Made by a program: the position numbers and the translations under genes. A stretch of DNA of 64,000 nucleotides, from IMG/VR virus record IMGVR_UViG_3300043803_001772; one strand, written 5' to 3'. Within the stretch, counting starts at the first letter, position 1. Each line of letters opens with the position of its first letter. Positions 1 to 64,000 of this stretch are shown in pieces. This DNA comes from a virus. Its lineage: Duplodnaviria; Heunggongvirae; Uroviricota; Caudoviricetes. A model generated the notes under the pieces. That model saw nothing but the letters and a program-made list of their open reading frames with translations. It did not search any database and was not told where the DNA came from.

Positions 1-8
1 ATAAAAAA

Positions 9-926
9 TTGAATGAAGGATTATTTGAGCCTGACGACGACACCATAGGTGCTAAACTAGGCTTTTGGCTAGATCAAAATAGTAGTGGTTATGCCTCTTC
101 ATTTGAAGTTGATACCGTTTTGGATGATTTAGATATTGAAAAAGGTACGCCTGCATTTAATGAATTGGTGGATGAATTCAAAGAAAGTGGTTATGAATTG
201 AAAGGAAACGAGTTTGTAAAAATTGTTAAAAAAGTTAAAAAAGGTAGTGGCGTATCAGATGAAGTAGTAAAAGATACTGCTAAGCAATATATAAAACATT
301 TTGGTAAAGGTTCATATTCTTTGGGAATCTCAGCTAAAGATTTTGTAAGTTTGAGTCAAGGAGAAGGAGATTCCGATATTAGAAGCAACTTTCCAAATTG
401 GAGTGATGAAAACTTTAAACAAGTATTAGACATACTTTATACAGATGGTGGATTAAAAAGACCAGTAGATGAAACATTTCAAAAACACTTGGGTCTTCTA
501 CGTAAAAAATTGAACGAGGACACTGGTGACATTGTATCTATGATTGAACGATACATCGAAATTATAGAAACTCTTAAGAGTGTAGCTTTAAGCTACGACG
601 GTGACACTCCAGCTTTGGAAGATGAAAAACGTAATATCAAATCTCAAATTATTAGTTCCAAAGGACAAGAATACTTTAATATGGTTGATGAACTAGCTGA
701 ACTAAAAGTTCGTAAAGGTAACCAATCTAAAGTTGAAGCATTAGCAAATCGATTGGGACTGCCACAATTAGCATTAAGTGAAGTAACTACTGATGGTGGT
801 TCACTACCTGAACTTGCTTTAAAAGGCGCTGAGGTAATTGATGTAATGACATCGAGTGATGGCAAAGTTCATCTTCGAATAAAAGCTGCAAATTCAACCC
901 AGTTATATGACGCTGTATTAGTATAA
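9..926 (+). CDS. hypothetical protein (305 aa), acidic, no recognisable motif
   Basis: Long ORF in the provided track, followed by an intrinsic terminator at 948-982. The start is near the window edge, so the N-terminus may be incomplete. Confidence 0.5.
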   Translation: MNEGLFEPDDDTIGAKLGFWLDQNSSGYASSFEVDTVLDDLDIEKGTPAFNELVDEFKESGYELKGNEFVKIVKKVKKGSGVSDEVVKDTAKQYIKHFGKGSYSLGISAKDFVSLSQGEGDSDIRSNFPNWSDENFKQVLDILYTDGGLKRPVDETFQKHLGLLRKKLNEDTGDIVSMIERYIEIIETLKSVALSYDGDTPALEDEKRNIKSQIISSKGQEYFNMVDELAELKVRKGNQSKVEALANRLGLPQLALSEVTTDGGSLPELALKGAEVIDVMTSSDGKVHLRIKAANSTQLYDAVLV

Positions 927-947
927 AAAAGATAATCTTTATATCAA

Positions 948-982
948 GCCCCACCGATTAAAATAAATTGGTGGGGTTTTTT
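948..982 (+). terminator. rho-independent terminator (ccccacc-loop-ggtgggg + TTTTTT)
   Basis: 7-bp GC-rich stem, 14-nt loop, and a T6 run. Confidence 0.6.
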
Positions 983-1029
983 ACTTTAATGTAACTAATT
1001 ATATACAAGAGTTTGATATTTAATATTAT

Positions 1030-1344
1030 ATGAATACACTAAAAAAGTTTTTTAAGATGGTTTTTGGTAATAACGATAATAACGAGTGTTATGATTTAGT
1101 GTTATTGAAAGCTGTTTTAGATAGTAACAAACAACAAACTGAAAGGTTAAACGAAATTATGGCTGCAATTAATAATCTACAAGACGCATTGGCACGTTTG
1201 AGTGCTGCAACTGATAGTGCTGTAACAGTATTAAACACTCCACATCCAAGTGAAGAAGCAATTCAAGCTGCTGCTGACTTGGTAAATGCACAAGCTGCTC
1301 GTTTGGAAGCTGCTAGTGACAATGATCCAACAACCACTGCCTAA
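1030..1344 (+). CDS. hypothetical small protein (104 aa), Ala/Gln-rich, helical C-terminus
   Basis: ORF located between two terminator hairpins, with the terminator at 1368-1400 just downstream. Confidence 0.45.
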   Translation: MNTLKKFFKMVFGNNDNNECYDLVLLKAVLDSNKQQTERLNEIMAAINNLQDALARLSAATDSAVTVLNTPHPSEEAIQAAADLVNAQAARLEAASDNDPTTTA

Positions 1345-1367
1345 TTCACATATTAGTTGAATATGAA

Positions 1368-1400
1368 AACCCCACTATTAATTTAGTGGGGTTATTTGTT
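1368..1400. terminator. bidirectional terminator hairpin (aaccccacta/tagtggggtt)
   Basis: 10-bp stem. T-rich on the plus side (ATTTGTTTATT) and TTTTC on the minus side. Sits between convergent genes 1030-1344 (+) and 1403-1717 (-). Confidence 0.55.
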
Positions 1401-1402
1401 TA

Positions 1403-1717
1403 TTAGTTCTTCTTTGGTTTGGTTGGTCTATCACCATCTTTTGGTGGACCATCGTGTTTTGGACCTCTTGGACCGCCTGGTGGTGGACCAAAACTTCTCA
1501 TTAATTTACGATCATCATCACTGACCTTGGTACGTTCTTCTTTGTCCAACTTACCATCTTTATTCACATCATATTTAGCAACCAAAGCAACACGTTGTGC
1601 TTTTTGTTCCTCTGTCAACTTTGGACGAGGAGGACGATTACCTGGAGGTGGACCTTTTGGACCTTCTTGAGCATTTAGAGATAATGCTGCGGTTAATACT
1701 AATAGATATTTTAACAT
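1403..1717 (-). CDS. secreted proline-rich protein with one EF-hand-like Ca-binding loop (DVNKDGKLDKEE)
   Basis: N-terminal signal-peptide-like stretch MLKYLLVLTAALSLNAQ, PPG/PRP repeats, and a canonical DxNxDGxIxxxE loop. It is the only minus-strand gene in this stretch and is flanked by hairpin terminators. Confidence 0.55.
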   Translation of the reverse strand: MLKYLLVLTAALSLNAQEGPKGPPPGNRPPRPKLTEEQKAQRVALVAKYDVNKDGKLDKEERTKVSDDDRKLMRSFGPPPGGPRGPKHDGPPKDGDRPTKPKKN

Positions 1718-1817
1718 ATATTTCCTTTGTTTGTGTAACCACCATTGATTACATTACATATATACCATATCAACCACCCCAAATAAACATCTTTTACTTC
1801 CTCTTTACAATTTTCTC

Positions 1818-1846
1818 TTGACTTTATAACAAGTAGATGTTAATAT
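1818..1846 (+). promoter_or_regulatory. sigma70-like early promoter TTGACT-N17-TAATAT
   Basis: Seen directly. ATG of the kinase gene lies 7 nt downstream. Confidence 0.5.
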
Positions 1847-1852
1847 ACACAT

Positions 1853-2311
1853 ATGAATAACACAATTTATATTGCCGTTGGCTTGCCTGGAAGTGGTAAG
1901 TCAACTTATGCAAAGAACTTTATTAAAGACAAAGATATTGAATATCTAAGTAGTGATGAACTACGTGCAAAATTTGGAAGTGGAGAAACGGACCAAACTT
2001 GCACAAATCAAGTTTTTGGTCATATCAAACGAAAGGTTGACGAATTTCTAAAAGATGGTAAAAATGTATTAGTAGACGCAACTAGTGTAAATCGTAGAGA
2101 ACGAAGTGACTACACTAATACAGCCAAAAAGTATGGTGCAAAGGTAGTTGCTCTTGTATTCAAGATGGATCGTGATGGATTAATTGCACGAAACCAGAAG
2201 AGAGGTAGTGAAGGTGGTAGAGTTGTACCTACTTTTGTAATCGACAAAATGCTTGCTAAGTTTGAAGAACCTTCTACAAATGAAGGCATTGATGAGGTAA
2301 TTTATGTTTGA
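1853..2311 (+). CDS. polynucleotide 5'-kinase-like P-loop kinase (T4 Pnk kinase-domain-like, 152 aa)
   Basis: Walker A GLPGSGKST (T4 Pnk has GCPGSGKST). Downstream SSDELR, VDATSVNRRER and RNQKRGSEGGRVVPTFV parallel the T4 Pnk kinase-domain motifs. Promoter at 1818-1846. Confidence 0.7.
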   Translation: MNNTIYIAVGLPGSGKSTYAKNFIKDKDIEYLSSDELRAKFGSGETDQTCTNQVFGHIKRKVDEFLKDGKNVLVDATSVNRRERSDYTNTAKKYGAKVVALVFKMDRDGLIARNQKRGSEGGRVVPTFVIDKMLAKFEEPSTNEGIDEVIYV

Positions 2312-2978
2312 AAGACCGCTAAAACTAATTCATAATGATGATCACAAGGTATTCTTTACCAGTGATACTCATTTCCGACATAATCAAAGCTTCATATTTG
2401 AAGCTAGAGGATATAAAGATCGTTATGAACACGATGATGCTTTGATTGCGAAGATCAATGAAGTGGTGCGTCCAGAAGATACACTAATTCATCTTGGTGA
2501 TTTTTGTCTTAATATTACTCCGCCTGAGTTCAATGAAATTCTGGCTAGAATCAATTGTCAAAACATTGCTTATATTTGGGGCAATCATAACAGCTGTATT
2601 CGTAAGCATTATGAAGATGCTGTTGCTGGCCATTTGAATATGGTTAGATTCACTGGTAACAGTCCTAATGATGGCATTGAAGTGTATCCATATGCAATTG
2701 GTAAACTAACTTATCTGGGTTATTATAAGGAATTGATTGTAAACGGTCATATGATTGTTATTCATCATTACCCACATCAAATCTTTAACCAAATGCAAAA
2801 GGGTGCTTGGCAGTTGAGTGGTCATAGTCACTATACCAATCCAACCACTCAGGTAGATTATCCAGACAATAAAATTCTGGATGTAGGTTGGGATGGTCAC
2901 GGTAAGCCGTTGTCATTCCCAGAGATTCAGAAGATTATGTTGAATAAGAACCACGTTAAGCAAGATAAACATCATTAA
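2304..2978 (+). CDS. calcineurin-like metallophosphoesterase (putative 2',3'/3'-phosphatase partner of the kinase)
   Basis: Metallophosphoesterase motif series: SDTHFRH (DxH), GDFCLN (GD), GNHN (GNH[DE]), HHYP (H), SGHSH (GH). It overlaps the kinase gene by 8 nt, indicating translational coupling. Confidence 0.7.
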   Translation: MFERPLKLIHNDDHKVFFTSDTHFRHNQSFIFEARGYKDRYEHDDALIAKINEVVRPEDTLIHLGDFCLNITPPEFNEILARINCQNIAYIWGNHNSCIRKHYEDAVAGHLNMVRFTGNSPNDGIEVYPYAIGKLTYLGYYKELIVNGHMIVIHHYPHQIFNQMQKGAWQLSGHSHYTNPTTQVDYPDNKILDVGWDGHGKPLSFPEIQKIMLNKNHVKQDKHH

Positions 2979-2986
2979 GTATACAA

Positions 2987-3019
2987 ATCCCCTCCGTAAA
3001 AAGAGGGGATTTTTGTTTT
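2987..3019 (+). terminator. rho-independent terminator (atcccctc/gaggggat + TTTTGTTTT)
   Basis: 8-bp stem plus a T-run. Confidence 0.6.
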
Positions 3020-3046
3020 GACTTGTTATAAAACCTGTGGTAGATT
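3018..3046 (+). promoter_or_regulatory. sigma70-like early promoter TTGACT-N17-TAGATT (GTGG immediately before the -10)
   Basis: Follows terminator 2987-3019. Shares a 'gtggTAGAtT' -10 context with the promoters at 5534 and 8649. Confidence 0.55.
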
Positions 3047-3055
3047 GAGTTTGTT

Positions 3056-3532
3056 ATGTCAAAGCCATATATTCACGCTCAAAGTTCAGTCCGTAAGTTC
3101 GGCGGTCAGCCACAGGATTATGAACCTATTCACGCCTTTATGGATTGTAGTAAGGGTGCAATTGCGGATAACCGACATCGTGCTCTAACCCACAATAGTT
3201 GGTTTCTTAGTAATATTCTGGAACGAGTAAAGTTTGCTAATAGTGGTCCAGAAACAAGTGATCATCGTTTTCCTACTATTATTAATAGTGATGGACGTAG
3301 TGTAAGTGTGCGGGATATTGGTGAACAACATTGTTTGGAAGACTTTGCTAATAAGTTTATTCCTTCAGCACAAGATTATCTGGCTGAAATGGAGTTCAAG
3401 AGTTGGATGCAGAATGGCATTTCACATCCTCCTAGCTTTGTGAAAATTGATGAAGGTCGTAAATCCCGTGCTAAAAATGGTTTGACTTCTAAAACTTTCG
3501 GTGGTAGTATTAAAAATGTAATCGGAGACTAA
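3056..3532 (+). CDS. conserved hypothetical phage protein (158 aa)
   Basis: ORF with promoter 3018-3046 and RBS-less short leader. No catalytic motif recognised. Confidence 0.5.
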   Translation: MSKPYIHAQSSVRKFGGQPQDYEPIHAFMDCSKGAIADNRHRALTHNSWFLSNILERVKFANSGPETSDHRFPTIINSDGRSVSVRDIGEQHCLEDFANKFIPSAQDYLAEMEFKSWMQNGISHPPSFVKIDEGRKSRAKNGLTSKTFGGSIKNVIGD

Positions 3533-3550
3533 CAAAACAAAACAAAACAT

Positions 3551-3937
3551 ATGAAAGAGTCACTTAAGAAAATTGAAGAGCTAAAGAATCAACTCAACAC
3601 AGTTAAGTCAGAACTCCAGAAGGAGTTTAAGGCTGAACTAAAGAAGATCTTTGTTGATAATCCTACACTGGACAGCATTGAGATGTATCTTAATAACCAC
3701 GAATTTAACGATGGTGGCGCAACCTCATTCTATATTGGATATGAAGATCTCAAGATTGTAGTAGAAGGTGAAGAAGTTGAACGTGAGTGGGATAATGCAA
3801 CGAAGGAATATAAGCCAAATCCACTGCTTGAATCACTAATTGAACTTTTTGGTGATGTTCAGTGTATCCACGAAGACCTATATGGTGATGAATATGAACA
3901 TCTGTCTATTATCCGTGAGGAAGTTCTAAAGTTTTAA
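3551..3937 (+). CDS. hypothetical protein (128 aa), N-terminal coiled-coil
   Basis: ORF tightly packed after the previous gene. KxxELKxQL heptad-like N-terminus. Confidence 0.45.
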   Translation: MKESLKKIEELKNQLNTVKSELQKEFKAELKKIFVDNPTLDSIEMYLNNHEFNDGGATSFYIGYEDLKIVVEGEEVEREWDNATKEYKPNPLLESLIELFGDVQCIHEDLYGDEYEHLSIIREEVLKF

Positions 3938-3940
3938 TAT

Positions 3941-4330
3941 ATGAGTTCATATCGTAGAGCAACATTACAGGATCTAGCCAAACTTGGTTACGTTCCTAAT
4001 ACACAAAAGTATAGTGAACATATTGCGTTTGCCAAGAAGTATTATCCTCCTGAAGCAACCACAATGGTTATGGTAGTTCATAGTGAGTACAACGATTGTA
4101 CCTATGATAATAGTTTTCAGTATGTCATTGTATATGACAAGGATGGCAATGAACTTCCTCCACTAAAGAAGACTGCCAAAGAATGTCGTGCAAATTGGAA
4201 TATTGATAATCTGCCTATTCCAAACACAAGAGACGGCGATTATGATTCAGCTGAATCAGATGAACCTTTGAATGATGTAGTTATTCCATTGACCACTGAA
4301 GTTCCAGAACTTTATATCAAGGAGAATTAA
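3941..4330 (+). CDS. hypothetical protein (129 aa)
   Basis: ORF begins 4 nt after the previous stop. No recognisable domain. Confidence 0.45.
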   Translation: MSSYRRATLQDLAKLGYVPNTQKYSEHIAFAKKYYPPEATTMVMVVHSEYNDCTYDNSFQYVIVYDKDGNELPPLKKTAKECRANWNIDNLPIPNTRDGDYDSAESDEPLNDVVIPLTTEVPELYIKEN

Positions 4331-4333
4331 TAT

Positions 4334-4585
4334 ATGTTTAGTAATAAAAATATTGTAAAGTATTGCACAAAGTATTTTGTTTTGATGACAGCGGGTGCTT
4401 ATGTTTTTAACACATCCGTGATATTGATTAATCAAAAAAGTGACATTGCAAATCTTATCGGGTCCGCACTTTTTGCTGGACTTTTTATCAGCACGCTGGT
4501 AATCTTAAAAAGTGATGTGACCAAGTTGGTCAAGAAACTAGAAGAAAATAAAAACAAAGAAAATAAAAACAAAGAAAATGAATAA
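4334..4585 (+). CDS. small membrane protein (83 aa) with C-terminal ENKNK repeats
   Basis: Two hydrophobic segments and (ENKNK)x3 at the C-terminus. RBS AAGGAGAA upstream. Overlaps the next gene by 8 nt. Confidence 0.4.
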   Translation: MFSNKNIVKYCTKYFVLMTAGAYVFNTSVILINQKSDIANLIGSALFAGLFISTLVILKSDVTKLVKKLEENKNKENKNKENE

Positions 4586-5483
4586 GAAGATCGTTAGTCT
4601 AATCGCCGGTATCGTCGCCATCTCAACTTTCACTGGTTGTGATAGGGTTGAGCCTGGTTATGTTGGTATCAAGGTAAATCAGTGGGGTAGCCAGAAGGGA
4701 GTCAATGATTTCCCGTTGGTTACTGGTGGTGTGTTCTACAACCCTATCACTGAGGATATCTATAAGTTCCCTACTTTTATGCAGAATGCTGTGTGGGATC
4801 GTGAACGTGGGAGCAAGGAAAGTCCTGGCGATGACAGTGTAACTTTCAATAGTATTGAAGGTGCGGTGGTTAATGCTGATATTGCTCTGGCTTACACGTT
4901 TATTGCTGAGAAGGTTCCTCAGATTTTCGTTGAGTTTCGTCAGTCGCCTGATGTTATTACTCATGGATTTATGAGGAATGAGGTGAATAACGCATTCAAT
5001 CGTGTTGCTAGTACTATGAAGGCTAGTGACATCTTTGGTGAGAGGAAGCAGTATCTTCTTGACAATGTTAAGAGCAATCTTAACGTCCAACTTGGACCCA
5101 AGGGATTTAGGTTTGAGTTGATCAGCTTCCACGGTGGTCTTCGTGTTGATCAGAGTGTTCAGACTCGTATCAATGCTGTACTAGAAGCTAGTCAGAAGGC
5201 TATTGAGGCTGAAACCAAGGTTCGTCAAAGTAAGGCTGAGGCGGATCAGGTGATTGAGAAGGCTCGTGGTGAGAAGGAAAGTAACATTGCCAAGGCAGAG
5301 GGTGAGGCTCGGAGTATTGCTCTTAAGGCAGAGGCTCAGTCCAAGGCTAACTTGGTGTTGGCTCAGTCTCTAACCCCGGCACTGGTTCAGTATGAAGCGC
5401 TTCAGAGGTGGGATGGTAAGTTGCCGGTATATAATGGCGGAGGAGTTGTGCCGTTCATTAATGTTGGAAATACCAACCGATAA
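4578..5483 (+). CDS. SPFH/band-7 (prohibitin/HflC-like) lipoprotein
   Basis: Lipoprotein-like signal ending FTGC. VEPGYVGIKVNQWG start typical of the band-7 fold. Long Ala/Glu/Lys coiled-coil tail (KAEADQVIEKARGEKESNIAKAEGEARSIALKAEAQ). Confidence 0.6.
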   Translation: MNKKIVSLIAGIVAISTFTGCDRVEPGYVGIKVNQWGSQKGVNDFPLVTGGVFYNPITEDIYKFPTFMQNAVWDRERGSKESPGDDSVTFNSIEGAVVNADIALAYTFIAEKVPQIFVEFRQSPDVITHGFMRNEVNNAFNRVASTMKASDIFGERKQYLLDNVKSNLNVQLGPKGFRFELISFHGGLRVDQSVQTRINAVLEASQKAIEAETKVRQSKAEADQVIEKARGEKESNIAKAEGEARSIALKAEAQSKANLVLAQSLTPALVQYEALQRWDGKLPVYNGGGVVPFINVGNTNR

Positions 5484-5501
5484 GTGGTAGGATAAGTGGA
5501 G

Positions 5502-5533
5502 AAACCCGCTAGAGAAATCTGGCGGGTTTTTTG
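5502..5533 (+). terminator. rho-independent terminator (aacccgc/gcgggtt + TTTTTT)
   Basis: Stem plus T6, located after the SPFH gene. Confidence 0.6.
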
Positions 5534-5562
5534 TTGACTTTGTTTAAACTACGTGGTAGAGT
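5534..5562 (+). promoter_or_regulatory. sigma70-like early promoter TTGACT-N17-TAGAGT
   Basis: Follows terminator 5502-5533. cgtggTAGAGT. AAGGAG RBS downstream. Confidence 0.55.
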
Positions 5563-5571
5563 TAAGGAGTA

Positions 5572-5889
5572 ATGAATATCGTAGATTACATTGTAAAGAA
5601 TTGGGACACTCTTCCTAAGAGCAAGTTTGATGATGACCACATCGTAATTTTCAAGGAGATTGAGAATTGGGATGGTGGTTATGGTCACCACTCTTATGAG
5701 GGTATTGGTGTTGACAAGGATGGTAACGTCACTTGGTGTTACAGCTCTGGTTGTAGCTGTAGTGGTGGACCCTCGCTTGATACCAAGAAGGACTTGAAGG
5801 TGTTTGTTGTAAATGATGGAATTGATTTGAATGTAGATCCGTCTACTATTAATTTCAAGTCACTTGAGGTTGAGTTTACCAGTTATTAA
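5572..5889 (+). CDS. hypothetical protein (105 aa)
   Basis: Promoter 5534-5562 and strong RBS AAGGAG 8 nt upstream of the ATG. Confidence 0.5.
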   Translation: MNIVDYIVKNWDTLPKSKFDDDHIVIFKEIENWDGGYGHHSYEGIGVDKDGNVTWCYSSGCSCSGGPSLDTKKDLKVFVVNDGIDLNVDPSTINFKSLEVEFTSY

Positions 5890-5947
5890 TTTAGAAAAAT
5901 AAGATAGCAAGTTGTAATTAACAATATTCATTTTCATACTTATTAGT

Positions 5948-6679
5948 ATGAAGAAATGGATTATATATAAAACAACTTGTACAGTCAATAATAAAATATA
6001 CATAGGTCAACATAAAACTGATAACATTGATGATGGATACATTGGTAGTGGAAAACTAATTACCAGTGCAATTAAAAAATATGGAAAAAATAGTTTTAAC
6101 CGAGAAATATTAGAAGAATGTTTTACATTTAACGACGCTAGAGAAAAAGAAGAATTTTATATTAAAAAATTTAATTCTACAAATAGAGACATAGGTTATA
6201 ATATAACTCCATATGCATGGGGAGGTCAACCTATGACAGCTGAAACAAGATTAAAAATAAGTCAACTAAATAAAGGAAAAACTCGTTCGATTGAAACGAG
6301 AGAAAAAATGAGAAAAGCTAAAACAGGTACCACTTGGTCAGTACAACATAAATTAAATCAAATTAAATCTAAAATCGGTAAAAAATGGTATCATAATCCC
6401 ATAACACTAGAATCTAAAAAATTCAAAGATGATGAGGGTATACCAAATGGATGGTTGTTTGGTAGAGGCAATACTCAAAAAATAGGACCTGAAAGGAAAA
6501 AACAATCTTTTTCTAAAGATGCACTTGAAAACATCAGAAATGCAAATCTAAATCCGGAAAAAAGAAGAAAAACATCTTGTACTTTGAAGGGACATAGTGT
6601 ATCGTTAGAGACGAGAGAAAAAATAAAAAATAGTTTAAAAAAATTTTATGAGAAAACTAGCGTCAATCAAAAAAATTGA
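5948..6679 (+). CDS. GIY-YIG homing endonuclease with C-terminal NUMOD3-like DNA-binding repeats
   Basis: WIIYKTTCTVNNKIYIGQHKT...GYIGSGK...REKEEFYIKKFNS...GYNI matches the I-TevI/Seg GIY-YIG core. Repeated ETR(L/E)KI/MRKAKTG and ETREKIKNSL motifs. The gene is markedly AT-richer than its neighbours. Confidence 0.8.
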   Translation: MKKWIIYKTTCTVNNKIYIGQHKTDNIDDGYIGSGKLITSAIKKYGKNSFNREILEECFTFNDAREKEEFYIKKFNSTNRDIGYNITPYAWGGQPMTAETRLKISQLNKGKTRSIETREKMRKAKTGTTWSVQHKLNQIKSKIGKKWYHNPITLESKKFKDDEGIPNGWLFGRGNTQKIGPERKKQSFSKDALENIRNANLNPEKRRKTSCTLKGHSVSLETREKIKNSLKKFYEKTSVNQKN

Positions 6680-7658
6680 AGAAATCAAGTTAATTGAAGG
6701 AGCAGATAAAATTTGCGCATATCGTGTGGGGGGTTGGTGGGTAGTAGATTCTGTGACTAAATACAAGGTGGGTGATTTGGCTGTTTATTACGAAATTGAC
6801 AGCTTTTTGCCGATCCGCCCTCAATTTGAATTTCTACGCAAGAGTAGTTTCAAGCGTATGGGTTCTACTGAGGGATTTCGTCTCAAGACCATTAGGCTCC
6901 GTGGACAGATCAGTCAGGGTCTATTGACTCCAATTCCAGAGGGTATTAGTAATCCAAAGGAAGGTGATGATTTGACTGAGGCTCTTGATATTGTCAAGTA
7001 TGAACCTCCTATTCCCGCTCAATTGGCTGGAAAGATCAAGGGAACATTTCCTAGCTTTATTCCAAAGACTGAGGAAATTCGTATTCAGAACTTTGAGAGT
7101 GAAGTTGGATTTAGTCCAGTTGGTGAGCGTGCTTATATAACTGAAAAGTTGGATGGTACTAGTTTCACTTGTTATTTTAACAACGGTGTATTTGGTGTTT
7201 GTGGCCGCAATTGGGAGTTGTCTGAAACTGATGACAATAGTCTATGGCGTATGGCCAAGGTGCTTGAATTGAAGGACAAGATGACTAAACACGGCAAGAA
7301 TATTGCTTTGCAGGGAGAACTAATTGGTGCTGGTATCAATGGTAATTTGTATGGATTGAGCGACCACAAGTTGTACTTCTTTACTGGTTATGACATTGAT
7401 AAGGGTCGCCGTATGTTCTTTGATGAACTTGAGTGGGTATTGTTTGGTTTGCAATTGCAGATGGTGCCTGTACTTGAGAAGTATGGATTTGTAATTCCAA
7501 ATGAAAACAATATTGTTGACTATATGTTGAGGTATGCTGAAGGTAAGAGTGTATTGAATATGGAAGTTGATAGGGAAGGTGTGGTTGTACGTGGTCTTGA
7601 GAAGGAGTTTAGTTTCAAGGCTATTAGCAATACGTATCTTCTTGGAAGTAAGGATTGA
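6648..7658 (+). CDS. RNA ligase (nucleotidyltransferase; Pfam RNA_ligase-family-like)
   Basis: Motif I AYITEKLDGTSF (KxDG lysine-adenylate motif). N-terminus KLASIKKIEEIKLIEGADKICAYRVGGWWVVDS typical of this RNA ligase family. Overlaps the HEG 3' end by 32 nt. Confidence 0.65.
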   Translation: MRKLASIKKIEEIKLIEGADKICAYRVGGWWVVDSVTKYKVGDLAVYYEIDSFLPIRPQFEFLRKSSFKRMGSTEGFRLKTIRLRGQISQGLLTPIPEGISNPKEGDDLTEALDIVKYEPPIPAQLAGKIKGTFPSFIPKTEEIRIQNFESEVGFSPVGERAYITEKLDGTSFTCYFNNGVFGVCGRNWELSETDDNSLWRMAKVLELKDKMTKHGKNIALQGELIGAGINGNLYGLSDHKLYFFTGYDIDKGRRMFFDELEWVLFGLQLQMVPVLEKYGFVIPNENNIVDYMLRYAEGKSVLNMEVDREGVVVRGLEKEFSFKAISNTYLLGSKD

Positions 7659-7662
7659 TATC

Positions 7663-7698
7663 AAAAGGGAGGTATGTAACAGTACCTCCCTTATTTTT
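7663..7698 (+). terminator. rho-independent terminator (gggaggta/tacctccc + TTATTTTTAT)
   Basis: 8-bp stem, 8-nt loop, T-run. Located after the RNA ligase. Confidence 0.6.
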
Positions 7699-7935
7699 AT
7701 GAAAAAGTATAGTATCAAGACAAATGATATTGGTATGTGTATGAGTGTAGGTTGTGATTTTTATCAAACTTGCACCAATAATAGTGTAAATATGTTTTAC
7801 AAGACCAAACGAAAGTTTGAACCAGTGCTTGAAGAATCAATTTGTTTGAGTTATAGTAGTGGAAAGAATAGTAAAGACTACCCAGACAATTGTTATCCCA
7901 ACGTATTGAAGAAGATTTATGAATCTGGATATTAA
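7699..7935 (+). CDS. small Cys-rich protein (78 aa)
   Basis: ATG at 7699 directly after terminator 7663-7698. 8 Cys. The track ORF 7567-7935 extends upstream into the ligase gene and was trimmed. Confidence 0.35.
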   Translation: MKKYSIKTNDIGMCMSVGCDFYQTCTNNSVNMFYKTKRKFEPVLEESICLSYSSGKNSKDYPDNCYPNVLKKIYESGY

Positions 7936-8644
7936 ATTTGTGGAACTACCACAAGAACCATATAAAGTTCCAATGAAACTAGAAAAGACCACATTAAATT
8001 TATTTGTAAAGCATTTACCCACATCAAGTGTGTTGGAGTATTTGATTGAGTTATTGCCTAAGTGTACTGAAAATGGTCCGTGGATTGCTGGTGGTTGTTT
8101 ACATAGAACCTATCGTAAGTTACCATTAACAAATGCTGATGTAGATGTATTCTTTAAAAACAAAGAACAATTTGAAAAGTTTGTATATGATCTGAGTGTA
8201 AGCAGTGTTACTGCGGGATATATAAAAATTGAATCTACCATATACAGTGAGTGGCATTGTACACTTACAATTAAGTATATGGATGTTGATTGGAAGATTC
8301 AGTGCGTAACATTCAAATATTTTGATACTATTGAAGAACTATTTAAGTCATTTGATATCAATGTATGTCGCATTGCTTATGATGGTACCAATGTAGTTTA
8401 TGAAAATGGCATTTTAGATGATATCAAGACTAATAAATTGAAGTTTAATGAAGGTAGTATTTACTATCCTAGTGTAACATTGAAACGATTGGTTAAGTAT
8501 ATTAAGATGGGATATGACGTTGAAGATGTGGATCTTAAATTGTTGACCCACGCTTTTTATAAGTCTAAGAAAAAAGCAATTGACATTCTTGACCAAGACT
8601 TGGCTACAAAAAAGCCAATTGAAACTTATAAAGGTTTAAAATAA
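7919..8644 (+). CDS. hypothetical protein (241 aa)
   Basis: ORF overlapping the previous stop. No motif recognised. Confidence 0.45.
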   Translation: MNLDIKFVELPQEPYKVPMKLEKTTLNLFVKHLPTSSVLEYLIELLPKCTENGPWIAGGCLHRTYRKLPLTNADVDVFFKNKEQFEKFVYDLSVSSVTAGYIKIESTIYSEWHCTLTIKYMDVDWKIQCVTFKYFDTIEELFKSFDINVCRIAYDGTNVVYENGILDDIKTNKLKFNEGSIYYPSVTLKRLVKYIKMGYDVEDVDLKLLTHAFYKSKKKAIDILDQDLATKKPIETYKGLK

Positions 8645-8648
8645 GCTG

Positions 8649-8676
8649 TTGACATTTTGAAAAAAGGTGGTAGATT
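8649..8676 (+). promoter_or_regulatory. sigma70-like early promoter TTGACA-N16-TAGATT
   Basis: aggtggTAGATT. Located immediately after the stop of 7919-8644. Confidence 0.5.
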
Positions 8677-8712
8677 GGTACTTGTGATGAGCACCAAATC
8701 TACCACTTTTTT
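8669..8712 (+). other. leader stem-loop (ggtagattggt...accaaatctacc) + T7 overlapping the -10 of promoter 8649-8676
   Basis: Imperfect 11-bp inverted repeat with a T-run. Possible attenuator or terminator inside the 5' region of gene 8687-9535. Confidence 0.3.
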
Positions 8713-9535
8713 TAGCAATCAAATCAAAAATGGACTTCTCAAGCTTGAGAAGAAAAACAAGTCTGAGTCTCACCTTTCTAGGGTTGACCACTTGGTTGCA
8801 TCGTTGACTGACATTGGCATCAACAAGCTTCCTCAATTTGACAGTGTGGATGAGTTCCTCAAGGAAGTGAATGATGTTAACAGTGATGCACATAAAATTG
8901 ACAATGTGCTTGCGTTGCCTGAGAACATCAAGCATCAAACTGGTCGTGGTGAGTTGTCTATGTTTTTGATGCTTGGTGATTCACGCAAGAGCAATATCAA
9001 ACGTGGTGAAACTGGTGATGTAACGCTTAATGACAAGTCGTATGAATTGAAGAAGGAAAGTGGCATTATTGATTTTGCTATCAAAACGAGGGGTGAAGTC
9101 ACTGATCGTTACAATGAACTTGTTATGATTCGTTCGTTTTGTGATAAGATTTTGAATGCCTATTTTGTTGACAGTAACGTTACCAAGTATTTTAATCAAT
9201 ATTTTCGTAAGAAGATCACTGAGTTTTCCAGTGCTGATTTTGAATTGTTTGATAATTTGTTGGTTATGATCAAATCTGATACTGATATTCGTAACAAGAT
9301 TACTGGTACTATTTTGATTGATGTTATCAATAACTTTTCAGCTTACGAATGGCGTAAGAAAGTTGCGCAACTGATTGTTAAAAGTTATAGTGGTGGTGTC
9401 GTTGTGTATCGTAAGAGCAAGAAGGGCAATCGTAAAGTAAAGCGAGTGGATAGCAAGTATGAATTGCTTGATGCTAAGAATGTTATTGTGCAGAATCTTA
9501 CACTGGGTAATATTCAGTTGAAGATTATTAATTAA
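8687..9535 (+). CDS. hypothetical protein (about 283 aa)
   Basis: The track ORF starts at TTG 8657, inside the promoter 8649-8676. The first ATG after the -10 is 8687 (MSTKSTTFFS...). Start is uncertain because a stem-loop plus T-run lies at 8669-8712. Confidence 0.45.
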   Translation: MSTKSTTFFSNQIKNGLLKLEKKNKSESHLSRVDHLVASLTDIGINKLPQFDSVDEFLKEVNDVNSDAHKIDNVLALPENIKHQTGRGELSMFLMLGDSRKSNIKRGETGDVTLNDKSYELKKESGIIDFAIKTRGEVTDRYNELVMIRSFCDKILNAYFVDSNVTKYFNQYFRKKITEFSSADFELFDNLLVMIKSDTDIRNKITGTILIDVINNFSAYEWRKKVAQLIVKSYSGGVVVYRKSKKGNRKVKRVDSKYELLDAKNVIVQNLTLGNIQLKIIN

Positions 9536-10241
9536 ACTCTATTATTGTTTCTTTATCTGATTTGAGTTTGGGATATTCTATAATGGGATAATTCAAACTT
9601 TTAATCAGATTTTTCTTTTCCACTTTGCTTCCCAGTGGATAGATATATCTTTCTTTGACTGACAATTCTTTGATTTTAAATGGTCTGGGTAGTACTTCTA
9701 TTAATTTGTTATAGTTAAACGTACCATATTTGTTAAATAGTGTACGTGAATGTTGCCATTTAACACCACCATCAAAACTAACAATATAACCACTGGTACC
9801 TTTGGGTCTTTCAATATTTTGATACAGCCAATTGGTAGCTTGATATATGGTACCGATGTGTCCAGCATCAGGATCAGCATAACTTATCAAACATTTTATT
9901 TCAGGATGATTGAGTTTGATATATTTCAAACATTGACCAATAACCCAACTTTCAGTATTTTTACCCAAATCATCTTCTACCCACAATCGTTTCAACTCCC
10001 ATAAATTGGAATGATTTAGTAAAGGTGATACACTTCTAGCCACATTAGCACCAGCAGTTGGTCCAAATACAACCGCCCCAACCAGCTTAGGCGCTTCAAA
10101 AAATACACTACCTTTGCTTTTGTCGAAGATTCCTATACACAACTCAGCTATGGTCCATTTGTGTGTATAATGATGTTTAACAATCAATTCTTTGGCAGTC
10201 AAATTGTTTACTTTTTCAACATAAAGATTTTCCATAAACAT
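9528..10241 (-). CDS. Mom-like DNA-modification acyltransferase (phage Mu Mom family), tentative
   Basis: From memory of the Mu Mom alignment: KHHYTHKW...VGAVVFGPTAGANVARS...WELKRLWV...KNTESWVIGQCLKYI...LISYADPDAGHIGTIYQATNWLYQ resembles the Mom HHY and SYAD..GH.G.IYQA.W.Y motifs. Opposite strand to the surrounding genes. Confidence 0.45.
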   Translation of the reverse strand: MFMENLYVEKVNNLTAKELIVKHHYTHKWTIAELCIGIFDKSKGSVFFEAPKLVGAVVFGPTAGANVARSVSPLLNHSNLWELKRLWVEDDLGKNTESWVIGQCLKYIKLNHPEIKCLISYADPDAGHIGTIYQATNWLYQNIERPKGTSGYIVSFDGGVKWQHSRTLFNKYGTFNYNKLIEVLPRPFKIKELSVKERYIYPLGSKVEKKNLIKSLNYPIIEYPKLKSDKETIIEFN

Positions 10242-10262
10242 ATCATATCATACCCACCTCAA
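10242..10262 (-). promoter_or_regulatory. candidate promoter for the Mom-like gene (TTGAAA-N17-TATGAT on minus strand, near-leaderless)
   Basis: Reverse complement reads ttgaaattttgaggtgggtatgatatgatATG. Weak. Confidence 0.25.
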
Positions 10263-10286
10263 AATTTCAAAATATAAAAAAGGTTG

Positions 10287-10315
10287 TTGACTTTTTATAA
10301 AGTCGCTGGTATTAT
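10287..10315 (+). promoter_or_regulatory. sigma70-like promoter TTGACT-N17-TATTAT for the deaminase-like gene
   Basis: Seen directly. Divergent from the Mom-like gene. Confidence 0.5.
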
Positions 10316-10718
10316 GAATTTAGTAATGAACAGTAAGATTTTGAAGCGTACCATTGACATTGCCAAAGCTATGTGTCCGCTTAACCTAGAGCATAGGTGT
10401 AGTCATATAGCTTTTTTGATTAAGTGTGGAAAGATTGTACATATTGGTACAAATAGCTGTAAGAGTCATCCTGAGACACTTAAATACGATTATAAAAACC
10501 ATCAACTGGTTGGTTTGCACGCTGAGTTGAGTGTGTGTATGAAGAGTGGCAAGGAGGATCTTAGGGATTTTAAAATGGTTGTTCTTAGGGTAGATCGAAC
10601 TGGCAAGTTGAACAACAGCAAGCCGTGTTGTGGTTGTCAAAGTGTGATCAAGCAATTTAATGTGGGTGAAGTGTGGTATAGCGATTCTAATGGAGATGTA
10701 ATTAAAAATGAAAATTGA
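10314..10718 (+). CDS. cytidine/dCMP deaminase-fold zinc enzyme (about 134 aa)
   Basis: Zinc-binding HAE (GLHAELSVC) and PCxxC (KPCCGCQ) signature of the CDA/dCMP deaminase fold. The track start TTG 10284 lies inside the -35 of promoter 10287-10315. ATG 10314 or 10326 is the likely start (near-leaderless). Confidence 0.6.
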   Translation: MNLVMNSKILKRTIDIAKAMCPLNLEHRCSHIAFLIKCGKIVHIGTNSCKSHPETLKYDYKNHQLVGLHAELSVCMKSGKEDLRDFKMVVLRVDRTGKLNNSKPCCGCQSVIKQFNVGEVWYSDSNGDVIKNEN

Positions 10719-11229
10719 ATTCAAATCTGAGGTTTATAGTCTGGGAGAAATTTCTCTTAAAGAACTGAAACGATACAAGATGATTAATGACTATGTTTAC
10801 AATCAAGTTAGAGTTGGCGGATGTGGGGAATTGATTGAACGAATCATATTGGATTATTTGACCACCAAAAGCGGTTATACCAATATCAAAAAGAGTCCAG
10901 CAAACAGCAAGTGGGATTTTGAATTAACAGATGATCCCACCGTTCGTGTAGACGTTCGTCGTGTATCTCCGACAAATACAATTTATCTTGGACATACATC
11001 AGGCAATCTTAAAAAATTGATTTGGGAAGACAAAGCTGAAGTTCTCAACAACGGTGGGTATTTTTGTATCAAGTTGTGTGAGGATAAAATGGTGTTGTTT
11101 TATATTTCAGCAAAAAGTTTGCTCAATTATGTGTATGAACATCCTAATTTCGAGTTAAAAAACGAAGTACCTGTAAAAATTCTCAACGAAAAATTTTGGA
11201 AGACGCTCAACGTTCCGCTTGACAATTAA
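10708..11229 (+). CDS. hypothetical protein (173 aa)
   Basis: ORF overlapping the deaminase stop. No convincing motif. Confidence 0.45.
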   Translation: MKIEFKSEVYSLGEISLKELKRYKMINDYVYNQVRVGGCGELIERIILDYLTTKSGYTNIKKSPANSKWDFELTDDPTVRVDVRRVSPTNTIYLGHTSGNLKKLIWEDKAEVLNNGGYFCIKLCEDKMVLFYISAKSLLNYVYEHPNFELKNEVPVKILNEKFWKTLNVPLDN

Positions 11230-11253
11230 AGAAACCAATGTTAAGATGATTTT

Positions 11254-11285
11254 GTTGTGAGGAACTGGTTCACAACTCTTAATTT
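11254..11285 (+). terminator. possible weak terminator hairpin (gttgtga/tcacaac)
   Basis: 7-bp stem, 9-nt loop, weak T tract. Sits in the 150-nt gap before 11380. Confidence 0.3.
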
Positions 11286-11379
11286 AAATCCAAAAAGCAC
11301 TTACGCTGTCTGTGATAAAAATTATTAATTAGACAATTATGTCATAACCCAAATCCAGTAATAAAAGGAAAATAATAAT

Positions 11380-12561
11380 ATGATCGGTACAAATGAAAAG
11401 ACAATTAAGTCCACAACTGAAAACTGGGAACTCTCCAATGTAAAGAAGTTTCTCGATAGCGTCTTTATCGACGATAGTTTTCAAAGTCCTGCACGTTGGG
11501 ACGGTGCAAAGTCACGCAGTTATCTTGATTCGCTATTTAAGGGAATCGCTCCAAGCAAGTTTATTTTTGCTGATGTAGTTGAATGCCGGAAGAATTCACT
11601 GTCAACGGAAGATATCAACTATTATTCCGATTGGCTTTCCGAGGGAGCTAACTATCTTAACCTTGATAGCAACAACCGTTTTACTACCCTACGATTGTTG
11701 TTTACTAACCAACTGGAATTGCGTGCTGGAACATATTGTGACAATCTAGGCAATAAGTTTACTATCAAGCGTGAACAGCGGTGGGCTGATCTAAGCGAAT
11801 CAGTTAAGGATTTTATTCTTACTCGTACAATTACACTGGAAGTGTATACCAAGGCTACTCGTTCACAGTTGAGTGACATTTTCATCGCTGTAAATAGTGG
11901 ATGTGAATTGAACGCTGCTGAAAAGCGTAACGCTATTATTAGTCCCATCTCAAAGATTTGTCGGGAATTGGGTGAGAACTATTACAAGAATTTCAGTACC
12001 CGTAGTTGGATTCTTTCAATCTTTTCAGAACAGGATTATAACCGTCGTAAGATTGACTCACAGTTTGCTGGTATGGCATTCTTCCATAGTTTTGGATTCA
12101 AGAAGAACATCAGTGATGGTATTCTTTATAGTGAATATGAAACTGGCTCTGAGCTAAATAGCAAGTCAACTTGTTTTAAGAATGACGTAGATGAATTCTT
12201 TAATACGTGGGTTGCTCCAAATGAAGATATCTTCAAGGAAAGTATGAAGCTAAGTAAGCAAACTGTGTTTGACTTGTTTGTGTTTTATCACCGTCATCGT
12301 AATCAGATCAAGGATGTGAATATGTTTCTGAAAAAGTTTGTGGAAATCAACACTCTTTTGAAGAAGAATCCTGAAGCTGACCACAAGGTTGGCGACAAAA
12401 AGATGACATACGCAGCGTTGCTCCGTGGTCGTGAAACCCCAAAGTGTCAGAAGCGATATGAACTGTTGGCCAATGGATTGGTTAAGTCAAAGGTAATGAC
12501 AGACGAAAACGTAACAGCAGTTTATAAGTATAAAACAAAAATCAATACAGTGTCAGCTTAA
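11380..12561 (+). CDS. DUF262-like (ParB/Srx-fold, GmrSD N-domain-like) protein
   Basis: QSPARWDGAKSRSYLDSLFKG and LDSNNRFTTLRLL parallel the DUF262 'fQR..vW' and 'DGQQRLTTL' motifs (QQ to NN). IFIAVNSGCELNAAEKRNA matches the second DUF262 block. RBS AAAGGAAAA upstream. Confidence 0.5.
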   Translation: MIGTNEKTIKSTTENWELSNVKKFLDSVFIDDSFQSPARWDGAKSRSYLDSLFKGIAPSKFIFADVVECRKNSLSTEDINYYSDWLSEGANYLNLDSNNRFTTLRLLFTNQLELRAGTYCDNLGNKFTIKREQRWADLSESVKDFILTRTITLEVYTKATRSQLSDIFIAVNSGCELNAAEKRNAIISPISKICRELGENYYKNFSTRSWILSIFSEQDYNRRKIDSQFAGMAFFHSFGFKKNISDGILYSEYETGSELNSKSTCFKNDVDEFFNTWVAPNEDIFKESMKLSKQTVFDLFVFYHRHRNQIKDVNMFLKKFVEINTLLKKNPEADHKVGDKKMTYAALLRGRETPKCQKRYELLANGLVKSKVMTDENVTAVYKYKTKINTVSA

Positions 12562-12571
12562 ACCACACCAA

Positions 12572-12606
12572 AGTCAAGGACGATGAAAATCTCCTTGACT
12601 TTTTTC
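12572..12606 (+). terminator. rho-independent terminator (agtcaagga/tccttgact + TTTTTT) overlapping the next promoter's -35
   Basis: 9-bp stem, 11-nt loop, T6. Located after the DUF262-like gene. Confidence 0.6.
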
Positions 12607-12623
12607 TTGCGCCGTGGTAATAT
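12595..12623 (+). promoter_or_regulatory. sigma70-like promoter TTGACT-N17-TAATAT for the DNA ligase, -35 embedded in terminator stem
   Basis: ccgtggTAATAT. The -35 hexamer forms the 3' arm of hairpin 12572-12600. Confidence 0.55.
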
Positions 12624-12633
12624 TATAAAAGAT

Positions 12634-13731
12634 ATGAAACTACCTATGTTATTCGCTCGTACCAATACGGGTGCTATTCAAACTTGGACCATTGAGGTTG
12701 ATGGTAACAAGTATCGTACTCACTATGGACAGATTGATGGAGCAATCCAAACAACCGAATGGACTTTGTGTGAGGGTAAAAATTCAGGTAAAAAGAATGC
12801 TACTTCATCTGAAGATCAAGCCGTAAAAGAAGCCAAAGCCACTTGGAAGAAGAAGAAAGAAAGTGGTTATTTTGAAAACATCAAGGACATTGATGAATCT
12901 TCATTTACTGAGCCAATGTTGGCCAAGAACTATGATGACTACAAGGATGAATTGAAGTATCCAGTTTATAGTCAACCCAAGTTGGATGGTATTCGTTGTG
13001 TTGTAAAGCGTGATGGTATGTGGAGCCGTAATGGTAAACCTATTGTTTCAGCTCCTCACGTACTGGTTGCATTGAAACCTTTCTTTGACAAGTTCCCCAA
13101 TGCAATTCTTGATGGTGAATTGTATGCTGATAAGTTTGCCAATGACTTTAATGCTATTTGTAGTTTGGTAAAGAAGACCAAGCCTACCGCTGAAGATTTG
13201 GCTGAGAGTGAAAAGAATATTCAATACTGGGTTTATGACTGGATTGTACAGAAGACTTTTAGTGACCGCAATAGTGACATTACTACTTATATTGTTAATA
13301 ACAATGTGGTTCGTCGTGTTCCGACTCACCTTGTGGACACGATTACACATTTAAATGAGTTGTATGAAAAGTATGTTGACGAAGGATACGAGGGTCAGAT
13401 GGTTCGTACCGATGGGCCATATGAGAACAAACGAAGCAAACATCTTCTCAAGCGTAAGGAGTTTCAAGATAGTGAATTCACTATTCTTGATATTGTTGAA
13501 GGTGTAGGTAACAAGAGTGGTATGGCTGGACATATGGTATTCAAAAACCATAAAGGTATTGAGTTCCACAGTAATATTAAGGGTGATCGGCAATATTTGA
13601 AGCAACTATTGAAGAATAAAAATAAGCTCATTGGAAAGAGTGCTACGGTGAAGTATTTTAACCTTACACCTGGAGATGAACTGCCCAGATTCCCGTATGT
13701 CACCAACATTGATCGTGAAAGTTATGAATAA
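12634..13731 (+). CDS. ATP-dependent DNA ligase (T7-ligase-sized, 366 aa)
   Basis: Motif I PKLDGIRCVV, motif III ILDGELYAD, motif IV YEGQMVRTD, motif V HLLKRKEF. The track start 12583 lies inside terminator/promoter 12572-12623. The ATG at 12634 follows the -10. Confidence 0.8.
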   Translation: MKLPMLFARTNTGAIQTWTIEVDGNKYRTHYGQIDGAIQTTEWTLCEGKNSGKKNATSSEDQAVKEAKATWKKKKESGYFENIKDIDESSFTEPMLAKNYDDYKDELKYPVYSQPKLDGIRCVVKRDGMWSRNGKPIVSAPHVLVALKPFFDKFPNAILDGELYADKFANDFNAICSLVKKTKPTAEDLAESEKNIQYWVYDWIVQKTFSDRNSDITTYIVNNNVVRRVPTHLVDTITHLNELYEKYVDEGYEGQMVRTDGPYENKRSKHLLKRKEFQDSEFTILDIVEGVGNKSGMAGHMVFKNHKGIEFHSNIKGDRQYLKQLLKNKNKLIGKSATVKYFNLTPGDELPRFPYVTNIDRESYE

Positions 13732-13918
13732 TATTAATAAAACTAAATCTGCTAGAATTGTATTGGACATTGAATGGGAAGCTGTTGATGATAGTGATCT
13801 ACCATCCCTATGGGATTGGAAACGCATCAAGATGCCTATGGATTTGACCAAGGTAAAGTATATTGGTATTCAAACCCCAAATGGACCAGAGAATGTAACT
13901 AATTGGATGGGAAATTAA
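13724..13918 (+). CDS. small hypothetical protein (64 aa)
   Basis: ATGAATAA start overlaps the ligase stop. Trimmed from track ORF 13676-13918. Confidence 0.35.
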   Translation: MNNINKTKSARIVLDIEWEAVDDSDLPSLWDWKRIKMPMDLTKVKYIGIQTPNGPENVTNWMGN

Positions 13919-14112
13919 ATTATATGACTATTGTAAAAACATCAGAAATTATTGAATGGGTTAAAAACGCAGTGGAAAAGAAGATGATCAAGGAATTGAA
14001 TATTCCTAATGCTAAGGTTTATCTTAGTTGTGATCGTCCAAATCCAGATGTAATTCTTGAAACCAAGAATGCAGATGGTGATCTACAGATTGTAAGATTT
14101 CTGATTATATGA
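13903..14112 (+). CDS. small hypothetical protein (69 aa)
   Basis: ORF overlapping the previous stop by 16 nt. Confidence 0.3.
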   Translation: MDGKLNYMTIVKTSEIIEWVKNAVEKKMIKELNIPNAKVYLSCDRPNPDVILETKNADGDLQIVRFLII

Positions 14113-14190
14113 ACACTGACACACTATATTATGGATTGTGTTTTATTGGATTATTACTAATTATCAGTGCATTTTTTATTATAACCAAAG

Positions 14191-14388
14191 ATGACAACCA
14201 ATAAGTTTTTCTTGAAGTTAGCTAGAACTATTGACCACCGTGTAGGTCATACAGATGAATGTAAGCCAGATGTGCCTGTATTGCCTGTAAATTATGCTCT
14301 AGCTAGTTTTTCCTTGAGGTTTATCATTGTTCTGGTAAACTTTATTACATGCGCCTTTATTATCGCAAACATCATTCATCACTGGTAA
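14191..14388 (+). CDS. small hydrophobic protein (65 aa)
   Basis: ORF with a C-terminal hydrophobic segment. Weak. Confidence 0.25.
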   Translation: MTTNKFFLKLARTIDHRVGHTDECKPDVPVLPVNYALASFSLRFIIVLVNFITCAFIIANIIHHW

Positions 14389-14394
14389 ACATTT

Positions 14395-14586
14395 ATGAGC
14401 AATCCAAAATATTATTTAACAGTTAATCTACCACCAAATTTTGACGATGTAGATGCAGAGGCCATTAAAACTGATTTAATGGCTTATATTAACAGCAAGA
14501 ATCAGTATGGGGCTATGTATGGTCCCAAGTCACATAAAAAAGGAATTACTGTTGATAAAGTAATTTACAGAACCAATGAAGACTAA
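14395..14586 (+). CDS. small hypothetical protein (63 aa)
   Basis: First of a run of seven tightly overlapping small ORFs (ATGA-type overlaps). Confidence 0.35.
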   Translation: MSNPKYYLTVNLPPNFDDVDAEAIKTDLMAYINSKNQYGAMYGPKSHKKGITVDKVIYRTNED

Positions 14587-14794
14587 CAAAATAGTAATTG
14601 ATAGACTACGAGAATTTACACAAAAAAATTGTAATACCACAATTGATCCAAAGTTGTGTGAAGATATTCGTTATCTATGTGATGAAGTGGAACGATTTAG
14701 CCGTGAGATTGTAAAGGCTAATGATCATATGGATGAAGATTTTATTACAATTCAAAGATATAAAAATAAACTAAGCAAATATGAATCGTTTTAA
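14576..14794 (+). CDS. small Cys-containing hypothetical protein (72 aa)
   Basis: Overlaps neighbours at both ends. Confidence 0.35.
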   Translation: MKTNKIVIDRLREFTQKNCNTTIDPKLCEDIRYLCDEVERFSREIVKANDHMDEDFITIQRYKNKLSKYESF

Positions 14795-15005
14795 TAAAAT
14801 TATGTTGGGTAGTTTAGCAGCAATTCTATTGACTGCTATGACAGTAGAACCACCAAAAATTAAGGTATATCTAATTATGTCATATAGAGGTAATGATTTG
14901 GCAATTGAAAAGGTATATCTCAAGAAAGAAAATGCTGAAAAATATCGTGATATGTACAAAGATAGTCATAATTATTCAGTAGAAGAACGTGAGTTAACAG
15001 AATGA
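14781..15005 (+). CDS. small protein with N-terminal hydrophobic helix (74 aa)
   Basis: ORF in the same overlapping series. Confidence 0.35.
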   Translation: MNRFNKIMLGSLAAILLTAMTVEPPKIKVYLIMSYRGNDLAIEKVYLKKENAEKYRDMYKDSHNYSVEERELTE

Positions 15006-15247
15006 AGAAACTATTAATTATTGCATTATTGTGTACTGGATGTTCCAGTGGAATGTTGTTGAGATACAGTTATAATAGAGCATTGGAAACACTACCTCCT
15101 TGCAGCAGAGTGCATTCTATTAACAACGAGTATATTACTTATAGTATGATTGAAAACTCCACAAATAGTGTATATGTAGTACACACAAACTATTATAGGG
15201 CTTATTATAATTGTGACGGTAAAATCATTAAAACAATTAAAAATTGA
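15002..15247 (+). CDS. small secreted/lipoprotein-like protein (81 aa)
   Basis: MKKLLIIALLCTGCSSG signal-like N-terminus. Confidence 0.4.
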   Translation: MKKLLIIALLCTGCSSGMLLRYSYNRALETLPPCSRVHSINNEYITYSMIENSTNSVYVVHTNYYRAYYNCDGKIIKTIKN

Positions 15248-15456
15248 TGAAAGAACAAATTGATTCTATCATCAAAAAACATTGCTTAAAAATGCAAGAA
15301 GTAGATAAGAACAAAAGCATTCCTATGACAGTAAAAGATTTGGATCATATTGTATATGATATGTACCGAGAACTGTATGGACTACGTGATATACGTGCTA
15401 GTAACTACAATCTTAATAGTTTTACCGCAGATGATAAAAAGGGTCATTGTTGTTAA
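15244..15456 (+). CDS. small hypothetical protein (70 aa)
   Basis: ORF in the same overlapping series. Confidence 0.35.
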   Translation: MMKEQIDSIIKKHCLKMQEVDKNKSIPMTVKDLDHIVYDMYRELYGLRDIRASNYNLNSFTADDKKGHCC

Positions 15457-15740
15457 TTATGAAAAAGAAACAAACTCCAGCGTGTCAAAAAGTGGAACTA
15501 GACAATTGTTTTAGTTGTAAAGTTGTTGCTGGCAAACCACACAAAAAAAAGTGTGACATTGAAAGATGTAGTGTATGTGGTGGCCAAAAGTTAGGATGTG
15601 AGTGTGTTGACCACGATAAACAATTTGCTAGATGGACTGGCTTTTGGCCTGGGGAACTTGAATGTAAAGCGTTGAATATGGATTTGAATACTTTTTATAT
15701 GACAGGAATGCACAAAATATTCTTTGTCAAACCCCGATAA
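15447..15740 (+). CDS. Cys-rich putative zinc-binding small protein (97 aa)
   Basis: CQKVELDNCFSCK...KKCDIERCSVCGG...GCECVDHD: four or more CxxC-like pairs. Confidence 0.4.
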   Translation: MLLIMKKKQTPACQKVELDNCFSCKVVAGKPHKKKCDIERCSVCGGQKLGCECVDHDKQFARWTGFWPGELECKALNMDLNTFYMTGMHKIFFVKPR

Positions 15741-15746
15741 TATATT

Positions 15747-16010
15747 ATGGCTACAAAAATTACAGAACACAATGAACTAATTGCTACCAGAGTACCACCT
15801 GGCGATAGATGGACTCTTGTGAATGATACCCGCAAAATAATTCATCCAAGTATCACTGAAGCGCTTGAATCTTATTTCAAAGAAACCAAAATCAAGTGTG
15901 AATATAGACTAGCCCCACTAGATAGCAAATTGTATGCTATTAAGACTATTGAAGAAGAAGTGGTACCACAACCACCCAAAGGCTTCAATATCTATGGTGA
16001 TCCCGTTTAA
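15747..16010 (+). CDS. hypothetical protein (87 aa), last plus-strand gene
   Basis: ORF ends inside the palindrome ccgtttaaacgg, which also holds the stop of the convergent minus-strand gene. Confidence 0.4.
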   Translation: MATKITEHNELIATRVPPGDRWTLVNDTRKIIHPSITEALESYFKETKIKCEYRLAPLDSKLYAIKTIEEEVVPQPPKGFNIYGDPV

Positions 16011-16014
16011 ACGG
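16003..16014. other. perfect 12-bp palindrome ccgtttaaacgg containing the stops of both convergent genes
   Basis: TAA at 16008-16010 (+) and TAA read from 16009-16007 (-). Confidence 0.5.
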
Positions 16015-16201
16015 TTTCGGTATTAGCGGTGGGGGGGCTAGTAAAATCACCAGTTGTTTGTTGTGATTGAGATTGTATACGATTGGTGATTTCTTGATTC
16101 AAAATTCGAATGTTATTTTGTGCCAATTCGATTTTTGCAAGTTCATCGTATGCCAAACTTTTCAATTCAACCACGGTGAAATCAGATATTTGTTTTTGCA
16201 T
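16007..16201 (-). CDS. small paralogous protein 1 (64 aa)
   Basis: Shares (V/L)VELK(S/A)(L/F)AYDE..K(I/L)...QNN(I/L)RI(L/I)NQE with the adjacent ORF. Confidence 0.4.
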   Translation of the reverse strand: MQKQISDFTVVELKSLAYDELAKIELAQNNIRILNQEITNRIQSQSQQTTGDFTSPPTANTETV

Positions 16202-16211
16202 ATAACTTATA

Positions 16212-16400
16212 TTATTGTTTTGTTGCAGTTGTTACTGGTGACGCATTTTCCACACCTTGTTGTTGACGGGCAGAAAGTTCTTGGTTGATAATTCTCAAAT
16301 TGTTTTGTGAAAAGTTTAACTTAACAACTTCATCGTAAGCAAAAGCTTTCAATTCAACTAATGTGAGATCTGATAAATTAATTTGTTTTTGTTCTTCCAT
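16212..16400 (-). CDS. small paralogous protein 2 (62 aa)
   Basis: Tandem paralog of 16007-16201. Confidence 0.4.
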   Translation of the reverse strand: MEEQKQINLSDLTLVELKAFAYDEVVKLNFSQNNLRIINQELSARQQQGVENASPVTTATKQ

Positions 16401-16453
16401 ATGTTTATAACTTTGTTAAATAACTAGAACACTACTATACAATAGTTATTATT

Positions 16454-16831
16454 TTAATTACTTACAGAACCTGTTGTTACCCAAGGCAATGGCGGTTGAA
16501 CCACCGGAGGATTTATTTGAGTATATAAACTAGATATAGCACCAGCTTCAATATTAGCTTTGCTACCAGTACCCATACTATCAAATGTCCATCCCAATAC
16601 CACATTCTCAGTCAATTGATCATATGGTATAAATGCTGAACCACTGTGGTATTGTACACCTGTGGTACCGTATAATCTACTGTTATATACACTGCCACTC
16701 AAACTACCTGTAGCAACCACAATGTTGCCCAAACAGTCCCAGTGTACAGTAAATACAACGTCGGTTTCTTGATCGTATTTTGGGTAACAGTCTAGGTTTG
16801 TTACTTTCCAAGTAATTGTTGGTTGATTCAT
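16454..16831 (-). CDS. hypothetical virion-associated protein (125 aa)
   Basis: ORF with an RBS-like AAAAAATATG context. Ser/Gly/Thr-rich. No motif recognised. Confidence 0.45.
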   Translation of the reverse strand: MNQPTITWKVTNLDCYPKYDQETDVVFTVHWDCLGNIVVATGSLSGSVYNSRLYGTTGVQYHSGSAFIPYDQLTENVVLGWTFDSMGTGSKANIEAGAISSLYTQINPPVVQPPLPWVTTGSVSN

Positions 16832-16836
16832 ATTTT

Positions 16837-17166
16837 TTAAGCTTGATATCTGCTATCAGTTTGTTTCCAATTTGGCACTTTGTTTTCCCAATAATCAATC
16901 CGTTCTTGTACTTTGTTCCAATCTTCAGGTGCTCTCAAATATTCAATGCTACCTTCGATTGTGGTTACTGTCCCATTTTCATCTGTATCTTCATAAGATG
17001 GTGTGGGTATTACAACAGTAGGAAATGCGCTGATATAAGGAAATGCTAGACGAACTTTTAATCCATCGTCTTCTAATACAGTAACGTCGTTTCTGTTACC
17101 ATATGCAGCAACAAATTCTCTACTCGCTTTGTCGTGAATATTATGTATTATTATTGTGTCTTTCAT
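16837..17166 (-). CDS. partner protein A of the Gly-rich fibre cassette (109 aa)
   Basis: Paralog of 19755-20126 (HNIHDK.SREFVA.YGNRNDV.VLEDDG..VRL..PYISAFPT...NTPSY...IDYWENKVPNWKQTDSRY). Conserved upstream motif TATTTATAATAGACT before the ATG. Confidence 0.5.
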   Translation of the reverse strand: MKDTIIIHNIHDKASREFVAAYGNRNDVTVLEDDGLKVRLAFPYISAFPTVVIPTPSYEDTDENGTVTTIEGSIEYLRAPEDWNKVQERIDYWENKVPNWKQTDSRYQA

Positions 17167-17211
17167 AGTCTATTATAAATATTGTTATATACCAAAATTG
17201 TTTTTTTATTT

Positions 17212-18501
17212 TTAAATATGTACTTTTCTCAGAGTTATAGCACCCGCTCCACCTGCACCGCCAGGAGAACCGCCGCCTGGACCATATCCAGGACCAACAC
17301 CAGCACTACCACCGCTCGCAACAACACTTCCAGCGTTAGTGTATGTACCACCATAAATTATTATGGTTCTACCACCTCCACTACCACCCCCACCCGCTCC
17401 ACTACCAGCGCCTCCACTTGGTCCTCCACCATTTCCACCAGCTGATCCGTTATTTGAAACAGTGCCATTTATTGTAATATTTCCTCTTACAATAAGTATT
17501 AACAATCCGCCGACACCAATTCCACCATTAGTTGCAGGTGGATCATTACGACCTGATCCAGCTGGGCCTGTTGGAGATCCAGCTCCTCCGCCGCCACCAC
17601 CTTGAATTCCAGCCCAACCAGCTCCTCCGCCACCACCAACTTCAAATGCAGCGGAAGATCCTCCTGTTTGTCCACCAGGGCCATTTCCAGAACCTCCACC
17701 TCCGCCTCCCGCAGAAAATATTGTACCTCTTCCTCCGGCACCACCATTGTAATAGTTACTAGCCCCACCTCCACCTCCGCCTCCACAACAAAATATACCA
17801 GCCGTTCCAGTTCCACCAATTCCAGTGAAGGGAGTACTAGTTTGTTGAATTCCACCGGCCCCCCCAGCAACACTTCCACTCAATGGCACTCGTATCTTAT
17901 AGTTGCTAAACCAAGCACTGCCACTAGGCGCCCAATTCATATGACCAATAGTTCCAGTGGCACTTGATGAAAAATTATTGAAATATAGTGTAGCATCCAC
18001 CAAATCATATCTTGAATCGGTGCTTGAAGCAATTCCAATAGGTGCAGCAATTTTGGAACCAACACCACCACCTTTACCAGTCATACTTATAGTACCGTTC
18101 ACGGTCAAGTCGCCTGTACAATATATAACCAAACCTCTACAAGCTCGTAATGGACTAAATAATAAGCCGCCGTTAATGGTTAAATTTTTAAAATTCTTTA
18201 CAATTATATCACCAAATTCACGGCTGATATTGTTTAATCCAGCGGGTGATGTGGATGAACTTATTTGCGCACTACTGCTTATGGTACAATCACCGTCTGT
18301 ACCTGTGCCAAAATAATTGTCGTAACTGCTTAAACTGCCTACTGTAGTATTATTGCTATAAAATAAATTGTGTGTAGTTATTCTAGCTTTTTTATTTCTA
18401 TTTGCTGATGAACTTATTGTCTGATCCAAAACGGGAAAAACATTTGTATTATTGTTTATACTGCCTGTTAAGGTACTTAATGCTGATATTAAAGTTGCCA
18501 T
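17212..18501 (-). CDS. glycine-rich beta-helix-like putative tail fibre/adhesin A (429 aa)
   Basis: MATLISALSTLTGS N-terminus; LTINGG...CRGLVIYCTGDLTVNGTISMTGKGG; poly-Gly tracts (CCGGGGGGGAS, GGGGGGSG); LLILIVRGNITINGTVSNNG; GGGRTIIIYGGTYTNAGSVVASGG. Paralog of 20127-21368. Confidence 0.55.
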   Translation of the reverse strand: MATLISALSTLTGSINNNTNVFPVLDQTISSSANRNKKARITTHNLFYSNNTTVGSLSSYDNYFGTGTDGDCTISSSAQISSSTSPAGLNNISREFGDIIVKNFKNLTINGGLLFSPLRACRGLVIYCTGDLTVNGTISMTGKGGGVGSKIAAPIGIASSTDSRYDLVDATLYFNNFSSSATGTIGHMNWAPSGSAWFSNYKIRVPLSGSVAGGAGGIQQTSTPFTGIGGTGTAGIFCCGGGGGGGASNYYNGGAGGRGTIFSAGGGGGGSGNGPGGQTGGSSAAFEVGGGGGAGWAGIQGGGGGGAGSPTGPAGSGRNDPPATNGGIGVGGLLILIVRGNITINGTVSNNGSAGGNGGGPSGGAGSGAGGGGSGGGRTIIIYGGTYTNAGSVVASGGSAGVGPGYGPGGGSPGGAGGAGAITLRKVHI

Positions 18502-18526
18502 ATTCTATTATAAATAGTTTTTTCTT

Positions 18527-19090
18527 CTAAAAATTCAATAAAGAATAATCTGGGTGTAATAAATCTTTATATTTATAAACTCTAAAATCTATACTCAGTC
18601 TTGTTTTGTTAGTATTGTTGAATTTATTACCGTGAAGTAAATTGCAACCATCCCAATGTACAAATTGACCGTAATCACATTTTATCGGAGAAAAATCGTG
18701 ACTGTCTTCAACTGATTCAGTCCAAATTGTGTTTGTATCAAAAGCATTTGTAAATGGTAAAAAAATATTATCTATCTGCATATCACTATAAATCGTATTT
18801 TTTCTATACCACTTGTCTTTATGAAGTTTATGCATATTTAATTTATTTTTATATACTAATCTACACACTGGTTTAGTTTGATATGCTATAACACCATTAT
18901 ACAACTCTGTGATATATTTTCTTATAAACTGTACATACATATCTAAAAACTGTTTATCTGATAGATAATCTGAATATAGTCGCTCTATGTCTTTATTTTC
19001 ATCCAAATTATCTAAATTAGATGTGTTTAAAACAGTTTGTAATTGTTCTTTAAAATTAAATTCTGTTATATCATATGAATATAATTTCAT
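18527..19090 (-). CDS. 2OG-Fe(II) oxygenase-like protein (HxD...H...RxS), tentative
   Basis: MHKLHKDKW (HxD), about 70 aa later LLHGNKF (second His), then 10 aa later KTRLSIDFRV (RxS). This is the facial-triad spacing of PhyH/2OG-Fe(II) dioxygenases. Very AT-rich relative to flanking Gly-rich genes. Confidence 0.4.
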   Translation of the reverse strand: MKLYSYDITEFNFKEQLQTVLNTSNLDNLDENKDIERLYSDYLSDKQFLDMYVQFIRKYITELYNGVIAYQTKPVCRLVYKNKLNMHKLHKDKWYRKNTIYSDMQIDNIFLPFTNAFDTNTIWTESVEDSHDFSPIKCDYGQFVHWDGCNLLHGNKFNNTNKTRLSIDFRVYKYKDLLHPDYSLLNF

Positions 19091-19758
19091 ATATCTGTCA
19101 AATAACCCATTCTGTGTTCGGTCGATAAATCTATATTATTATATATAATACGATTAATATTGTCATCTGTATGATAATTTTCTGTTATATCATTATTAAG
19201 TTTTACACCGACATAACTTTTATTAATAATGTATTGTTGATTTTTTTTAACCAATTCAAATTTATTGCTAATATCATTTAATACAAAATCAGTGTTGTGT
19301 TTCAAATCTTCGTATCGTATAAAATAATACTTATTTACTAACTCAGGCATATCGTCCAACAAATATTTACATTTTATAGAACGCATCTCAAATATGTTTT
19401 TGAATCTTAAATTGTTGTTTTTAAAATTTCTATCATCCAAAATATCTACATATTTTCCTTTGTGTAAATACACCGAATAAAATTCATTTAATAAAAAAGA
19501 CTCTATGTTTTGCGTTCTTTCTATAGGTTGTAATAGTTTGGAATTATAAAAAGATATTAAAAAATCTATGGGGTTTCTTGCAATACAAAAATAAATTACA
19601 TCTTGGTTATTTTTCAATTTATTTTCATATCCACTATAACCAAAAAAATGTTTCCAACCACCTAACCAATCCAACTTCAATTCAAAGTTATCAGATATCA
19701 ATTGTTCTAAAAAATTTGTTCCTGATCGTCGTTCCCCTAATATTGTATAACGATTCAT
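19087..19758 (-). CDS. sulfotransferase-like protein (PAPS 5'-PSB-like motif), tentative
   Basis: N-terminal TILGERRSGTNFLEQLI resembles the sulfotransferase 5'-phosphosulfate-binding loop (P/G)(K/R)SGTT. Overlaps the oxygenase-like gene by 4 nt, indicating coupling. Confidence 0.5.
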   Translation of the reverse strand: MNRYTILGERRSGTNFLEQLISDNFELKLDWLGGWKHFFGYSGYENKLKNNQDVIYFCIARNPIDFLISFYNSKLLQPIERTQNIESFLLNEFYSVYLHKGKYVDILDDRNFKNNNLRFKNIFEMRSIKCKYLLDDMPELVNKYYFIRYEDLKHNTDFVLNDISNKFELVKKNQQYIINKSYVGVKLNNDITENYHTDDNINRIIYNNIDLSTEHRMGYLTDI

Positions 19759-20126
19759 ACATATCTACTATCAGTTTGTTTCCAATTAGGCACTTTATTT
19801 TCCCAATAATCTATTCTACTGTGTACATCGTCCCAATTATTAGGACAACTTATATATTCAATACTAGCTGGTATAACTAAATCATCAACATTTATATCTA
19901 ATTTTATAGACACACCACCACTTTCTTCTGCAATTGGAGAATCTGTATAGGAAGGCGTGTTTATAATAATAGTTGGAAACGCACTAATATATGGATATTT
20001 TAATCGAACATTATACCCATCATCTTCTAACACAACAACATCATTTCTGTTACCATATGTAGCAACAAATTCTCTACTTATTTTATCGTGAATACTATGT
20101 AGTATGATTATATCTTTCATTTTCAA
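19755..20126 (-). CDS. partner protein B of the Gly-rich fibre cassette (123 aa)
   Basis: Paralog of 16837-17166. Starts immediately after the stop of Gly-rich protein B. Confidence 0.5.
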   Translation of the reverse strand: MKMKDIIILHSIHDKISREFVATYGNRNDVVVLEDDGYNVRLKYPYISAFPTIIINTPSYTDSPIAEESGGVSIKLDINVDDLVIPASIEYISCPNNWDDVHSRIDYWENKVPNWKQTDSRYV

Positions 20127-21368
20127 TTAAATATGTACTTTTCTCACTGTTACGCTACCTGCTCCTCCTGATCCCCCCGAGCCAGCAGGGCCTGCTCCAC
20201 CACTTCCACCATTCGCAACCACGCTTCCAGCATTGGTGTATGTACCTCCATAAATTATTAAAGTTCTACCACCTCCACTACCTCCACCACCACCCGCATT
20301 ATCACTACCGTTAGCCGCACCTAGTCCACCGGTTGTCCCATTATTTGAAACAGTACCATTTATTGTAATATTTCCCCTCACAATAAATACTAATAACCCG
20401 CCAACACCTATTGATCCATTAGTACCAGGACCAGGTTGATTTAAAACTCCCGCGCCCCCACCGCCAGTAGGTCCATAGTAGTTTCGTGAACCAGCACCAC
20501 CACTTTCAAGAAGTCCTGAACTTCCAGCAGTAACTGCAAGTAGAAGCCCACCATAACCGCCGCCGCCACCGCCGCCACCAGTAAATATTGTCCCCCTACC
20601 TCCAGCATAACCAGATCCAAAAGAACCATATTTTTGTGCCCCATTACCACCACCGCCTCCACCCCCACAACAAAAAATTCCAGCTGTGCCAGTTGATCCA
20701 GCTCCACTACCCCCACTTCCGCCGGCGCCTCCAGCAACACTTCCACTTAATGGCACTCTTATCTTAAAATTACTAAACCAAGTACTACCACTAGGCGCCC
20801 AATTCCAATGCGTAGGTATGCCTCTTCCACCAGAAGCACTTGATGAAAAATTATTGAAATATAGTGTAGCATCCACCAAATCATATCTTGAATCTGTACT
20901 TGATGCAAGTCCAATAGGCGCAGCAATTTTGGCAACAACACCGCCGCCTTTGCCAGTCATACTTATGGTACCGTTCACGGTCAAGTCGCCTGTACAATAT
21001 ATAACCAAACCTCTACAAACTCGTAATGGACTAAACAATACGCCGCTGTTGATAGTTAAATTTTGAAAATTCTTTACAATTGTATCGCCAAATTCACGGC
21101 TGATATTGTTTAATCCAGCGGGTGAAGTTGATGAACTTATTTGCGCACTACTGCTTACAGTGCAATTACCATCGGCGCCTGTACCAAAATAATTATCATA
21201 ACTACTTAAACTGCCTACTGTAGTATTATTGCTATAAAATAAATTATGTGCTGTTATTCTAGCTTTTTCATTTGTATTTGATATTAAATCAACAATAGGC
21301 AGTACACAAGTATCATTGTTTTTGCTGCCTGTCAATATTGACATTGATGATATTGATAAAGTTGCCAT
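20127..21368 (-). CDS. glycine-rich beta-helix-like putative tail fibre/adhesin B (413 aa)
   Basis: Near-collinear with 17212-18501 and shares long identical nucleotide stretches (for example ccagtcatacttatggtaccgttcacggtcaagtcgcctgtacaatatataaccaaacctctacaa). Confidence 0.55.
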   Translation of the reverse strand: MATLSISSMSILTGSKNNDTCVLPIVDLISNTNEKARITAHNLFYSNNTTVGSLSSYDNYFGTGADGNCTVSSSAQISSSTSPAGLNNISREFGDTIVKNFQNLTINSGVLFSPLRVCRGLVIYCTGDLTVNGTISMTGKGGGVVAKIAAPIGLASSTDSRYDLVDATLYFNNFSSSASGGRGIPTHWNWAPSGSTWFSNFKIRVPLSGSVAGGAGGSGGSGAGSTGTAGIFCCGGGGGGGNGAQKYGSFGSGYAGGRGTIFTGGGGGGGGYGGLLLAVTAGSSGLLESGGAGSRNYYGPTGGGGAGVLNQPGPGTNGSIGVGGLLVFIVRGNITINGTVSNNGTTGGLGAANGSDNAGGGGGSGGGRTLIIYGGTYTNAGSVVANGGSGGAGPAGSGGSGGAGSVTVRKVHI

Positions 21369-21370
21369 AA

Positions 21371-22402
21371 TTATAAAACTTGCAATTCCTTTATAGTAAT
21401 GCTTCCTGCTCCGCCATCGCCACCTTTAGTTGGTGCGGTACCCCCACCTATACCACCAGAAACGGAAATAGTACCTCCGTTATTAACATAACCTTGATTA
21501 TATAATATTACTATTCTACCACCTCCACTACCTCCTCCACCACCAGCAGATCCAGCGCCACCATTTACCCCACGTGCCGTGATTATACCAGTATTACCAA
21601 GTGTAAATGTTCCTTTAACAACGAGAATAATTAATCCGCCAGTTCCAGTTCCTCCACTTATTCCACCTGGGCCACCTGCTCCACCATTATTACCAGCTCC
21701 CCCACCAGTGTTAGCTGCACTACCTGCTCCACCGGCGCCACCATTAACAGAACCAGCTGTAGCACTTGGTCCACCCCCACCACCCGATCCACCACTCCAA
21801 CTGGTACCTGCGGTTCCTGCACCACCAGCATAACCACCTCCGCCTCCACCAGTATAACCTTCTCCAGCAGATCTACCTGCTGTACTAGCCGCACCACCTC
21901 CACTGCCTGAACCATACAATTTTACACTATTAAATTGATATTGAGGTATAAAGTTACCATAATAATTTTTAGCTTGATATACATAATGAGCTGCGGTTCC
22001 AACTGCATTTGCGCCTTTAGCTGTCATAGTAAGTGTACCATTTATAGTACAATCACCGGCTACGTATATTAATAAACCCTTACACCGATTGCTTACGGTC
22101 ATTGTATGACCAGCATTGATTGTGAGAGATGTATAATTTCTTACCAATACTTCCGCGTCATTAGACGTTGCAAATGTTACACTCGATGTTGTGTTCAATG
22201 AACCATTAGCACCAGTCCCAAACCAAGTTATAGCTGATTGAGAAAACTGACTACATACATTTGTATATTTAACCTTTTTGTTAAAATCTACGTATCCATC
22301 TGCATTTTGATCTTTTGTAGCAGTCGCATCATATACCAAATAATAATTACTTGATGATATAATTGAAGTTTCTGTTAAATCTGTTATACGTTTATTTGCC
22401 AT
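21371..22402 (-). CDS. glycine-rich fibre-like protein C with N-terminal RITDL anchor motif (343 aa)
   Basis: MANKRITDLTE N-terminus; CKGLLIYVAGDCTINGTLTMTAKGA; Gly tracts; LIILVVKGTFTLGNTGIITARG; GGGRIVILYNQGYVNNGGTISVSGG. Confidence 0.55.
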   Translation of the reverse strand: MANKRITDLTETSIISSSNYYLVYDATATKDQNADGYVDFNKKVKYTNVCSQFSQSAITWFGTGANGSLNTTSSVTFATSNDAEVLVRNYTSLTINAGHTMTVSNRCKGLLIYVAGDCTINGTLTMTAKGANAVGTAAHYVYQAKNYYGNFIPQYQFNSVKLYGSGSGGGAASTAGRSAGEGYTGGGGGGYAGGAGTAGTSWSGGSGGGGGPSATAGSVNGGAGGAGSAANTGGGAGNNGGAGGPGGISGGTGTGGLIILVVKGTFTLGNTGIITARGVNGGAGSAGGGGGSGGGRIVILYNQGYVNNGGTISVSGGIGGGTAPTKGGDGGAGSITIKELQVL

Positions 22403-22415
22403 ATATTATTAAATA

Positions 22416-23558
22416 TTAGTTTGCTGCTGGAAATGCAGTATTTAGTTTTTGTATTATAGCAGTTCCAGCTCCACCAGCTCCACTAGCTCCTCCACCAAAT
22501 GGAGATCCACCGGAACCACCATTTGATGTGACAGATCCATTATTAGTCAATTGACCACCATAATATACATATAACACTCCACCCCCACTACCCCCACCCG
22601 CGCCACTGCCTCCAACTATGTTTGCATTATTACCCGCGCTCCCATTAGTAGTTATACTACCATTTGGTCCTATTTTTAAATTACCCCTCACAATTAATAT
22701 TAACAATCCACCCGTGCCTGTTGCTGTTTGTGATCCACCTGTTCCATTTGGATTTCCAGCTCCTCCACCACTATTACCACCTCCACCTCCATTTCCACCT
22801 GCTCCTCCAATCGGACTACCATTAGATCCCGCGCCAGCCGGAGCTCCGCCTCCGCCGCCTCCAGCTCCACCACTATAAGACGTTCCTGTTCCTCCTGATC
22901 CTCCTCCTGCTGTTCCATATGGACCAGTACTGGTAGAACCTCCACCTCCACCACCTGATCTTCCCAATCCACCAGCTGTTCCAGCAGTTGAACCACCGCC
23001 GCCTGCCGCACCAACAGCAAATACTCTGCTCAAATAACTTGATGATGGAAACAACTGTGTGCTCCAATAATCACCCAAATATGGCGGATTTACTGTTGTA
23101 AAAGAAGCATCTGCACCTACAGCAGACGCGCCTCTAGAGGTCATAGTTATGCTGCCACTGATAGTCGCATCACCATCCACAAATATCAACATACCTCTAC
23201 ATCTGTTAGGCGGACTTATAACCACACTTCTAGAAATGAACAGTGAGCTAAAGTTCTTGATGACAGGAGGACCATCACTAGTGCTTGCGAACGAAGCGGA
23301 TATACGAGTTCTTAGAGTTGTGATAGAACCACTGAAGTTGCCTGATCCATCGCTATTATCACCAAAATAATAAAGACCAGGTGTATGTTTGGTAAACGAA
23401 GAGGAATTATTTCCATTTAAATAAAAATATTTTCGTAAATCATTTACACTTATTTTTTTATTTTTGGAATTTATAGATTCATTAGCGTCTACTATGGGAA
23501 CAAATGAACCAGTTGATATTATGATACTCTCAGCTAAATCTGTAATTCTAGTTGGCAT
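22416..23558 (-). CDS. glycine-rich fibre-like protein D with RITDL anchor (380 aa)
   Basis: MPTRITDLAES...PIVDANE...KNKKISVNDLRK. Paralog of 23572-24750 (shared LYYFGDNSDG.GNFSGSITTLRTRISASF...CRGMLIFVDGDATISGSI). Confidence 0.55.
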   Translation of the reverse strand: MPTRITDLAESIIISTGSFVPIVDANESINSKNKKISVNDLRKYFYLNGNNSSSFTKHTPGLYYFGDNSDGSGNFSGSITTLRTRISASFASTSDGPPVIKNFSSLFISRSVVISPPNRCRGMLIFVDGDATISGSITMTSRGASAVGADASFTTVNPPYLGDYWSTQLFPSSSYLSRVFAVGAAGGGGSTAGTAGGLGRSGGGGGGSTSTGPYGTAGGGSGGTGTSYSGGAGGGGGGAPAGAGSNGSPIGGAGGNGGGGGNSGGGAGNPNGTGGSQTATGTGGLLILIVRGNLKIGPNGSITTNGSAGNNANIVGGSGAGGGSGGGVLYVYYGGQLTNNGSVTSNGGSGGSPFGGGASGAGGAGTAIIQKLNTAFPAAN

Positions 23559-23571
23559 ATATTATTATATA

Positions 23572-24750
23572 TTAATTCGCTACAGGAAACGCAGTGTTTA
23601 GTTTTAATAAAACAGATGTACCAGCTCCTCCTGCTCCTCCCTGATTGACAGTTGGCGCTGCTGGTGTACCAGTTAAACCACCTGATCCACCGTTGGATGT
23701 AACAGTACCATTGTTTGTTAATGTGCCACCATAATAAATATATAAAACGCCACCTCCACTTCCACCCCCACCCGCACTTCCAAAAGCAGCAATTCCATTA
23801 CCCCCACTGATTCCATTAGCTACAATTGATCCATTTGGACCTATTTTTAAATTGCCTCTTACAATTAATATTAATAATCCACCTGTACCGGCTGGGGCGG
23901 AGACTGGGAGAGGACTAAATGGTGCCGCGGCTGGCGTTACACCACCTGGATTGCCAGCTCCACCTCCTCCGTAACCAAGTGTTGGACCACCTTGACCACC
24001 AAATGCAAAACCATTCGCTCCCGGAGATGGTCCTCCTCCTCCTCCTCCTGACCCACCACTAAAAGATGTGCCTGCTGATCCAGCTCCACCTGCAGCTGCT
24101 TGTCCACCTCCTCCACCGCCGCCTCCACTTCTTCCTAATGTACCAGTTACACCAGTACCACCAACACTAGATGGAGTAGGACCAGCTGGACCGCCACTTG
24201 CGCCTATAGCAAATACTCTGCTCAAATAACTTGATGATGGAAACAATTGAGTGCTCCAATAATCACCCAAATATGGCGGATTTATTGATCTAAAAGACGC
24301 ATCACTTCCAGTGAATTTTGCACCTCTAGCAGTCATACTAATACTACCACTAATGGTTGCATCTCCATCAACAAATATCAACATACCTCTACATCTGTTA
24401 GGCGGACTTATAACCACACTTCTAGAAATAAAAAGGCTACTAAAGTTTTTGATGACAGGAGGCCCGTCTAATGAGCTAGAAAATGAAGCGGATATTCTGG
24501 TTCTGAGAGTTGTGATGGATCCGCTAAAATTGCCTGGCCCATCACTATTATCACCAAAATAATAAAGGCCTGGGGTATGTCTAATAAAAGAGCTAGTATT
24601 TCGTGAATTTAAGTAAAAAACTTTTCTTAAATCGGTTATGCTTATTTTTTTATTTTTATCACCAACTGTTTCGTTGTTGTCAACTATTGGTATAAATGCC
24701 GATGCGGTTAATAAATTATATTCAGCTAGTTGTGAAATTTTTGTAGGCAT
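23572..24750 (-). CDS. glycine-rich fibre-like protein E with anchor (392 aa)
   Basis: MPTKISQLAEY...PIVDNNE...KNKKISITDLRK. Paralog of 22416-23558. Confidence 0.55.
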   Translation of the reverse strand: MPTKISQLAEYNLLTASAFIPIVDNNETVGDKNKKISITDLRKVFYLNSRNTSSFIRHTPGLYYFGDNSDGPGNFSGSITTLRTRISASFSSSLDGPPVIKNFSSLFISRSVVISPPNRCRGMLIFVDGDATISGSISMTARGAKFTGSDASFRSINPPYLGDYWSTQLFPSSSYLSRVFAIGASGGPAGPTPSSVGGTGVTGTLGRSGGGGGGGGQAAAGGAGSAGTSFSGGSGGGGGGPSPGANGFAFGGQGGPTLGYGGGGAGNPGGVTPAAAPFSPLPVSAPAGTGGLLILIVRGNLKIGPNGSIVANGISGGNGIAAFGSAGGGGSGGGVLYIYYGGTLTNNGTVTSNGGSGGLTGTPAAPTVNQGGAGGAGTSVLLKLNTAFPVAN

Positions 24751-24761
24751 ATAACTTTTTA

Positions 24762-26129
24762 TTAACTAAAATTTCTTCCCCAAGTAAATGATTGTGATAT
24801 TGCTAACAAATATCCAGATTGTTTGTTTTGCTGTGCACCAAATACAAATGACATTAAATTGCTTGCGGTTTGTACTCCAACACCAAAACTTCTCCAATTT
24901 GAATTGAGTGATTCAGTGTCATTGAAAGTAGCTACCTTAGTTATAGTATAACCAAAACTACTTGTTGGATAAACTCTTCTATAAACAGGTGTTGCATCAA
25001 TTGATTTGGTAATAAAATTTGTATTTCTTGTTATGTTGGTACCCCAACTAGGACTAGATCCACTATTTGTGCTGGTAAATACATACAATCCTCTATATGA
25101 AGAAGGTAAACCATATTTACTTGTTTGATTAAAGAAATATGGTTCATTGCCATGTAATCCACTGTCAGTATATGTGGTTAATCCACTACCACTTACTTTG
25201 CTTAATCCGTAAAGATTCATTTGAGAATTACCACCTTTATTGCTTCCACTTAAACTAACAGAACCAGTAAGTGCCGTTGTGGGCGACATTGTTACTCTTA
25301 AACTATAAAAAACAGTTATATTTTGACCTGCTTTCACAGGAGCTAGTGCTGTACCTGCGGATCCAGATGTTAATCGTATTCTGCTAAATAGTGATGGACT
25401 ATTAAAGAATGGCAACCAACTTAAACCAACTTCTGTGACATATGCGGTTTGATCAACTGTTGCGGCAGCAAAATTAAATTGTCTATTGTGTGTTACAAAA
25501 CTACTTCCAAATGTAGTACTACAAGCCGATCCGAAACTTCCTGATGCAGCTGGAAAGTTGTTTCCATCATTGTTACGTCCACATTTTTGAGTTTCATTGG
25601 ACATACTAATTTGATTGGTAAAATAAATTGTATAATTTTTATCTGTAGCAGAACCTGTTGGTACACTGCCATCCAAATTCAATACACTACAACTTCTAGC
25701 TTGATTTGAACCAGTTTGTGCTTTTATTCTAAATGTATTATCCCCAACTATATTAATGATATTACCAACATCACTTGCTCTAATTACACTGCCTGATATA
25801 GGATACGATGGACTTGTTCTTGGAAATGTTACTAAATGTCCACTTCTCTTTGCCGTTGAATATAACAAATTTTGATCAAATCCATTTCCAGAAATAATAG
25901 ATCCGGTCACAGGTACATTTGTTTTTTTAGTTTCAGCTAAACCAGTACCAATAGAACAACAAGTAAACAATTCTGCAATTGGCCTATTAGCAACTTCATC
26001 CATTCCTTGGTTCAATATTAAGTTATTAATATAACCAGTATCTTTAATCACTGTGTCTCCCTCTGAGACAGTTAATCTAACTTGACCGTGTAGTTTATAA
26101 TCAATATTGTTACTAATAGAGTTTTGCAT
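24762..26129 (-). CDS. virion structural protein (455 aa), distant paralog of 57578-59650
   Basis: Shares RIRLTSGSAGTALAPVKAGQNITVFYSLRVTMSP with KIRLDPPITLHAGQYLRVNYELRVNMSP in 57578-59650. Confidence 0.5.
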   Translation of the reverse strand: MQNSISNNIDYKLHGQVRLTVSEGDTVIKDTGYINNLILNQGMDEVANRPIAELFTCCSIGTGLAETKKTNVPVTGSIISGNGFDQNLLYSTAKRSGHLVTFPRTSPSYPISGSVIRASDVGNIINIVGDNTFRIKAQTGSNQARSCSVLNLDGSVPTGSATDKNYTIYFTNQISMSNETQKCGRNNDGNNFPAASGSFGSACSTTFGSSFVTHNRQFNFAAATVDQTAYVTEVGLSWLPFFNSPSLFSRIRLTSGSAGTALAPVKAGQNITVFYSLRVTMSPTTALTGSVSLSGSNKGGNSQMNLYGLSKVSGSGLTTYTDSGLHGNEPYFFNQTSKYGLPSSYRGLYVFTSTNSGSSPSWGTNITRNTNFITKSIDATPVYRRVYPTSSFGYTITKVATFNDTESLNSNWRSFGVGVQTASNLMSFVFGAQQNKQSGYLLAISQSFTWGRNFS

Positions 26130-26137
26130 TTGTACCT

Positions 26138-27379
26138 TTAGTCTGTTAATAAATAGGAGTCATCCTCTAAATAAATATATTTAAAATTCTGAAATGCTAA
26201 AGTAGAACCCGTAGCATTACTTTGACTCATATAATAATTTGTAAACAATAATAAATTGTTAGAACCAGTTTCATTTAGTCGCACATTACTTATCGTTTCT
26301 TTGATTAATATATCATTATTTTCAAGATATATTGCTCTATCGTTTTGATAACCAATTTGACTTGCTAATGACGATGAAGCATCAGCAAGTATATATTTAG
26401 TACTTAAACTTGTAGTATTGGAGCCTGTTTCATTTAGTCGCACATTACTTATTGTTTCTTTGATTAATATATCATTGTTTTCCAAGTAAATAGCTCTATC
26501 GTTTTGATAACCAATTTGTGTAGCGGACGTTGACACCGTATCAGCTAATGTATATTTGGTATTTAAAATTGTTGTACTTGATCCAGTTTCATTTAGTCTT
26601 GTAATAGGTGGCGGTGCCTCTGTTATGAAAATGTCTAGATTTTGTAGATAAACAGCTTTATTATTTTGATATATTATTGAATCTCCGGCACCATTGGATT
26701 CAACTAAGAAATACTTGGTATTTAATGATGTATTTAAACTGCTTGTTTCATTTTGTAGTGTGTTGCTTACAGTTTCTTGTATAAATATATCAAAATTCTG
26801 TAAATAGATGCTACGGTTGTTTTGATAAACTATATTGGTTGATGTACTACTAGCTACACTTTCACTAGCATAATATTTAGTTTTTAATAAAGTGCTAAAA
26901 CTGCCTGTTTCACTTTGTCTGGTGTTGCTTACAGTTTCTTGTATAAATACATCAAAATTTTGCAAATAGATGGATCTATTATTTTGATAAATTAAATTGT
27001 TAGTGCTTGAGGCGGCTACACTTTCACTAGCATAATACTTGGTGTTTAATGATGTATTTAAACTGCTTGTTTCATTTTGTAGTGTGTTGCTTACAGTTTC
27101 TTGTACAAATATATCAAAATTTTGTAGGTAAATGCTTCTATTATTTTGATAAATTAAATTGGTTGATGTACTACTAGCTATACTTTCACTAGCATAGTAC
27201 TTAGGTGAAACAGTGTTGAATAATGTGGGTCTATCAGAAACGAATTTATTGTAAAAACTACTATATGCAATTGCCACTGATCCAGTTCTAAATCCACTGC
27301 CAGTAGCGAATAATCTAGATTCAATATTTTGTCGTTTATTGTTAGCAAATACTAGATAATTACGAAATATAGCAGGCAT
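26138..27379 (-). CDS. repeat protein (413 aa) built from about six 54-aa tandem repeats
   Basis: KYYASESVASSTSTNLIYQNNRSIYLQNFDIFVQETVSNTLQNETSSLNTSLNT repeated. Encoded by a 162-bp DNA tandem array. Confidence 0.5.
   Translation of the reverse strand: MPAIFRNYLVFANNKRQNIESRLFATGSGFRTGSVAIAYSSFYNKFVSDRPTLFNTVSPKYYASESIASSTSTNLIYQNNRSIYLQNFDIFVQETVSNTLQNETSSLNTSLNTKYYASESVAASSTNNLIYQNNRSIYLQNFDVFIQETVSNTRQSETGSFSTLLKTKYYASESVASSTSTNIVYQNNRSIYLQNFDIFIQETVSNTLQNETSSLNTSLNTKYFLVESNGAGDSIIYQNNKAVYLQNLDIFITEAPPPITRLNETGSSTTILNTKYTLADTVSTSATQIGYQNDRAIYLENNDILIKETISNVRLNETGSNTTSLSTKYILADASSSLASQIGYQNDRAIYLENNDILIKETISNVRLNETGSNNLLLFTNYYMSQSNATGSTLAFQNFKYIYLEDDSYLLTD
26270..27240. repeat. 162-bp tandem repeat array, about 6 copies (encodes 54-aa protein repeats)
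   Basis: Period seen directly: 26276/26438 and 26745/26907/27069 share tcatt(t/a)(a/g)gt...cttacagtttcttgtataaata blocks. Confidence 0.6.
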
Positions 27380-27387
27380 ATAACAAT

Positions 27388-28251
27388 TTACTGATAATTT
27401 TCTGTAGAACTACCAAGAATATAATTATTAGATCTTAGAAAAGTGTAAATTGATGTTGCACTCGGTAAAATATTAGTGGGATAGAGTGAATTTGCCCATT
27501 TAACTGTAACTGGAAACGTTGGAAGAACATTGTTTGAACCTGTATTGTTTAATATGACGACTATAGCACTACCTGTTCCAACATTTGTAAACGTATAAGT
27601 TTCACTAGTTGATACATTTTTTTCAAGTGTATTATTGGTCCAGTTAATTGATGTACCTGACAGTGTAGCTATCGTATAATTAGTTAAAGCATTTATCGCA
27701 AAAGTAGCATAACTGCTTGTAATTGGATAACTACTACCTGTACTTAAAGAAGATCCTCCGCTAGCATTTAAAGCGTAACTAGCTGTAATCGATCTTCTCG
27801 AATAACTGCTTGTTATGGGATACGTACTTCCAGTAAATAATGTAGTACCGCTTATACCACTACTTCCACTACTACCACTTGAACCATTGGTGCCGGATGT
27901 ACCACTTGTTCCACTAGTGCCACTGGTACCACTTGTTCCACTGGTGCCACTGGTGCCACTTGATCCACTAGTACCACTGTTACCTGATGTACCACTCGTA
28001 CCAGCATTTGCGTTTAAAGCGTAACTAGCTGTAATTGATCTTACCGCATAACTACTTGTTATAGGATAAGTACTACCTGTACTTAAAGTTGTTCCTCCAG
28101 CTCCTGACTTCAGTGAGTAACTAGCGGTCAAAGATCTTAAAGCGTAACTACTTGATCCAATTATTGTATTTTTAAAAAAAACACTACCACTTACTTTAAG
28201 TGATCCGCTTAAAATAGTTGATCCGGATAATGTCGGTGAGTAAATGATCAT
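27388..28251 (-). CDS. collagen-like (Gly-X-Y, proline-free) short fibre protein (287 aa)
   Basis: (GTS/GSS)n tract of about 40 triplets flanked by TGSTYPITSSY..SITASYALNA repeats shared with the giant fibres. Confidence 0.5.
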   Translation of the reverse strand: MIIYSPTLSGSTILSGSLKVSGSVFFKNTIIGSSSYALRSLTASYSLKSGAGGTTLSTGSTYPITSSYAVRSITASYALNANAGTSGTSGNSGTSGSSGTSGTSGTSGTSGTSGTSGTSGTNGSSGSSGSSGISGTTLFTGSTYPITSSYSRRSITASYALNASGGSSLSTGSSYPITSSYATFAINALTNYTIATLSGTSINWTNNTLEKNVSTSETYTFTNVGTGSAIVVILNNTGSNNVLPTFPVTVKWANSLYPTNILPSATSIYTFLRSNNYILGSSTENYQ

Positions 28252-28285
28252 ATTTTATATAAATAGAGATTGGTTATTATAAATT

Positions 28286-31200
28286 TTATGTTATTCGTAT
28301 TTGTAGTATATTTCCATTGCGGTACACGCCACCGCGTGGTACTCCGCCAGTACCAGCCGCAGTATCATTTGCGAAATTTAGTGATGCTGATACATAAGAC
28401 AATATCAGATATCCATTGCTAATCGTCTGACTATTTTTAAAATTATTACTACCGGTTGTTGCTAAATTAGATGCAGCTGGTATTGTTCTTAATCCACTTC
28501 TTGTGGCAATGGCATATCCACTACTTGATACAGGAAAAGTAATTGTAGCCGTATTTAAATTTGTAAGTACAATGGTTTGTGGTAATACTTGGTTAAAACT
28601 ATTATTATAAGTTTGTATCAATACTGGTTTACTACCAAGATTGTGATTAAATGTCCACGTGGGGGAATTATTAAAAGAAGAACTTACACTGTCACTATTT
28701 AATAAATTAAGAGCTACACTAGCAGTAATTGCTTTTCTTGACCAACTACTGGTTATAGGATAAGTACTGCCTGTATATAGTTTATAACTACTGCTCAATA
28801 CTCTTAATCCACCCATCGTCGCAATAGCTGTTCCAGCAACAGGCGATGGAAAAATCATTCTTATATGATTTGCATCTAACCATTTAGTTGTTGTGGGTAA
28901 TATTAATTCATATACATTATTATAAGCTTGTACGACAACTTGTTTTTGACCCAAACTATGAGTAAAATTCCATGTTGTAGAACTTCCAAAAGATTGAGTT
29001 ACACTATTGCCAAAGTTGTTAGCATAACTAGCTGTAATTGCTTTGAAAGCCCAGCTACTGGTTATAGGATATTTACTACTTGTATAAATTCTAGTGCCTG
29101 CATTAACAGCCCAACTACTGGTTATAGGATAAGTACTGCCTGTATTTAAGTTGTAATAACCATAACTGCTACTAAATATTCGTACACCACCTCTGGTTGC
29201 AATAGCATAACCACTAGCTGATATTGGGAACGTTAATCTAGCACTATTAACTGTATCCAATATAATACTTTGAGGTATTATTTGATTATAACTTGTATTA
29301 TAGGCTTGAATTACTACAGTTCGTTCACCCAAGTTATGATTAAATGTCCAAGTAGCTAAATTATTGAATGATTGTGTAACACTGTTACCAAAGTTAAGAG
29401 CATAACTAGCAGTTAATACTCTAGTGGCCCAACTGCTTGTTATAGGATATTTACTACCAGTGTGTAATGATGATCCACCTCCACCCCCACCAGCGGCGTT
29501 ACCCAAAAATCTAACATCAATCTTTGAATTTAATGGCGGTGCAGATGCTAATGTGAGTGTAGATCCAGTTACAGTATAACTTGAACTGTAATTTTGCACT
29601 ACACCGTTAATAGCAACTATAATATCATAACTGCGTATTACACTTTGTGTAAGCGCATATTGTGTAACAATACCATTGCTTGTAAATGTTTGCGCATTGG
29701 CAATACCAACTATACCACTGGTGCCACTTGTACCGTTTGCACCACCCCCAGTAAATTTAACAACGTGTATTTCTTCATTTAATAGTGGTGGGGAAGTAAA
29801 TGTCAATACACCTGAACTGAGTGTATAATCAACACCATTATTTAAAGTAATACCGCCAAGAAATACCAATGAATTTGTGCCGGTAAATGTATTATTATTT
29901 AAATTAAAAACAGATCCACTGCCATTGCCACTACGTGTAATATTAGTCAAACTCAATGAAGCAGTGCCACTAGTTCCATTTACTACATACAATGCCCAAC
30001 TTGCAGTAATAGGATAACTACTACCAGTGTACAAAGAACTACCACCACCAGTAGCATTTAAAGCATAACTAGCAGTTATAGCTCTACTAGCAGTAATTGG
30101 ATATGTGCTTCCTGTTATTAAAAGAGTACCACTGTTTCCACTTGATCCGCTACTTCCAGTTTCACCACTACTTCCACTACTACCATTAGTTCCACTAAAT
30201 CCACTGCTTCCGCTTGTACCACTTTGACCACTAGTACCACTGGTACCAGTAGCGCCACTTGTTCCACTAGATCCACTTGTGCCGCTCGTACCAAATGTTT
30301 CACCGCTTGTACCGGCAGTAGCCGCAGTACCACTTGTACCACTACTTCCACTACTACCACTACTTCCGCTACTACCACTAGATCCACTGGTACCGCTACT
30401 ACCACTTGTACCACTAGATCCACTTGTACCGCTTGTACCAAATGTTTCACCACTCGTACCAGCAGTAGCTGCAGTACCACTGGTGCCACTACTTCCTCCT
30501 GTACCACTACTTCCACTTGATCCGCTACTACCACTTGTACCATTAACTCCAGAAGTGCCACTGGTACCACTTGTACCGTCACTGCCTGATGTACCGCTTG
30601 ATCCACTGGTACCACTACTGCCACTGCTTCCAGCGGTGCCACTTGTTCCACTACTACCGCTACTTCCACTTGTTCCACTTTGACCACTACTGCCACTGCT
30701 TCCAGTAGTACCACTTGTTCCGCTAGTACCACTGGTACCATTTGTATCTACTATGTTGATTGTACCAATCATAGAACTATGATTTGCACATTGATAAACT
30801 ATACTGCTCGGCGCATTCAGTGGAACATCATATATTATTGTAACATTGTAAGCTCCATTTACAGGATCATTATTTGTTGTTCCTGGCACAACAGATGTAT
30901 CACCATTTGACAATCTTAAAGCAAACGGATGTGTTGATGATACAGATGTAAGATTAAAATAGTGTTTTAATCCACGTACTACGGTGATGGTTGGATTACT
31001 ACCGGATATATTATTAAAAGTATAATAAAATCCAGGTGAATTTACTACAAACGTTTTACCGCCTTCCAATCCACTTGTACCACTGGTACCGCTAGATCCA
31101 CTACTACCACCGCTTCCGCTACTGCCACTTGTTCCATTTTGACCACTTGTACCAGATGTTCCACTTGTACCATCACTTCCGCTTGTACCACTAGTACCGC

Positions 31201-31888
31201 TTGAGCCTGTTAATCCACTTGTGCCACTTGTACCAGATGAACCACTGCTTCCACTACTACCACTACTACCGCTAGATCCACTACTTCCACTGGTACCTGA
31301 TGTACCACTTGTACCGCTGGTGCCACTACTTCCAGCTGTGCCTGATGTACCTGATGTACCACTGGTTGTTTGATTTAAAGCGTAACTTGCGGTTACTGCC
31401 CAACTTGCAGTTATGGGATATGTACTTGATGTAAACAGTTTGGTACCACTGTTTAATGCCCAACTTGCGGTTATAGGATAGGTACTACCTGTATATAATT
31501 TGGTGCCACCGTTTAATGCCCAACTTGCAGTTATTGGATAAACACTACCTGTATATATTTTTGTACCACCGTTTAAAGCGTAACTTGCGGTGGTTGTTCT
31601 AAAAGCATAACTTGATGATCTAGCTGTTAATGCGTAACTAGCTGTTGTGGATCTTCTAGCATAACTTGCAGATGTTGCGTTAAATGAATAACTGGAAGAT
31701 AAAGAGTAACTAGCTGAAATTGCTTTTCTTGAGAAACTGGCAGTTATGTTTGGGGAAGAAAAAAGAGTACTGATATCAATCTTTTTACTTGACCCAGAAA
31801 AAAAGCTGCCTGTATCACTTACATCAATTACATACAGCAAATCATTGATAGACGCTGTAAATAATTGTGGTAGATCTGTTATTCTCAT
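28286..31888 (-). CDS. giant tail-fibre protein (1200 aa) with RITDL anchor, two collagen-like tracts and 20-aa YPITASW repeats
   Basis: MRITDLPQLFTASINDLLYVIDVSD...KKIDISTLF N-terminus. ALNGGTKLYTGSTYPITASW x3. Two G-(T/S)-S tracts with an internal duplication (GTSGTAATAGTSGETFGTSG twice). Confidence 0.6.
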   Translation of the reverse strand: MRITDLPQLFTASINDLLYVIDVSDTGSFFSGSSKKIDISTLFSSPNITASFSRKAISASYSLSSSYSFNATSASYARRSTTASYALTARSSSYAFRTTTASYALNGGTKIYTGSVYPITASWALNGGTKLYTGSTYPITASWALNSGTKLFTSSTYPITASWAVTASYALNQTTSGTSGTSGTAGSSGTSGTSGTSGTSGSSGSSGSSGSSGSSGSSGTSGTSGLTGSSGTSGTSGSDGTSGTSGTSGQNGTSGSSGSGGSSGSSGTSGTSGLEGGKTFVVNSPGFYYTFNNISGSNPTITVVRGLKHYFNLTSVSSTHPFALRLSNGDTSVVPGTTNNDPVNGAYNVTIIYDVPLNAPSSIVYQCANHSSMIGTINIVDTNGTSGTSGTSGTTGSSGSSGQSGTSGSSGSSGTSGTAGSSGSSGTSGSSGTSGSDGTSGTSGTSGVNGTSGSSGSSGSSGTGGSSGTSGTAATAGTSGETFGTSGTSGSSGTSGSSGTSGSSGSSGSSGSSGSSGTSGTAATAGTSGETFGTSGTSGSSGTSGATGTSGTSGQSGTSGSSGFSGTNGSSGSSGETGSSGSSGNSGTLLITGSTYPITASRAITASYALNATGGGSSLYTGSSYPITASWALYVVNGTSGTASLSLTNITRSGNGSGSVFNLNNNTFTGTNSLVFLGGITLNNGVDYTLSSGVLTFTSPPLLNEEIHVVKFTGGGANGTSGTSGIVGIANAQTFTSNGIVTQYALTQSVIRSYDIIVAINGVVQNYSSSYTVTGSTLTLASAPPLNSKIDVRFLGNAAGGGGGGSSLHTGSKYPITSSWATRVLTASYALNFGNSVTQSFNNLATWTFNHNLGERTVVIQAYNTSYNQIIPQSIILDTVNSARLTFPISASGYAIATRGGVRIFSSSYGYYNLNTGSTYPITSSWAVNAGTRIYTSSKYPITSSWAFKAITASYANNFGNSVTQSFGSSTTWNFTHSLGQKQVVVQAYNNVYELILPTTTKWLDANHIRMIFPSPVAGTAIATMGGLRVLSSSYKLYTGSTYPITSSWSRKAITASVALNLLNSDSVSSSFNNSPTWTFNHNLGSKPVLIQTYNNSFNQVLPQTIVLTNLNTATITFPVSSSGYAIATRSGLRTIPAASNLATTGSNNFKNSQTISNGYLILSYVSASLNFANDTAAGTGGVPRGGVYRNGNILQIRIT
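30088..30703. repeat. GGN/AGY-rich collagen-like triplet-repeat DNA (G-T/S-S)n
   Basis: More than 600 nt of 9-nt-periodic accactDccgct-type repeats. The complementary strand gives spurious PLVP ORFs. Confidence 0.6.
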
Positions 31889-31912
31889 TCTTTAATAAAT
31901 ATTAAAACACTA

Positions 31913-34363
31913 CTATATATCTATACTAAATCCATATTCATCCACCAATGTTCCGCCATCTTCTAATGCTGCTTCTACCCAAATACCTGAAGTTGCGCTT
32001 ATTTTACGTTCACTATTGGAACAATTGAGTATTACAGGCAATTTCCAGTTGGAACCTGTATCATATTGATATATCGGCCAGTTTTTTGTAACGAAACTGG
32101 CTCTATAAGGTGTATTATAATCAAAGTTGGTTACATACAAACCAGGATTAGAATTACCTATTACTTGAAATGCTAAATCTTGACCATAATTTACTATACT
32201 TTGCGTTAAATTACCCCCACTCATATAATAAACTATATTGACTTGATTTACATAGTTTGTGGGAGAATCACTATTAAACGTTACAGTTGAAGCGGTACTA
32301 TATGGTCTAAATGTTGTATTTGAACCCAATACAGTTTCACTAATATTAGGTGTATATGATATATCTTTAAATGACCCAGACAATTTTGTCTTGTTATTTA
32401 TATCACTTTCACTTCGTAATGATGATAATCTATTGTTTGCACTAACATTTACTTCAAATCTAATATCATCATATTTCAATGATTTTAAGTTTGATGATTG
32501 ATTTACCAACTTATTATTAGATTCATCTTCATATACCAATTTTTTCAAATTATCGGTGGTATTAACCAATTTACCATATTCACCCAAAGAATAATTCAAA
32601 CTATTTAATGCCACATTGTATGTCATATTATTTGAATACGGTCCTTGAAACATACTCAAATTGGTCAATACACTGCTATTTTGCGTAACTGTTCTGATAT
32701 ATTCGTTGGGTACAAATGTTATGGAATGTAAAGAAGTTGCAAATGAAGCATTATCACCATAATCAGCGGATTTTAGTAGTAAACCATTTAAACCATTGGT
32801 TTGCGCAACCAAATCAATTTCATATTGATTGTAATTTAAACTACTAATAGTGAAATTTTCATTTACAATTTCAAGTTGTACATTATTATGACTTAAACTA
32901 CCCAAAACATTATTTGAAATTGAATTATCACCAAAATTAATATAGTTGCTTAAACCATTTAAAGATATAGAGTTATTGGATATATCAGAAAAATTTGTGT
33001 AATTGTTTAAACCGATTATATTACTTGTATTAATTGATGTGTCATTATAATTTACATAATACCCCGAGGATTTTAGTACTAATGAATTATTGGATGCATC
33101 AGTATAATTTATATAATATCCAGAAGATTTTAATGTTAATGAATTATTAGATGCGTCAGTATAGTTAACATAATACTGCGATCCTAACGTAGATACAGCA
33201 TTTTGTGATGCATCATAAAAATCCACATAGTACTGTGATCCTAACGTAGATACAGCATTTTGTGATGCATCATAAAAATCCACATAGTACTGTGAACCCA
33301 CTGTAGATAATGCGTTTTGAGATGCATCATAAAAGTTAACATAATATTGTGAACCCAATACCGTTAATGAGGTTTGTGATGCATCATAAAAATCTACATA
33401 ATACTGCGAACCCACCGTGGATACTGCGGTTTGTGACGCATCATAAAAATCTACATAGTATTCTGAACCAGCTACTGATACATCTATTTGCGATGAATCG
33501 GTATAGTCTACATAATATTGTGAACCAACTGTAGATACTGCGGTTTGTGATGCATCAAATATATTTGTGTAATAAGATGATCCAAATAACTGTACATTAT
33601 TGTTTCCAATATCAACTTGAGATGGTAAATGTAATGTGCTATATAAGTTAACACTATTAACTGAATTATCAATATCAGGTTTATAATTTGTGATACTGTT
33701 AAGTGACGTATTAGTATTACCACCATCTAATATATCTGTATAATAATTTGAACCATTTAATGCTATATTTGTTATTATTTGATCAGATAGATTTTTGTAG
33801 TGATCTACACTGTTTAGTGTATTGTATATAACACTTGAATTTAATATTGGAGTATCATATACGGTACTATTTAGTGTTATATTTTGATTACCAACATTTA
33901 TTTTTGGATCAACTAATTGAACGTTTGAAACGTTAATTGAATTAAAAACAGGATCACCTTCAAGTTTTAAACTTGTGTTATTTAAGGTAGGAGATATTGT
34001 AGCTGATTCTACAGATGCGTTTGTGTATACAACACTGTTTAGTGATTGTGCATAATCAATTTTATCCCCTATTGATGTTGGAATAGAAATACTATTGAGA
34101 GAACTGTATAATGTAGCTGGATTATATAGTGGAATAACATTAGCTGAACGTAATGTTATATTATTGGTAGCTGATTCTGTATCTAATTTGGTAAGAGCGG
34201 AGTTTAGTGTGAGGTTTAAACTTGCACTTTCAACTACTTTGACTCGGAAAATGAGATTGCGTCTATTTAATGAAAGAGGCGTACCCAAATACTTTCTGGT
34301 GAGAAATACTGGGTAGATCGGATTAAATAGAAACGACGATGAATTTGTAGCTCTAAATATCAT
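31913..34363 (-). CDS. fibre/adhesin protein (816 aa) with about ten 19-aa tandem repeats
   Basis: VGSQYYVDFYDASQ(T/N)AVST repeated. Encoded by a 57-bp DNA tandem array at about 33050-33560. Confidence 0.55.
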   Translation of the reverse strand: MIFRATNSSSFLFNPIYPVFLTRKYLGTPLSLNRRNLIFRVKVVESASLNLTLNSALTKLDTESATNNITLRSANVIPLYNPATLYSSLNSISIPTSIGDKIDYAQSLNSVVYTNASVESATISPTLNNTSLKLEGDPVFNSINVSNVQLVDPKINVGNQNITLNSTVYDTPILNSSVIYNTLNSVDHYKNLSDQIITNIALNGSNYYTDILDGGNTNTSLNSITNYKPDIDNSVNSVNLYSTLHLPSQVDIGNNNVQLFGSSYYTNIFDASQTAVSTVGSQYYVDYTDSSQIDVSVAGSEYYVDFYDASQTAVSTVGSQYYVDFYDASQTSLTVLGSQYYVNFYDASQNALSTVGSQYYVDFYDASQNAVSTLGSQYYVDFYDASQNAVSTLGSQYYVNYTDASNNSLTLKSSGYYINYTDASNNSLVLKSSGYYVNYNDTSINTSNIIGLNNYTNFSDISNNSISLNGLSNYINFGDNSISNNVLGSLSHNNVQLEIVNENFTISSLNYNQYEIDLVAQTNGLNGLLLKSADYGDNASFATSLHSITFVPNEYIRTVTQNSSVLTNLSMFQGPYSNNMTYNVALNSLNYSLGEYGKLVNTTDNLKKLVYEDESNNKLVNQSSNLKSLKYDDIRFEVNVSANNRLSSLRSESDINNKTKLSGSFKDISYTPNISETVLGSNTTFRPYSTASTVTFNSDSPTNYVNQVNIVYYMSGGNLTQSIVNYGQDLAFQVIGNSNPGLYVTNFDYNTPYRASFVTKNWPIYQYDTGSNWKLPVILNCSNSERKISATSGIWVEAALEDGGTLVDEYGFSIDI
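33050..33560. repeat. 57-bp tandem repeat array, about 9-10 copies (encodes 19-aa repeats)
   Basis: Identical 57-mers at 33180 and 33237 (gatcctaacgtagatacagcattttgtgatgcatcataaaaatccacatagtactgt). Diverging copies on both sides. Confidence 0.6.
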
Positions 34364-34402
34364 TGGTTTATATACATATTATAAACCAAATAGATAAATA
34401 TG

Positions 34403-34675
34403 TTAGAATGGAGGATTTGGATCGGTCCATTCAGGTGTGGCTAATATATTTAATATTTCTGGATAAGTGTATGGACCTTCTGTGGTGGTCATTTGACTGA
34501 AAAATTCAGGTGTTGCGCCATCCCATTTACAAAATGTTTTGGTACCATCAACACTTTTTCTTACAGTGTCAATTGAAGTTTCTTGTACTTTAGTGAAATC
34601 TACAAGATTCAATTCACTTACATTGAATATCATAAATTCTCTATCCTCGTATATTGTTACATTTGTTTCACTCAT
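34403..34675 (-). CDS. hypothetical small protein (90 aa)
   Basis: ORF between the fibre gene and the LamG triplet. No motif recognised. Confidence 0.4.
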   Translation of the reverse strand: MSETNVTIYEDREFMIFNVSELNLVDFTKVQETSIDTVRKSVDGTKTFCKWDGATPEFFSQMTTTEGPYTYPEILNILATPEWTDPNPPF

Positions 34676-34680
34676 AAATT

Positions 34681-35382
34681 TTATAGTCCAAATCTGTTTT
34701 TAGTTGCGTTGTAATTAAATAATATTTCGCTGGAACTCAATACTCTGTTATATAATCTTACAATTGCTATACTGCCATTGAAATAACTGGGTGCCCAAGT
34801 AGCTGCTCCTATTTGTAAAGAGGTTGATGTATTAGGCAAAGTTGATGGTAAACTATTAACTCTACCACTGTATGATGTTTCTCTTCCATTAACAAACGTT
34901 CTTAATTGAGCACTTGGTGTAGCCAAACCAATTACTTGATTCCACGATCCCAAAGTTACACCTGTAGAAGTTTCTAAATAAACATCTGAGCCAGGAGAAC
35001 TCCAGTCAAAATATAAGTTACCCGAACTATACGCTATAAACCTGGGATTATCAGGTGTAGCACCACTGTCACTTGTTCCTCTATTTAAAAATGTGCCTGT
35101 TGTTGCAACGGTGGGTTTAATCCACACTTCATATGTAGCGCCATTTGGGGTGTTTAAAATAGAATTATATGGAACATTTACATAATCATTGGTACCATCA
35201 AATACTATACTTCCTTGATTACCCGCGCTAAAAGTGGGACCATTGGTTAATGTGCCTGTATTGTTATTGCCGCTCAAATCACGCCAAGTGGTACCTGTGC
35301 CAGGATAACTAAGTTTATCAGCAGCATCTAGTGCTAATACCAAACCGCTTGTTACAATTTTTGGACCTCTGGCTATTCCCAT
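34681..35382 (-). CDS. standalone Laminin_G_3/ConA-like lectin-fold protein, copy 3 of cluster 1 (233 aa)
   Basis: GLVLALDAADKLSYPGTGTTWRDLSGNNNTGTLTNGPTFSAGNQGSIVFDGTNDYV... ending IVRLYNRVLSSSEILFNYNATKNRFGL. This is the FDG.NDYV plus YNRaLsaeEi signature of the LamG_3 family. Confidence 0.6.
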   Translation of the reverse strand: MGIARGPKIVTSGLVLALDAADKLSYPGTGTTWRDLSGNNNTGTLTNGPTFSAGNQGSIVFDGTNDYVNVPYNSILNTPNGATYEVWIKPTVATTGTFLNRGTSDSGATPDNPRFIAYSSGNLYFDWSSPGSDVYLETSTGVTLGSWNQVIGLATPSAQLRTFVNGRETSYSGRVNSLPSTLPNTSTSLQIGAATWAPSYFNGSIAIVRLYNRVLSSSEILFNYNATKNRFGL

Positions 35383-35393
35383 ATACAGTATAA

Positions 35394-36101
35394 TTATAAA
35401 CCGAATCTTGTTTTAGTTGCGTTATAATTTTGCAATACTTCAGCTGTACTTAATGCTCTATTGTATATAAGGGCCGTTGATATATTTCCTTGCCAATATC
35501 TTCTAGAATTAATCGCATCAGCCCCTATACTTAATAAAGCAGATGCATTTTGTTTAAGTGTTCCATCATATGCGATACCACCATCTAAAATTCCGTTATA
35601 ATAAAAATAAACTTGACCCGCAGTTGCATTTGCTACCATTGATATATTATACCAAATATTTGTAGAAAAGTTTGTAGCGGTAGATGTAGTTTCACGATAA
35701 GTATTGTTACTTTGCCTAACTCCCCACCCCCATCTTTTAGGCGACAAATCGGCTCTCCAAAGTATATAATAGAGTTCATCACTAGCTGCACCTAATTCTA
35801 TAGGATTTCTTATTGTTGTGTCACTAGCAGTCAATCTAAGCCAAATAGAAAGTGTAACACTTGTAGACGGATTAAAAATACTGTTATATGTAAAACCAAC
35901 ATAATCATTTGTACCATCAAATACTATACTACCCATATTACCCGCGTTAAAAGTGGGACCATTGGTTAATGTGCCTGTGTTATTATTACCGCTTAAATCA
36001 GTCCACGTTGTGCCACTGCCTTTATAACTAAGTTTATCAGCTGCATCTAGTGATAAAACACATCCGCTTGTAATTATTTTGGGTCCTGATATTCCTGACA
36101 T
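35394..36101 (-). CDS. standalone LamG_3-like protein, copy 2 of cluster 1 (235 aa)
   Basis: Same conserved N-terminus and C-terminus (ALIYNRALSTAEVLQNYNATKTRFGL). Divergent central region. Confidence 0.6.
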   Translation of the reverse strand: MSGISGPKIITSGCVLSLDAADKLSYKGSGTTWTDLSGNNNTGTLTNGPTFNAGNMGSIVFDGTNDYVGFTYNSIFNPSTSVTLSIWLRLTASDTTIRNPIELGAASDELYYILWRADLSPKRWGWGVRQSNNTYRETTSTATNFSTNIWYNISMVANATAGQVYFYYNGILDGGIAYDGTLKQNASALLSIGADAINSRRYWQGNISTALIYNRALSTAEVLQNYNATKTRFGL

Positions 36102-36104
36102 ATA

Positions 36105-36773
36105 TTAGTATCCATATCTGCTTTTTGTAGCATTGTAATTTTGAAGTATTTCCGTTGCACTTAATTCTCTATTGTATATAGAAAATGTACTTACATTTCC
36201 GGTAAATTTAGACCAAAATGAATCTGGAGAACTACCTATTCTAATTGAATTTGAACTTATAGATAAATTACCTAAAGCAATAGTATTTTGTAATTTACCG
36301 TTTATATAACCTGACATAGTTGAATTAACAGTGTATGTTAATATTAAATTATACCATCTATTTACAATGATTGTATCTATAGGACTAATTGTATAAGTTG
36401 TAGTAGATACTTTTATATCTATTGATCCTCCATCAAATAAATTATATCCATTGGCAGAATTGATGCCTGAATGTTTGTTTGCAACACTCGCTGCTCTACC
36501 CGGTAAAGAGGTGGGTTTATACCAAACACTAATAGTTTGTGTATTTGCATTTAAAGTGTCATTATTAGATATATCTACATAATCATCCACACCATCAAAT
36601 AATATACTACCCATATTACCAGCGCTAAATGTAGGACCATTAGTTAATGTGCCGTTATTATTATTGCCGCTTAAATCTCTCCACGTGGTACCTGTGCGAG
36701 GATAGCTTAGGCGTTCAGCTGCATCTAATGCTAATACCAAACCGCTTGTGACTATTCGTGGGCTATAGTACAT
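36105..36773 (-). CDS. standalone LamG_3-like protein, copy 1 of cluster 1 (222 aa)
   Basis: Same conserved ends (LFDGVDDYV ... SIYNRELSATEILQNYNATKSRYGY). Confidence 0.6.
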   Translation of the reverse strand: MYYSPRIVTSGLVLALDAAERLSYPRTGTTWRDLSGNNNNGTLTNGPTFSAGNMGSILFDGVDDYVDISNNDTLNANTQTISVWYKPTSLPGRAASVANKHSGINSANGYNLFDGGSIDIKVSTTTYTISPIDTIIVNRWYNLILTYTVNSTMSGYINGKLQNTIALGNLSISSNSIRIGSSPDSFWSKFTGNVSTFSIYNRELSATEILQNYNATKSRYGY

Positions 36774-36776
36774 AAA

Positions 36777-37025
36777 TTATGATTCGTTTAATATATTGGG
36801 CCAAACATTTTTAAGTTCTTGTGTATTGGTTATAGTGGATAAATCGGTGGTGGTAACATCTCTTAGAGCTTGTTTTTTGGCTACAATTTGTTGTTGTTTG
36901 GTTGTATCGCCATTTTCAACAGCACGCATAAATTCTGTATCTAATTTTTCCAAGATAGGTTTTCTTGCGGTTCTCCATCTATTTTTTTGTATTTCTTTGG
37001 CTTTATCAAGATTTATTGTTATCAT
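36777..37025 (-). CDS. small hypothetical protein (82 aa), possible fibre-assembly accessory
   Basis: ORF position between fibre genes. No motif recognised. Confidence 0.4.
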   Translation of the reverse strand: MITINLDKAKEIQKNRWRTARKPILEKLDTEFMRAVENGDTTKQQQIVAKKQALRDVTTTDLSTITNTQELKNVWPNILNES

Positions 37026-37031
37026 ATGATG

Positions 37032-37280
37032 TTATAGTGTATCTGTTGGATATTCCCAGGCGTTTCTGAAGGTTCTATCTGTTGGTATATCTTCTACTGG
37101 TACAATTTTATATGATGTTCCTGCTGGTACATCTTTTGCAGCAATTCTTGTGATAAATTCGTCATAAGTTTCATCTGCATTTTTTGCATTTATTGATGGT
37201 ATTATTATAGCAACTCCACCATTTTCCGTTGGGTATATTATTCGTTTTTCACTCATACATTTATATATAGTAAACTTCAA
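37032..37280 (-). CDS. small hypothetical protein (82 aa)
   Basis: Overlaps the upstream gene by 4 nt. Confidence 0.4.
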   Translation of the reverse strand: MKFTIYKCMSEKRIIYPTENGGVAIIIPSINAKNADETYDEFITRIAAKDVPAGTSYKIVPVEDIPTDRTFRNAWEYPTDTL

Positions 37281-38386
37281 TTGCTAAATGCCAATGATGT
37301 AATTATCGTACTATCCGCCGCGACACCATTTTCAGTAGTATATATTTGATAATAATTTGTATTATATGCGCTTACATATGCACCGTAATTAGTATCGACC
37401 GTTACATTTCTTCGTTGAGCAATTGCAAAATAATTTGTATTACTTAATATAGTACTAAAATTTACTGTGTAATAACCTGTTCCGTTATCCGTTATGCTGC
37501 TTACATTGTAACTATCTCGTATTGCTACGGTGCCTTGACCATTAAAGTTGACCCAAGCTTTTGCTAATTGTGCGCCATTTATACCACCTGTTCCTATTGC
37601 AAATCCTGTTGCAGTACTATTAACCACTACAGTACTATTTGCATCACCTGTACTATCTAAAAATTGCGTGGTAGATGGCGTAAAATTACTCGTATACCTA
37701 GCTATACCTTTTGTAATTCGCAATTCATCTATATAACCTTGATAAAAACCATTAGTATAAGCGCCTATAGTAAAAGCTGTATTAGTAGATGATTGTGGGG
37801 TTCCTACTATAGTGTGTGTAGTTGAACTTTTTACTCCATTTACATATATATCTACCCCAACCGAACTTTTTACCATTGCTAAATGTGTCCACGTATTTAA
37901 AGTAAGAGTTAAATTGCTTGTAAAAGATTGGGCAGAACCGTTATAATAATAAAACTTTACATTACCGCTTGAATTTGTACCAAAACTCCAATAATTTGTG
38001 TCGCCATTAAAACTCATATTACCAATCAAATTGCCGATACTTCCGCCACTTCCCGTTGCGGCAGGAAATGAAATTGCATAGACCCACATTTCTAATGTAT
38101 AATCTACAGTCCACCAATCAAATAAAGCCGTATTATAAGTTGTTGAAACATAATCATTTGTACCGTCAAATAATACGCTACTGCCGCCGAATTTGCTTTG
38201 AGCAGTGCTTATGGCAGCACCATTTGTAGCAGTAACCGTAACATTATTTTTGCTATTATCTGTCATAGTGGTACTACCATTTGTACCATTAAAATGCATC
38301 AATAAGCTGGTTTGTGGATAATAAACATCACCTGTTGTGGTTCCAACAGGTACTGCGATTTGTGATAAAAAAGGTTTGGTTGCCAT
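37277..38386 (-). CDS. LamG_3-domain fibre-associated protein (369 aa)
   Basis: LLMHFNGTNGSTTMTDNSKNNVTVTATNGAAISTAQSKFGGSSVLFDGTNDYVST...EMWVY...GYIDELRITKGIARYTSNFTPSTTQF. Same module as in the giant fibres. Confidence 0.55.
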   Translation of the reverse strand: MATKPFLSQIAVPVGTTTGDVYYPQTSLLMHFNGTNGSTTMTDNSKNNVTVTATNGAAISTAQSKFGGSSVLFDGTNDYVSTTYNTALFDWWTVDYTLEMWVYAISFPAATGSGGSIGNLIGNMSFNGDTNYWSFGTNSSGNVKFYYYNGSAQSFTSNLTLTLNTWTHLAMVKSSVGVDIYVNGVKSSTTHTIVGTPQSSTNTAFTIGAYTNGFYQGYIDELRITKGIARYTSNFTPSTTQFLDSTGDANSTVVVNSTATGFAIGTGGINGAQLAKAWVNFNGQGTVAIRDSYNVSSITDNGTGYYTVNFSTILSNTNYFAIAQRRNVTVDTNYGAYVSAYNTNYYQIYTTENGVAADSTIITSLAFSN

Positions 38387-38392
38387 AAAATT

Positions 38393-41300
38393 TTATAATT
38401 CGGATGTTAATATAACAGGTATTGTGGTGCTTGGAGCATTTAGATAACAAACTTGTCCAGCCGTCCCACCACCAGCAATTCCGAACTGAAATAATATAAA
38501 ATTATTTGTTGACACGGCGTTTAAAGCAAGAGAAGTCAATGTTTGATATGTCCCGCCATTAGGTATATAAACTTGATAATTGCCAGCGGTTACTGCAGAA
38601 CTTAATATAGGTATTGTTCTCATAATCTGTGGTAAGTTAAATCCAATAAATCCAAATGTTGTCCCTCCAAATGAACCAGGTGCGAGAAAATAATTTGTTC
38701 CAACTGCCGTGGTTAATGAATAACAATATCTTTGACAATTAACCAATTCTGTTCCGATCAATCTTCTTTCAAATGGTGTTGCTAATGGACCTGCTTCTAA
38801 TTGAACATTATCTATTGTCCAAGTGCCTGAAGTTTGAGCACCAACACTAAATACAATTTCAATACCTGTAGTAGCCGATGATGGAATAAATATTTGTGCG
38901 CTATATCTACTCAATGTACTAGTTACAGTAAATGTACCCGTAGATATTTGTGTTCGTGTAGGACTACCCAATGTACCAAATGTATCACTAGTAGTAGCAT
39001 AATAAGCAGTCCAAGTTACACTAGTCAATAAACTATTAGCCAAATCAACACCAAGCGTCGCTGTAGATCCTGCCAAATCAATACTATTAGCCGCTTCTAT
39101 TCTTTGTCCAAAACCAATACCAGTAACACTAGCCGCACCTGTAAATCTATAAGCATATTGATTATTACCTGTACCAGCAACTCTCTGACCAGTAACATTT
39201 GCACCAGTACAATATGCATACCATCTATCCACTGTATAAGCTAATGCAGCACCAGCAGTAATTGTCTGTGATGCGCCAGCATTTCTTTGGTCTATAGCCA
39301 TAGCACCATTGATAATACGATTAATATTGCTGGAATTTAAATTAAAACCAGCGGTACCAATACTAACACCTGTAGCAGTACTGTTTACAACCAACGCTTT
39401 ACCTACATCACCACCTGTATTAGAAAACGCAGTTGTTGATGGCGTAAAATTACCAGTATACCTAGCATACCCATTCGTAATTCTCAATTCATCAATATAT
39501 CCAGCAAAATTTAAAGTATTAGTTTTACTCGCTCCAATATAAATTACCGATGATACATAATTTGTACTGTCACTTACAGTTGACCCAACTTGCGTTCCAT
39601 TAATAAAAATTCTATTATTTCCTGATGCTCTAGTCCATACTATATGATTCCAACTATTTAATGTTAGTGTTCCCGAAGGCGATATTATTTCCGTTCCACC
39701 TTTCCATAAATTTAATTGATTATTATAACTATATAATATCCATCCTCCAACTGACGAATATACATCGTCGCCTACTAACGCTTTATATGCACTTACAGAT
39801 GACACGGTTTGATATATCCATAGTTCAACTGTCAAATCGTTTGTGCCAAATGTAAGCATCGGTGTTGTTTGTGAAACTAAATAATCATTTGTACCGTCAA
39901 GAAATACACTTGCACCACCGAATTTACTTTGTACAGTACTTATAAACGCACCATTTGTGGCAGTAACAGTTAAGTTATTTTTGCTATTGTCTGTGATTAC
40001 CGTGCTACCATTAGTACCGTCAAAATGTAACAATGCAGCAACTTGTGGATAATAAGCATCACCTGTGGTTGTACCTGTCAATACTATATTAGCTAAATTA
40101 ACATCACTGCTATTTGTAGCGGTTACTAAATATCTTGCATTAATTTTACTGCCAGATGGATAACTTTCAGTAAATGTAACTCTGCTTGCACTTACTGTAT
40201 AATCAGTTATAGGAGTTTGTATAATACCATTTACACTCAATAACACATCACTCGGGGAAACTACACTTCTACTCAATACATACAAATTACTACCACTAAC
40301 ATAATTCATCGTCTGATTAACCAACGCAGTACCACCATTTAATGCATAACTAGCAGTAATAGCTCTTCTTGAAAAACTGCTTGTTATAGGATAAGTACTT
40401 CCTGTTCTTAATGTACTACCACCACCACTTGCATTTAAAGCATAACTAGCAGTCTTAGATAATAATGAATAACTGCTAGTAACACTAACCTTAGTATAAT
40501 CAATCACATTCACATACACTCTGTCAATACTAGCACTTAAAGATCCACTTGATGGATTGCCAGGTGTAGTCATCTTCACTACTTTAAGCGAACTATCATT
40601 CAATTTTTGTACACCATAATCCACATTTGTGTCATTTAATCCACCTACAGTGCCTATGTATTTTGTCAGTGATTGATATAAAGATCGATTGTTATAAAAT
40701 TGAGAATTTTCCGGAGTGAAATTACCGGTATATCTTGCTACACCTTTTGTTAGTCTTAACTCATCTAAATAACCAGGATAATAATATGTTGCGGCATATC
40801 TTCCGATTTCTAGTGGTGCTGCTCCATTTGGTATTGTAGCGGTTGATGTAAATGTAGAAATTTGTGTTCCGTTTTGAAATGTTCTAAAAGTATTTCCTTG
40901 TCGAGTTACTGCATAATGTGTCCAACTATTTATTATTATAACACCCATACTTACAGCGCTCGCAATTGACCAACTACTCCCATTACCAGCAAAAAAATTA
41001 ATATTACCAGATTCGGTCCATCCAACCATCCATGGCGGTTGTCCGCTACTATTTCTAGATATTCCTGGTTTAAATACAGCATTTGATGTTCTATATTCCC
41101 AATATTCAATTGTAAAATCTCCGGTACCAAAATCAAATGCGGAATTATCCGGCACCGTAAGATAATCATCTGATCCGTCAAAAAACCCACTAGCACCACC
41201 AAATTTGCTTTGAACAGTGCTAATTGCAGCGCCGTTAACCGATGTAACTGTTTTTGGCGATGGACTATTATCGGTGAATGTAGTACTTCCATTTACACCA

Positions 41301-41761
41301 TTAAAATGCATCAACAAACTACAGCTGTTATAATATTGATCTCCAGGAATTATTTTTGCGTCCCATTCTTCCACAACACTAACATTCCACTTGTTGCTAC
41401 TCAAACTTAAGCCTGTAATAGTGTTTGTACTACCTGATTTTACATTAGTCCATAATGTCTGACTAGCAATACTACCTGTTTGCAGAGTTGCAGTACTACT
41501 TGTGCCACTTGATCCCGCAGTACCACTGGTGCCTGGACTACCTACTCCGCTTGTACCACTACTACCAGCTGTAGCACTTGTTCCACTAGTTCCACTGCTT
41601 CCGACTGATCCATTTGCACCACTTGTGCCGCTACTACCAGCTGCGCCTCCCATCACATAACTAGCAGTTAAAGATCGTCTCGCATAACTAGATGTACCAC
41701 TAAAAGATCCAGTAAATGGTCCTTGTGATATTAAAGATGGTAGTATTTTTAGTAATGGCAT
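38393..41761 (-). CDS. giant tail-fibre/adhesin (1122 aa) with collagen-like tract and two LamG_3 modules
   Basis: G-S/T-S tract near the N-terminus. Two LHF(N/D)G.NGST..TDNS...FDG.(D/N)DY...ELRITKG.ARYTGNFTP modules. Shared module YIGTVGGLNDTNVDYGVQKLNDSSLKVVKM. Confidence 0.6.
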   Translation of the reverse strand: MPLLKILPSLISQGPFTGSFSGTSSYARRSLTASYVMGGAAGSSGTSGANGSVGSSGTSGTSATAGSSGTSGVGSPGTSGTAGSSGTSSTATLQTGSIASQTLWTNVKSGSTNTITGLSLSSNKWNVSVVEEWDAKIIPGDQYYNSCSLLMHFNGVNGSTTFTDNSPSPKTVTSVNGAAISTVQSKFGGASGFFDGSDDYLTVPDNSAFDFGTGDFTIEYWEYRTSNAVFKPGISRNSSGQPPWMVGWTESGNINFFAGNGSSWSIASAVSMGVIIINSWTHYAVTRQGNTFRTFQNGTQISTFTSTATIPNGAAPLEIGRYAATYYYPGYLDELRLTKGVARYTGNFTPENSQFYNNRSLYQSLTKYIGTVGGLNDTNVDYGVQKLNDSSLKVVKMTTPGNPSSGSLSASIDRVYVNVIDYTKVSVTSSYSLLSKTASYALNASGGGSTLRTGSTYPITSSFSRRAITASYALNGGTALVNQTMNYVSGSNLYVLSRSVVSPSDVLLSVNGIIQTPITDYTVSASRVTFTESYPSGSKINARYLVTATNSSDVNLANIVLTGTTTGDAYYPQVAALLHFDGTNGSTVITDNSKNNLTVTATNGAFISTVQSKFGGASVFLDGTNDYLVSQTTPMLTFGTNDLTVELWIYQTVSSVSAYKALVGDDVYSSVGGWILYSYNNQLNLWKGGTEIISPSGTLTLNSWNHIVWTRASGNNRIFINGTQVGSTVSDSTNYVSSVIYIGASKTNTLNFAGYIDELRITNGYARYTGNFTPSTTAFSNTGGDVGKALVVNSTATGVSIGTAGFNLNSSNINRIINGAMAIDQRNAGASQTITAGAALAYTVDRWYAYCTGANVTGQRVAGTGNNQYAYRFTGAASVTGIGFGQRIEAANSIDLAGSTATLGVDLANSLLTSVTWTAYYATTSDTFGTLGSPTRTQISTGTFTVTSTLSRYSAQIFIPSSATTGIEIVFSVGAQTSGTWTIDNVQLEAGPLATPFERRLIGTELVNCQRYCYSLTTAVGTNYFLAPGSFGGTTFGFIGFNLPQIMRTIPILSSAVTAGNYQVYIPNGGTYQTLTSLALNAVSTNNFILFQFGIAGGGTAGQVCYLNAPSTTIPVILTSEL

Positions 41762-41762
41762 A

Positions 41763-42155
41763 TTATTCTGAAATTAATTTCCAAGATAGTGTTGTTTCGT
41801 CCCAAACATAAAATTTTCCGTCATTTGGATATAAAACAGGAGCTTCCCATATACAACTTCCTTCGTTTAAGATCCAACTTGGATATGACTGAGGCGGTAT
41901 GAATGCGTCTAAGTTCATATCATATTTAAATCCAATTCCAGCAAAATTTTTTCTAAATGATTTAGATTGATCATCATCTGGTAAGTTTGTTATTGGATTA
42001 TAATATATTCCCCCTTTAGTATTATAACTAGTTCGTTTACAGATCTGTCCCTTTTTAATTGTATAATAATTTTCCCAATCAAAAAGTCTTTCATCTTTAC
42101 CGACAATCACTTCGGTAACTACATAATCTTCGTTTAAAAATGCGTAATGTGCCAT
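41763..42155 (-). CDS. small conserved phage protein (130 aa), possible fibre-assembly chaperone
   Basis: MAHYAFLNEDYVVTEVIVG...W-rich. Position between two giant fibre genes. Function inferred from context only. Confidence 0.4.
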   Translation of the reverse strand: MAHYAFLNEDYVVTEVIVGKDERLFDWENYYTIKKGQICKRTSYNTKGGIYYNPITNLPDDDQSKSFRKNFAGIGFKYDMNLDAFIPPQSYPSWILNEGSCIWEAPVLYPNDGKFYVWDETTLSWKLISE

Positions 42156-42159
42156 ATTT

Positions 42160-45100
42160 TTAAGAAATTGTTATTGTGTCTGAACCAGCTGTAAACGTAG
42201 TAATTTTATAACTTCCAGTAGTAACAGTCGTCGAAGTCAAACCCACACCAATTGTTAAAGTTCTATTAGATAAATATTTTGCAATTACAATACCTGATCC
42301 ACCATTATATGCACTTTCATTTGGATATCCACCACCTCCGCCACCTCCTCCACGCGACGCCTCGCCCGCAGATCCGTTTCCATTTCCATAGTTACCATTT
42401 CCACCTCCGCCTAGACCACCTGTTCCGCGATTGGTGACACCACTATTTCCACCATATACACCTCCGCCGCCGCCGCCAGCATAATATATTGGAGTGCTTG
42501 AAATGTTAGATATAAGCCCATTTCCACCATTACCTCCTGAACCAGGAGTATAACTTCCACCAATAACACCAGCGCCACCTCCACCACCACCAGCATATGG
42601 CGGACTAGTAGGACTACCAGCTCCACCATTATTACCTTGTGACACAGTTCCAGATCCACCTGCACCCTGGGTTGCACCACCTCCACCTGAACCGCCTGGG
42701 TTAGCCGGTTTGTATTCAGATCCTGCTCCGCCACCACCTGTCGATGTAATTGATGCAAATACACTATTACTCCCATTGGCACCATTTGCAGCTCTTGATG
42801 CTGCTGCCGATCCACCTGAACCAACTGAGACCGTGTATGCAACAGACCGAAGCAAACCCAAAGAACCAGTTCTAAAACCTCCTGCTCCACCACCACCAGC
42901 ATGCGCAAAACCACCACCACCACCGCCTGCTAAAACCAAATATTGAAATTGGTCAGCACTGGTAATATATGTTATAGCATTTATTTTAAATGTAGAAGCC
43001 CCGTCAGTATTCATCAAATATATTGGATAAGTACCTTCATTTTTTGAAATTACATTTACATTAAGTTTGTTGCTATTAACATATGTGACTATTGACCCAG
43101 ACGTATTATCTATAAATATAGATGCGCTAGGCTTAAAATTACTACCTGATATAGTAATATAATTGGTATTTGGTTTAATTATATCTATAAAAGACGATGT
43201 GGTTGGAACATAACTACTATTTGTATAAATAATAGATTTAATTTTGGGAATATCCAATGAATTAACTGAATTTAAAGCATTAGTAGCATAACTGCTTGTA
43301 ACCGCAACTTTACTATAATCCAATACGTTTACATATACCCTATCCACACTGCTACTCAACGACCCACTTGGAAACGGCGATGTGGTTTGAGACATCTTGA
43401 CCACTTTAAGCGAACTATCACTCAATTTCTGCACACCATAGTCTACACTTCTATCATTTAAACCACCAATCAAACCAATGTACTTAGTCGCATATTGCGT
43501 AACACCAATACTATTCGGAAAAGCCGATGTTTGTGGTGTAAAATTACCGGTATATCTTGCAACCCCTTTTGTAATTCTCAATTCATCTATATAACCAACA
43601 AAATAACCACTGCTTACAATTTGGCCAATTGTTAAGGCGGATGTAGATGTTAATGTAGTTCCTCCTGTATATGTAGAACCTTCTTGAACACCATTCAAAA
43701 ATAATTTATATGAACCAGCTGTACCGGATACTGCAATGTGATACCAAGTATCAGTTGAAATTGTTGTAGTGCCTATAATATCCTGTCCATTTCCTGATAA
43801 ATTTACATTTACTACACCGTTCAATAATTGAAGCACCCAACCATTTGTAACATCTTGATAATTAGTAACTAAAACTCTCTGACCAGATACCGAAGAAAAA
43901 TATGCCCAAAGTTCAACTGTAAATGTTCCTGATGTAAAATTAAACTCCGCATTATTTGGAATTGAAACATAATCATTTGTACCATCAAAAAATACACTAG
44001 CTCCTCCAAATTTGCTTTGTGCTGTACTAATTACAGCACCATTTGCAGCGGTAACGGTAAAATTATTTTTGCTATTGTCAGTTATAGTAGTGCTACCATT
44101 AGTACCGTCAAAATGTAATAATAAACTACAGCTATTATAATATTGATCCCCAGCTACAATTACAGCGTCCCACTCCTCTTTAATATCTACACCCCACTTA
44201 TTACCACTTAGATTTAAACCTGTAATTACGTTTTGGCTGCCTGACGTTACGTTGTACAATATGGTTTGTTTAGCAATACTACCTGTTTGTACAGTGCCAT
44301 TTATACCACTAGTGCCACTTGATCCTTGACCAGCATTAATATATCTAACATCAACCAATCCGCCACTTTGTACAGCTTCACTTAAAGTCAAAGTTGTACC
44401 ACTTACAGTATAATTGCTACCTGTTCGACTTTGTACCACACCGTTTGTTACAACAAGTATTTGATCTCGGTTTACAACACTTTGATTTAAAGTATATACA
44501 GTTTGACTACCATTGCTTATAAAAGTTTGAGCACCAGCAAGTGAAGATCCACCACCGCTTGCATTTAAAGCATAACTAGCAGTTAAAGATCTTCTGGACC
44601 AACTGCTTGTTATAGGATATAAACTACCAGTTGTTAATGAAGCACCCCCACCACTTGTACCACTTGATCCAGAAGCACCAGTTGCACCGCTGCTACCAGA
44701 TGTACCATTATTTCCACTGCTTCCACTGCTTCCAGTTGTACCTGATGTACCACTATTACCACTTGATCCACTACTACCAGAAGCACCGCTAGATCCACTT
44801 GATCCATTTTGACCACTGGTACCTGATGAACCAGCTGTTGAACTGGTGCCTGATGTACCTGAAGTACCATTATTTCCGCTCGTACCACTACTGCCATTTG
44901 CACCCCCACCCAATATATAACTTGCGGTCAAAGCATTGGTAGCATAACTGCTAGTTACACTAACGTTTGTGTAATTAAGCACATTCACATATACTCTATC
45001 AACAGATGCGCTTAATGATCCACTTGGAAACGGCGAAGTGGTTTGTGTCATCTTCACCACCTTAAGCGAACTATCACTCAGCTTTTGTACGCCGTAATCT

Positions 45101-46857
45101 ACGCTTTTATCATTCAATCCACCAATCAAACCTACATACTTAGTCGCATATTGTGTTGATCCTCCATTGGTTGGAAATTGAGATGTAGCTGGGGTAAAAT
45201 TGCCAGTGTATCTAGCCACACCGTTTGTAATTCTAATATTTGATAAATACCCAGGAAAATGCCATACAGCACCATCAACTGAGCTGAATCCACTCTGTCG
45301 ACCAATATACAAATTATTATTAGCACCAGGAGTAACATTTAAATTAATTGAATTCCACGAATATGTACTATCTGTTCCTACAAGTGACCCATTATACCAA
45401 AATTTAATTTGATTTGAAGTTCTGGTTACCGCAACGTGTGCCCAAGTATTTAATGGAATATTAATTGCATTGCTTGAAACACCATAATAATCGGGTACAC
45501 CAAAACTGTTTCCACCTTTTGTTGCAAATGATAATCTATTTCCAGCTTGTACGTTGTATATAAATGAATAAAAAACTCTACTGTTTGAATTTTCCGCAAA
45601 ATAATTTCCCAATTGTATTAATGGTGCATATGTTTCACCTACAGCTGTGGTACCATTTTGCGTCAAATATAAGAAACACTCTATAGTAAAATCATTTGTA
45701 CCTAATAACAACGAAGTTGTATTTGGTGTAGTTAGATAATCACCATTACCATCTAAATAAAGACTACCCCCACTAAATTTAGTTTGCGCCGTACTAATTT
45801 GAGCATTACCATTAGCAGTCATCGTTTTTGGCGATGAACTATTGTCAACAAATGATGTACTTCCGTTGCTTCCGGTGAGGCGTAATAATAAATTTACATT
45901 ATTATAATATTGATCTCCAGGTACAACCGCATAGTCCCATTCTTCTTTAATGTCTACACCCCACTTGTTTCCGCTTAAATTTAGGCCTGTAATAGTGTTT
46001 TGGCTGCCTGATACTACATTGTACAATATGGTTTGCTTAGCTAAACTACCTGTTTGCAACGTTGCGGTACCACTTACACCGCTTGATCCACTGGTACCTT
46101 GTGTGCCTGCTGCACCTGTTCCACTTGTACCACTTGATCCAGGTGTACCAGTTGCACCACTACTACCACTGGTACCAGTTGCACCACTTGACCCACTTGT
46201 GCCTGTGGAACCACTACTACCAGCAGTGCCACTGCTGCCTGATGTACCATTTGCACCACTACTTCCTGATGTGCCAGAAGCGCCACTGCTGCCTGATGAT
46301 CCGTTATTACCGCTTGTGCCACTTGATCCGTTATTACCGCTTGTACCTGATGATCCGTTATTACCACTTGTACCGCTACTACCCACTCCACCACCTGTTA
46401 CATAACTTGCACTTAACGCTTTAAGTGCATAACTGGATGTATTTGTATTTGAACCTATTGGTACTGTTACTATACTACTACTGAAGAAATTGAGTTTTGG
46501 ACTATTATTTGTGACAGTAACTGTAAGTGGATAATTATCAAAATAAATACTCGCGGTACTTACATATATATCTTTCCATTTATTAGTAGCATTACCCAAA
46601 CTATATGTGTTATTTTTAGCGGGTATTAAAGATTGACTTATGGTGGCTAAATAACTAGCAGTAACTGCTTTTCTTGAATAACTAGCAGTAATTGGATAAG
46701 TACTACCAGTTCGTAATGAAGCACCGCCGCCACCACTCGCATTCAACGCATAACTTGCGGTTAATGCTCTTCTTGAATAACTGCTGGTACCACGAAATGA
46801 ACCAGTAAAGCTACCACTTGAAATTAATGCTGGTAATACCTTTGTTAACGTCAACAT
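42160..46857 (-). CDS. giant tail-fibre/adhesin (1565 aa): collagen-like tracts, at least two LamG_3 modules, IPT/TIG-like domain, Gly-rich C-terminus
   Basis: Two G-(S/T)-S tracts. LLLRLTGSNGSTSFVDNS...LYLDGNGDYLTTP and LLLHFDGTNGSTTITDNS...VFFDGTNDYVSIP modules. IPKIKSIIYTNSSY...ITISGSNFKPSASIFID...GTYPIYLMNTDGAS (IPT-like). C-terminal AGGGGGGFAHAGGGGAGG tracts. Confidence 0.6.
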   Translation of the reverse strand: MLTLTKVLPALISSGSFTGSFRGTSSYSRRALTASYALNASGGGGASLRTGSTYPITASYSRKAVTASYLATISQSLIPAKNNTYSLGNATNKWKDIYVSTASIYFDNYPLTVTVTNNSPKLNFFSSSIVTVPIGSNTNTSSYALKALSASYVTGGGVGSSGTSGNNGSSGTSGNNGSSGTSGNNGSSGSSGASGTSGSSGANGTSGSSGTAGSSGSTGTSGSSGATGTSGSSGATGTPGSSGTSGTGAAGTQGTSGSSGVSGTATLQTGSLAKQTILYNVVSGSQNTITGLNLSGNKWGVDIKEEWDYAVVPGDQYYNNVNLLLRLTGSNGSTSFVDNSSSPKTMTANGNAQISTAQTKFSGGSLYLDGNGDYLTTPNTTSLLLGTNDFTIECFLYLTQNGTTAVGETYAPLIQLGNYFAENSNSRVFYSFIYNVQAGNRLSFATKGGNSFGVPDYYGVSSNAINIPLNTWAHVAVTRTSNQIKFWYNGSLVGTDSTYSWNSINLNVTPGANNNLYIGRQSGFSSVDGAVWHFPGYLSNIRITNGVARYTGNFTPATSQFPTNGGSTQYATKYVGLIGGLNDKSVDYGVQKLSDSSLKVVKMTQTTSPFPSGSLSASVDRVYVNVLNYTNVSVTSSYATNALTASYILGGGANGSSGTSGNNGTSGTSGTSSTAGSSGTSGQNGSSGSSGASGSSGSSGNSGTSGTTGSSGSSGNNGTSGSSGATGASGSSGTSGGGASLTTGSLYPITSSWSRRSLTASYALNASGGGSSLAGAQTFISNGSQTVYTLNQSVVNRDQILVVTNGVVQSRTGSNYTVSGTTLTLSEAVQSGGLVDVRYINAGQGSSGTSGINGTVQTGSIAKQTILYNVTSGSQNVITGLNLSGNKWGVDIKEEWDAVIVAGDQYYNSCSLLLHFDGTNGSTTITDNSKNNFTVTAANGAVISTAQSKFGGASVFFDGTNDYVSIPNNAEFNFTSGTFTVELWAYFSSVSGQRVLVTNYQDVTNGWVLQLLNGVVNVNLSGNGQDIIGTTTISTDTWYHIAVSGTAGSYKLFLNGVQEGSTYTGGTTLTSTSALTIGQIVSSGYFVGYIDELRITKGVARYTGNFTPQTSAFPNSIGVTQYATKYIGLIGGLNDRSVDYGVQKLSDSSLKVVKMSQTTSPFPSGSLSSSVDRVYVNVLDYSKVAVTSSYATNALNSVNSLDIPKIKSIIYTNSSYVPTTSSFIDIIKPNTNYITISGSNFKPSASIFIDNTSGSIVTYVNSNKLNVNVISKNEGTYPIYLMNTDGASTFKINAITYITSADQFQYLVLAGGGGGGFAHAGGGGAGGFRTGSLGLLRSVAYTVSVGSGGSAAASRAANGANGSNSVFASITSTGGGGAGSEYKPANPGGSGGGGATQGAGGSGTVSQGNNGGAGSPTSPPYAGGGGGGAGVIGGSYTPGSGGNGGNGLISNISSTPIYYAGGGGGGVYGGNSGVTNRGTGGLGGGGNGNYGNGNGSAGEASRGGGGGGGGYPNESAYNGGSGIVIAKYLSNRTLTIGVGLTSTTVTTGSYKITTFTAGSDTITIS

Positions 46858-46902
46858 ATCATATAAATATCACACTTTAATCAATTTATCAAATTAAGAT
46901 AT

Positions 46903-47607
46903 TTATCTTCCAAACCTAACTCTTGTAGCATTATAGTTTTGAAGCATTTCCGCAGCGGTTAATGCTCTATTGTAAATCATACACATAGACAATGAACTAT
47001 CTAAATATCCAGAAGTCCCTTCAAAGGAATTTAAATATATAAAATCAGGATCTGTTATTAATGGAACATTACCTGTAGAAGTACCAATAGTTGTACTTTT
47101 TAATGTATTATTTATATATATGTTGTATTGAGAACTTTCGTAGTTAAAAACAATATTATACCAAGTTCCAGCAGATAAAGATCCTCCATCATTAACAGCC
47201 GTTCTTTTGTCACCAGGTTCTTGTACAATAGTAATATATTCATTTGCAACACGGCCTGTATTATCCCCAAAACTTATATATTTAATTGTACTACTTTTTA
47301 AATAAATTAAACTTTTACCGACCGATGCGGAATTAATTATTGTAGTTGGTTTAATCCACATACTAATACAATATATATTAAAAGCAGATACTGGATTCAC
47401 AACCGCATAATCATTTGTGCCATCAAATACTATACTACCCATATTACCAGCGTTAAATGTAGGACCATTGGTTAATGTGAGATTTTTACCAGTACCGCTT
47501 AAATCGGTCCAAGTGGTACCAGTGCCAGGATAGCTAAGTTTATTAGCCGCATCCAAACACAATACTAATCCACTTGATACAATTTTTGGTCCTCTAGATA
47601 TACCCAT
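46903..47607 (-). CDS. standalone LamG_3-like protein, copy 3 of cluster 2 (234 aa)
   Basis: GLVLCLDAANKLSYPGTGTTWTDLSG...FDGTNDYA ... MIYNRALTAAEMLQNYNATRVRFGR. Confidence 0.6.
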   Translation of the reverse strand: MGISRGPKIVSSGLVLCLDAANKLSYPGTGTTWTDLSGTGKNLTLTNGPTFNAGNMGSIVFDGTNDYAVVNPVSAFNIYCISMWIKPTTIINSASVGKSLIYLKSSTIKYISFGDNTGRVANEYITIVQEPGDKRTAVNDGGSLSAGTWYNIVFNYESSQYNIYINNTLKSTTIGTSTGNVPLITDPDFIYLNSFEGTSGYLDSSLSMCMIYNRALTAAEMLQNYNATRVRFGR

Positions 47608-47618
47608 ATACAGTATAA

Positions 47619-48302
47619 TTATCTGCCAAATCTACTTTTAACAGCATTATAGTTCTGCAACACTTCAGTAGCACTTAATGCTCGGTTGTATATTTGTACA
47701 CTAGACATATTACCTTTAAATGGTACGCCGAATGTATATTCTTCATCACCGATCACACCATTAAATGCAGACGACGCAGGCGGAACTGCCGTTGTAAATG
47801 ATGTACCCACTTGATAACCATTTTTATACAACATAATAGTAGTTGATGTCGTTGAATATGTTACGCACACTTGTGTCCACGTATTTGTTGCAATTCCAGC
47901 TGCTACTTGTATTTCTGTCGCAGTGCTGGTATGAAAATATGTAAGATTTCCTGATGTGGCTCTATTGATAGTAAATACCCATCCATCACCATTTACACTT
48001 CTTGTTCCACATATACCTGCTCTACTGGTAGTAGTGGGATATATAAATGCACAAATTGTTTTTGAACCTACACCTGATATTTGTGTAGGAAAAGATCCAA
48101 CATAATCATTTGTACCATCAAATAATATACTACCCATATTACCAGCGCTAAATGTAGGACCATTGGTTAATGTGCCATTATTACTATTACCACTTAAATC
48201 GGTCCAAGTGGTACCTGTGCGAGGATAGCTAAATTTATTAGCCGCATCCAAACACAATACTAATCCATTTTCAACAATATCTGGTCCACTTTTTCCTGAC
48301 AT
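47619..48302 (-). CDS. standalone LamG_3-like protein, copy 2 of cluster 2 (227 aa)
   Basis: GLVLCLDAANKFSYPRTGTTWTDLSGNSNNGTLTNGPTFSAGNMGSILFDGTNDYV ... QIYNRALSATEVLQNYNAVKSRFGR. Confidence 0.6.
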   Translation of the reverse strand: MSGKSGPDIVENGLVLCLDAANKFSYPRTGTTWTDLSGNSNNGTLTNGPTFSAGNMGSILFDGTNDYVGSFPTQISGVGSKTICAFIYPTTTSRAGICGTRSVNGDGWVFTINRATSGNLTYFHTSTATEIQVAAGIATNTWTQVCVTYSTTSTTIMLYKNGYQVGTSFTTAVPPASSAFNGVIGDEEYTFGVPFKGNMSSVQIYNRALSATEVLQNYNAVKSRFGR

Positions 48303-48313
48303 ATATATTATAA

Positions 48314-48994
48314 TTATCTACCAAATCTACTTTTAACCGCATTATAGTTTTGCAACACTTCAGCGGCGGTTAATTCTCTATTATATGCCCTAAACGAACT
48401 AATGCTACCTGGAAATTTATAACCAGAATCACCTCTCGTACCAGAAATTCTTCCGTTACCACTATTGAAATTTCTATTTGATGTGAGTTCCGATGATAAC
48501 ACTTGACTCAAACTTTGATTTACGACATTAACATAAATTTTATTATTTGTATATGAAACATCACTTCTCATTACGAATACTATATGTTTCCAATTACCAA
48601 TTATACCCAAATTAGTAACTTGAGTAGATGTTAAACCATAAATATCGCCATTGAATGTATTAAATCCTATAGCTCCAGAAGATGCATATATATCATACAG
48701 ATTAAATCCAAAAAGCATACTATTAGTAGTCGCAGTAGTATATTTTGCCCAAAATTCCAATGTAACTGTTGTGGTTAAATTGGAAATTATAACATCAGCG
48801 TAATCATCTACTCCATCAAATACAATGTTTCCACCATTTGTACTACTAAATGTAGGACCATTGGTTAATGTGCCGTTATTACTATTACCACTTAAATCGG
48901 TCCAAGTGGTACCTGTGCCAGGATAACTACGTTTATTAGCCGCATCCAAACACAGTACCAATCCATTTGACACAATTCTGGGTCCGTAATACAT
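48314..48994 (-). CDS. standalone LamG_3-like protein, copy 1 of cluster 2 (226 aa)
   Basis: GLVLCLDAANKRSYPGTGTTWTDLSGNSNNGTLTNGPTFSSTNGGNIVFDGVDDYA ... RAYNRELTAAEVLQNYNAVKSRFGR. Confidence 0.6.
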   Translation of the reverse strand: MYYGPRIVSNGLVLCLDAANKRSYPGTGTTWTDLSGNSNNGTLTNGPTFSSTNGGNIVFDGVDDYADVIISNLTTTVTLEFWAKYTTATTNSMLFGFNLYDIYASSGAIGFNTFNGDIYGLTSTQVTNLGIIGNWKHIVFVMRSDVSYTNNKIYVNVVNQSLSQVLSSELTSNRNFNSGNGRISGTRGDSGYKFPGSISSFRAYNRELTAAEVLQNYNAVKSRFGR

Positions 48995-48998
48995 AAAC

Positions 48999-49376
48999 TC
49001 AAGATTCTAATTTGGTATATTTTTGTTTTACTGCAAGACACGCATCCAGATAAGTTTGTAATGCTTCTGTATCATTTTTAACAATTGCATCCAAATAATT
49101 TGCCATTGGTGGATATGCATTTTTTCTTAGGTCAGATATGGTTCTTACAACCACTTCTTCATTTATTGTTAATCCCCATTGTTGACAATATGTAAAATCA
49201 TATCCATTGTAACTAGCGAATGGTTCAAACGCTTCATAATTTGTTTTGGATAATACCAAGAAACTGGAACAATCAGTTGTTTGCGCAATAATCACAACAT
49301 CAGTTACTTGTTTTCTTTCTTCTGGTTTACCGAATAATAATTCGAAATTTTGAGATGGTAATTTATAAAGTTTCAT
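48999..49376 (-). CDS. hypothetical protein (125 aa)
   Basis: ORF 1 nt after the next gene's stop. No motif recognised. Confidence 0.4.
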   Translation of the reverse strand: MKLYKLPSQNFELLFGKPEERKQVTDVVIIAQTTDCSSFLVLSKTNYEAFEPFASYNGYDFTYCQQWGLTINEEVVVRTISDLRKNAYPPMANYLDAIVKNDTEALQTYLDACLAVKQKYTKLES

Positions 49377-49377
49377 A

Positions 49378-49986
49378 TTATTCTATCAACTTTGGTTCAT
49401 TTATGTTATTTAATTTCAATGCATCAACAATATCTTTTTGTTCCAACAACATTGTTTCTTTTGGTACTAATCCCACTAACTTTAATGATTCCAGTGTTTG
49501 TGGATTGCTCATTGCGTTTAATAGCTTCGCAGGTGATGGTCTACCATTTGCAATAATTTCTGATTGAATTTCCCGACCAATTGTTACTGTGAATTCATTA
49601 TTTGCATTTGCTTCAAACATTTGGTCGTCTGTATAACCAGGAATTCTGGTGGGTTCAACTATTGTATATAATTCAGCTATTAGTTTTTCCAATATCTTTA
49701 TTTCTTGACGGTTTAATTCAAATGCATGTTTTTGGTCATCCAAATGTGATTCCAATTCTAAAATTTCTGCTTCCAAATTCAATATTACATGCGGTAATGC
49801 AGGTAATTCTTTCAAATGTTTTAGTTCTGCTAATTTGGCTTTATATTTTAAATCCGCAACTTGTTCCAAAACAGCTGCTCTTTTTCTACCCACAAGAAAA
49901 CCTTTTAATGTTTTTAATTTTTCCCACGGGGTACTGCCTATAACTTGATAACGATAATTAAATTCTGAATTCAAATTTGATGCCAT
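49378..49986 (-). CDS. hypothetical coiled-coil protein (about 203 aa)
   Basis: Track ORF 49378-50082 overlaps the upstream giant gene by 74 nt. Trimmed to the internal ATG 49986 (MASNLNSEF...). Start uncertain. Confidence 0.4.
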   Translation of the reverse strand: MASNLNSEFNYRYQVIGSTPWEKLKTLKGFLVGRKRAAVLEQVADLKYKAKLAELKHLKELPALPHVILNLEAEILELESHLDDQKHAFELNRQEIKILEKLIAELYTIVEPTRIPGYTDDQMFEANANNEFTVTIGREIQSEIIANGRPSPAKLLNAMSNPQTLESLKLVGLVPKETMLLEQKDIVDALKLNNINEPKLIE

Positions 49987-50008
49987 ATGTTTGTTTAATA
50001 TATATAGT

Positions 50009-52405
50009 TTATGTAATTGAATAACCCGCTGCTGCTGGACCATGTCTAGCAGTTCCCACTCCAGTTGTATCTGTCGCAACAATACCTGTGTTGCTTACTA
50101 AATTCGTAACAGATGCATTTGCGCTTGTATAACCATAACCAAATACTGCTTTATCTGTACCATATCCAGCTGCTGCTAATATATATCTATTAGTACCTAC
50201 ACCTGTTGTATCTGTCGTAACAATACCTGTATTACTTACTAAATTTGTCATAGATACAGCTCCGCTAGTTATACCATATCCAAAAATAGCTTTATCATTT
50301 CCATATCCCGATGCGGCTAACCAATTTCTAGCAGTACCAACGCCCGTTGTATCTGTCGCAACTACGCCTATGTTACTTACTAAATTCGTCATAGATACAT
50401 TTCCAGAAGTCTTACCATATCCAAAAATAGCTTTATCATTTCCATAACGAGCAGATGATAAACCACTTCTAGCAGTACCAACACCCGTTGTATCTGTCGC
50501 AACTACACCTGTGTTGCTTACCAAATTAGTCACAGATACAACAGCACTAGGATTGTCGTATATAGTAGTACCATAACCAAATATTGCTTTATCGGTTCCA
50601 TATCCAGCCGCTGCTGAATCTCTTCTTGCAGTACCAACACCCGTTGTATCTGTCGCAACTACACCTGTATTACTTACTAAATTCGTCATAGATAAGTTTG
50701 GTCCTGTTGATATACCGTAACCAAATATTGCTTTATCTGTACCATATCCAGCTGCCGATGGAACAGCCCTAGCAGTACCAACGCCTGTTGTATCTGTCGC
50801 AACCACTCCAGTATTACTTACCAAATTAGTCATAGAAAACATTGATACGCCGTCTGTACCATAACCAAATATAGCTTTGGTTGTATTAGTTGTACCTGCT
50901 ATATATGTTATAGCATTTATTTTAAATGTAGACGCACCATCAGTATTCATCAAATATATTGGATATGTTCCAGCCGTTTTTGTTGCTACATTCACATTTA
51001 ACCGATTTGTATTTACATAACTTACTATAGAACCCGTAGTTGCATCAATAAAAACAGATGCGCTGGATTTAAAATTACTACCAGATATAATTATATAATT
51101 ATTACCTTTTACAAGATCTACCGCAGAAGCTGTGGTTGGTGTATAACCACTGTTTGTATAAATAATAGATTTAATTTTGGGAATATCTAATGAATTAACC
51201 GAATTTAATGCATTGGTAGCATAACTGCTAGTCACACTTACTTTAGTATAATCAAGCACATTCACATACACTCTACTAACACTACCACTCAATGATCCAC
51301 TACCAACAATAGGTTGATTTGGATATGTAAGTCTTGTTAGTTTAAGTGAACTATCACTCAACTTCTGCACACCATAATCCACATATTTATCATCAATACC
51401 ACCCACCAATCCCACATACTTTGTAAGCACTTGATTTCTTGAATTTGGAAATGGTGCATTTGGCGGCGTAAAATTAGCGGTATAACGAGCTACTCCCTTA
51501 GTAATTCTTAATTCATCTATATAACCTTGATACAAATATGATGTATCATAATATCCACCAATTGCTAAATATGTACCTGAACAATTACCGGTGGTTGTTC
51601 CCGAACCAACTGATGTACCATTAACATATAATGTAGATGTTCCTGAATTTCTTACTAAAGCAATATGATACCAAGTATTTGTTGATATTACCGCCGTGGA
51701 CGAACCAACCCAAGTTCCAACAACATTAGCACCTAATCCGCCGTTAAGTGGGGAGGCCGAACCATTTATTCCTTGGATTATAATTATACCAGTAGTATAA
51801 CTTGTTTTTAAACCACCCGCTGTATCGGATGTTTGTAAAAATCCTCTTTGAGCAGATGATACATCCGATGAATAAATCCAAAATTCAACTGTAAAATTTC
51901 CTGTACCAAATGCGAAATTGTTTGAACTGTTTGTGCTCAAATAATCACCTGTTCCATCAAAAAATGCACTTGCTCCGCCAAATTTATATTGTGACGTACT
52001 TAAACCAACATTGCCACTTGAAGTAATGGCGAAATTATTTCTGCTATTATCAATAAATCTACCTGCTGCATTCAAACTATCAAAATGGCACAACAAACTA
52101 CAACTATTATAATATTGATCCAAAGTTGCCGCATCCCACTCTTCAACCACATTTACATTCCACTTGTTGCTACTCAAACTTAAACCTGTAATAGTATTTG
52201 TACTACCCGAGGTTACATTGGTCCACAATGTTTGATTAGCAATACTGCCAGTTTGAACTGATCCACCACCGCCTCCACCTCCACTTGAATTCAAAGCATA
52301 ACTAGCTGTCAACGTTCTTCTAGCATAACTACTGGTGCCACTTAATGATCCTGTAATAGATCCATTTGGCTTAATTAGTGATTGTCGTAATCTTGTAAAT
52401 GGCAT
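50009..52405 (-). CDS. tail-fibre/adhesin (798 aa): LamG_3 module, IPT-like domain, C-terminal 6-7 blade YG-repeat beta-propeller-like array
   Basis: FFDGTGDYLST...GYIDELRITKGVARYTANFTP. IPKIKSIIYTNSGY... IPT-like. Six or more repeats AAGYGTDKAIFGYG.TS...S(M/V)TNLVSNTGVVATDTTGVGTAR. Confidence 0.55.
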   Translation of the reverse strand: MPFTRLRQSLIKPNGSITGSLSGTSSYARRTLTASYALNSSGGGGGGGSVQTGSIANQTLWTNVTSGSTNTITGLSLSSNKWNVNVVEEWDAATLDQYYNSCSLLCHFDSLNAAGRFIDNSRNNFAITSSGNVGLSTSQYKFGGASAFFDGTGDYLSTNSSNNFAFGTGNFTVEFWIYSSDVSSAQRGFLQTSDTAGGLKTSYTTGIIIIQGINGSASPLNGGLGANVVGTWVGSSTAVISTNTWYHIALVRNSGTSTLYVNGTSVGSGTTTGNCSGTYLAIGGYYDTSYLYQGYIDELRITKGVARYTANFTPPNAPFPNSRNQVLTKYVGLVGGIDDKYVDYGVQKLSDSSLKLTRLTYPNQPIVGSGSLSGSVSRVYVNVLDYTKVSVTSSYATNALNSVNSLDIPKIKSIIYTNSGYTPTTASAVDLVKGNNYIIISGSNFKSSASVFIDATTGSIVSYVNTNRLNVNVATKTAGTYPIYLMNTDGASTFKINAITYIAGTTNTTKAIFGYGTDGVSMFSMTNLVSNTGVVATDTTGVGTARAVPSAAGYGTDKAIFGYGISTGPNLSMTNLVSNTGVVATDTTGVGTARRDSAAAGYGTDKAIFGYGTTIYDNPSAVVSVTNLVSNTGVVATDTTGVGTARSGLSSARYGNDKAIFGYGKTSGNVSMTNLVSNIGVVATDTTGVGTARNWLAASGYGNDKAIFGYGITSGAVSMTNLVSNTGIVTTDTTGVGTNRYILAAAGYGTDKAVFGYGYTSANASVTNLVSNTGIVATDTTGVGTARHGPAAAGYSIT
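50040..50900. repeat. about 141-bp tandem repeats x6 (YG/beta-propeller-like blades)
   Basis: Recurring gtatctgtcgcaac(t/a)acacctgt(g/a)tt(a/g)cttac(t/c)aaatt(c/a)gtcatagat blocks. Confidence 0.5.
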
Positions 52406-52420
52406 ATTATTATATATAGT

Positions 52421-55400
52421 TTATGTTGTCGAATAACCAGCTGCTGCTATATACCTTCTAGCAGTACCCACTCCCAATGTGTCATTAGCAACCACTCCAA
52501 CGTTTGACACCAAATTAACCATAGATACAACCGTACCAGTTGAACCATAACCAAATATTGCTTTATCACCACCATATCTAGCAGCAGCGGGACTATATCT
52601 AGCAGTACCAACTCCTGTTGTATCTGTAGCAACTACACCTGTGTTAGAAACTAAATTGGTTATTGAATAATAAGTACTACCATTCCAACCAAATCCAAAT
52701 ATAGCTTTGTCCGTTCCATATCCAGCAGCAGTTAAATCATATCGTGCAGTACCAACTCCTGTTGTATCTGTTGCAACTACACCAGTATTACTTACCAAAT
52801 TTGTCATAGATACAACCACACTAGTATAACCATAACCAAATATAGCTTTGTCCGTTCCATATCCAGCAGCAGCTAAATTAGTTCTAGCAGTGCCTACACC
52901 AGTTGTATCTGTAGCAACCACGCCTGTGTTGCTTACCAAATTAGTCATAGACACAACAACACTAGTATAACCATAACCAAATATAGCTTTATCGTTTCCA
53001 TATCCCGAAGCTGCAAGAGCAACTCTAGCTGTGCCTACACCAGTTGTATCTGTAGCAACTACACCTGTGTTACTCACTAAATTAGTCATAGATACAGCAA
53101 CACTAGTTATACCATATCCAAATATAGCTTTATCACCACCATATCCAGCAGCTGCTAACTGGTATCTAGCAGTGCCTACACCAGTTGTATCATTTGCAAC
53201 TACGCCTGTATTACTAACTAAATTCGTAATCGATACATTTATGCTTGTTAAACCATAACCAAATATAGCTTTGGTTGTATTATTTGAAGCAGGCAGTAAA
53301 TAACTCGCGGTCAATGATCTTCTTGAAAAACTGCTACTAACAGAAGATCCACCACCTAAGTATCTGATATCAACATTTGAACCTGAAGGAGCATTTTCTG
53401 TCAAAGTCAAAGTGGAACCTGAAACTGTGTAGCTGTTTATTCTAGATTGAACCAAACCATCTAATATTACTAAAATTTGATCATTATTAGCCGCACTTTG
53501 TGTTAATTTCAATTGACTCACAGACGCAGTTAATACAAATGTTTGAGCCAAAGATAATGCAGGAGTAGAACTAGTACCACTAGTACCACTACTGCCAGGA
53601 GACCCAACTCCACTTGTTCCACTACTTCCACTAGTACCTGATGTACCAGATGTACCACTTGATCCACTAGTGCCACTCGCACCACTTGTACCACTTGATC
53701 CAGCTGCACCTCCCAATACATAACTCGCGGTCAACGCTCTTCTTGAATAACTGCTAGTACCAAAGAAGCCAACTGCATTTCTTCTGCTACTAGTAAATTG
53801 ACTGCCGCTTATGTTACCTTGAACGTGCAACTTAACAGCTGGATTTGTAGTACCTATACCCAAATTGCCACTTCCGCTCAATCTCATAACTTCAGTGAAA
53901 ACCGTTGGGCTTGTGGATTTATACCATATATGCCTATTACCTGAATAATATCCTACAGCGCCATCATTAACACTTAATCCAGCAATAAACGCACCATCGT
54001 CATATATTGTAATTTTATTTGGTCCTCTTACTGTATCATTAAAGTCATTATTAAATATTAATCTTTTAGCGAGTCTGTAATTTGAAGTATTGCTCAATCC
54101 GAGTCCCCCACGAACAGTTATACTCCCCGTCATTTGAAGACCACCCTCGGATTTAATTGAAGTACCGGTTGCGGAGCTGCTTATATGTAATTTTTGTACA
54201 GGATTTGTAGTACCTATACCCAAATTACCACTTCCACTCAATCTCATAACTTCGGTGAAAACTGTTGGACTTGTAGATTTATACCATATATGATTATTAC
54301 CAGAATAATAACCTACCGCATTGTTATGAACACTTAATCCAGCAATAAATGCGCCGTCATCATATATTGTAATTTTATTTGGACCCCGAGCTGTATCACT
54401 AAAATCATTATTAAATATTAATCTATTAAAAGAACTATAATTTACAGCTGCACTGCTACCTTGTGTACCTTGAATGTACTCATTGCCATTGTAAATATGT
54501 AATTTAGCACTTGGCGTAGCAATACCTATGCCAACGCTACTACCACTTACAACCAACGCATTGGTACCATAAGCACCAGCAACAATTCTGTTATTGCTAA
54601 ACACTTCCAATATTGGAAAACCAGCTATAGTATTTACACTAAATAAACTACCACTCAAATTATCTGTAACTTCAAATAAAGTACCACTTCCACCATCTAC
54701 CTTTAACACACTTGCATTGCTTCCACTTCTATATACCTGTAATCTTGATACCAAACTACTTGAAATAGCACCTATACCAATAAAAGCAGATCCACTTTCA
54801 AAAATAGGAGTAAATGTTTGTCCCACCGCAGAAGCATTATTATACTTAACAAATCTATTGGTTGTACCCGCACCAATAGCACTTGTTTTGCTAGCAGTTA
54901 TAGGATAGGTACTACCAGTTCTTAATGTACTACCACCACCCCCACCACTAGCATTCAACGCATAACTTGCAGTCAAAGCTCTTCTAGCATAACTTGCAGT
55001 ACCTAAGAAACCTATAGCATTTCGTCTGCTTGATGTAAATTGACTACCACTCACATTTCCCTGAATGTGTAGTTTAGCACTTGGTGTGGCAATACCTATG
55101 CCAACGCTACTGGCACTCACAACCAACGCATTTGTACCATAAGCACCAGCAACCATTCTATTGTTACTAAATACTTCCAATATTGGAAAGCCTGCTATGG
55201 TATTTACACTAAATAAACTTCCGCTCAAATTGTCAGTAACTTCAAATAAAGTACCACTACCGCCATCTACCTTCAACACACTTGCGTTACTTCCGCTACG
55301 GAAAACTTGTAATCTTGATACTAGACTAGTTGAGATTGGACCCACACCAACAAAAGCAGATCCACTTTCAAAGATAGGAGAAAAAGACTGACCAACTGTA

Positions 55401-57301
55401 GTTGCGCCTGTGTATTTAGCTAATCTATTGGTTGTACCACTTGATATTGTACCACTTCCTCCGCCAGCACTAGTCAATGCGTAACTGGCAGTAATAGCTC
55501 TTCTAGCAAAACTACTGGTGATTGGATAGGTACTACCAGTTCTCAATGTAGTACCACCACTACTTACATTTAATGCAAAACTTGCAGTTAAAGCTCTTCT
55601 AGCATAACTTGCAGTGCCTGAGAATCCAACGGCGTTTCTTCTGCTACTAGTAAACTGACTTCCGCTTATATTACCTATGACTTGTAGTTTTGCACTTGGA
55701 GTTGCGGTGCCAATACCAACTCTACTTCCACTTATAACCAAATCGTTTGCAGCATATTTACCAGCGACAATTCTATTATTGCTAAATACTTCAAATATAG
55801 GTAAACCCGTTATATCATTTACGTTAAATAAACTACCACTTAGATTATCAGTAACCTCAAACAATGTACCACTACCACCATCTACTTTTAGTACACTCGC
55901 ATTGCTTCCACTACGATAAACCTGAAGACTTGATACCAAGCTGCTTGTTACACCTATACCAACAAAAGCAGATCCACTCTCGTATATTACAGCAGAACTA
56001 CCAACTGTGGTTGCGCCTGTATATTTAGCCAATCTATTGGTTGTACCACTTGATACCGTACCACTTCCCCCTCCACCAGCACTAGCCAATGCGTAACTGG
56101 CAGTAATAGCTCTTCTGGCAAAACTGCTTGTAATTGGATAAGTGCTACCTGTTCTTAGTGTGGTACCACCGCTACTTGCATTTAGTGCAAAACTTGCGGT
56201 TAATGATCTTCTAGCATAACTTGAAGTACCCAAGAAACCTACAGCATTTCTTCTACTGGAGGTAAACTGACTTCCGCTTATGTTTCCTATGACTTGTAGT
56301 TTGGCACCTGGAGTTGCAGTACCAATACCAACTCTGCTACCGCTTATAACCAAGTCATTTGCAGCATATTTACCAGCAACAATTCTGTTGTTGCTAAATA
56401 CTTCAAAGAGTGGCAGACCAGTGATGTCATTTACATTGAACAAACTGCCGCTTAAGTTGTCGGTGACTTCAAACAATGTGCCACTACCACCATCTACTTT
56501 TAGTACACTTACGTTACTTCCGCTGCGGTAAACTTGCAATCTTGATACCAAGCTACTTGTTACACCTATACCAATAAAAGCAGATCCACTTTCATATATT
56601 GGAGTACTTGTTACACCAAGAGTACTTGCAGTTGCAAATTTAACCAATTGATTTGTTGTACCAGATACTGATACACTAGTACCACTACTTCCACTTGTGC
56701 CAGAAGCACCTGAAGATCCACTAGTGCCTGGACTACCCACACCACTTGTTCCGCTACTACCGGCTGTTGCACTTGTTCCGCTACTACCACTTGTACCGCT
56801 TGATCCACTTGTACCAGAAGCACCACTAGATCCGCTTGTACCACTTGTACCAGATTCACCACTAGATCCGCTTGTACCACTTGTACCAGATTCACCACTA
56901 GATCCGCTTGTGCCTGGACTACCTACACCGCTTGTACCGCTACTACCGGCTGTTGCACTTGATCCGCTGCTTCCACTTGTACCAGAAGCACCACTAGATC
57001 CGCTTGTACCGCTACTACCGTTAGTTCCAGATTCGCCACTTGAACCTGATGTGCCAGCACTACCTACTCCGCTCGTTCCGCTACTACCATTTGTACCAGA
57101 AACGCCACTAGATCCGCTTGTACCACTTTGTCCACTACTGCCATTGGTACCATTTGCACCACTTGTACCGCTTGATCCAGTTCCACCTCCACCTATTATA
57201 TAACTTGCGGTTAATGCTTTATTGGAATAACTGGAACTAAAATTATAAAGATAATTTGAGCTGGTTATAATTCTTAATAAATCTAACTTCTTTAAAGACA
57301 T
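52421..57301 (-). CDS. giant fibre/adhesin (1626 aa): collagen-like N-terminal tract, four to five 186-aa tandem repeats, GIGTTNP..KLH tail-fibre motif, C-terminal YG beta-propeller-like repeats
   Basis: G-(T/S)-S tract over about 175 aa. Long repeat IYESGSAFVGIGVTSSLVSRLQVYRSGSN.SVLKVDGGSGTLFEVTDNLSGSLF...VGIGTATPSAKLQVIGNISGSQFTSSRRNAVGF x about 4.5. C-terminal DKAIFGYG repeats x6. Confidence 0.6.
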   Translation of the reverse strand: MSLKKLDLLRIITSSNYLYNFSSSYSNKALTASYIIGGGGTGSSGTSGANGTNGSSGQSGTSGSSGVSGTNGSSGTSGVGSAGTSGSSGESGTNGSSGTSGSSGASGTSGSSGSSATAGSSGTSGVGSPGTSGSSGESGTSGTSGSSGESGTSGTSGSSGASGTSGSSGTSGSSGTSATAGSSGTSGVGSPGTSGSSGASGTSGSSGTSVSVSGTTNQLVKFATASTLGVTSTPIYESGSAFIGIGVTSSLVSRLQVYRSGSNVSVLKVDGGSGTLFEVTDNLSGSLFNVNDITGLPLFEVFSNNRIVAGKYAANDLVISGSRVGIGTATPGAKLQVIGNISGSQFTSSRRNAVGFLGTSSYARRSLTASFALNASSGGTTLRTGSTYPITSSFARRAITASYALASAGGGGSGTVSSGTTNRLAKYTGATTVGSSAVIYESGSAFVGIGVTSSLVSSLQVYRSGSNASVLKVDGGSGTLFEVTDNLSGSLFNVNDITGLPIFEVFSNNRIVAGKYAANDLVISGSRVGIGTATPSAKLQVIGNISGSQFTSSRRNAVGFSGTASYARRALTASFALNVSSGGTTLRTGSTYPITSSFARRAITASYALTSAGGGSGTISSGTTNRLAKYTGATTVGQSFSPIFESGSAFVGVGPISTSLVSRLQVFRSGSNASVLKVDGGSGTLFEVTDNLSGSLFSVNTIAGFPILEVFSNNRMVAGAYGTNALVVSASSVGIGIATPSAKLHIQGNVSGSQFTSSRRNAIGFLGTASYARRALTASYALNASGGGGGSTLRTGSTYPITASKTSAIGAGTTNRFVKYNNASAVGQTFTPIFESGSAFIGIGAISSSLVSRLQVYRSGSNASVLKVDGGSGTLFEVTDNLSGSLFSVNTIAGFPILEVFSNNRIVAGAYGTNALVVSGSSVGIGIATPSAKLHIYNGNEYIQGTQGSSAAVNYSSFNRLIFNNDFSDTARGPNKITIYDDGAFIAGLSVHNNAVGYYSGNNHIWYKSTSPTVFTEVMRLSGSGNLGIGTTNPVQKLHISSSATGTSIKSEGGLQMTGSITVRGGLGLSNTSNYRLAKRLIFNNDFNDTVRGPNKITIYDDGAFIAGLSVNDGAVGYYSGNRHIWYKSTSPTVFTEVMRLSGSGNLGIGTTNPAVKLHVQGNISGSQFTSSRRNAVGFFGTSSYSRRALTASYVLGGAAGSSGTSGASGTSGSSGTSGTSGTSGSSGTSGVGSPGSSGTSGTSSTPALSLAQTFVLTASVSQLKLTQSAANNDQILVILDGLVQSRINSYTVSGSTLTLTENAPSGSNVDIRYLGGGSSVSSSFSRRSLTASYLLPASNNTTKAIFGYGLTSINVSITNLVSNTGVVANDTTGVGTARYQLAAAGYGGDKAIFGYGITSVAVSMTNLVSNTGVVATDTTGVGTARVALAASGYGNDKAIFGYGYTSVVVSMTNLVSNTGVVATDTTGVGTARTNLAAAGYGTDKAIFGYGYTSVVVSMTNLVSNTGVVATDTTGVGTARYDLTAAGYGTDKAIFGFGWNGSTYYSITNLVSNTGVVATDTTGVGTARYSPAAARYGGDKAIFGYGSTGTVVSMVNLVSNVGVVANDTLGVGTARRYIAAAGYSTT
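52440..53300. repeat. about 141-bp tandem repeats x6, second copy of the propeller-like array in the adjacent gene
   Basis: Same nucleotide blocks as 50040-50900 (ccagttgtatctgtagcaac.ac.cctgtgtt). Confidence 0.5.
53750..56650. repeat. about 560-bp tandem repeats x about 4.5 inside the 1626-aa gene
   Basis: 186-aa protein period. Plus-strand shadow ORFs in the track recur at about 520-600-nt spacing (54594, 55161, 55677, 56280) with near-identical sequences. Confidence 0.55.
56686..57211. repeat. collagen-like triplet-repeat DNA in N-terminus of 52421-57301
   Basis: Same (G-T/S-S)n coding periodicity. Confidence 0.55.
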
Positions 57302-57339
57302 AGTTTACTAAGATATAAATAGTACTTAAGATAATGTAT

Positions 57340-57561
57340 CTAATTATTGTTTAATAGTATTTTGTACGTAGTACCATTTATAACAATAGGCAAATATAAC
57401 CCACTACTACCACCAGCGGTACCAGCCAGATTAAGTGAACTGGTAATACCGCTGGTATTTAAACTAATAAAGTTACTGTTTACTTTATGAAAACCTTCTC
57501 TGATGGTATCAGCAGTATCACTATTAGCAATAGATCCTGTATTTACTAAAATATAAGCCAT
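57340..57561 (-). CDS. small hypothetical protein (73 aa)
   Basis: ORF between two large structural genes. Confidence 0.35.
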   Translation of the reverse strand: MAYILVNTGSIANSDTADTIREGFHKVNSNFISLNTSGITSSLNLAGTAGGSSGLYLPIVINGTTYKILLNNN

Positions 57562-57577
57562 AACACATTATATACGT

Positions 57578-59650
57578 TTAACCTCTACCCCAAGTATATC
57601 TAAACACCATCTTCAATGAATAATCTTTGCTCTTGGTTTGTCCATTTTCTAAAACATACACATAACCATTGTTCTTAGCAGCATCATTCATTGCTTCAGG
57701 TGTCAAATTAATACTAGTTGGACCCACACCAATTGTTCTCCACAACGGAGCAACAGCTGGATCGGGTCTGTATAAGTTTGGAATATCTTCATTATTAGCA
57801 ACACCATTGCTAAAGATAACCACTTTGTCTCTGGTGTATGTGCTTTGTGTATATGGATTCAAATACATAGGCAACTCAACAGAATATATCTTGGTTGTAG
57901 AATTTCTAGATCTATCAACTGTGTTGAATGACGATGTAGCAGATCCGCTAAATGTTGATAGAAAACAACTACTTCCACGTACATAATAGTTTGTACCAAG
58001 TTTACGACCACTAGTTGGTGATGCGGTACCTGTCCAACCGGTACGTCTTACCCACAATGGCATACTTGACAATGAAGCAGTAGTTTGATATGGATTCCAA
58101 TCATCCCAATAAAAGAAATAATTTGGAATTTTCTTGTCTATAACACCATTACCAGCTATCATTTTTTTACCTTCATCAGTAGTAATAGTCTCAGGAGATT
58201 CTTCAATTTCATATTTGGATCCTGTACCTTTACCGCCAGGTGTCAATAATCTACTTGGGAATTTAGGATAACTCAAACTACCACTATTTTGCATTGATGG
58301 ATCGTAAAATAAATCATTGAATAAATTTGTATTGTTGTTATAACCACTAAGAACAGGCGTTACACCAGGCACACTACTCAATGTTGCCAACTTACAATAT
58401 GGGGTCCATAGATTATCTAATTTTGGAAATTTATCTGAACTATAGTATACAACGGTATCTGCAATTGTTACACCACTTTTAAATCCCCATTGACCATTGA
58501 CAGGTCCTGTGGTAGTGTTTACCTGATTTATGTAATATATACCTTCAGTCTCAGTCTTATAGCCCAAGGTTCCGCCCGTAGGTGGATTATATGCCCAATT
58601 TGGATCGCCATTATAGTACAAATTACTAAAAAGAGTAGCTAAATTATAAAATAAATCGCTAGTGAAATAGTTTCTTGGTTTATACGTAGTTGTATTTGGA
58701 ATACAAAAACTTCCACTGTAACTACCATTTGCGACACTCAAACTAGCAGATATACCCAAGTCCAAAAATTGATATGGGTTTTGATAGTTTGCAAAAAATT
58801 CCTGAAGTGGACCAACTGCTTTGAATGGATTTTGTTCATAACTTACAGCTGGGAAAAATGAACCTGTAGGAACATAGTTTACATTACTACCATTATAATA
58901 TCTATTTACGAAACCAAAGCCAGGTCCAAAACTAATTTGACCAGGAGCAAATGGTTCGTTACAAAAACCACCTTCGTCAATTGGTATTGCCAAACCACTG
59001 CCACTATCAATACCGCACAAACCAATCTTTTGAATTGCTTCTCTATCCAATGAACCAGTTGTCCAACCTGTGAAAGCAGGATATTGGGCTGGAATTCTGC
59101 CACCAACACTGCTACTAAATGGACTCATATTCACACGCAATTCGTAGTTTACACGAAGATATTGACCAGCGTGCAAAGTAATTGGTGGGTCCAAACGAAT
59201 TTTACTAAACAATGTGGTCGCAGCAGGTGTTTCTTTAAATCCTACTTCGGTATATGTGGTATTATCTAATTCTTTGTAGAAATCGAATGTTCTATACAAT
59301 CTAACCAAGCTACCTGAAACTTTATGACCACAGTTGTTTTCGCCTGTTAGATAAAAAGCATTGATTTTTCTTGGTCTTTTCAACATCTTTTCACTAAAAG
59401 AAGCGGTTAGTGTATCACTTGGACCATATGGATAATCGCCAACCAAACAAAATTGAAACACTTGTGCCCATGGCATATAAGCAATTTTGTCCAAACCACT
59501 GTTTAAAATTGTGTTGGGTTTCCAGCCTGTTGAATATTGTTCGCTTACTTGGTTGTTTTCATCAACACCCATCACAGAGGCTTTATAAAAACCTTTTACA
59601 GTTCTGTGTAATGTTACTGTTTGTTCTTTTTCTACACGTGTGTTTGTCAT
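57578..59650 (-). CDS. virion structural protein (690 aa), paralog of 24762-26129
   Basis: Shares the IRL...AGQ...LRV.MSP block with 24762-26129. Upstream TATTTATAA motif before the ATG. Confidence 0.5.
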   Translation of the reverse strand: MTNTRVEKEQTVTLHRTVKGFYKASVMGVDENNQVSEQYSTGWKPNTILNSGLDKIAYMPWAQVFQFCLVGDYPYGPSDTLTASFSEKMLKRPRKINAFYLTGENNCGHKVSGSLVRLYRTFDFYKELDNTTYTEVGFKETPAATTLFSKIRLDPPITLHAGQYLRVNYELRVNMSPFSSSVGGRIPAQYPAFTGWTTGSLDREAIQKIGLCGIDSGSGLAIPIDEGGFCNEPFAPGQISFGPGFGFVNRYYNGSNVNYVPTGSFFPAVSYEQNPFKAVGPLQEFFANYQNPYQFLDLGISASLSVANGSYSGSFCIPNTTTYKPRNYFTSDLFYNLATLFSNLYYNGDPNWAYNPPTGGTLGYKTETEGIYYINQVNTTTGPVNGQWGFKSGVTIADTVVYYSSDKFPKLDNLWTPYCKLATLSSVPGVTPVLSGYNNNTNLFNDLFYDPSMQNSGSLSYPKFPSRLLTPGGKGTGSKYEIEESPETITTDEGKKMIAGNGVIDKKIPNYFFYWDDWNPYQTTASLSSMPLWVRRTGWTGTASPTSGRKLGTNYYVRGSSCFLSTFSGSATSSFNTVDRSRNSTTKIYSVELPMYLNPYTQSTYTRDKVVIFSNGVANNEDIPNLYRPDPAVAPLWRTIGVGPTSINLTPEAMNDAAKNNGYVYVLENGQTKSKDYSLKMVFRYTWGRG

Positions 59651-59698
59651 AGATAATATTATAGTTATAAATAGAAAGAAGATATACTTAATATTTAT

Positions 59699-60880
59699 TT
59701 ATTCATATAGAGGTAGGAATTTTCTGCCATAACCCTCAACATATACTGGCATCCATCCCCAAAAAGATTTGCTAGTTAATCCAGCTACAGATGGTTCTGT
59801 ACCACCTCCATCAGCTGTAAATATATATGTATTTGGGTCATTTATGCTACCAGATACCATACCTGATAATCCCTCGCCCAATATATACAAATTTTGAGCA
59901 GTGGTTTTGTCTTGTAAACCAGGTGTCTTTAAATCTGTTATAAATGCTATAGACTTGCTTACAGGTCTACCAATAGCAGCATTATCATAAAAGATAAATG
60001 AGAAAAATAACTCTTGATTACCCGCCATCAATATTGATCCAGTACTGTCAAATCCACTAGCAACTCCAGCCCATTCAATAGTATTATATGGTGATAATCT
60101 TACAGTATGACTTATGCTGCCACTATTTACCAATCTAATTGAAAAAGCAGATGGTGTTTTGCTGCCGGTAAGTCTTATATTTAAATTGTTTTCAGTGCTT
60201 AAATGATAATAAGAATAATAAGCTGAACAAGTTATCTTGGACAATGCTTCGCCCTTGAAAAAGGAAGAAGTAAACAATACCGCAGTACTAGTACCACTGT
60301 TCAAAGCATAACTAGCTGTAATACCCCAACTGGATGTGATGGGATAAGTACTGCCAGTAAATAATTGAGTACCACCACTTAATGCATATAAAGCATAACT
60401 GGAACTAACTGCCCAACTTGCAGTTATTGGGTAAGTGCTAGCAGTATATAATTGTGTACCACCGTTTAGTGCCCAACTTGCAGTAATAGGATAAGTACTA
60501 CCAGTATACAATTGAGTACCACCAGCATTTGCATTTAATGCATAACTGGCCGTTAAAGCCCAACTTGCAGTTATAGGATACGTGCTGCCTGTGAACAATA
60601 CAGATCCAGCACCACTGGTACCACTACTGCCTGGATAACCAGTTAAACCACTTGTGCCAGCTGTAGCACTAGTACCACTACTGCCTGCAGTACCACTTGT
60701 ACCACTTGTGGTGATTGAAATAACAGTGGATTTACCAACTTTACCAGTGTTATTATCAACTGTTAAATATACAGCATTGGGTTGAACAGATAAATCACTG
60801 GGTTGTATTTTGATTGACCCAGTAAATACTGTAGATCCTGATATTGTAGGATCTTTGATAAATGGTGTATCTATTAACAT
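59699..60880 (-). CDS. fibre protein (393 aa) with short collagen-like tract and five YPITASW 20-aa repeats
   Basis: GTSGTAGSSGTSATAGTSGLTGYPGSSGTSGAGS followed by (TQLYTGSTYPITASWALNGG)x5. Confidence 0.5.
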   Translation of the reverse strand: MLIDTPFIKDPTISGSTVFTGSIKIQPSDLSVQPNAVYLTVDNNTGKVGKSTVISITTSGTSGTAGSSGTSATAGTSGLTGYPGSSGTSGAGSVLFTGSTYPITASWALTASYALNANAGGTQLYTGSTYPITASWALNGGTQLYTASTYPITASWAVSSSYALYALSGGTQLFTGSTYPITSSWGITASYALNSGTSTAVLFTSSFFKGEALSKITCSAYYSYYHLSTENNLNIRLTGSKTPSAFSIRLVNSGSISHTVRLSPYNTIEWAGVASGFDSTGSILMAGNQELFFSFIFYDNAAIGRPVSKSIAFITDLKTPGLQDKTTAQNLYILGEGLSGMVSGSINDPNTYIFTADGGGTEPSVAGLTSKSFWGWMPVYVEGYGRKFLPLYE

Positions 60881-60881
60881 C

Positions 60882-61484
60882 TTATTTTAACTTATTTTTA
60901 TAAACTATACTTTGCAACATTTCTTTCAAACTGGCATTACTCATAGGTAAATTATTACCCTCATATTTTCTTGGGGTAGTAATATCAACTAACTTATACT
61001 TTATGGGTAAATTGTTAATAGTTCTATATGTAGCCAATATATTCTTGCTACTATCATCCACAAAGAATATATCATTGTAACCCTCATTTTGTATCTTGTT
61101 CAATATCCAATTAGCCTTCGCCATTGGATCGCCAGTACCCAAAGTGATTACCTCAATATTTACTCTAAAGTACTTTCTAATTATATCTCTTATGTGTGGC
61201 GCTGCTTCAGATCCTCTAGCCGTCAATATCACAGTCTTACGATCCGGTCCGGTAGATTGTGTTATTTTATAAAATCGTTTACCAATTGAACGAATTAACG
61301 TTGGATTGATAAGTGTTTGAAATTGACTAAAATCAAACTTATCGCCTGGTTGTGGTTCATATACAGCATATTCAGCTGGGGTAATTTCTCTACTAGTACC
61401 ATCGGACGAAGTAACAACAACTTTGGCTTCAGTTTCAAAAAGTGTATCATCCAGATCAAAAATTCTAAGTTTCTTTATTTTCAT
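60882..61484 (-). CDS. HAD-superfamily phosphatase (200 aa)
   Basis: Motif I IFDLDDTLF (DxDxT). Motif II TARGS (T/S). Motif IV FFVDDSSKN. Resembles the T4 Pnk 3'-phosphatase and deoxyribonucleotidase class. Confidence 0.6.
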   Translation of the reverse strand: MKIKKLRIFDLDDTLFETEAKVVVTSSDGTSREITPAEYAVYEPQPGDKFDFSQFQTLINPTLIRSIGKRFYKITQSTGPDRKTVILTARGSEAAPHIRDIIRKYFRVNIEVITLGTGDPMAKANWILNKIQNEGYNDIFFVDDSSKNILATYRTINNLPIKYKLVDITTPRKYEGNNLPMSNASLKEMLQSIVYKNKLK

Positions 61485-62944
61485 CCTCGTAATGCTTTCA
61501 ATAGTTTCTTGTATAATGATTCTTTCTTAACCAATTTATCCAATGGTATACCTCTGTACTTTTGTCTTATTTGTGCAATAGGCATACCATATTGTTTTTC
61601 AGCTTGAGCAATCAAACTGTATCTATTTTTCTTTTCTTTTTCCAACGCATGCAATTTACGTTGTACAGATGTAGCTACAACGTCTTTTATATTATCTGTA
61701 TAATACTTTTCACCCGAAGCTAATAAATCTCTTAGTATCTTGATTTCAATATCCAATCCATCAACTTCTTTTTCTAATGCGGCCTTTTCTTCAGGTGTAG
61801 GAGGTTTATCATTTTTTCCTACTGCTCCAGCAGAATGTAATTTACCGCTCTTTTCTACAAACTCTTTATTCTTATTATGAATTACTTGTTCCAAACTAGG
61901 TTGCTCTTCTATTTTCTGAAGTCCCCAGTTGGGATAATCAAATTCACTACCAACTGGAACACTTAGAAGATTACTATCAGTTACCTTTATTGATACATTA
62001 TTACCTTTAATAGCTGTAACATCCGCTTTTATATCCATTCCTACGATTTTTATTTTTTCACCCACTTTGAAACTGTCTGAAGATTTGGTACCAACATCTG
62101 GTTGAACAAGTTCCATACCAGATGCTAGTTGTTTAATATCTCTTCCTTGTCTAAACGGACCAAGTGAATATTTGGAACTTGTTATGTTAACTGTAACATA
62201 ATCACCGTCAATATGGGTTACGTCACCAACAACATCCTTAAAACCTTTCAGTCTTACTTTATCACCCACTTTGAAAACCACATCAGCTTTATCTACATCA
62301 GAGGGTTTAGATTCTGGTGGAGGAGTTTCTTTCTTAGGTTCTTCTTTATCATACAGTTCATTGTATGAAATTATTCCGCTGCCAATTTCATATAAACATT
62401 CAGTTGGATTATATCCATTTAACTCTATTACTTTCTCGTACTGATCTTTATATGGAATTACTCTATCTTTTTTATAATCCCAAAATGTGACAATAATAGC
62501 TTTACCACTTGGTATTGTACTCTCAATCTTTAAATCAGAATCATCTACAATATCTTTAGCATCGTCCACTTCAAATATTCTACCCTTCAAAAGTGGAGCA
62601 GCATAAATGCCATATCTATCTATTCCTTTTAAAAGATTTTCTATATCTAAATGACCACCACCACTATTTCCATTCTTTAAGTTACTTATTGCACTTTTAA
62701 CACTTGGCTGTTTGGATAATTCGTCTATATCCTTTAAAACTTCGGCATCATCACAAACAAAGTCTTTTTTAACAACACTATATCCAAATATAGTGTTTTT
62801 ACCACTCTTTTCATCTTTATATACAAGAAAAGCACATTTATTCGCTGGGCTACGATAACTATACACCTTTCGTTTATAATACACAGTGTCTGGACTTTCT
62901 AAAAGTAAATCTCTAAATAGCTTCATAATAGTTATAAATATCAC
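61481..62944 (-). CDS. hypothetical protein (about 481-487 aa) with two KOW/SH3-like KVGDK.R.KG..DVVGDVT.I.GD.VT.N repeats and C-terminal coiled-coil
   Basis: The track start is GTG at 62944. The first ATG is 62926 (MKLFRDLL...). Confidence 0.45.
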   Translation of the reverse strand: MIFITIMKLFRDLLLESPDTVYYKRKVYSYRSPANKCAFLVYKDEKSGKNTIFGYSVVKKDFVCDDAEVLKDIDELSKQPSVKSAISNLKNGNSGGGHLDIENLLKGIDRYGIYAAPLLKGRIFEVDDAKDIVDDSDLKIESTIPSGKAIIVTFWDYKKDRVIPYKDQYEKVIELNGYNPTECLYEIGSGIISYNELYDKEEPKKETPPPESKPSDVDKADVVFKVGDKVRLKGFKDVVGDVTHIDGDYVTVNITSSKYSLGPFRQGRDIKQLASGMELVQPDVGTKSSDSFKVGEKIKIVGMDIKADVTAIKGNNVSIKVTDSNLLSVPVGSEFDYPNWGLQKIEEQPSLEQVIHNKNKEFVEKSGKLHSAGAVGKNDKPPTPEEKAALEKEVDGLDIEIKILRDLLASGEKYYTDNIKDVVATSVQRKLHALEKEKKNRYSLIAQAEKQYGMPIAQIRQKYRGIPLDKLVKKESLYKKLLKALRG

Positions 62945-63114
62945 TCAAATCTACTATTATGCTTACTTTTAAAGTGTTTCAACCGTTCCATTATTTCTTC
63001 ACGTTGTTTATCAGTATAAAACGACCAATCCCTCAACTCTTCCCAAGTACGTCCACATCCTTCACATAGTTTATTATCAACTACTACACAGATTCTTTTA
63101 CACGGGGTTTTCAT
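62941..63114 (-). CDS. small Cys-rich protein (57 aa), DUF1289-like Cx3C...CxxC
   Basis: Not in the ORF track because it is under 60 aa. MKTPCKRICVVVDNKLCEGCGRTWEELRDWSFYTDKQREEIMERL. Has its own ATG directly downstream of terminator 63126-63157. Confidence 0.35.
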   Translation of the reverse strand: MKTPCKRICVVVDNKLCEGCGRTWEELRDWSFYTDKQREEIMERLKHFKSKHNSRFE

Positions 63115-63125
63115 ATTATTTTTTT

Positions 63126-63157
63126 ACACAAAAAAACCCGTTCATTTCTGAACGGGT
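63126..63157 (-). terminator. rho-independent terminator on minus strand (acccgttca/tgaacgggt + TTTTTTT)
   Basis: 9-bp stem, 4-nt loop. The minus strand reads a T7 run after the hairpin. Follows gene 63172-63660. Confidence 0.55.
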
Positions 63158-63171
63158 CAATTGATTTTATT

Positions 63172-63660
63172 TTAAATGTTTTTTGCTTTTTCTATAATTT
63201 CTTTTAACTTTTTACTCTTTTTAGCGTCCATTGCTGCTTTCTTCATTGGTTCAGTTTTGTTGCCATCTTTATCCAAATCCAAAAAGTCAGGCTTTGCACC
63301 TTCTTCATAACATTCATCACATTCCATATATTCCATCATCTTATCAATATCAGCTTCTTCTAGTTTTCTACCAACATATGGAGTAAGTATTTTCTTGATT
63401 TTACCAAACAAGTCAGCATCACCTTGGTCACCAGCAAATCTGTTCTTATCACTGTGTTTGTCAATTGTCTTGACAAATGACTTGGTAATCTTATTTGGAT
63501 CTTCTGATTTTGGAGCTTTTTTAGCAACTGGCTTTTCAGCTTTTGGCTTTTCAACCTTTGGTTCGGCCTTTGGTTTTTCAGCTTTTTCAGCTTTTTTAAC
63601 TTCGGTTGCTACTTCTTCGTATACTTCTTGTATAAGTTTTTTTAAATCTGTTTTGGTCAT
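63172..63660 (-). CDS. lysine-rich KAEKPK-repeat protein (162 aa), histone-H1-like or DNA-binding
   Basis: KAEKAEKPKAEPKVEKPKAEKPVAKKAPK low-complexity tract. Acidic C-terminus. Followed by terminator 63126-63157. Confidence 0.4.
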   Translation of the reverse strand: MTKTDLKKLIQEVYEEVATEVKKAEKAEKPKAEPKVEKPKAEKPVAKKAPKSEDPNKITKSFVKTIDKHSDKNRFAGDQGDADLFGKIKKILTPYVGRKLEEADIDKMMEYMECDECYEEGAKPDFLDLDKDGNKTEPMKKAAMDAKKSKKLKEIIEKAKNI

Positions 63661-63699
63661 AATAGTATTATATTGATGTTATAGAAATAAATATAACAA

Positions 63700-63999
63700 T
63701 CAATTGGTTATAATTTGTTTTTTTATCAAACCGTCATACCATTTTCTACCAATTTCACTAAATCTATAATCCCACTTTAGTATGTAACGACTTTGTAATT
63801 CTTTAACCATCGCCGTAGCATATCCTCTGCGACGATGTTCATATCTTATATTAATAAATTCAATATATACAATGTCATCGTAGCTGTTGACCTTGTAATA
63901 CTTACAAAAACCAACAGCATTGCCTTGTTTATTTAAAATTTCACAATTGTATTCGTCTCGGTTATTGTTGTAACCCAAATACGTGTGAATGAATTTCAT
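63700..63999 (-). CDS. small GNAT-like acetyltransferase (99 aa), tentative
   Basis: HRRRGYATAMVKEL fits the GNAT motif A (R/Q)xxGxG/A acetyl-CoA loop. The start codon lies at the window edge (63997-63999). Confidence 0.4.
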   Translation of the reverse strand: MKFIHTYLGYNNNRDEYNCEILNKQGNAVGFCKYYKVNSYDDIVYIEFINIRYEHRRRGYATAMVKELQSRYILKWDYRFSEIGRKWYDGLIKKQIITN

Positions 64000-64000
64000 A

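Follow-up and report, generated by a model that had tools for sequence, protein, structure and literature searches.

Mom-type DNA modification, a deaminase-fold enzyme and a DUF262 domain are encoded within a few kilobases of each other in the early region of a tailed phage, which raises the question of whether these neighbours act together on DNA or only share a locus. Here we address this question in a 64,000-nucleotide stretch of the phage genome, hereafter the window. An initial annotation had read the three genes as one hypermodification or anti-restriction module. The ORFs that it described are present where it placed them, and its Mom-family gene, divergent deaminase and DUF262/ParB-type protein all stand; the single module does not, as the deaminase core is deleted in relatives that keep Mom, and the DUF262 gene and its partner occur in genomes with no Mom at the locus. 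We consider it probable (about 0.7) that 7.9-12.6 kb is a variable block of accessory genes in a large uncultured phage, situated between its genes for RNA ligase and DNA ligase and holding three functionally independent units rather than a single pathway. In the best reading, Mom would serve anti-restriction, the deaminase would be a dispensable enzyme of dCMP-deaminase-like type, and an NTPase and a nuclease would form a split GmrSD-like pair. The features concerned are the following:

6648-7658, plus strand: RNA ligase, OB domain and ligase domain (PF21189 and PF09414); conserved left-hand anchor
8657-9535, plus strand: ORF292, convergent with mom, the stop codons overlapping in the palindrome TTAATTAA
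9528-10241, minus strand: Mom-family GNAT-fold enzyme, 237 aa, assigned by Pfam PF25680, PHROG 1384 and PDB 8bv8
10242-10313: divergent intergenic region of 72 bp between mom and the deaminase gene, with back-to-back sigma-70-like hexamer pairs
10314-10718, plus strand: zinc-dependent cytidine/dCMP-deaminase-fold enzyme, 134 aa, with HAE and PCxxC
10708-11229, plus strand: ORF173, predicted restriction-endonuclease-like (PD-(D/E)xK) fold from structure-model matches; its start overlaps the deaminase stop
11380-12561, plus strand: 393-aa protein, divergent DUF262 (ParB/Srx-fold NTPase-like) domain and helical domain, assigned by homologues and fold
12583-13731, plus strand: ATP-dependent DNA ligase (PF01068 and PF14743); conserved right-hand anchor

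Genomic context

The phage is similar to IMG/VR UViG_3300035670_000056 (115 kb); its genome is 64% A+T, and its genes are preceded by no evident Shine-Dalgarno sequence. The Mom, deaminase, ORF173 and DUF262 genes lie side by side, in conserved order, in seven close relatives and L040, and all four are under purifying selection (dN/dS 0.09-0.22 against relatives about 90% identical). The DNA ligase comes after the DUF262 gene in L020-L023 as well as in close relatives, and is present as a fragment, cut at the contig end, in L034, L036 and L040. ORF292 is syntenic in close relatives and belongs to the variable block: L034 lacks it at this place, its ORF173 homologue coming directly after the RNA ligase. 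Searches of Pfam, PHROG, PDB and phage genomes (tblastn) gave no significant match to ORF292, with one below-cut-off Tenui_N match at 16 bits. An ORF of the GIY-YIG/NUMOD3 homing type is found nearby, at 5948-6679. As for mom, it had been described as the only minus-strand gene in this part of the early region; its strand is as given, but another minus-strand frame, at 1403-1717, is also open.

A Mom-family enzyme

The Mom-like acyltransferase proposed on the minus strand is borne out by profile, structure and residue evidence. The match to Pfam Mom (PF25680) runs the full length of the ORF (E=2.1e-43, 148.8 bits, the cut-off being 27.1). The ORF also matches PHROG 1384, 'Mom-like DNA modification protein' (1.4e-48), and the crystal chain of Mu Mom, 8bv8 (E=1.6e-12); as sequence matches, these lie far beyond chance. 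The ORF contains KHHYTHKW and ISYADPDAGHIGTIYQATNWLYQ, and its H24/Y25, R85, S98, D123, Y133 and W162 correspond in the residue map to H58/Y59, R111, S124, D149, Y159 and W181 of Mu Mom, whose functionally important residues are defined in PMC13219725. Both family membership and conservation of the active site are thus observed directly. Furthermore, dN/dS is about 0.10. Judged by its sequence, the ORF is a genuine Mom-type DNA-modifying (anti-restriction) enzyme, a further member of an already known family. Its true start is likely the conserved ATG at 10235, since the ATG at 10241 reads ATA in relatives.

Mu Mom is a single enzyme that requires only Gly-tRNA(Gly) and dsDNA (PMC13219725). By homology, the window enzyme would be a tRNA-dependent glycyl transferase whose target is the N6 position of dA in dsDNA. 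Glycine from the host Gly-tRNA(Gly) would be passed to adenine N6 in the double-stranded phage DNA, where the glycyl group would then rearrange to N6-carbamoylmethyl-adenine, blocking many restriction enzymes. Donor and timing are inferred, and the product is proposed by analogy with an enzyme that is only 28% identical. The two share full-length homology, the status of a phage-encoded single gene, a GNAT fold (by homology to 8bv8) and a stretch aligned to the Mom-specific HTH-like insertion. The window protein, however, has no counterpart of the N-terminal 34 or so residues of Mu Mom, with their basic 11-19 stretch; D125 stands where Mu has the essential R151, in a column that varies across the Mom family, and H128 where Mu has R154 (a 'GHxG' subtype common to the four non-Mu Mom-like proteins aligned), while L14 takes the place of the dimer-interface W48. 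Moreover, the Mu system has a com-like translational activator, whereas none was seen with the window gene, and Mu mom lies at the genome end, whereas the window mom is antisense inside an early-strand block. No terminator is predicted after the convergent ORF292, and, speculatively, antisense read-through could delay or damp Mom expression.

Mom-like genes are present in 329 phage records, in varied contexts. The closest isolate homologue is gp53 of Polaribacter phage P12002L (40%), and in the Polaribacter and Aeromonas phage Mom loci examined neither a deaminase nor a DUF262 gene is a neighbour.

A small deaminase, dispensable in relatives

The divergent gene encodes GLHAELSV and SKPCCGC. 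Its own match to PF00383 does not reach the gathering score of 25 bits (19.8-20 bits, E about 7e-4), while 36 of the 42 members of its family match the model and H69-A-E71 and P104-C105-x-x-C108 are invariant or nearly so among them, so that the HAE/PCxxC deaminase fold assigned beside Mom is upheld. This family comprises 1851 clusters of single-domain proteins of about 125-140 aa, with large phages among its carriers. A single-sequence search of the PDB gave no match; with the family profile, dCMP deaminases came first (4p9c 3.9e-9, 2w4l 3.4e-8, 2hvv 2e-7, 1vq2 1.3e-5), CDA and TadA being weaker.

The enzyme shares HAE and PCxxC with the dCMP deaminases of S-TIM5, human, S. mutans and T4, which are its best profile-to-structure matches, but it forms a distinct subfamily, the value of 3.9e-9 being reached only at the profile level. 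It lacks the Asn of HAExNA found in the aligned dCMP deaminases, carries family-specific conserved H31 and N47...H52-P53 (KTHP) motifs, and has no adjacent thymidylate synthase; those parts of the early block that were scanned with Pfam showed none either, the window being part of a genome. Clustering with canonical dCMP deaminases, once named as evidence against a modification role, is therefore found in part: the profile lies closest to them, but the enzyme is not clearly canonical. Similarly, the remark that it is much shorter than the T4 type is right as to its 134 aa, but the length is not anomalous, as the single-domain zinc deaminase of cyanophage S-TIM5 (4p9c) has 138 aa. Its substrate is uncertain because of the sub-threshold Pfam score and the missing Asn. 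Most likely, judging from its nearest relatives, it would convert dCMP (or dCTP) to a dU nucleotide, raising the dTTP supply for the 64% A+T genome.

In L019/L006 and in L036, one shared deletion has removed deaminase residues ~9-107, both zinc motifs included, with ATGAACAGCAAA running into AGTGTGGTC at the junction; Mom (92-96% identical), ORF173 and the DUF262 gene are all intact in these carriers. Homologues of the small deaminase in other phages are not adjacent to Mom, and in Erwinia phage Hallingskeid one lies near thymidylate kinase and anaerobic ribonucleotide reductase. L020 lacks the small deaminase and encodes a canonical 169-aa dCMP deaminase (PF00383, 81 bits), to which the small-deaminase family profile aligns with an hhalign probability of 94%. 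Comparison of these genomes indicates that the small deaminase is dispensable in relatives and uncoupled from Mom.

A DUF262 protein paired with ORF173

The 393-aa ORF contains LDSNNRFTTL. It has no direct match in Pfam, PADLOC or NCBIfam, so that the PF03235 assignment suggested for it fails directly and holds through its homologues, 13 of 30 of which match PF03235 (GmrSD_N). The structural matches to its AF2 model (pLDDT 86) include ParB/Srx-fold proteins and, among DUF262 enzymes, BrxU and SspE. Homologues and predicted fold together identify it as a divergent DUF262/ParB-fold protein, as had been proposed. In nuclease systems, DUF262 domains serve as NTPase/DNA-sensor modules; they are not modification enzymes (PMC4619093, PMC12065111).

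The intervening gene, ORF173, had been left out of the earlier discussion, and it matters most for the DUF262 protein. Its structural-model matches are PD-(D/E)xK nucleases, with a putative catalytic motif D70...D82-x-R84 that places Arg at the canonical Lys position. In six groups of relatives lacking the HNH (40-100% identity), of which some have no Mom, the gene just 5' of DUF262 encodes an ORF173 homologue wherever upstream DNA could be read (hmmsearch E-values from 1e-15 to 5e-79). The groups are the window clade, with 7 contigs, L020-22, L034/35, L036, L037 and L040. No ORF173 homologue was found in three T4-like contigs with HNH-bearing DUF262 homologues, nor near the distant HNH-less proteins P0102 and P0104. 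In L036 and L040 the pair is only about 41-46% identical to that of the window, while the flanks (ORF292, Mom, the deaminase or its remnant, and the ligase) are about 88-96% identical; by this comparison, the two genes are exchanged together as a cassette. They may not share a transcript, as the gap of about 150 bp between them contains a terminator-like hairpin. In L020 and L034 the pair is present and both Mom and the small deaminase are absent at the locus. By its gene neighbourhood, the DUF262 protein, which adjoins ORF173 and the DNA ligase and not Mom, belongs to a separate unit.

From the pairing and the folds, we infer nuclease activity and a physical interaction of the two proteins. 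Their two-gene unit mirrors the layout of GmrSD, BrxU and SspE, combining a nuclease with a ParB-like NTPase/DNA sensor and a helical DNA-binding domain. The ~450-aa relatives of the DUF262 protein have a fused C-terminal HNH nuclease, absent from the window clade; this ancestral domain would have gone, with a separately encoded PD-(D/E)xK-fold protein upstream instead. The DUF262 protein would sense a DNA feature, and NTP binding or hydrolysis would license cutting by ORF173, probably of foreign DNA, whether that of the host or of a co-infecting phage.

The pair would thus be a split, previously unrecognised form of a known DUF262-nuclease type. With GmrSD, BrxU and SspE (DUF262 plus DUF1524 type IV restriction and related systems) the window protein shares an N-terminal ParB/Srx-fold DUF262 domain followed by a helical domain, equivalents of the motifs (QxxxRW, DSNNR, FxxxN), the structural matches to BrxU and SspE, and association with a nuclease. 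It differs in having no DUF1524/HNH, its nuclease candidate being the separate upstream protein, in reading DSNNR where motif II is DGxQR, and in being phage-encoded and outside PADLOC and Pfam models, whereas those systems occupy bacterial defence islands. True homologues (23-36% identity, E down to 1e-46) are the uncharacterised DUF262-HNH proteins of T4-like, cyanophage-type genomes, such as gp32 of Synechococcus phage Sf-FS3, a 'HNH Cas9-type domain-containing protein'; also phage-encoded, they have the same DUF262 and helical domains but a fused C-terminal Cas9-type HNH and no ORF173 partner, whereas the window clade lost the HNH and has ORF173. Menshen NsnA and DndB-type sensors, in turn, work with separately encoded effectors; the window protein shares with them the DUF262 plus helical DNA-binding architecture and the absence of a nuclease of its own, and by proposal acts with one encoded separately. 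Unlike Menshen, the window pair has two genes only, in a phage context, with neither an ABC-ATPase (NsnB) nor an inPIN effector (NsnC) as neighbour and no PADLOC match.

Weighing the alternatives

It is highly improbable that one pathway of DNA hypermodification or anti-restriction unites Mom, deaminase and DUF262 protein, with the deaminase, for instance, making or editing the base on which Mom or DUF262 then acts. The synteny described above and the shared 72-bp divergent control region would fit such cooperation, and phage dCMP-deaminase-family proteins can associate with cytosine modification (bioRxiv 10.1101/2024.12.05.627091). Nevertheless, synteny among 90%-identical genomes is uninformative on function, Mu Mom alone is sufficient in vitro (PMC13219725), a thymidylate-synthase-like gene, the signature of cytosine-modification deaminases (bioRxiv 10.1101/2024.12.05.627091), is not found within 3 kb, the pair occurs without Mom at the locus in L020 and L034, and the natural deletion in L019 and L036 largely refutes the proposal. 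A functional link between Mom and the pair may exist, since Mom, deaminase and pair are adjacent in several lineages. One form would be a phage-borne restriction-modification analogue, in which the pair degrades host or competitor DNA without the Mom mark, Mom marks self and the deaminase plays no part. In its favour, no more than 1.2 kb separates Mom from the pair in the window clade, L036 and L040, the same Mom coexists with both alleles of the pair, and the DUF262 domains of GmrSD and SspE read DNA modification status (PMC12065111). Known DUF262 enzymes, however, attack modified and not unmodified DNA; Mu-type momylation, being partial, sequence-context dependent and post-replicative (PMC13219725), would protect poorly against the phage's own nuclease; and the L020 pair has no Mom within 7 kb upstream or 3 kb downstream, while that of L034 directly follows the RNA ligase. 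We regard this analogue as unlikely.

It is likewise improbable that the cassette and its DUF262-HNH relatives are selfish, homing-endonuclease-like mobile elements of no benefit to the phage. The swapping between near-identical backbones, the differing positions of DUF262-HNH homologues in T4-like contigs (e.g., between structural genes) and the homing-type ORF nearby are in its favour; but in most lineages examined the pair occupies the same locus just 5' of the DNA ligase, two divergent alleles are seen and not presence or absence, both genes are under purifying selection, and NTPase-coupled two-component nucleases are typical of defence systems and not of homing enzymes. Unlikely, finally, is a deaminase substrate other than dCMP for dTTP, such as 5-methyl- or 5-hydroxymethyl-dC nucleotides, ssDNA or RNA, or a defence-related nucleotide. 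The low Pfam score, the missing Asn, the family's own conserved motifs and the thymidylate synthase not seen in the scanned parts would agree with it, and substrate preference is polyphyletic among phage dCMP-deaminase relatives (bioRxiv 10.1101/2024.12.05.627091); on the other side, the best solved relatives are all dCMP deaminases, L020 has a canonical one in place of the small enzyme, and natural dispensability is as expected of a pool-balancing enzyme. The preferred reading is that of three independent units.

The divergent intergenic region

The 72 bp between mom and the deaminase gene, conserved in relatives, contain the sigma-70-like pair TTGACT-17-TATTAT on the plus strand (10287-10315) and TTGAAA-17-TATGAT on the minus strand (10270-10242), each with 10 of 12 positions and a TG, and both -10 elements abut the start codons. 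Over the whole of the stretch scanned, promoter-like sites are no commoner than expected (44 against 44.7), and for this reason the back-to-back hexamers are regarded as candidate promoters.

Layout and Source of the Inter-Ligase Region

The stretch between the RNA ligase and the ATP-dependent DNA ligase of the window is a variable accessory region composed of three separable units: a Mom gene, a small deaminase, and a DUF262 protein paired with ORF173. The open reading frames and motifs quoted in the initial annotation were all found in the window as described, and the region with its flanks is arranged as follows.

6648-7658, RNA ligase carrying a PHA02142 OB domain (flank)
7919-8644, nucleotidyltransferase (NTase)-like protein, ORF241, PHROG nucleotidyltransferase 1.8e-10 (flank)
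8657-9535, plus strand, ORF292 (flank)
9528-10241, minus strand, Mom, 237 aa, reading frame confirmed at these coordinates
10314-10718, plus strand, small deaminase, 134 aa, beginning at ATG 10314
10708-11229, plus strand, ORF173, 173 aa
11380-12561, plus strand, DUF262 protein, 393 aa
12583-13731, ATP-dependent DNA ligase (flank)

Measured against metagenomic relatives of about 90% identity, Mom, the deaminase, ORF173, the 393-aa gene and the ligase present dN/dS values of 0.09-0.22, and these five genes are therefore real and constrained. A 115-kb IMG/VR contig (UViG_3300035670_000056) is nearly identical to the window, and relatives are present on viral contigs reaching 171 kb. Megablast aligned the region with none of 50,697 phage records, and tblastn against phages likewise found nothing for a 690-aa protein of the late region, to which no function is assigned. 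With the exception of mom, inspection by eye revealed no evident Shine-Dalgarno sequence 5′ of about 45 window genes; a host of Bacteroidota type is plausible, if unproven. The Rfam scan of the window gave zero matches, the PADLOC and NCBIfam scans of six proteins were empty, PDB and phage searches with ORF292 and the NTase-like ORF were uninformative, and a promoter scan yielded a total number of sites not above chance expectation.

A Divergent Mom Protein

The Mom family represents a recently explained viral route to hypermodified adenine via charged tRNA. The enzyme of phage Mu alone moves glycine from Gly-tRNAGly onto adenine N6 in double-stranded DNA, after which the glycyl group rearranges to give N6-carbamoylmethyl-dA; R111 and S124 are essential, and H58, Y59, D149, R151, Y159, W181 and a helix-turn-helix (HTH)-like insertion are important too (PMC13219725, 2026). 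About 9,600 Mom-like genes have been counted in viromes (PMC13219725).

The resemblance to Mu Mom that had been proposed for the minus-strand gene is borne out by two family profiles and one crystal chain. The protein matches Pfam PF25680 with E = 2.1e-43 (148.8 bits, cut-off 27.1; protein residues 5-225 on profile positions 1-202 of 202), the Mom family PHROG 1384 with E = 1.4e-48, and the Mu Mom crystal chain 8bv8 with E = 1.6e-12 over window residues 6-140. In a MAFFT alignment of six sequences, comprising the window protein, Mu Mom and four other Mom-like proteins, R85 and S98 correspond to Mu R111 and S124 and are invariant in all six; H24, Y25, D123, Y133 and W162 correspond to H58, Y59, D149, Y159 and W181, whose mutation strongly lowers the activity of the Mu enzyme, the W181 column being the only one of those mapped that is not invariant. 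These matches, together with the conserved Mu residues, make membership in the Mom family secure. The GNAT fold is likewise indicated, and so is the HTH-like insertion specific to Mom, which (Mu ~175-209) falls at window ~154-191 in the MAFFT alignment only; both are sequence-level correspondences.

Some positions nevertheless depart from Mu. R151, essential in Mu, is replaced by D125 in a variable column (DRMEFD), and W48, of the dimer interface, by L14 in another (LWKNKS); since both columns vary among Mom-like proteins, these two residues seem to be peculiarities of Mu and not traits that define the family. Mu R154 corresponds to H128, with His in every aligned non-Mu sequence, and the window protein has no counterpart to the N-terminal ~34 residues of Mu Mom. 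As a “GHxG” subtype devoid of Mu R151, the window protein would thus be a useful probe for the residues involved in donor and DNA recognition.

By homology with Mu, Gly-tRNAGly would be the donor and N6-carbamoylmethyl-dA the product of a Mom acting as a stand-alone anti-restriction hypermodification enzyme. As the window has no tRNA gene, this Mom would draw on host tRNAGly. Its translation likely starts at ATG 10235, because the ATG at 10241 reads ATA in relatives. Among deposited phage genomes, 329 carry Mom-like genes, in diverse contexts, and the nearest isolate protein is that of a Polaribacter phage, at 40% identity. Given how numerous these genes are, and in how many contexts, the window Mom is an addition to an already known family, in which it is a divergent newcomer; the locus contributes it from a phage lineage that is abundant and uncultured, with no Shine-Dalgarno sequence evident in front of its genes.

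Several observations concern the surroundings of mom. A Shine-Dalgarno-like GAGGTGGG lies 5′ of the gene (10242-10266, minus strand), the sole case among the ~45 genes inspected by eye, the remaining leaders being A/T-rich; it may be a trace of the acquisition of mom from a phage of another host group. ORF292 and mom converge, and their stop codons overlap in the palindrome TTAATTAA (9528-9535). A scan predicted no terminator between the ORF292 stop and mom, and plus-strand read-through from the ORF292 operon, antisense to mom, might delay its expression. Elsewhere in the window, CTATTTATA occurs in four exact minus-strand copies (18509, 28258, 57314 and 59666), each just 5′ of a late minus-strand gene, and is a candidate late-promoter element judging from its placement; it is absent 5′ of mom, and allowing one mismatch revealed no enrichment.

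A Dispensable Small Deaminase

The small HAE/PCxxC deaminase initially described is indeed such a protein. The zinc motifs H69-A-E71 and P104-C105-C-G-C108 are present, and among 42 family members H69, E71, C105 and C108 never vary and P104 hardly does; H31 and N47...H52-P53 are motifs of the family's own. PF00383 scores the window protein at 19.8-20 bits, under its gathering cut-off of 25, and is matched by 36 of the 42 members at E ≤ 0.01. Since the word-index homologue search was swamped by relatives of at least 78% identity, an exhaustive representative search was used, which recovered 1851 clusters at E ≤ 1e-3, consisting of single-domain proteins of ~125-140 aa. It had also been remarked that the enzyme is much shorter than T4 Cd; the length of 134 aa stands, but it is not unusual in view of this family and of the 138-aa enzyme of cyanophage S-TIM5.

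Single-sequence PDB searches with the deaminase, as with the 393-aa protein, gave nothing usable, and profiles were employed instead. The 42-member profile places dCMP deaminases on top: 4p9c (S-TIM5) at 3.9e-9, 2w4l (human) at 3.4e-8, 2hvv (S. mutans) at 2.1e-7 and 1vq2 (T4 Cd) at 1.3e-5, followed by CDA at 6e-3 or weaker and TadA at 0.15 or weaker. Unlike the S-TIM5, human and S. mutans dCMP deaminases, however, the window protein does not carry the Asn of HAExNA, reading HAELSV in a family that reads HAELxAxxK. Members of the phage dCMP-deaminase superfamily are known to differ in substrate (bioRxiv 10.1101/2024.12.05.627091). The small deaminases constitute a large, biochemically uncharacterised subfamily near the dCMP deaminases.

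Two lines of comparative evidence bear on the role of this gene. A common in-frame deletion in two genomes of the lineage (L019/L006 and L036) takes out deaminase residues about 9-107 and with them the two zinc motifs, while Mom there is 92-96% identical and ORF173 and the 393-aa gene are intact. In the more distant relative L020, the small deaminase is absent and a canonical 169-aa dCMP deaminase (PF00383, 81 bits) is found nearby, which aligns with the small-deaminase family with an hhalign probability of 94%. The loss of the core with Mom intact, and the canonical enzyme present instead in L020, argue for a role in the nucleotide pool uncoupled from Mom, and a dCMP-type substrate is most likely from sequence comparison. 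The enzyme is dispensable in the lineage, with dCMP deaminases as its nearest kin. Its homologues in other phages are not adjacent to Mom, and one of them sits close to thymidylate kinase and ribonucleotide reductase; no thymidylate synthase was detected in the 30 Pfam-scanned ORFs of the early region (1-15740).

The deletion allele (L019 5236-5337, L036 556-654; MSLVMNSK/SVVKQFNVGEVWYSD...) is joined at exactly the same point in two genomes that otherwise differ, and the remnant retains the start and the 3′ end of the gene, the latter overlapping or abutting the next one. In L020, the canonical enzyme (PF00383/MafB19) occupies 3855-4364, and a generic GNAT of 126 aa (5966-6346) lies directly 5′ of an ORF164-DUF262 pair, that is, in the position of the window Mom and deaminase. 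An apparent neighbourhood of deaminase and DUF262 homologues in ACG-2014f-type cyanophages proved to be a coordinate coincidence, the annotated regions showing otherwise.

The DUF262 Protein and Its Partner

The assignment of the 393-aa protein to DUF262 was upheld only indirectly: the protein itself has no match to PF03235 at E ≤ 0.1, nor any in NCBIfam, but PF03235 (GmrSD_N) is matched by 13 of 30 sampled homologues, out of 104 (best 7.6e-8), and modelling predicts a ParB/Srx fold for its N-terminal domain. Relative to the motifs defined for DUF262 (PMC12065111; PMC4619093), it displays variants of motif I (Q35-S-P-A-R39-W40 for QRxxxW) and motif II (D96-S-N-N-R100 for DGxQR, with D, N99 and R invariant among aligned homologues), and motif III (FxxxN) is present as F168xxxN172.

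Homologues of ~450 aa, which occur in different places in T4-like phage contigs, end in a C-terminal Cas9-type HNH nuclease. The window protein stops after the helical domain, with no counterpart of this block, which is missing as well from every relative at ≥40% identity, and Pfam found no HNH in the neighbouring genes. As DUF1524/HNH, or an adjacent GmrD, is missing, the protein was not filed as GmrSD. It would resemble GmrSD, BrxU and SspE in its working without being a member: beyond the absent HNH/DUF1524, neither it nor ORF173 matches the PADLOC models Menshen, Dazbog, PD-T4-2, SspE or BrxU at E ≤ 0.1. In one T4-like contig (L026 4808-7362; Gp23, T4 portal, UvsY), a DUF262-HNH homologue adjoins a DruA (Druantia) PF14236 gene, an unexpected location for a DruA-type defence domain, within a phage structural region.

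A homologue of ORF173 (hmmsearch E 1e-15 to 5e-79) stands directly 5′ of every such HNH-less relative at ≥40% identity with readable upstream DNA, namely in seven close contigs and in L020-L022, L034/L035, L036, L037 and L040, and is absent at all three HNH-bearing loci examined. A fold model built from seven similar sequences suggests a PD-(D/E)xK nuclease-type fold for ORF173, with invariant E41 and E44 on a helix, D70 on strand 70-72 and, one strand further on, D82-V-R84; in the putative D...(D/E)-x-K signature, Arg takes the place of the canonical Lys. In phages, an HNH-less DUF262 protein and a small nuclease-fold protein had not been described as partners before.

Both genes also travel together. 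In L036 and L040 the pair is 41-46% identical to that of the window within flanks (ORF292, Mom, deaminase or its remnant, ligase) of 88-96% identity, so that ORF173 and the DUF262 gene have been exchanged together as a cassette. This second, deeply divergent pair allele lies at L036 656-2494 and L040 1354-3178. The 150-bp spacer between the two genes (11230-11379) contains a terminator-like hairpin (11254-11276) besides a promoter-like TTGACA-17-TAAGAT. All alleles have a spacer there, 90-170 bp long; its sequence is kept among close relatives only, beyond which no conserved element was found.

Because of the gene pairing, the complementarity with the HNH fusion and the predicted folds, the DUF262 protein seems to belong with ORF173, the two resembling a split GmrSD-like system in which the former would serve as NTPase and DNA sensor and the latter as a separate nuclease replacing the lost HNH.

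Three Units Rather Than One Pathway

The initial annotation suggested that Mom, the deaminase and the DUF262 protein could form a single hypermodification or anti-restriction module. This is not supported: the deaminase core is deleted in relatives with Mom intact, and the pair exists without Mom at two loci. One of them (L034) has the pair directly after the RNA ligase and in front of a ligase fragment, and lacks the deaminase, Mom, ORF292 and the NTase-like ORF; in the other (L020) the pair and the ligase are present and Mom is absent. A narrower alternative, in which a self-marking Mom would be functionally linked to the pair, is disfavoured by these same two loci. A more elaborate proposal, which we regard as improbable, would make the pair a two-component GmrSD-like phage nuclease sensing the state of DNA, its fused HNH exchanged for a separate PD-(D/E)xK effector and its divergent alleles at one locus serving to discriminate phage from phage or host DNA, possibly by reading the Mom mark as “self”; if true, a virus would here carry its own equivalent of type IV restriction, tied to a hypermodification.

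The three separable units remain our preferred reading, and they are cleanly separated by natural deletion and cassette swap in the metagenomic relatives. The more instructive lesson is a negative one: “DNA-flavoured” genes lying side by side in this accessory region of a phage did not amount to a pathway. The island is mostly explained, and its worth lies in this natural genetic dissection and in a partner gene overlooked before. DUF262-HNH proteins are also found in T4-like phage genomes and, if the nucleases are active, phages would own versions of the bacterial sensors directed against modified phage DNA, which bears on competition between phages.

Other Features of the Early Block

Further genes of the early block are the following.

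1853-2311, P-loop kinase (AAA_33/KTI12/Zeta-toxin-like), E = 5e-27
3056-3532, DUF6915 protein, E = 4e-33
4578-5483, SPFH/Band-7 protein, E = 7e-17
5948-6679, GIY-YIG and NUMOD3 homing-endonuclease-like ORF, its 3′ end sharing 32 nt with the start of the RNA ligase

Judging from their sequences, the kinase, the RNA ligase and the NTase-like protein look like an RNA-repair set and may constitute a tRNA-repair module against anticodon nucleases, a set that draws attention alongside a Mom that would consume charged tRNA. A homologue of the homing-endonuclease-like ORF (35% identity) is found near Mom genes of 43% identity in two related contigs, L011 and L012.

Follow-up and report, generated by a model that had tools for sequence, protein, structure and literature searches.

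The window analysed here (the whole 64,000-nucleotide stretch of DNA) derives from an uncultured freshwater T4-like phage, and its fibre region includes a translationally coupled three-gene cassette, encoded on the strand that carries the distal-fibre genes. The cassette encodes a small partner protein, a predicted sulfotransferase (ST) and a dioxygenase (Oxy). These genes and their neighbours are:

16454-16831, minus strand: DUF7936 protein (Pfam DUF7936, E 8e-22); closes the fibre operon and serves as a context marker
16837-17166, minus strand: 109-aa-type partner, a small partner protein that occurs with or without the cassette
17212-18501, minus strand: fibre copy B, Gly/Ser/Thr-rich fibre-like protein, 429 aa, 26% Gly; downstream of the cassette
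18527-19090, minus strand: Oxy, PhyH-like Fe(II)/2-oxoglutarate dioxygenase, 187 aa, soluble; last gene of the cassette
19087-19758, minus strand: ST, predicted PAPS-type sulfotransferase, 223 aa, soluble; middle gene of the cassette
19755-20126, minus strand: cassette-type partner, 123 aa from a TTG start or 121 aa from an ATG; first gene of the cassette
20127-21368, minus strand: fibre copy A, Gly/Ser/Thr-rich fibre-like protein, 413 aa, 24% Gly; upstream of the cassette
21371-22402, 22416-23558 and 23572-24750: further Gly-rich fibre paralogues, 34-38% identity

Organization of the locus

The open reading frames of the ST/Oxy pair lie exactly where the original prediction had placed them, and the 4 nt overlap reported for the two genes (ATGA) is confirmed. 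The coupling of the pair thus stands, but a third coupled gene had been missed, as the partner gene at 19755-20126 overlaps the start of ST by a further 4 nt (also ATGA). The gap between Oxy and the next fibre gene is 25 nt. A promoter and terminator scan showed no terminator-like sites flanking the ST/Oxy pair, and its signal was not above that of shuffled sequences (53 versus 51 ± 8); an 11/12 promoter-like match within the 3′ end of ST is uninterpretable because the DNA is too AT-rich. The pair has the lowest total GC (0.25) among the 59 window ORFs analysed (mean 0.355, sd 0.045), so that the suggested comparison with the flanks does confirm its AT-richness. However, its GC3 (0.19-0.21) is that of the flanking structural genes (0.17-0.24), and the AT-richness therefore reflects amino-acid composition rather than a foreign codon signature; it is not evidence of foreign origin, and the low GC of the pair does not point to a recent horizontal acquisition. 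The DUF7936 gene keeps its position in relatives L001-L003 and L181-L184.

The duplication of the fibre and partner unit is real, with the two fibres (copies A and B) sharing 69% amino acid identity and the two partners 63%, and the Gly-rich fibres as a whole form a tandem array of five paralogues that includes both copies. Relative to the 109-aa partner, the cassette-type partner carries an insert of about 14 residues. The two fibres are not proline-free, as they contain 16 and 11 prolines, and they have no collagen match; the collagen-like PHROG matches are instead at 27388-28251 and 28286-31888. Fibre copy A has a weak match to PHROG 13336 and is located in the tail-fibre/baseplate module, but the partner and fibre proteins otherwise give no meaningful Pfam, PHROG or PDB matches, and the cassette-type partner gives none at all in these collections.

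The two enzymes

ST exceeds the cutoff for Pfam PF00685 (Sulfotransfer_1; 24.9 bits, cutoff 22; E 1.6e-5), many of its close relatives carry a precomputed PF00685 annotation, and it has the sulfotransferase alpha/beta fold. The proposed PAPS-binding-loop-like opening, GERRSGTNFL, is present from G8 and is conserved in the family alignment far beyond chance. This 5′-phosphosulfate-binding loop (G8-E-R-x-S-G-T14) is invariant or nearly so in 35 sequences, and the KSGTHW loop of SULT7A1 aligns with its SGT. Where a Lys or Arg canonically precedes SGT, the window clade has Arg but most family members have Cys; R10 does not vary. In the 3′-phosphate-binding motif, within a segment aligned with RNPKDTAVS of SULT7A1, R61 and S69 are invariant in the family alignment. 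K36-H37 is likewise invariant, and it resembles the K-x-H of the SULTs, where the His is presumably the catalytic base of the cytosolic enzymes. The sulfotransferase assignment is thus upheld, and by profile, fold and invariant motifs ST is a predicted PAPS-dependent member of the sulfotransferase superfamily (Sulfotransfer_1 clan).

The proposed oxygenase identity stands by a different route. Oxy has no match to Pfam PhyH (PF05721) at threshold; among its relatives weak matches are seen in 3 of 33 (best E 0.0033), and family member P0326 scores 19.1 bits where the cutoff is 22. What sustains the assignment is the double-stranded beta-helix fold together with invariant HxD, H and RxS residues. 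The predicted HKD, LHG and RLS pattern is present and is conserved in the family alignments far beyond chance: the facial triad H90-K-D92 and H153 (in L-H153-G) is invariant in 33 and in 52 sequences, and in a profile alignment falls on the FHQD and distal H of PtlH, which we take to be iron ligands. R164 and S166 (R164-L-S166) are also invariant, start 11 residues past H153 at the beginning of the long last strand, and align with the R-M-S of PtlH, matching the RxS that binds the 2-oxoglutarate C5-carboxylate. A broader Oxy profile reaches PtlH in the PDB with an E value of only 0.084; the first Oxy profile returned matches to Fis alone, which are spurious. Oxy is thus a PhyH-like Fe(II)/2-oxoglutarate dioxygenase, and by sequence model it represents a distinct, undescribed family. 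This family comprises 977 clusters at E ≤ 1e-10; Pfam has no entry for it, and no member turned up in a search of 50,697 deposited phage genomes. A substrate cannot be transferred from the characterised PhyH-like oxygenases (PtlH [2rdn], AndA, and the sugar-acting AviO1, EvdO1/O2, HygX and KanJ); identity is only 8-14%, the window protein is much smaller (187 aa versus 220-320 aa), and it falls below the PhyH threshold. Neither ST nor Oxy has a signal peptide or transmembrane segment, and both therefore probably act in the cytoplasm, the site of virion assembly and of PAPS.

The cassette in close relatives

Each of the 13 contigs examined that bear the cassette has it inside the fibre module, where it occupies one of three insertion points, and the cassette-type partner is directly upstream of ST in every cassette-bearing locus. 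The placement of fibre copy B relative to the cassette differs between relatives. In four near-relatives (L176-L179) partner, ST and Oxy are absent as a unit, and these phages keep the fibres as well as the 109-aa partner, which is identical to that of the window (100% amino acid identity in L176), so that fibre function appears to be independent of the enzymes. The cassette is therefore optional, and movable within the fibre module. The original description of an enzyme pair inserted in the middle of a duplicated cassette is true of this window, but the conserved, mobile unit is partner-ST-Oxy and not the enzyme pair alone.

Values of dN/dS of 0.10-0.24 at dS up to 1.6 indicate purifying selection on the cassette; ST and Oxy are thus real, maintained genes, and judged by their sequences the enzymes look functional. 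The divergence between the window and L012 differs for ST and Oxy, which suggests that the two genes recombine independently. The 109-aa partner has a conserved C-terminal TDSRY motif, and we considered [ST]D[ST]RY as a dedicated sulfation site; the idea is weakened, as the motif is unchanged in cassette-less phages and missing from short partner variants.

Distant relatives and glycan context

The pairing of ST with Oxy is confined to the window clade, with no independent recurrence in viruses; none of the distinct distant loci (65 for Oxy, 56 for ST) shows it. Distant Oxy genes are found in sugar or glycan clusters, where the gene immediately downstream encodes a GT2 glycosyltransferase in 36 of 56 cases; RgpF, DegT, epimerases and methyltransferases also occur nearby, and part of the family is fused to GT10, RgpF/Branch, WbsX or DegT. 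Cellular relatives of ST occur in polysaccharide-sulfation clusters with GT2, GT1, other sulfotransferases, APS kinase and sulfatase. Other distant ST relatives are in unrelated contexts (e.g. beside DNA ligase in 11 loci). Relatives of the window ST are frequent in giant-virus contigs, one example being a Satyrvirus protein that is 39% identical over 120 columns. The original prediction had staked itself on homologues staying with fibre genes; this holds for the close ones, all of which are within the fibre module, but not for the distant ones.

The Oxy-GT2 pairs of large uncultured phages (L005, L006 and about 60 more loci) provide a close comparison. Their dioxygenases belong to the Oxy family (38-49% identity), share its invariant active-site residues and, as in the window, are tightly coupled to a transferase that acts on hydroxyls. 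However, that transferase is a GT2 glycosyltransferase where the window has a sulfotransferase, and the Oxy-GT2 clusters are outside fibre modules whereas the window cassette is inside one. Their Oxy proteins are also longer (~211 aa), with an 11-residue segment and a C-terminal tail of ~20 residues that the window clade lacks, a difference that is consistent with a changed acceptor. By analogy, the two arrangements are consistent with a hydroxylate-then-decorate logic, in which the place of GT2 beside distant Oxy is taken by ST in the window clade. Two candidates for hidden pairings were rejected: a gene of ~230 aa upstream of distant Oxy is not a disguised sulfotransferase (BLASTP E 0.2-0.8, no colinear match, no sulfotransferase Pfam match), and the gene downstream of distant ST in L008 is not a disguised oxygenase (hhalign probability 0.7%).

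Relationship to described systems

A precedent is the in silico prediction of bacterial operons in which a PhyH-type dioxygenase and a sulfotransferase act on Gly-rich/collagen-like or phage tail-collar substrates (Iyer, Abhiman, de Souza, Aravind 2010, NAR 38:5261; PMC2938197). As in the window, the genes for a PhyH-type Fe/2-oxoglutarate dioxygenase and a sulfotransferase adjoin those for Gly-rich fibre-like proteins, and the proposed logic is the same, with hydroxylation followed by sulfation of the hydroxyl. This gene arrangement is found in the window and is conserved in 13 contigs. However, the operons of PMC2938197 are bacterial and come with a beta-hydroxylase, often a PAPS synthetase, methyltransferase fusions and tail-collar domains, whereas the Pfam matches of the fibre neighbours and 30 further window ORFs include no Asp/Asn beta-hydroxylase, PAPS synthetase, methyltransferase fusion or tail-collar domain.

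Giant viruses have fibril glycosylation clusters with a sulfotransferase and SAT/APS kinase, e.g. Ma461/Ma457 of Moumouvirus australiensis, and Cotonvirus (PMC10117803). These resemble our reading of the window in that a virus-encoded sulfotransferase is proposed to decorate virion surface fibrils, and sulfation is predicted in both. They differ in that the giant-virus enzyme is among glycosyltransferases, NDP-sugar enzymes and a PAPS-synthesis gene of its own, whereas a scan of the fibre neighbours and 30 other window ORFs turned up neither a glycosyltransferase nor an NDP-sugar enzyme nor an APS kinase/ATP sulfurylase; moreover, no dioxygenase partner is described for them, while in the window the partner is a dioxygenase and the virus a tailed phage. 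Glycosylation of mycobacteriophage virions is established (Freeman et al. 2023, cited in PMC12619734), and here too tailoring enzymes are encoded beside structural genes and virion proteins are modified in the cytoplasm. These enzymes, however, are glycosyltransferases acting on the C-termini of capsid and tail-tube proteins, and neither sulfation nor an oxygenase plays a part. Many phage and giant-virus genomes have genes annotated as sulfotransferases, whose role is explicitly unknown (PMC10580990). In keeping with the original statement, our literature search found no description of a phage fibre-sulfation system.

Proposed function of the cassette

We favour, with a probability of roughly 40%, a reading in which an acceptor associated with the fibres, be it a protein side chain or a glycan, is hydroxylated and O-sulfated late and in the cytoplasm. 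The cassette would be expressed late and in the cytoplasm along with the fibres; Oxy would create or expose a hydroxyl on the acceptor, and ST would O-sulfate this hydroxyl or a neighbouring one, with 2-oxoglutarate, Fe(II), O2 and PAPS drawn from the host. The outcome would be negatively charged, sulfated fibres on cassette-carrying phages. An acceptor side chain could belong to the Gly/Ser/Thr-rich fibres or to the partner; alternatively, the acceptor could be a glycan put on either by glycosyltransferases encoded outside the window. The odds on carbohydrate and protein are about equal because both enzyme families have a glycan ancestry. The adjacency and fusions of Oxy with glycosyltransferases and the polysaccharide clusters of ST mean that the original alternative, decoration of a glycan, is supported at least as well as direct protein modification. 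Linkage to the fibres is supported by the ATGA overlaps, the 25-nt gap, the lack of a flanking terminator-like site, the context in 13 contigs and the match of GC3 to the flanks. Fibre decoration as originally proposed is partly supported by the enzyme identities, the coupling and the location in close relatives, but the distant contexts point to polysaccharide chemistry. Also against it are the retention of the fibres by cassette-less relatives, the lack of a glycosyltransferase or PAPS-synthesis gene among the ORFs scanned, the restriction of the pairing to one clade, the Cys at the canonical Lys/Arg position in most ST proteins, the sub-threshold PhyH score of Oxy, and the independent recombination of the two genes; in addition, accessory 'moron' genes often adjoin fibre genes without acting on them. 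A fuller version, a self-contained virion-sulfation module in which the partner would present or recruit the fibre, Oxy add a hydroxyl to a residue or glycan, and ST cap it, is unlikely.

Among the alternatives, it is somewhat unlikely that the acceptor belongs to the host, with the cassette oxidising and sulfating cytoplasmic precursors of the envelope polysaccharide (O-antigen, capsule or S-layer glycan) that is the receptor of these fibres. It would then be a host-range module riding with the fibre genes, whose action would block superinfection or the sticking of progeny to debris. Late expression in a lytic T4-like phage would probably leave little time for such surface remodelling, and the genes form a translationally coupled part of the late fibre operon and have promoter and terminator signals of their own no stronger than chance; the window shows no integrase or lysogeny gene, and the constant fibre-partner paralogue is unexplained by a host-directed function. 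Nonetheless, the optional presence of the cassette in near-identical phages is like that of receptor- or serotype-modifying accessory genes, both enzyme families cluster with glycan genes by ancestry, and with no phage glycosyltransferase among the scanned window ORFs a host-made glycan would be the simplest carbohydrate acceptor. The most specific claim, and the main reading of the original prediction, is a sub-case of the fibre-acceptor explanation in which no sugar is involved: Oxy would hydroxylate Pro, Lys, Asn or Asp of the fibre or partner, and ST would sulfate the new hydroxyl or a Tyr, Ser or Thr (e.g. in the D-x-R-Y near the partner C-terminus). We regard this as decidedly unlikely. 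To our knowledge, hydroxylation and then sulfation of a substrate protein is unverified for the bacterial operons of Iyer and colleagues too.

The enzymes could instead be hitch-hikers, auxiliary metabolic genes whose products modify a soluble metabolite or each have a target of their own, and that would sit in the fibre region only because it is hypervariable, recombination-prone and repeat-flanked. The flanking paralogous repeats (partners and fibres) would favour gain and loss, the divergence histories of ST and Oxy differ, distant ST genes reside in unrelated contexts such as the DNA ligase loci, and PhyH-type enzymes commonly act on small molecules. Yet the strict coupling, the constant gene order and the co-inheritance of three genes through dS >1 under purifying selection, with the cassette outside the fibre module in none of the 13 contigs, make hitch-hiking very unlikely.

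The locus provides an unusually clear context for a phage sulfotransferase: the cassette is compact, conserved and optional, it is joined to the tail-fibre genes, and its dioxygenase comes from a family that elsewhere is joined to glycosyltransferases. Sulfation of the fibres or of their glycans, if it occurs, would add a new chemical layer to phage host recognition and give experimental footing to the 2010 prediction of hydroxylation and sulfation of Gly-rich fibre-like proteins. A self-contained virion-sulfation module, if true, would be the first post-translational hydroxylation and sulfation system for a phage virion and could change the receptor binding, charge or stickiness of the tail fibres; near-identical phages with and without the cassette, co-existing in lakes, would represent a natural experiment. 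Whatever the target, a large uncharacterised dioxygenase family has been delineated and tied to viral glycan clusters.

Searches of deposited phage genomes by megablast and tblastn with the region, both enzymes and one fibre yielded no matches. The phage recurs in a lake time series, and contigs related to it, for example IMGVR_UViG_3300008114_000008, extend up to 171 kb. The ST sequence occurs in exact form in 76 indexed blocks of a metagenome collection, and the DNA ligase of the window phage reaches only 37-50% identity, to an uncultured phage and to phages of Alphaproteobacteria, e.g. Caulobacter Cr30.

Organization of the fibre locus

The window, from a large T4-like phage, covers its tail-fibre and baseplate region; no close cultured relative of the phage was found. 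The genes considered here are as follows.

Genes of the fibre locus
20127–21368 (-): fibre copy A, flanking the cassette
19755–20126 (-): cassette partner, 123 aa, upstream of ST
19087–19758 (-): sulfotransferase candidate (ST), 223 aa, N-terminus MNRYTILGERRSGTNFL
18527–19090 (-): Fe(II)/2-oxoglutarate dioxygenase candidate (Oxy), 187 aa, with H90-K-D92, L-H153-G and R164-L-S166
17212–18501 (-): fibre copy B, flanking the cassette
16837–17166 (-): p109, a small partner

Both enzyme reading frames, their motifs and their overlap are present as in the original prediction. The ST stop and Oxy start overlap as ATGA, but the coupled unit is not a pair, since the upstream 123 aa gene overlaps the ST start likewise; with ATGA-type overlaps at both junctions there are therefore three coupled genes (the partner-ST-Oxy cassette). 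The surrounding duplication is evident, the fibres being 69% and the partners 63% identical, and both flanking fibres are members of a five-gene tandem array of Gly-rich paralogues. Both of these fibres contain proline and neither has a collagen match; the collagen-like PHROG matches belong to 27388–31888. The enzyme genes are very AT-rich, as noted earlier (GC 0.25, the lowest among 59 window ORFs analysed; mean 0.355), because their products are rich in Lys, Asn, Ile and Tyr and poor in Gly. Third-position GC (0.19–0.21) is the same as in neighbouring structural genes (0.17–0.24), and the AT-richness is no sign of recent foreign origin. A promoter and terminator scan revealed no terminator-like site flanking the cassette and no promoter signal above chance; the cassette is probably transcribed together with the late fibre genes.

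A conserved but optional cassette

The ST–Oxy pair is conserved in 13 contigs, always as partner (121–123 aa)-ST-Oxy within a fibre module. It lies between two fibres (the window, L004, L181–L184), after both fibres (L012–L015) or after a single fibre (L001–L003). Four related contigs (L176–L179) have no cassette and are organized as fibre-fibre-p109, which in L176 and L177 runs on into the DUF7936 gene; the fibres and p109 thus work without it. Given the three positions and the cassette-less contigs, the three genes form an optional, mobile module with its own partner paralogue. The L176 partner (109 aa) is 100% identical to p109 of the window, and L176 and the window share ~83% nucleotide identity over the second fibre and downstream. 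In a cassette-bearing relative, both partner copies align with this sole L176 partner gene, the pattern expected if the cassette were gained or lost by recombination between partner paralogues.

With 73 clusters the partner family is small; it has no annotation and is restricted to the window's phage group. Six-frame translation of the whole window yields just four copies of a short motif, [ST]D[ST]RY: each partner has one 1–2 residues from its C-terminus, and each adjacent fibre has one near residue 160. The motif is kept in partner orthologues, cassette-less phages included, and is absent from the 96–98 aa partner variants; it could be an interaction motif or a modification site.

Among orthologues in four related contigs, dN/dS is 0.11–0.16 for ST and 0.10–0.24 for Oxy, with one Oxy outlier of 0.47 at low divergence, and synonymous divergence reaches 1.6. 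An identical ST protein turns up in 76 indexed blocks of the metagenome collection. Neither ST nor Oxy has a signal peptide or a hydrophobic segment, and both are maintained, soluble enzymes of the cytoplasm. Between window 18527–19758 and L012:9330–10564, ST is 74% identical (dS 1.6) and the adjacent Oxy 89% (dS 0.28), and this unequal divergence points to mosaicism in the cassette, implying recombination between both genes.

Assignment of the two enzymes

ST is a sulfotransferase, as had been proposed. It passes Pfam Sulfotransfer_1 (24.9 bits, cutoff 22), and G8, E9, R10, G13, T14 (the N-terminal phosphosulfate loop), K36-H37, R61 and S69 are invariant among 35 relatives with identity down to 37%. 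The family profile is colinear with mouse SULT7A1 at SGT, RNPxDxxxS and the YEDLK region. The residue directly before SGT, the canonical Lys/Arg position, is Arg in the window clade but Cys in most family members. The AlphaFold model has a confident pLDDT of 89.7, and the fold does not discriminate between protein, sugar and small-molecule acceptors.

The oxygenase assignment is well founded in its motifs, although the window protein has no Pfam match. Just three of 33 relatives give sub-threshold PhyH matches, and some relatives carry the JGI label 'ectoine hydroxylase-related dioxygenase (PhyH family)'. H90, D92, H153, R164 and S166 are invariant across 52 family members down to ~25% identity, and the model's secondary structure has the canonical layout, with H153 on a short strand and RxS opening the long last strand 11 residues on. 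An exhaustive profile search at E ≤ 1e-10 places 977 clusters (50% identity) in the family. Compared with their GT2-linked relatives, window-clade Oxy proteins lack the C-terminal tail and a segment of 11 residues, which is consistent with a changed acceptor. Natural fusions in the family involve GT10, DegT aminotransferase, Branch+RgpF and WbsX glycosyltransferase domains (metagenomic proteins P0297, P0346, P0366 and P0383).

Genomic contexts of the wider families

The predicted fibre linkage holds in all 13 pair-bearing contigs, but distant homologues are unpaired and lie in other contexts: no ST was found within 10 kb of a distant Oxy in 65 distinct viral-contig loci, and no Oxy near a distant ST in 56. 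Distant Oxy genes encode ~211 aa and are followed directly by a GT2 glycosyltransferase gene in 36 of 56 loci, with further neighbours including GT2, methyltransferases, DegT, RgpF, epimerases and dehydratases. Distant viral ST contexts are mixed (DNA ligase in 11 loci, other sulfotransferases, sugar enzymes, many giant-virus contigs). The ST family is rare in cellular genomes (28 loci in 185,579 species), where its neighbours include GT2, GT1, other sulfotransferases, an APS kinase and a sulfatase. From these neighbours, both are glycan-cluster enzymes by ancestry. No glycosyltransferase, NDP-sugar enzyme or PAPS-synthesis gene was identified among the fibre neighbours and 30 further window ORFs.

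An unannotated conserved gene (~226–233 aa) precedes Oxy in many distant loci. Some other uncultured phages form a group in which an ST homologue lies between a ~437 aa DNA ligase and a ~239 aa protein (L099, L115, L121, L127, L131, L141, L165, L166, L170, L171 and similar), and among all 87 neighbours scanned, 11 match DNA_ligase_A_M and 11 match Ogg-HhH (8-oxoguanine glycosylase-like), a recurring context with no link to fibres or glycans. The closest ST match in a 'bacterial' MAG (L185, Rhodospirillaceae, 40% identity) is flanked by a 3,010 aa, 28%-Gly protein at 10739–19771(-), most likely the source of a Pfam Collagen match (E 2e-267) among scanned neighbours, and a haspin-like kinase at 8337–9926(-). 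The contig probably comes from a giant virus and was binned into the MAG.

Possible roles of the cassette

Pairing of Oxy with a hydroxyl-decorating transferase throughout the family (GT2 elsewhere, ST here) suggests a hydroxylate-then-decorate pathway, in which the dioxygenase would act before the transferase. This pairing, together with the altered window-clade Oxy, leads us to favour, with a probability of about 0.4, a role in which an acceptor associated with the fibres is decorated during assembly; the acceptor could equally be a protein side chain or a glycan made by glycosyltransferases beyond the window. Fibre decoration by the cassette is therefore plausible but unproven. The strict form of the original prediction, modification of protein only, is a sub-case of this explanation; its enzymes are soundly assigned, but the wider-family contexts weigh against a purely protein-directed reading, which we consider improbable. 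Modification of host envelope-glycan precursors would suit both the glycan ancestry of the enzymes and the optionality of the cassette, but accords poorly with the late coupling and the partner paralogue that the cassette carries, and is a somewhat doubtful alternative. Least probable is that these are hitch-hiking accessory enzymes with an unrelated target.

The closest concept is an in-silico prediction for bacterial operons encoding PhyH-type and beta-hydroxylase dioxygenases with sulfotransferases, often with PAPS synthetase, whose expected substrates, hydroxylated first and sulfated afterwards, are the Gly-rich or phage tail-collar proteins encoded alongside (Iyer et al. 2010; PMC2938197). 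The window cassette shares the core of PhyH-like dioxygenase, sulfotransferase and Gly-rich fibre protein, but no beta-hydroxylase, PAPS synthetase or tail-collar domain was found among its fibre neighbours and 30 further window ORFs, and unlike the bacterial operons the cassette is located in an actual phage fibre module. Giant viruses have sulfotransferase and APS-kinase genes in fibril-glycosylation clusters, with putative sulfation (PMC10117803). Annotated sulfotransferases occur in cyanophages and uncultured phages; their function has been called unclear (PMC10580990). We found no report of phage fibre sulfation in the paper library searched, and tblastn of ST and Oxy against 50,697 deposited phage genomes gave no match. 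What is new is that two enzyme superfamilies are represented here by new, divergent members, in an arrangement not described before in phages; the locus is specific and testable, but the phage is uncultured.

Other features of the window

Two triplets of ~222–235 aa genes, at 34681–36773(-) and 46903–48994(-), each begin with a gene matching PHROGs 24074 and 8510 and adjoin giant baseplate-wedge-like proteins (1,122–1,626 aa), so the structural region is composed of repeated modules. One of the 30 ORFs scanned has GIY-YIG and NUMOD3 matches indicating a homing endonuclease, and others are dCMP-deaminase-like and AAA_33/KTI12/Zeta-toxin-like kinase ORFs. A 237 aa gene at 9528–10241(-) matches the Mom protein family (PF25680, E 2e-43), which suggests that the phage carries a DNA base modification like that of Mu Mom.

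Follow-up and report, generated by a model that had tools for sequence, protein, structure and literature searches.

Several neighbouring genes in the DNA considered here begin alike, and the question is whether this likeness reflects a common origin and, if so, what the shared residues do. The DNA (the window, by which I mean the whole stretch analysed, 64,000 nucleotides from the Caudoviricetes virus record IMGVR_UViG_3300043803_001772) had been described in an earlier note as encoding at least four fibres with a common N-terminal anchor. The four minus-strand open reading frames it pointed to are present, with the coordinates and N-termini given there: 21371-22402 (beginning MANKRITDLTE), 22416-23558 (MPTRITDLAE), 23572-24750 (MPTKISQLAE), and 28286-31888 (MRITDLPQLF).

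The window is AT-rich (G+C about 28-44% in 2-kb bins). On the plus strand lies a block of genes for an SPFH protein, a GIY-YIG endonuclease, and two ligases, an RNA ligase and a DNA ligase, while the structural genes make up a long minus-strand block, from 17212 to about 60880, that contains collagen-like giant proteins, many LamG-domain proteins, and matches to PHROG tail-fibre and "baseplate wedge" families. Since most of this block consists of collagen-like, LamG, and fibre-family ORFs (a sulfotransferase cassette is also there), the earlier figure of >40 kb for the fibre genes is about right. No match to the DNA of a cultured phage was found when positions 20000-32000 were compared by megablast with 50,697 phage records, nor did tblastn of the 380-aa protein and of a conserved 455-aa protein (24762-26129) find one in the same records. 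The nearest relative of the DNA ligase (49.6%) belongs to an uncultured 595-kb phage, and syntenic relatives are metagenomic contigs from JGI (171 and 252 kb) and ENA (38 kb). Because cultured DNA offers no match and the relatives lie only on metagenomic contigs, the phage is, as judged by these comparisons, a member of a large uncultured phage lineage. The lineage is a freshwater one.

A profile built from six N-termini of the window (alignment A2) was searched against 1.84 billion representative proteins, and 118 proteins, each representing a cluster at 50% identity, were matched at E<=1e-3. After removal of one false positive and of the orthologues of window proteins, the remainder was thinned by identity to 44 N-termini, and the resulting model (the external HMM) was searched against every one of the window's 884 six-frame ORFs. 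Exactly six are matched, each from Met1, with E-values from 4e-13 to 2e-4. The best value for any other ORF of the window is 0.89, and the best in 20 residue shuffles of all window ORFs is 0.06. The six comprise the four genes named above and two that the earlier note had missed, both outside the span it covered (20127-21368, E=2e-4, and 17212-18501, E=3e-6). The shared segment of about 45 residues, which I will call the module, follows the pattern (M-x1-4)-[KR]-I-[ST]-x-L ... D-x-[LFV]-[PY]-[IV]-[IV]-D ... [NST]-K-K-I-x-[IV]-x-x-L. The genes that carry it, and the parts and cassette that go with them, are these:

28286..31888, minus strand: gene for a 1200-aa collagen-like long fibre (module plus ORF, Pfam Collagen, PHROG tail-fibre families)
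31748..31888, minus strand: module of the fibre, aa 1-47, MRITDLPQLFTASINDLLYVIDVSDTGSFFSGSSKKIDISTLF (external HMM E=4e-13; hhalign against 380/392-type N-termini E=4.4e-6)
23572..24750, minus strand: Gly-rich paralogue, predicted beta-solenoid, 392 aa (full-length alignment A1; module HMM E=3e-11)
24613-24750, minus strand: module of the 392-aa paralogue, aa 1-46
22416..23558, minus strand: Gly-rich paralogue, predicted beta-solenoid, 380 aa (module HMM E=3e-11)
23421-23558, minus strand: module of the 380-aa paralogue, aa 1-46
21371..22402, minus strand: Gly-rich paralogue, 343 aa (module HMM E=1.6e-7; body against 22416 E=2e-19)
22235-22402, minus strand: insertion-bearing module variant of the 343-aa paralogue, aa 1-56, LVYD...FNKKV
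20127..21368, minus strand: Gly-rich paralogue, 413 aa (module HMM E=2e-4; body against 22416 E=6e-12)
21222-21368, minus strand: degenerate module of the 413-aa paralogue, aa 1-49
17212..18501, minus strand: Gly-rich paralogue, 429 aa (module HMM E=3e-6; 77% identical to the 413-aa paralogue)
18355-18501, minus strand: degenerate module of the 429-aa paralogue, aa 1-49
18527..20126, minus strand: three-gene cassette encoding proteins of 187 aa, 223 aa (sulfotransferase), and 123 aa (Pfam Sulfotransfer_1 E=1.6e-5)

Might the likeness be a coincidence of composition, in segments rich in Ser, Ile, and Thr, or a bias at the starts of genes? Comparison of single sequences inside the window does not reach significance: phmmer relates the fibre to the 22416 protein at only E=0.45, yet the correct gene is the top non-self match, and 21371 is related to 22416 at E=0.04. 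A word-index homologue search with the 50-aa profile A2 gave 3 matches, the query being too short for a word index. Since single-sequence comparison alone is not significant, proof of homology needs profiles. The external HMM is not fully independent in this regard, its sequences having been retrieved with a window-derived profile, and because of that descent the fibre-type and 380/392-type N-termini were also compared by hhalign, each represented by orthologues only. The result was a probability of 86.6% and E=4.4e-6, with 38 columns in register. The dependence of the HMM is mitigated by this value and by the proteins of cultured phages described below. Besides these, the 118 database proteins are in register from residue 1. 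The external HMM, the 20 shuffles, and hhalign rule out the compositional reading, to which I assign next to no probability. The six N-termini are, on the strength of the profiles, copies of one homologous module, and the earlier note was correct in treating the module as real.

What lies beyond the module is less varied in the window than had been thought. The earlier note had the four proteins diverge completely after their N-termini, yet the three proteins of about 340-390 aa align over their full length, as do all five of the proteins encoded by 21371-22402, 22416-23558, 23572-24750, 20127-21368, and 17212-18501 (alignment A1). With the N-terminus removed, BLASTP with composition adjustment still relates 22416 to 21371 at E=2e-19 and to 20127 at E=6e-12, and the similarity rests on motifs other than glycine (VKNF-SL-I and NRCRG-LI-V-GD-TI-G-I-MT-KG). 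Only the body of the fibre is unrelated to that of the Gly-rich proteins (E=13). By these alignments the five Gly-rich genes are full-length paralogues of one protein, and the window does not present four different receptor-binding tips on a single anchor, since five of the six module genes are paralogues. The window thus contains six module genes and two types of body, one collagen-like fibre and five Gly-rich paralogues.

The Gly-rich body is predicted to be a beta-solenoid: its structure matches are to beta-helix or solenoid folds only, without assignment to a family. Pfam, NCBIfam, and PHROGs offer no family for these paralogues beyond a weak match to phrog_13336, a sequence-profile search of PDB gives nothing significant, Foldseek against viral models matches only collagen-like or uncharacterised proteins, and the 532 metagenomic homologues are all unnamed. 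Kinship with the Pfam family Gly_rich_2 (PF21722), found in the 1565-aa protein of 42160-46857, was considered and rejected: hhalign of A1 against the C-terminus of that protein gives a probability of 0.9%, and the Pfam scan places no such domain in the paralogues.

Relatives of the phage keep the gene order of the array and vary its copy number, with five copies in four of them (L001 and L004-L006) and seven in another (L132). An array of five to seven copies appears to be still duplicating. The three-gene sulfotransferase cassette, which in the window sits between the fourth and fifth copies, lies after the last copy in relatives, adjoining the array in L004-L006 and L132. Within the window the genes for the 413-aa and 429-aa proteins are 69% identical over nucleotides 1-100, which encode the module, and 88-93% identical over nucleotides 101-500, which belong to the body. 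They are, to judge from these identities, recent duplicates in which the module is diverging faster than the adjacent body. Modules of this type are degenerate, to the point that among relatives one copy no longer reaches E=0.01. Compared with their orthologues, the Gly-rich paralogues as a group are 40-78% identical in the module and 72-84% in the body. This reverses the usual order of conserved anchor and variable tip.

The long fibre shows the usual order. It begins with the module, continues with SSYAxRxxTASYAL/YPITAS repeats and collagen G-x-y tracts, and ends in a divergent C-terminal part. Pfam Collagen (PF01391) is matched at E=7.6e-35 (118.9 bits, against a cut-off of 27.2) in this protein and in no other of the six, and PHROG tail-fibre families are matched as well. 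Against its orthologues the module is 93-98% identical and the C-terminal 400 aa only 23-58%, so that the fibre follows the classic gradient of a receptor-binding protein (RBP), a conserved module and a fast-diverging distal end. The case for a fibre- or spike-like body downstream of the module is weaker for the five Gly-rich proteins than for the fibre. The chaperone domain Peptidase_S74 (PF13884) was not found by Pfam at the C-terminus of any of the six.

The distribution of the module extends well beyond this phage. In the 118 database proteins, which range from 44 to 1263 aa in length, the match begins at residue 1 in 115 cases and within the first 8 residues in 117; four of the proteins (P0141, P0149, P0157, and P0236) have a second copy, internal or in tandem. 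A set of 66 external module proteins was compared with domain libraries: 46 match the PHROG "tail fiber protein" families 18345 and 9942, 27 end in Peptidase_S74, and none of them, nor any of the six window proteins, has a Pfam match at the N-terminus. When the first 55 residues were cut from 86 proteins, the remaining bodies formed 19 clusters, none linked to another by BLAST. Two further families, PHROG 23851 and PHROG 19691, are headed by the module (profile positions 1-50 and 4-45), with no functional description of the segment.

Among cultured phages, tblastn with single window N-termini gives weak matches, every one of them to the opening residues of a protein annotated as structural, and the HMM scores four such proteins at E=8e-18 to 2e-8. 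Cyanophage KBS-S-2A has two adjacent tail-fibre genes, CPKG_00002 and CPKG_00003, directly after a tail protein, each with the module at the N-terminus of its product. The module also begins the virion structural protein UYE97296 of cyanophage S-TIM54 and gp015 of Cellulophaga phage phi13:1, the latter annotated in its GenBank record as a structural protein by MS/MS. One IMG/VR locus (L050) presents the order TMP, M, L, I, J, collar fibre, and two module-bearing fibres; in lambda-like siphovirus contigs module genes come directly after J, which is the position of side tail fibres. A DNA pattern for MA[ND]RKI[ST]DLT occurs in at least 120 viral contigs, as opposed to 2 matches in 185,579 cellular genomes. 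Because most viral loci carry one module gene and a few carry two, the six genes in one genome are unusual. The occurrences support a portable N-terminal unit that is mounted on many unrelated, mostly tail-fibre bodies across phages, which fits an end used for attachment. One N-terminal unit with many unrelated bodies, as proposed in the earlier note, is thus seen across phages, in 19 body clusters unrelated by BLAST, and not within the window, with its two body types.

What does the module do? Most likely it would make up the end of fibre- or spike-like proteins that lies nearest the virion, as a short docking element that becomes structured only in the oligomer or on a partner and that would plug its protein onto tail, baseplate, or another fibre. 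Two kinds of protein begin with it in this phage: a single collagen-like long fibre of 1200 aa, whose distal end diverges fast, and the five Gly-rich proteins of a tandem array of variable copy number, which are probably short spikes or adhesins. I infer docking, and with it a partner and any site that the six proteins might share, because the module is strictly N-terminal, is fused to many fibre bodies, and is sited where side fibres are encoded. AlphaFold2 models of the monomer give the module a pLDDT below 35 in the full protein, and 67 (pTM 0.24) when it is modelled alone, low confidence that would be expected of a segment that folds on its partner. I put docking at somewhat better than an even chance and no higher, for several reasons. 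No T4 gp10-like branching domain or other acceptor was recognised by Pfam and PHROG among the window proteins (the genome being roughly 170-250 kb), and the PHROG "baseplate wedge subunit" matches in the window run only through LamG domains. The module of the Gly-rich paralogues is less conserved than their body, and the modules of the 413/429 type are degenerate. Finally, the second internal copy in four database proteins leaves room for a role as a structural repeat or in folding.

This last role deserves to be spelled out. The module might be a folding or oligomerisation nucleus of fibre shafts, or a small structural repeat such as a beta-hairpin cap, and not a docking element. The second copies would fit such a function, as would the one element that AlphaFold2 proposes, a short beta-bridge joining the IV-D segment to K-K-I. 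Nearly all occurrences, though, are at the extreme N-terminus (117 of 118), and the bodies behind them differ widely in architecture, including collagen, beta-solenoid, and others. Peptidase_S74 is an intramolecular chaperone typical of fibres and spikes, from which folding starts at the C-terminus, so the module proteins that end in it have no obvious need of an N-terminal nucleus. I consider a folding or repeat function quite unlikely.

If the module docks, the six proteins need not be interchangeable at one baseplate site, as the earlier note would have it. They fall into four module subtypes (the fibre, 380/392, 343 with its insertion, and 413/429), whose mutual identity is only 23-57%, and each subtype might have its own partner or position in a hierarchical or branched adsorption apparatus, like that of Ackermannviridae or of KP32-like phages. 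Conservation among orthologues is high in the fibre subtype and in the 343 subtype (76-78%) and lower in the others, and relatives keep the copies of the array in the same order. That the module diverges faster than the adjacent body between the 413-aa and 429-aa proteins points to docking that would be differentiated rather than interchangeable, but it could equally be decay, and neither a branching-domain protein nor another acceptor was recognised in the window. Such an apparatus, taken as a whole, seems to me possible but tentative. On the narrower question of one site or several, distinct sites or partners for the four subtypes are, I think, more likely, given how far the subtypes have diverged and how fast the module of the 413/429 pair has done so. 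A bolder conjecture would make the module a plug used across siphoviruses, myoviruses, and large aquatic phages, with six or more proteins competing or alternating here at a socket or sockets, virions bearing differing complements of fibres, and the array serving as a cassette for diversification of host range. I regard this as rather doubtful. The reading I prefer is still the more modest one of a virion-proximal docking element.

So far as the libraries and literature searched go, then, the locus presents an ordinary principle, the conserved anchor of RBPs, in a sequence family not previously described. It is textbook knowledge that phage RBPs combine a conserved N-terminal anchor with bodies that vary, and that one virion may bear several RBPs; such anchors make RBPs modular and engineerable. 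The picture of four RBPs on one anchor is replaced by that of one long fibre and an expanding family of paralogues. The module is common in aquatic phages (118 cluster representatives, at least 120 viral contigs, and no fewer than 19 unrelated bodies) and provides a simple sequence marker by which fibre genes may be spotted in marine and freshwater phage genomes that lack annotation. Its cultured carriers KBS-S-2A, S-TIM54, and Cellulophaga phi13:1 give structural work a target: in a PDB search with the module profile no chain contained the module. The SH3-like matches at E of about 0.3, in PDB searches with the module and paralogue profiles, are chance. If the plug and socket were real, the module would offer an adaptor, ready for use, with which fibres of environmental phages could be engineered.

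Two familiar comparisons are T7 gp17 and lambda Stf, in both of which attachment is the task of the N-terminus and receptor binding that of the C-terminus. The anchor of gp17 is about 150 aa long and belongs to a Pfam family, whereas the module N-termini have no Pfam match. Stf is the side tail fibre encoded downstream of J, and module genes likewise come after J in lambda-like contigs. The three cultured carriers have the same module at residue 1 of proteins annotated as tail fibre or virion structural protein, but they possess one or two module genes, with other bodies, in place of six. Neither their records nor Pfam nor NCBIfam describe the N-terminal segment as a domain, and the literature search found no description of its motif.

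Branched complexes of several RBPs are reported for Ackermannviridae (four tailspikes; PMC11414711) and for Alcyoneusvirus RaK2/phiK64-1 (PMC10253068). The likeness lies in a large phage with many fibre or spike genes in one block, whose N-terminal parts are presumed to serve assembly and whose distal parts recognition. The difference is that five of the six proteins here have a Gly-rich body in common, and that the Pfam scan of the window detected no depolymerase family.

Another comparison is with RBP2 of Klebsiella phage KP32, whose conserved N-terminal peptide of 29 aa is necessary for incorporation into the virion and can be transferred to another enzyme domain; in podophages of Klebsiella (KP32, K11, and KP34) the RBP2 peptide binds RBP1 at its T4 gp10-like branching domain (PMC13352976). 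The contact residues of KP32gp38 (Leu2, Asp3, Phe5, and Asn6), set against the module pattern only, do not fit it, and in contrast to KP32, where the branching domain is the partner, docking in this phage is deduced with no such domain recognised in the window. What the two have in common is a short N-terminal peptide (29 aa in KP32, about 45 aa here) placed before unrelated catalytic or binding bodies, and in that respect the conserved peptide of KP32 offers, by analogy, a functional precedent for a short docking peptide.

Two further Gly-rich paralogues lie beyond the span (21371-31888) to which the earlier note had assigned a family of at least four fibre genes sharing an N-terminal module, so that five genes make up the array. 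The features of the window that are discussed below are as follows.

5948-7658, plus strand: GIY-YIG/NUMOD3 homing-endonuclease-like gene and RNA ligase gene
12583-13731, plus strand: ATP-dependent DNA ligase
17212-18501 and 20127-21368, minus strand: the two further Gly-rich paralogues
18527-20126, inside the structural block: three-gene cassette (187 aa, 223-aa sulfotransferase, 123 aa)
26138-27379: 413-aa protein made up of tandem repeats, each about 53 aa (159-162 nt) long
31913-34363: 816-aa protein with about 7-9 tandem 19-aa (57-nt) units, SQYYVDFYDASQxAVSTxG
34681-36773 and 46903-48994: two triplets of LamG (Laminin_G_3) paralogues, about 225-235 aa
42160-46857: 1565-aa protein ending in a Pfam Gly_rich_2 domain (aa 1296-1528, E=3.4e-19)
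28072-28251, 41582-41761, 46678-46857, 52226-52405 and 57122-57301, minus strand: second N-terminal class, distinct from the module, in five other fibre genes (alignment A6)

The two further paralogues are 77% identical in protein sequence, and their DNA identity is 88-93% over nt 101-500 and only 69% over the first 100 nt. The pair looks recently duplicated or gene-converted, with an N-terminus that is diverging faster. Their counterparts stand side by side in metagenomic relatives; in the window, the sulfotransferase cassette lies between them. The cassette, whose 223-aa protein matches Pfam PF00685 (E=1.6e-5), is also kept beside the array in relatives L004-L006 and L132, and it might modify the fibres or a molecule of the host surface.

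The copy number of the array varies amongst the relatives, with seven genes in L132 (6063-14102) and five in L001 and L004-L006. In the relatives, the N-terminus of one 413/429-type copy is so degenerate that the module HMM does not pick it up. L005 carries an intact orthologue of the 1200-aa collagen-like fibre (2361-5984, 1207 aa); the orthologue is broken in L004 (2610-5984; 435+413+286 aa) and L006 (2618-5984; 853+278 aa). Frameshifts within the collagen-like repeats or close to them could account for the breaks, as could assembly errors or genuine variation.

The second N-terminal class follows the pattern L-x-x-L-I-x-x-G-x-F-T-G-S-F-x-G-T-S-S-Y-A-x-R-x-L-T-A-S-Y-A-L, and its SSYAxRxxTASYAL motif also occurs in the 1200-aa fibre, immediately after the module. 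A few database proteins (P0141, P0149, P0157 and P0236) have a second copy of the module, tandem or internal, the two copies in P0141 occupying aa 1-45 and 66-109; the module can therefore act as a repeatable structural unit.

The N-terminal halves of the LamG triplets are near-identical, and LamG domains are also found in the 1122-, 1565- and 798-aa giants. The Gly_rich_2 domain was considered as a relative of the five Gly-rich paralogues and rejected by hhalign as a different glycine-rich domain. No family could be assigned to the 413-aa protein at 26138-27379 or to the 816-aa protein. On the plus strand, the homing-endonuclease-like gene overlaps the start of the RNA ligase gene, and the closest match to the DNA ligase (49.6%) is in record LR756511, an uncultured 595-kb phage.

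Upstream of the starts at 18501, 22402, 23558, 28251 and 34363, no Shine-Dalgarno-like sequence was found. Instead, several of these start codons have AT-rich motifs resembling TATAATA/TATATAA in the preceding 20 nt or so. The T4-type late promoter consensus is TATAAATA, and the motifs might be late promoters of this type.
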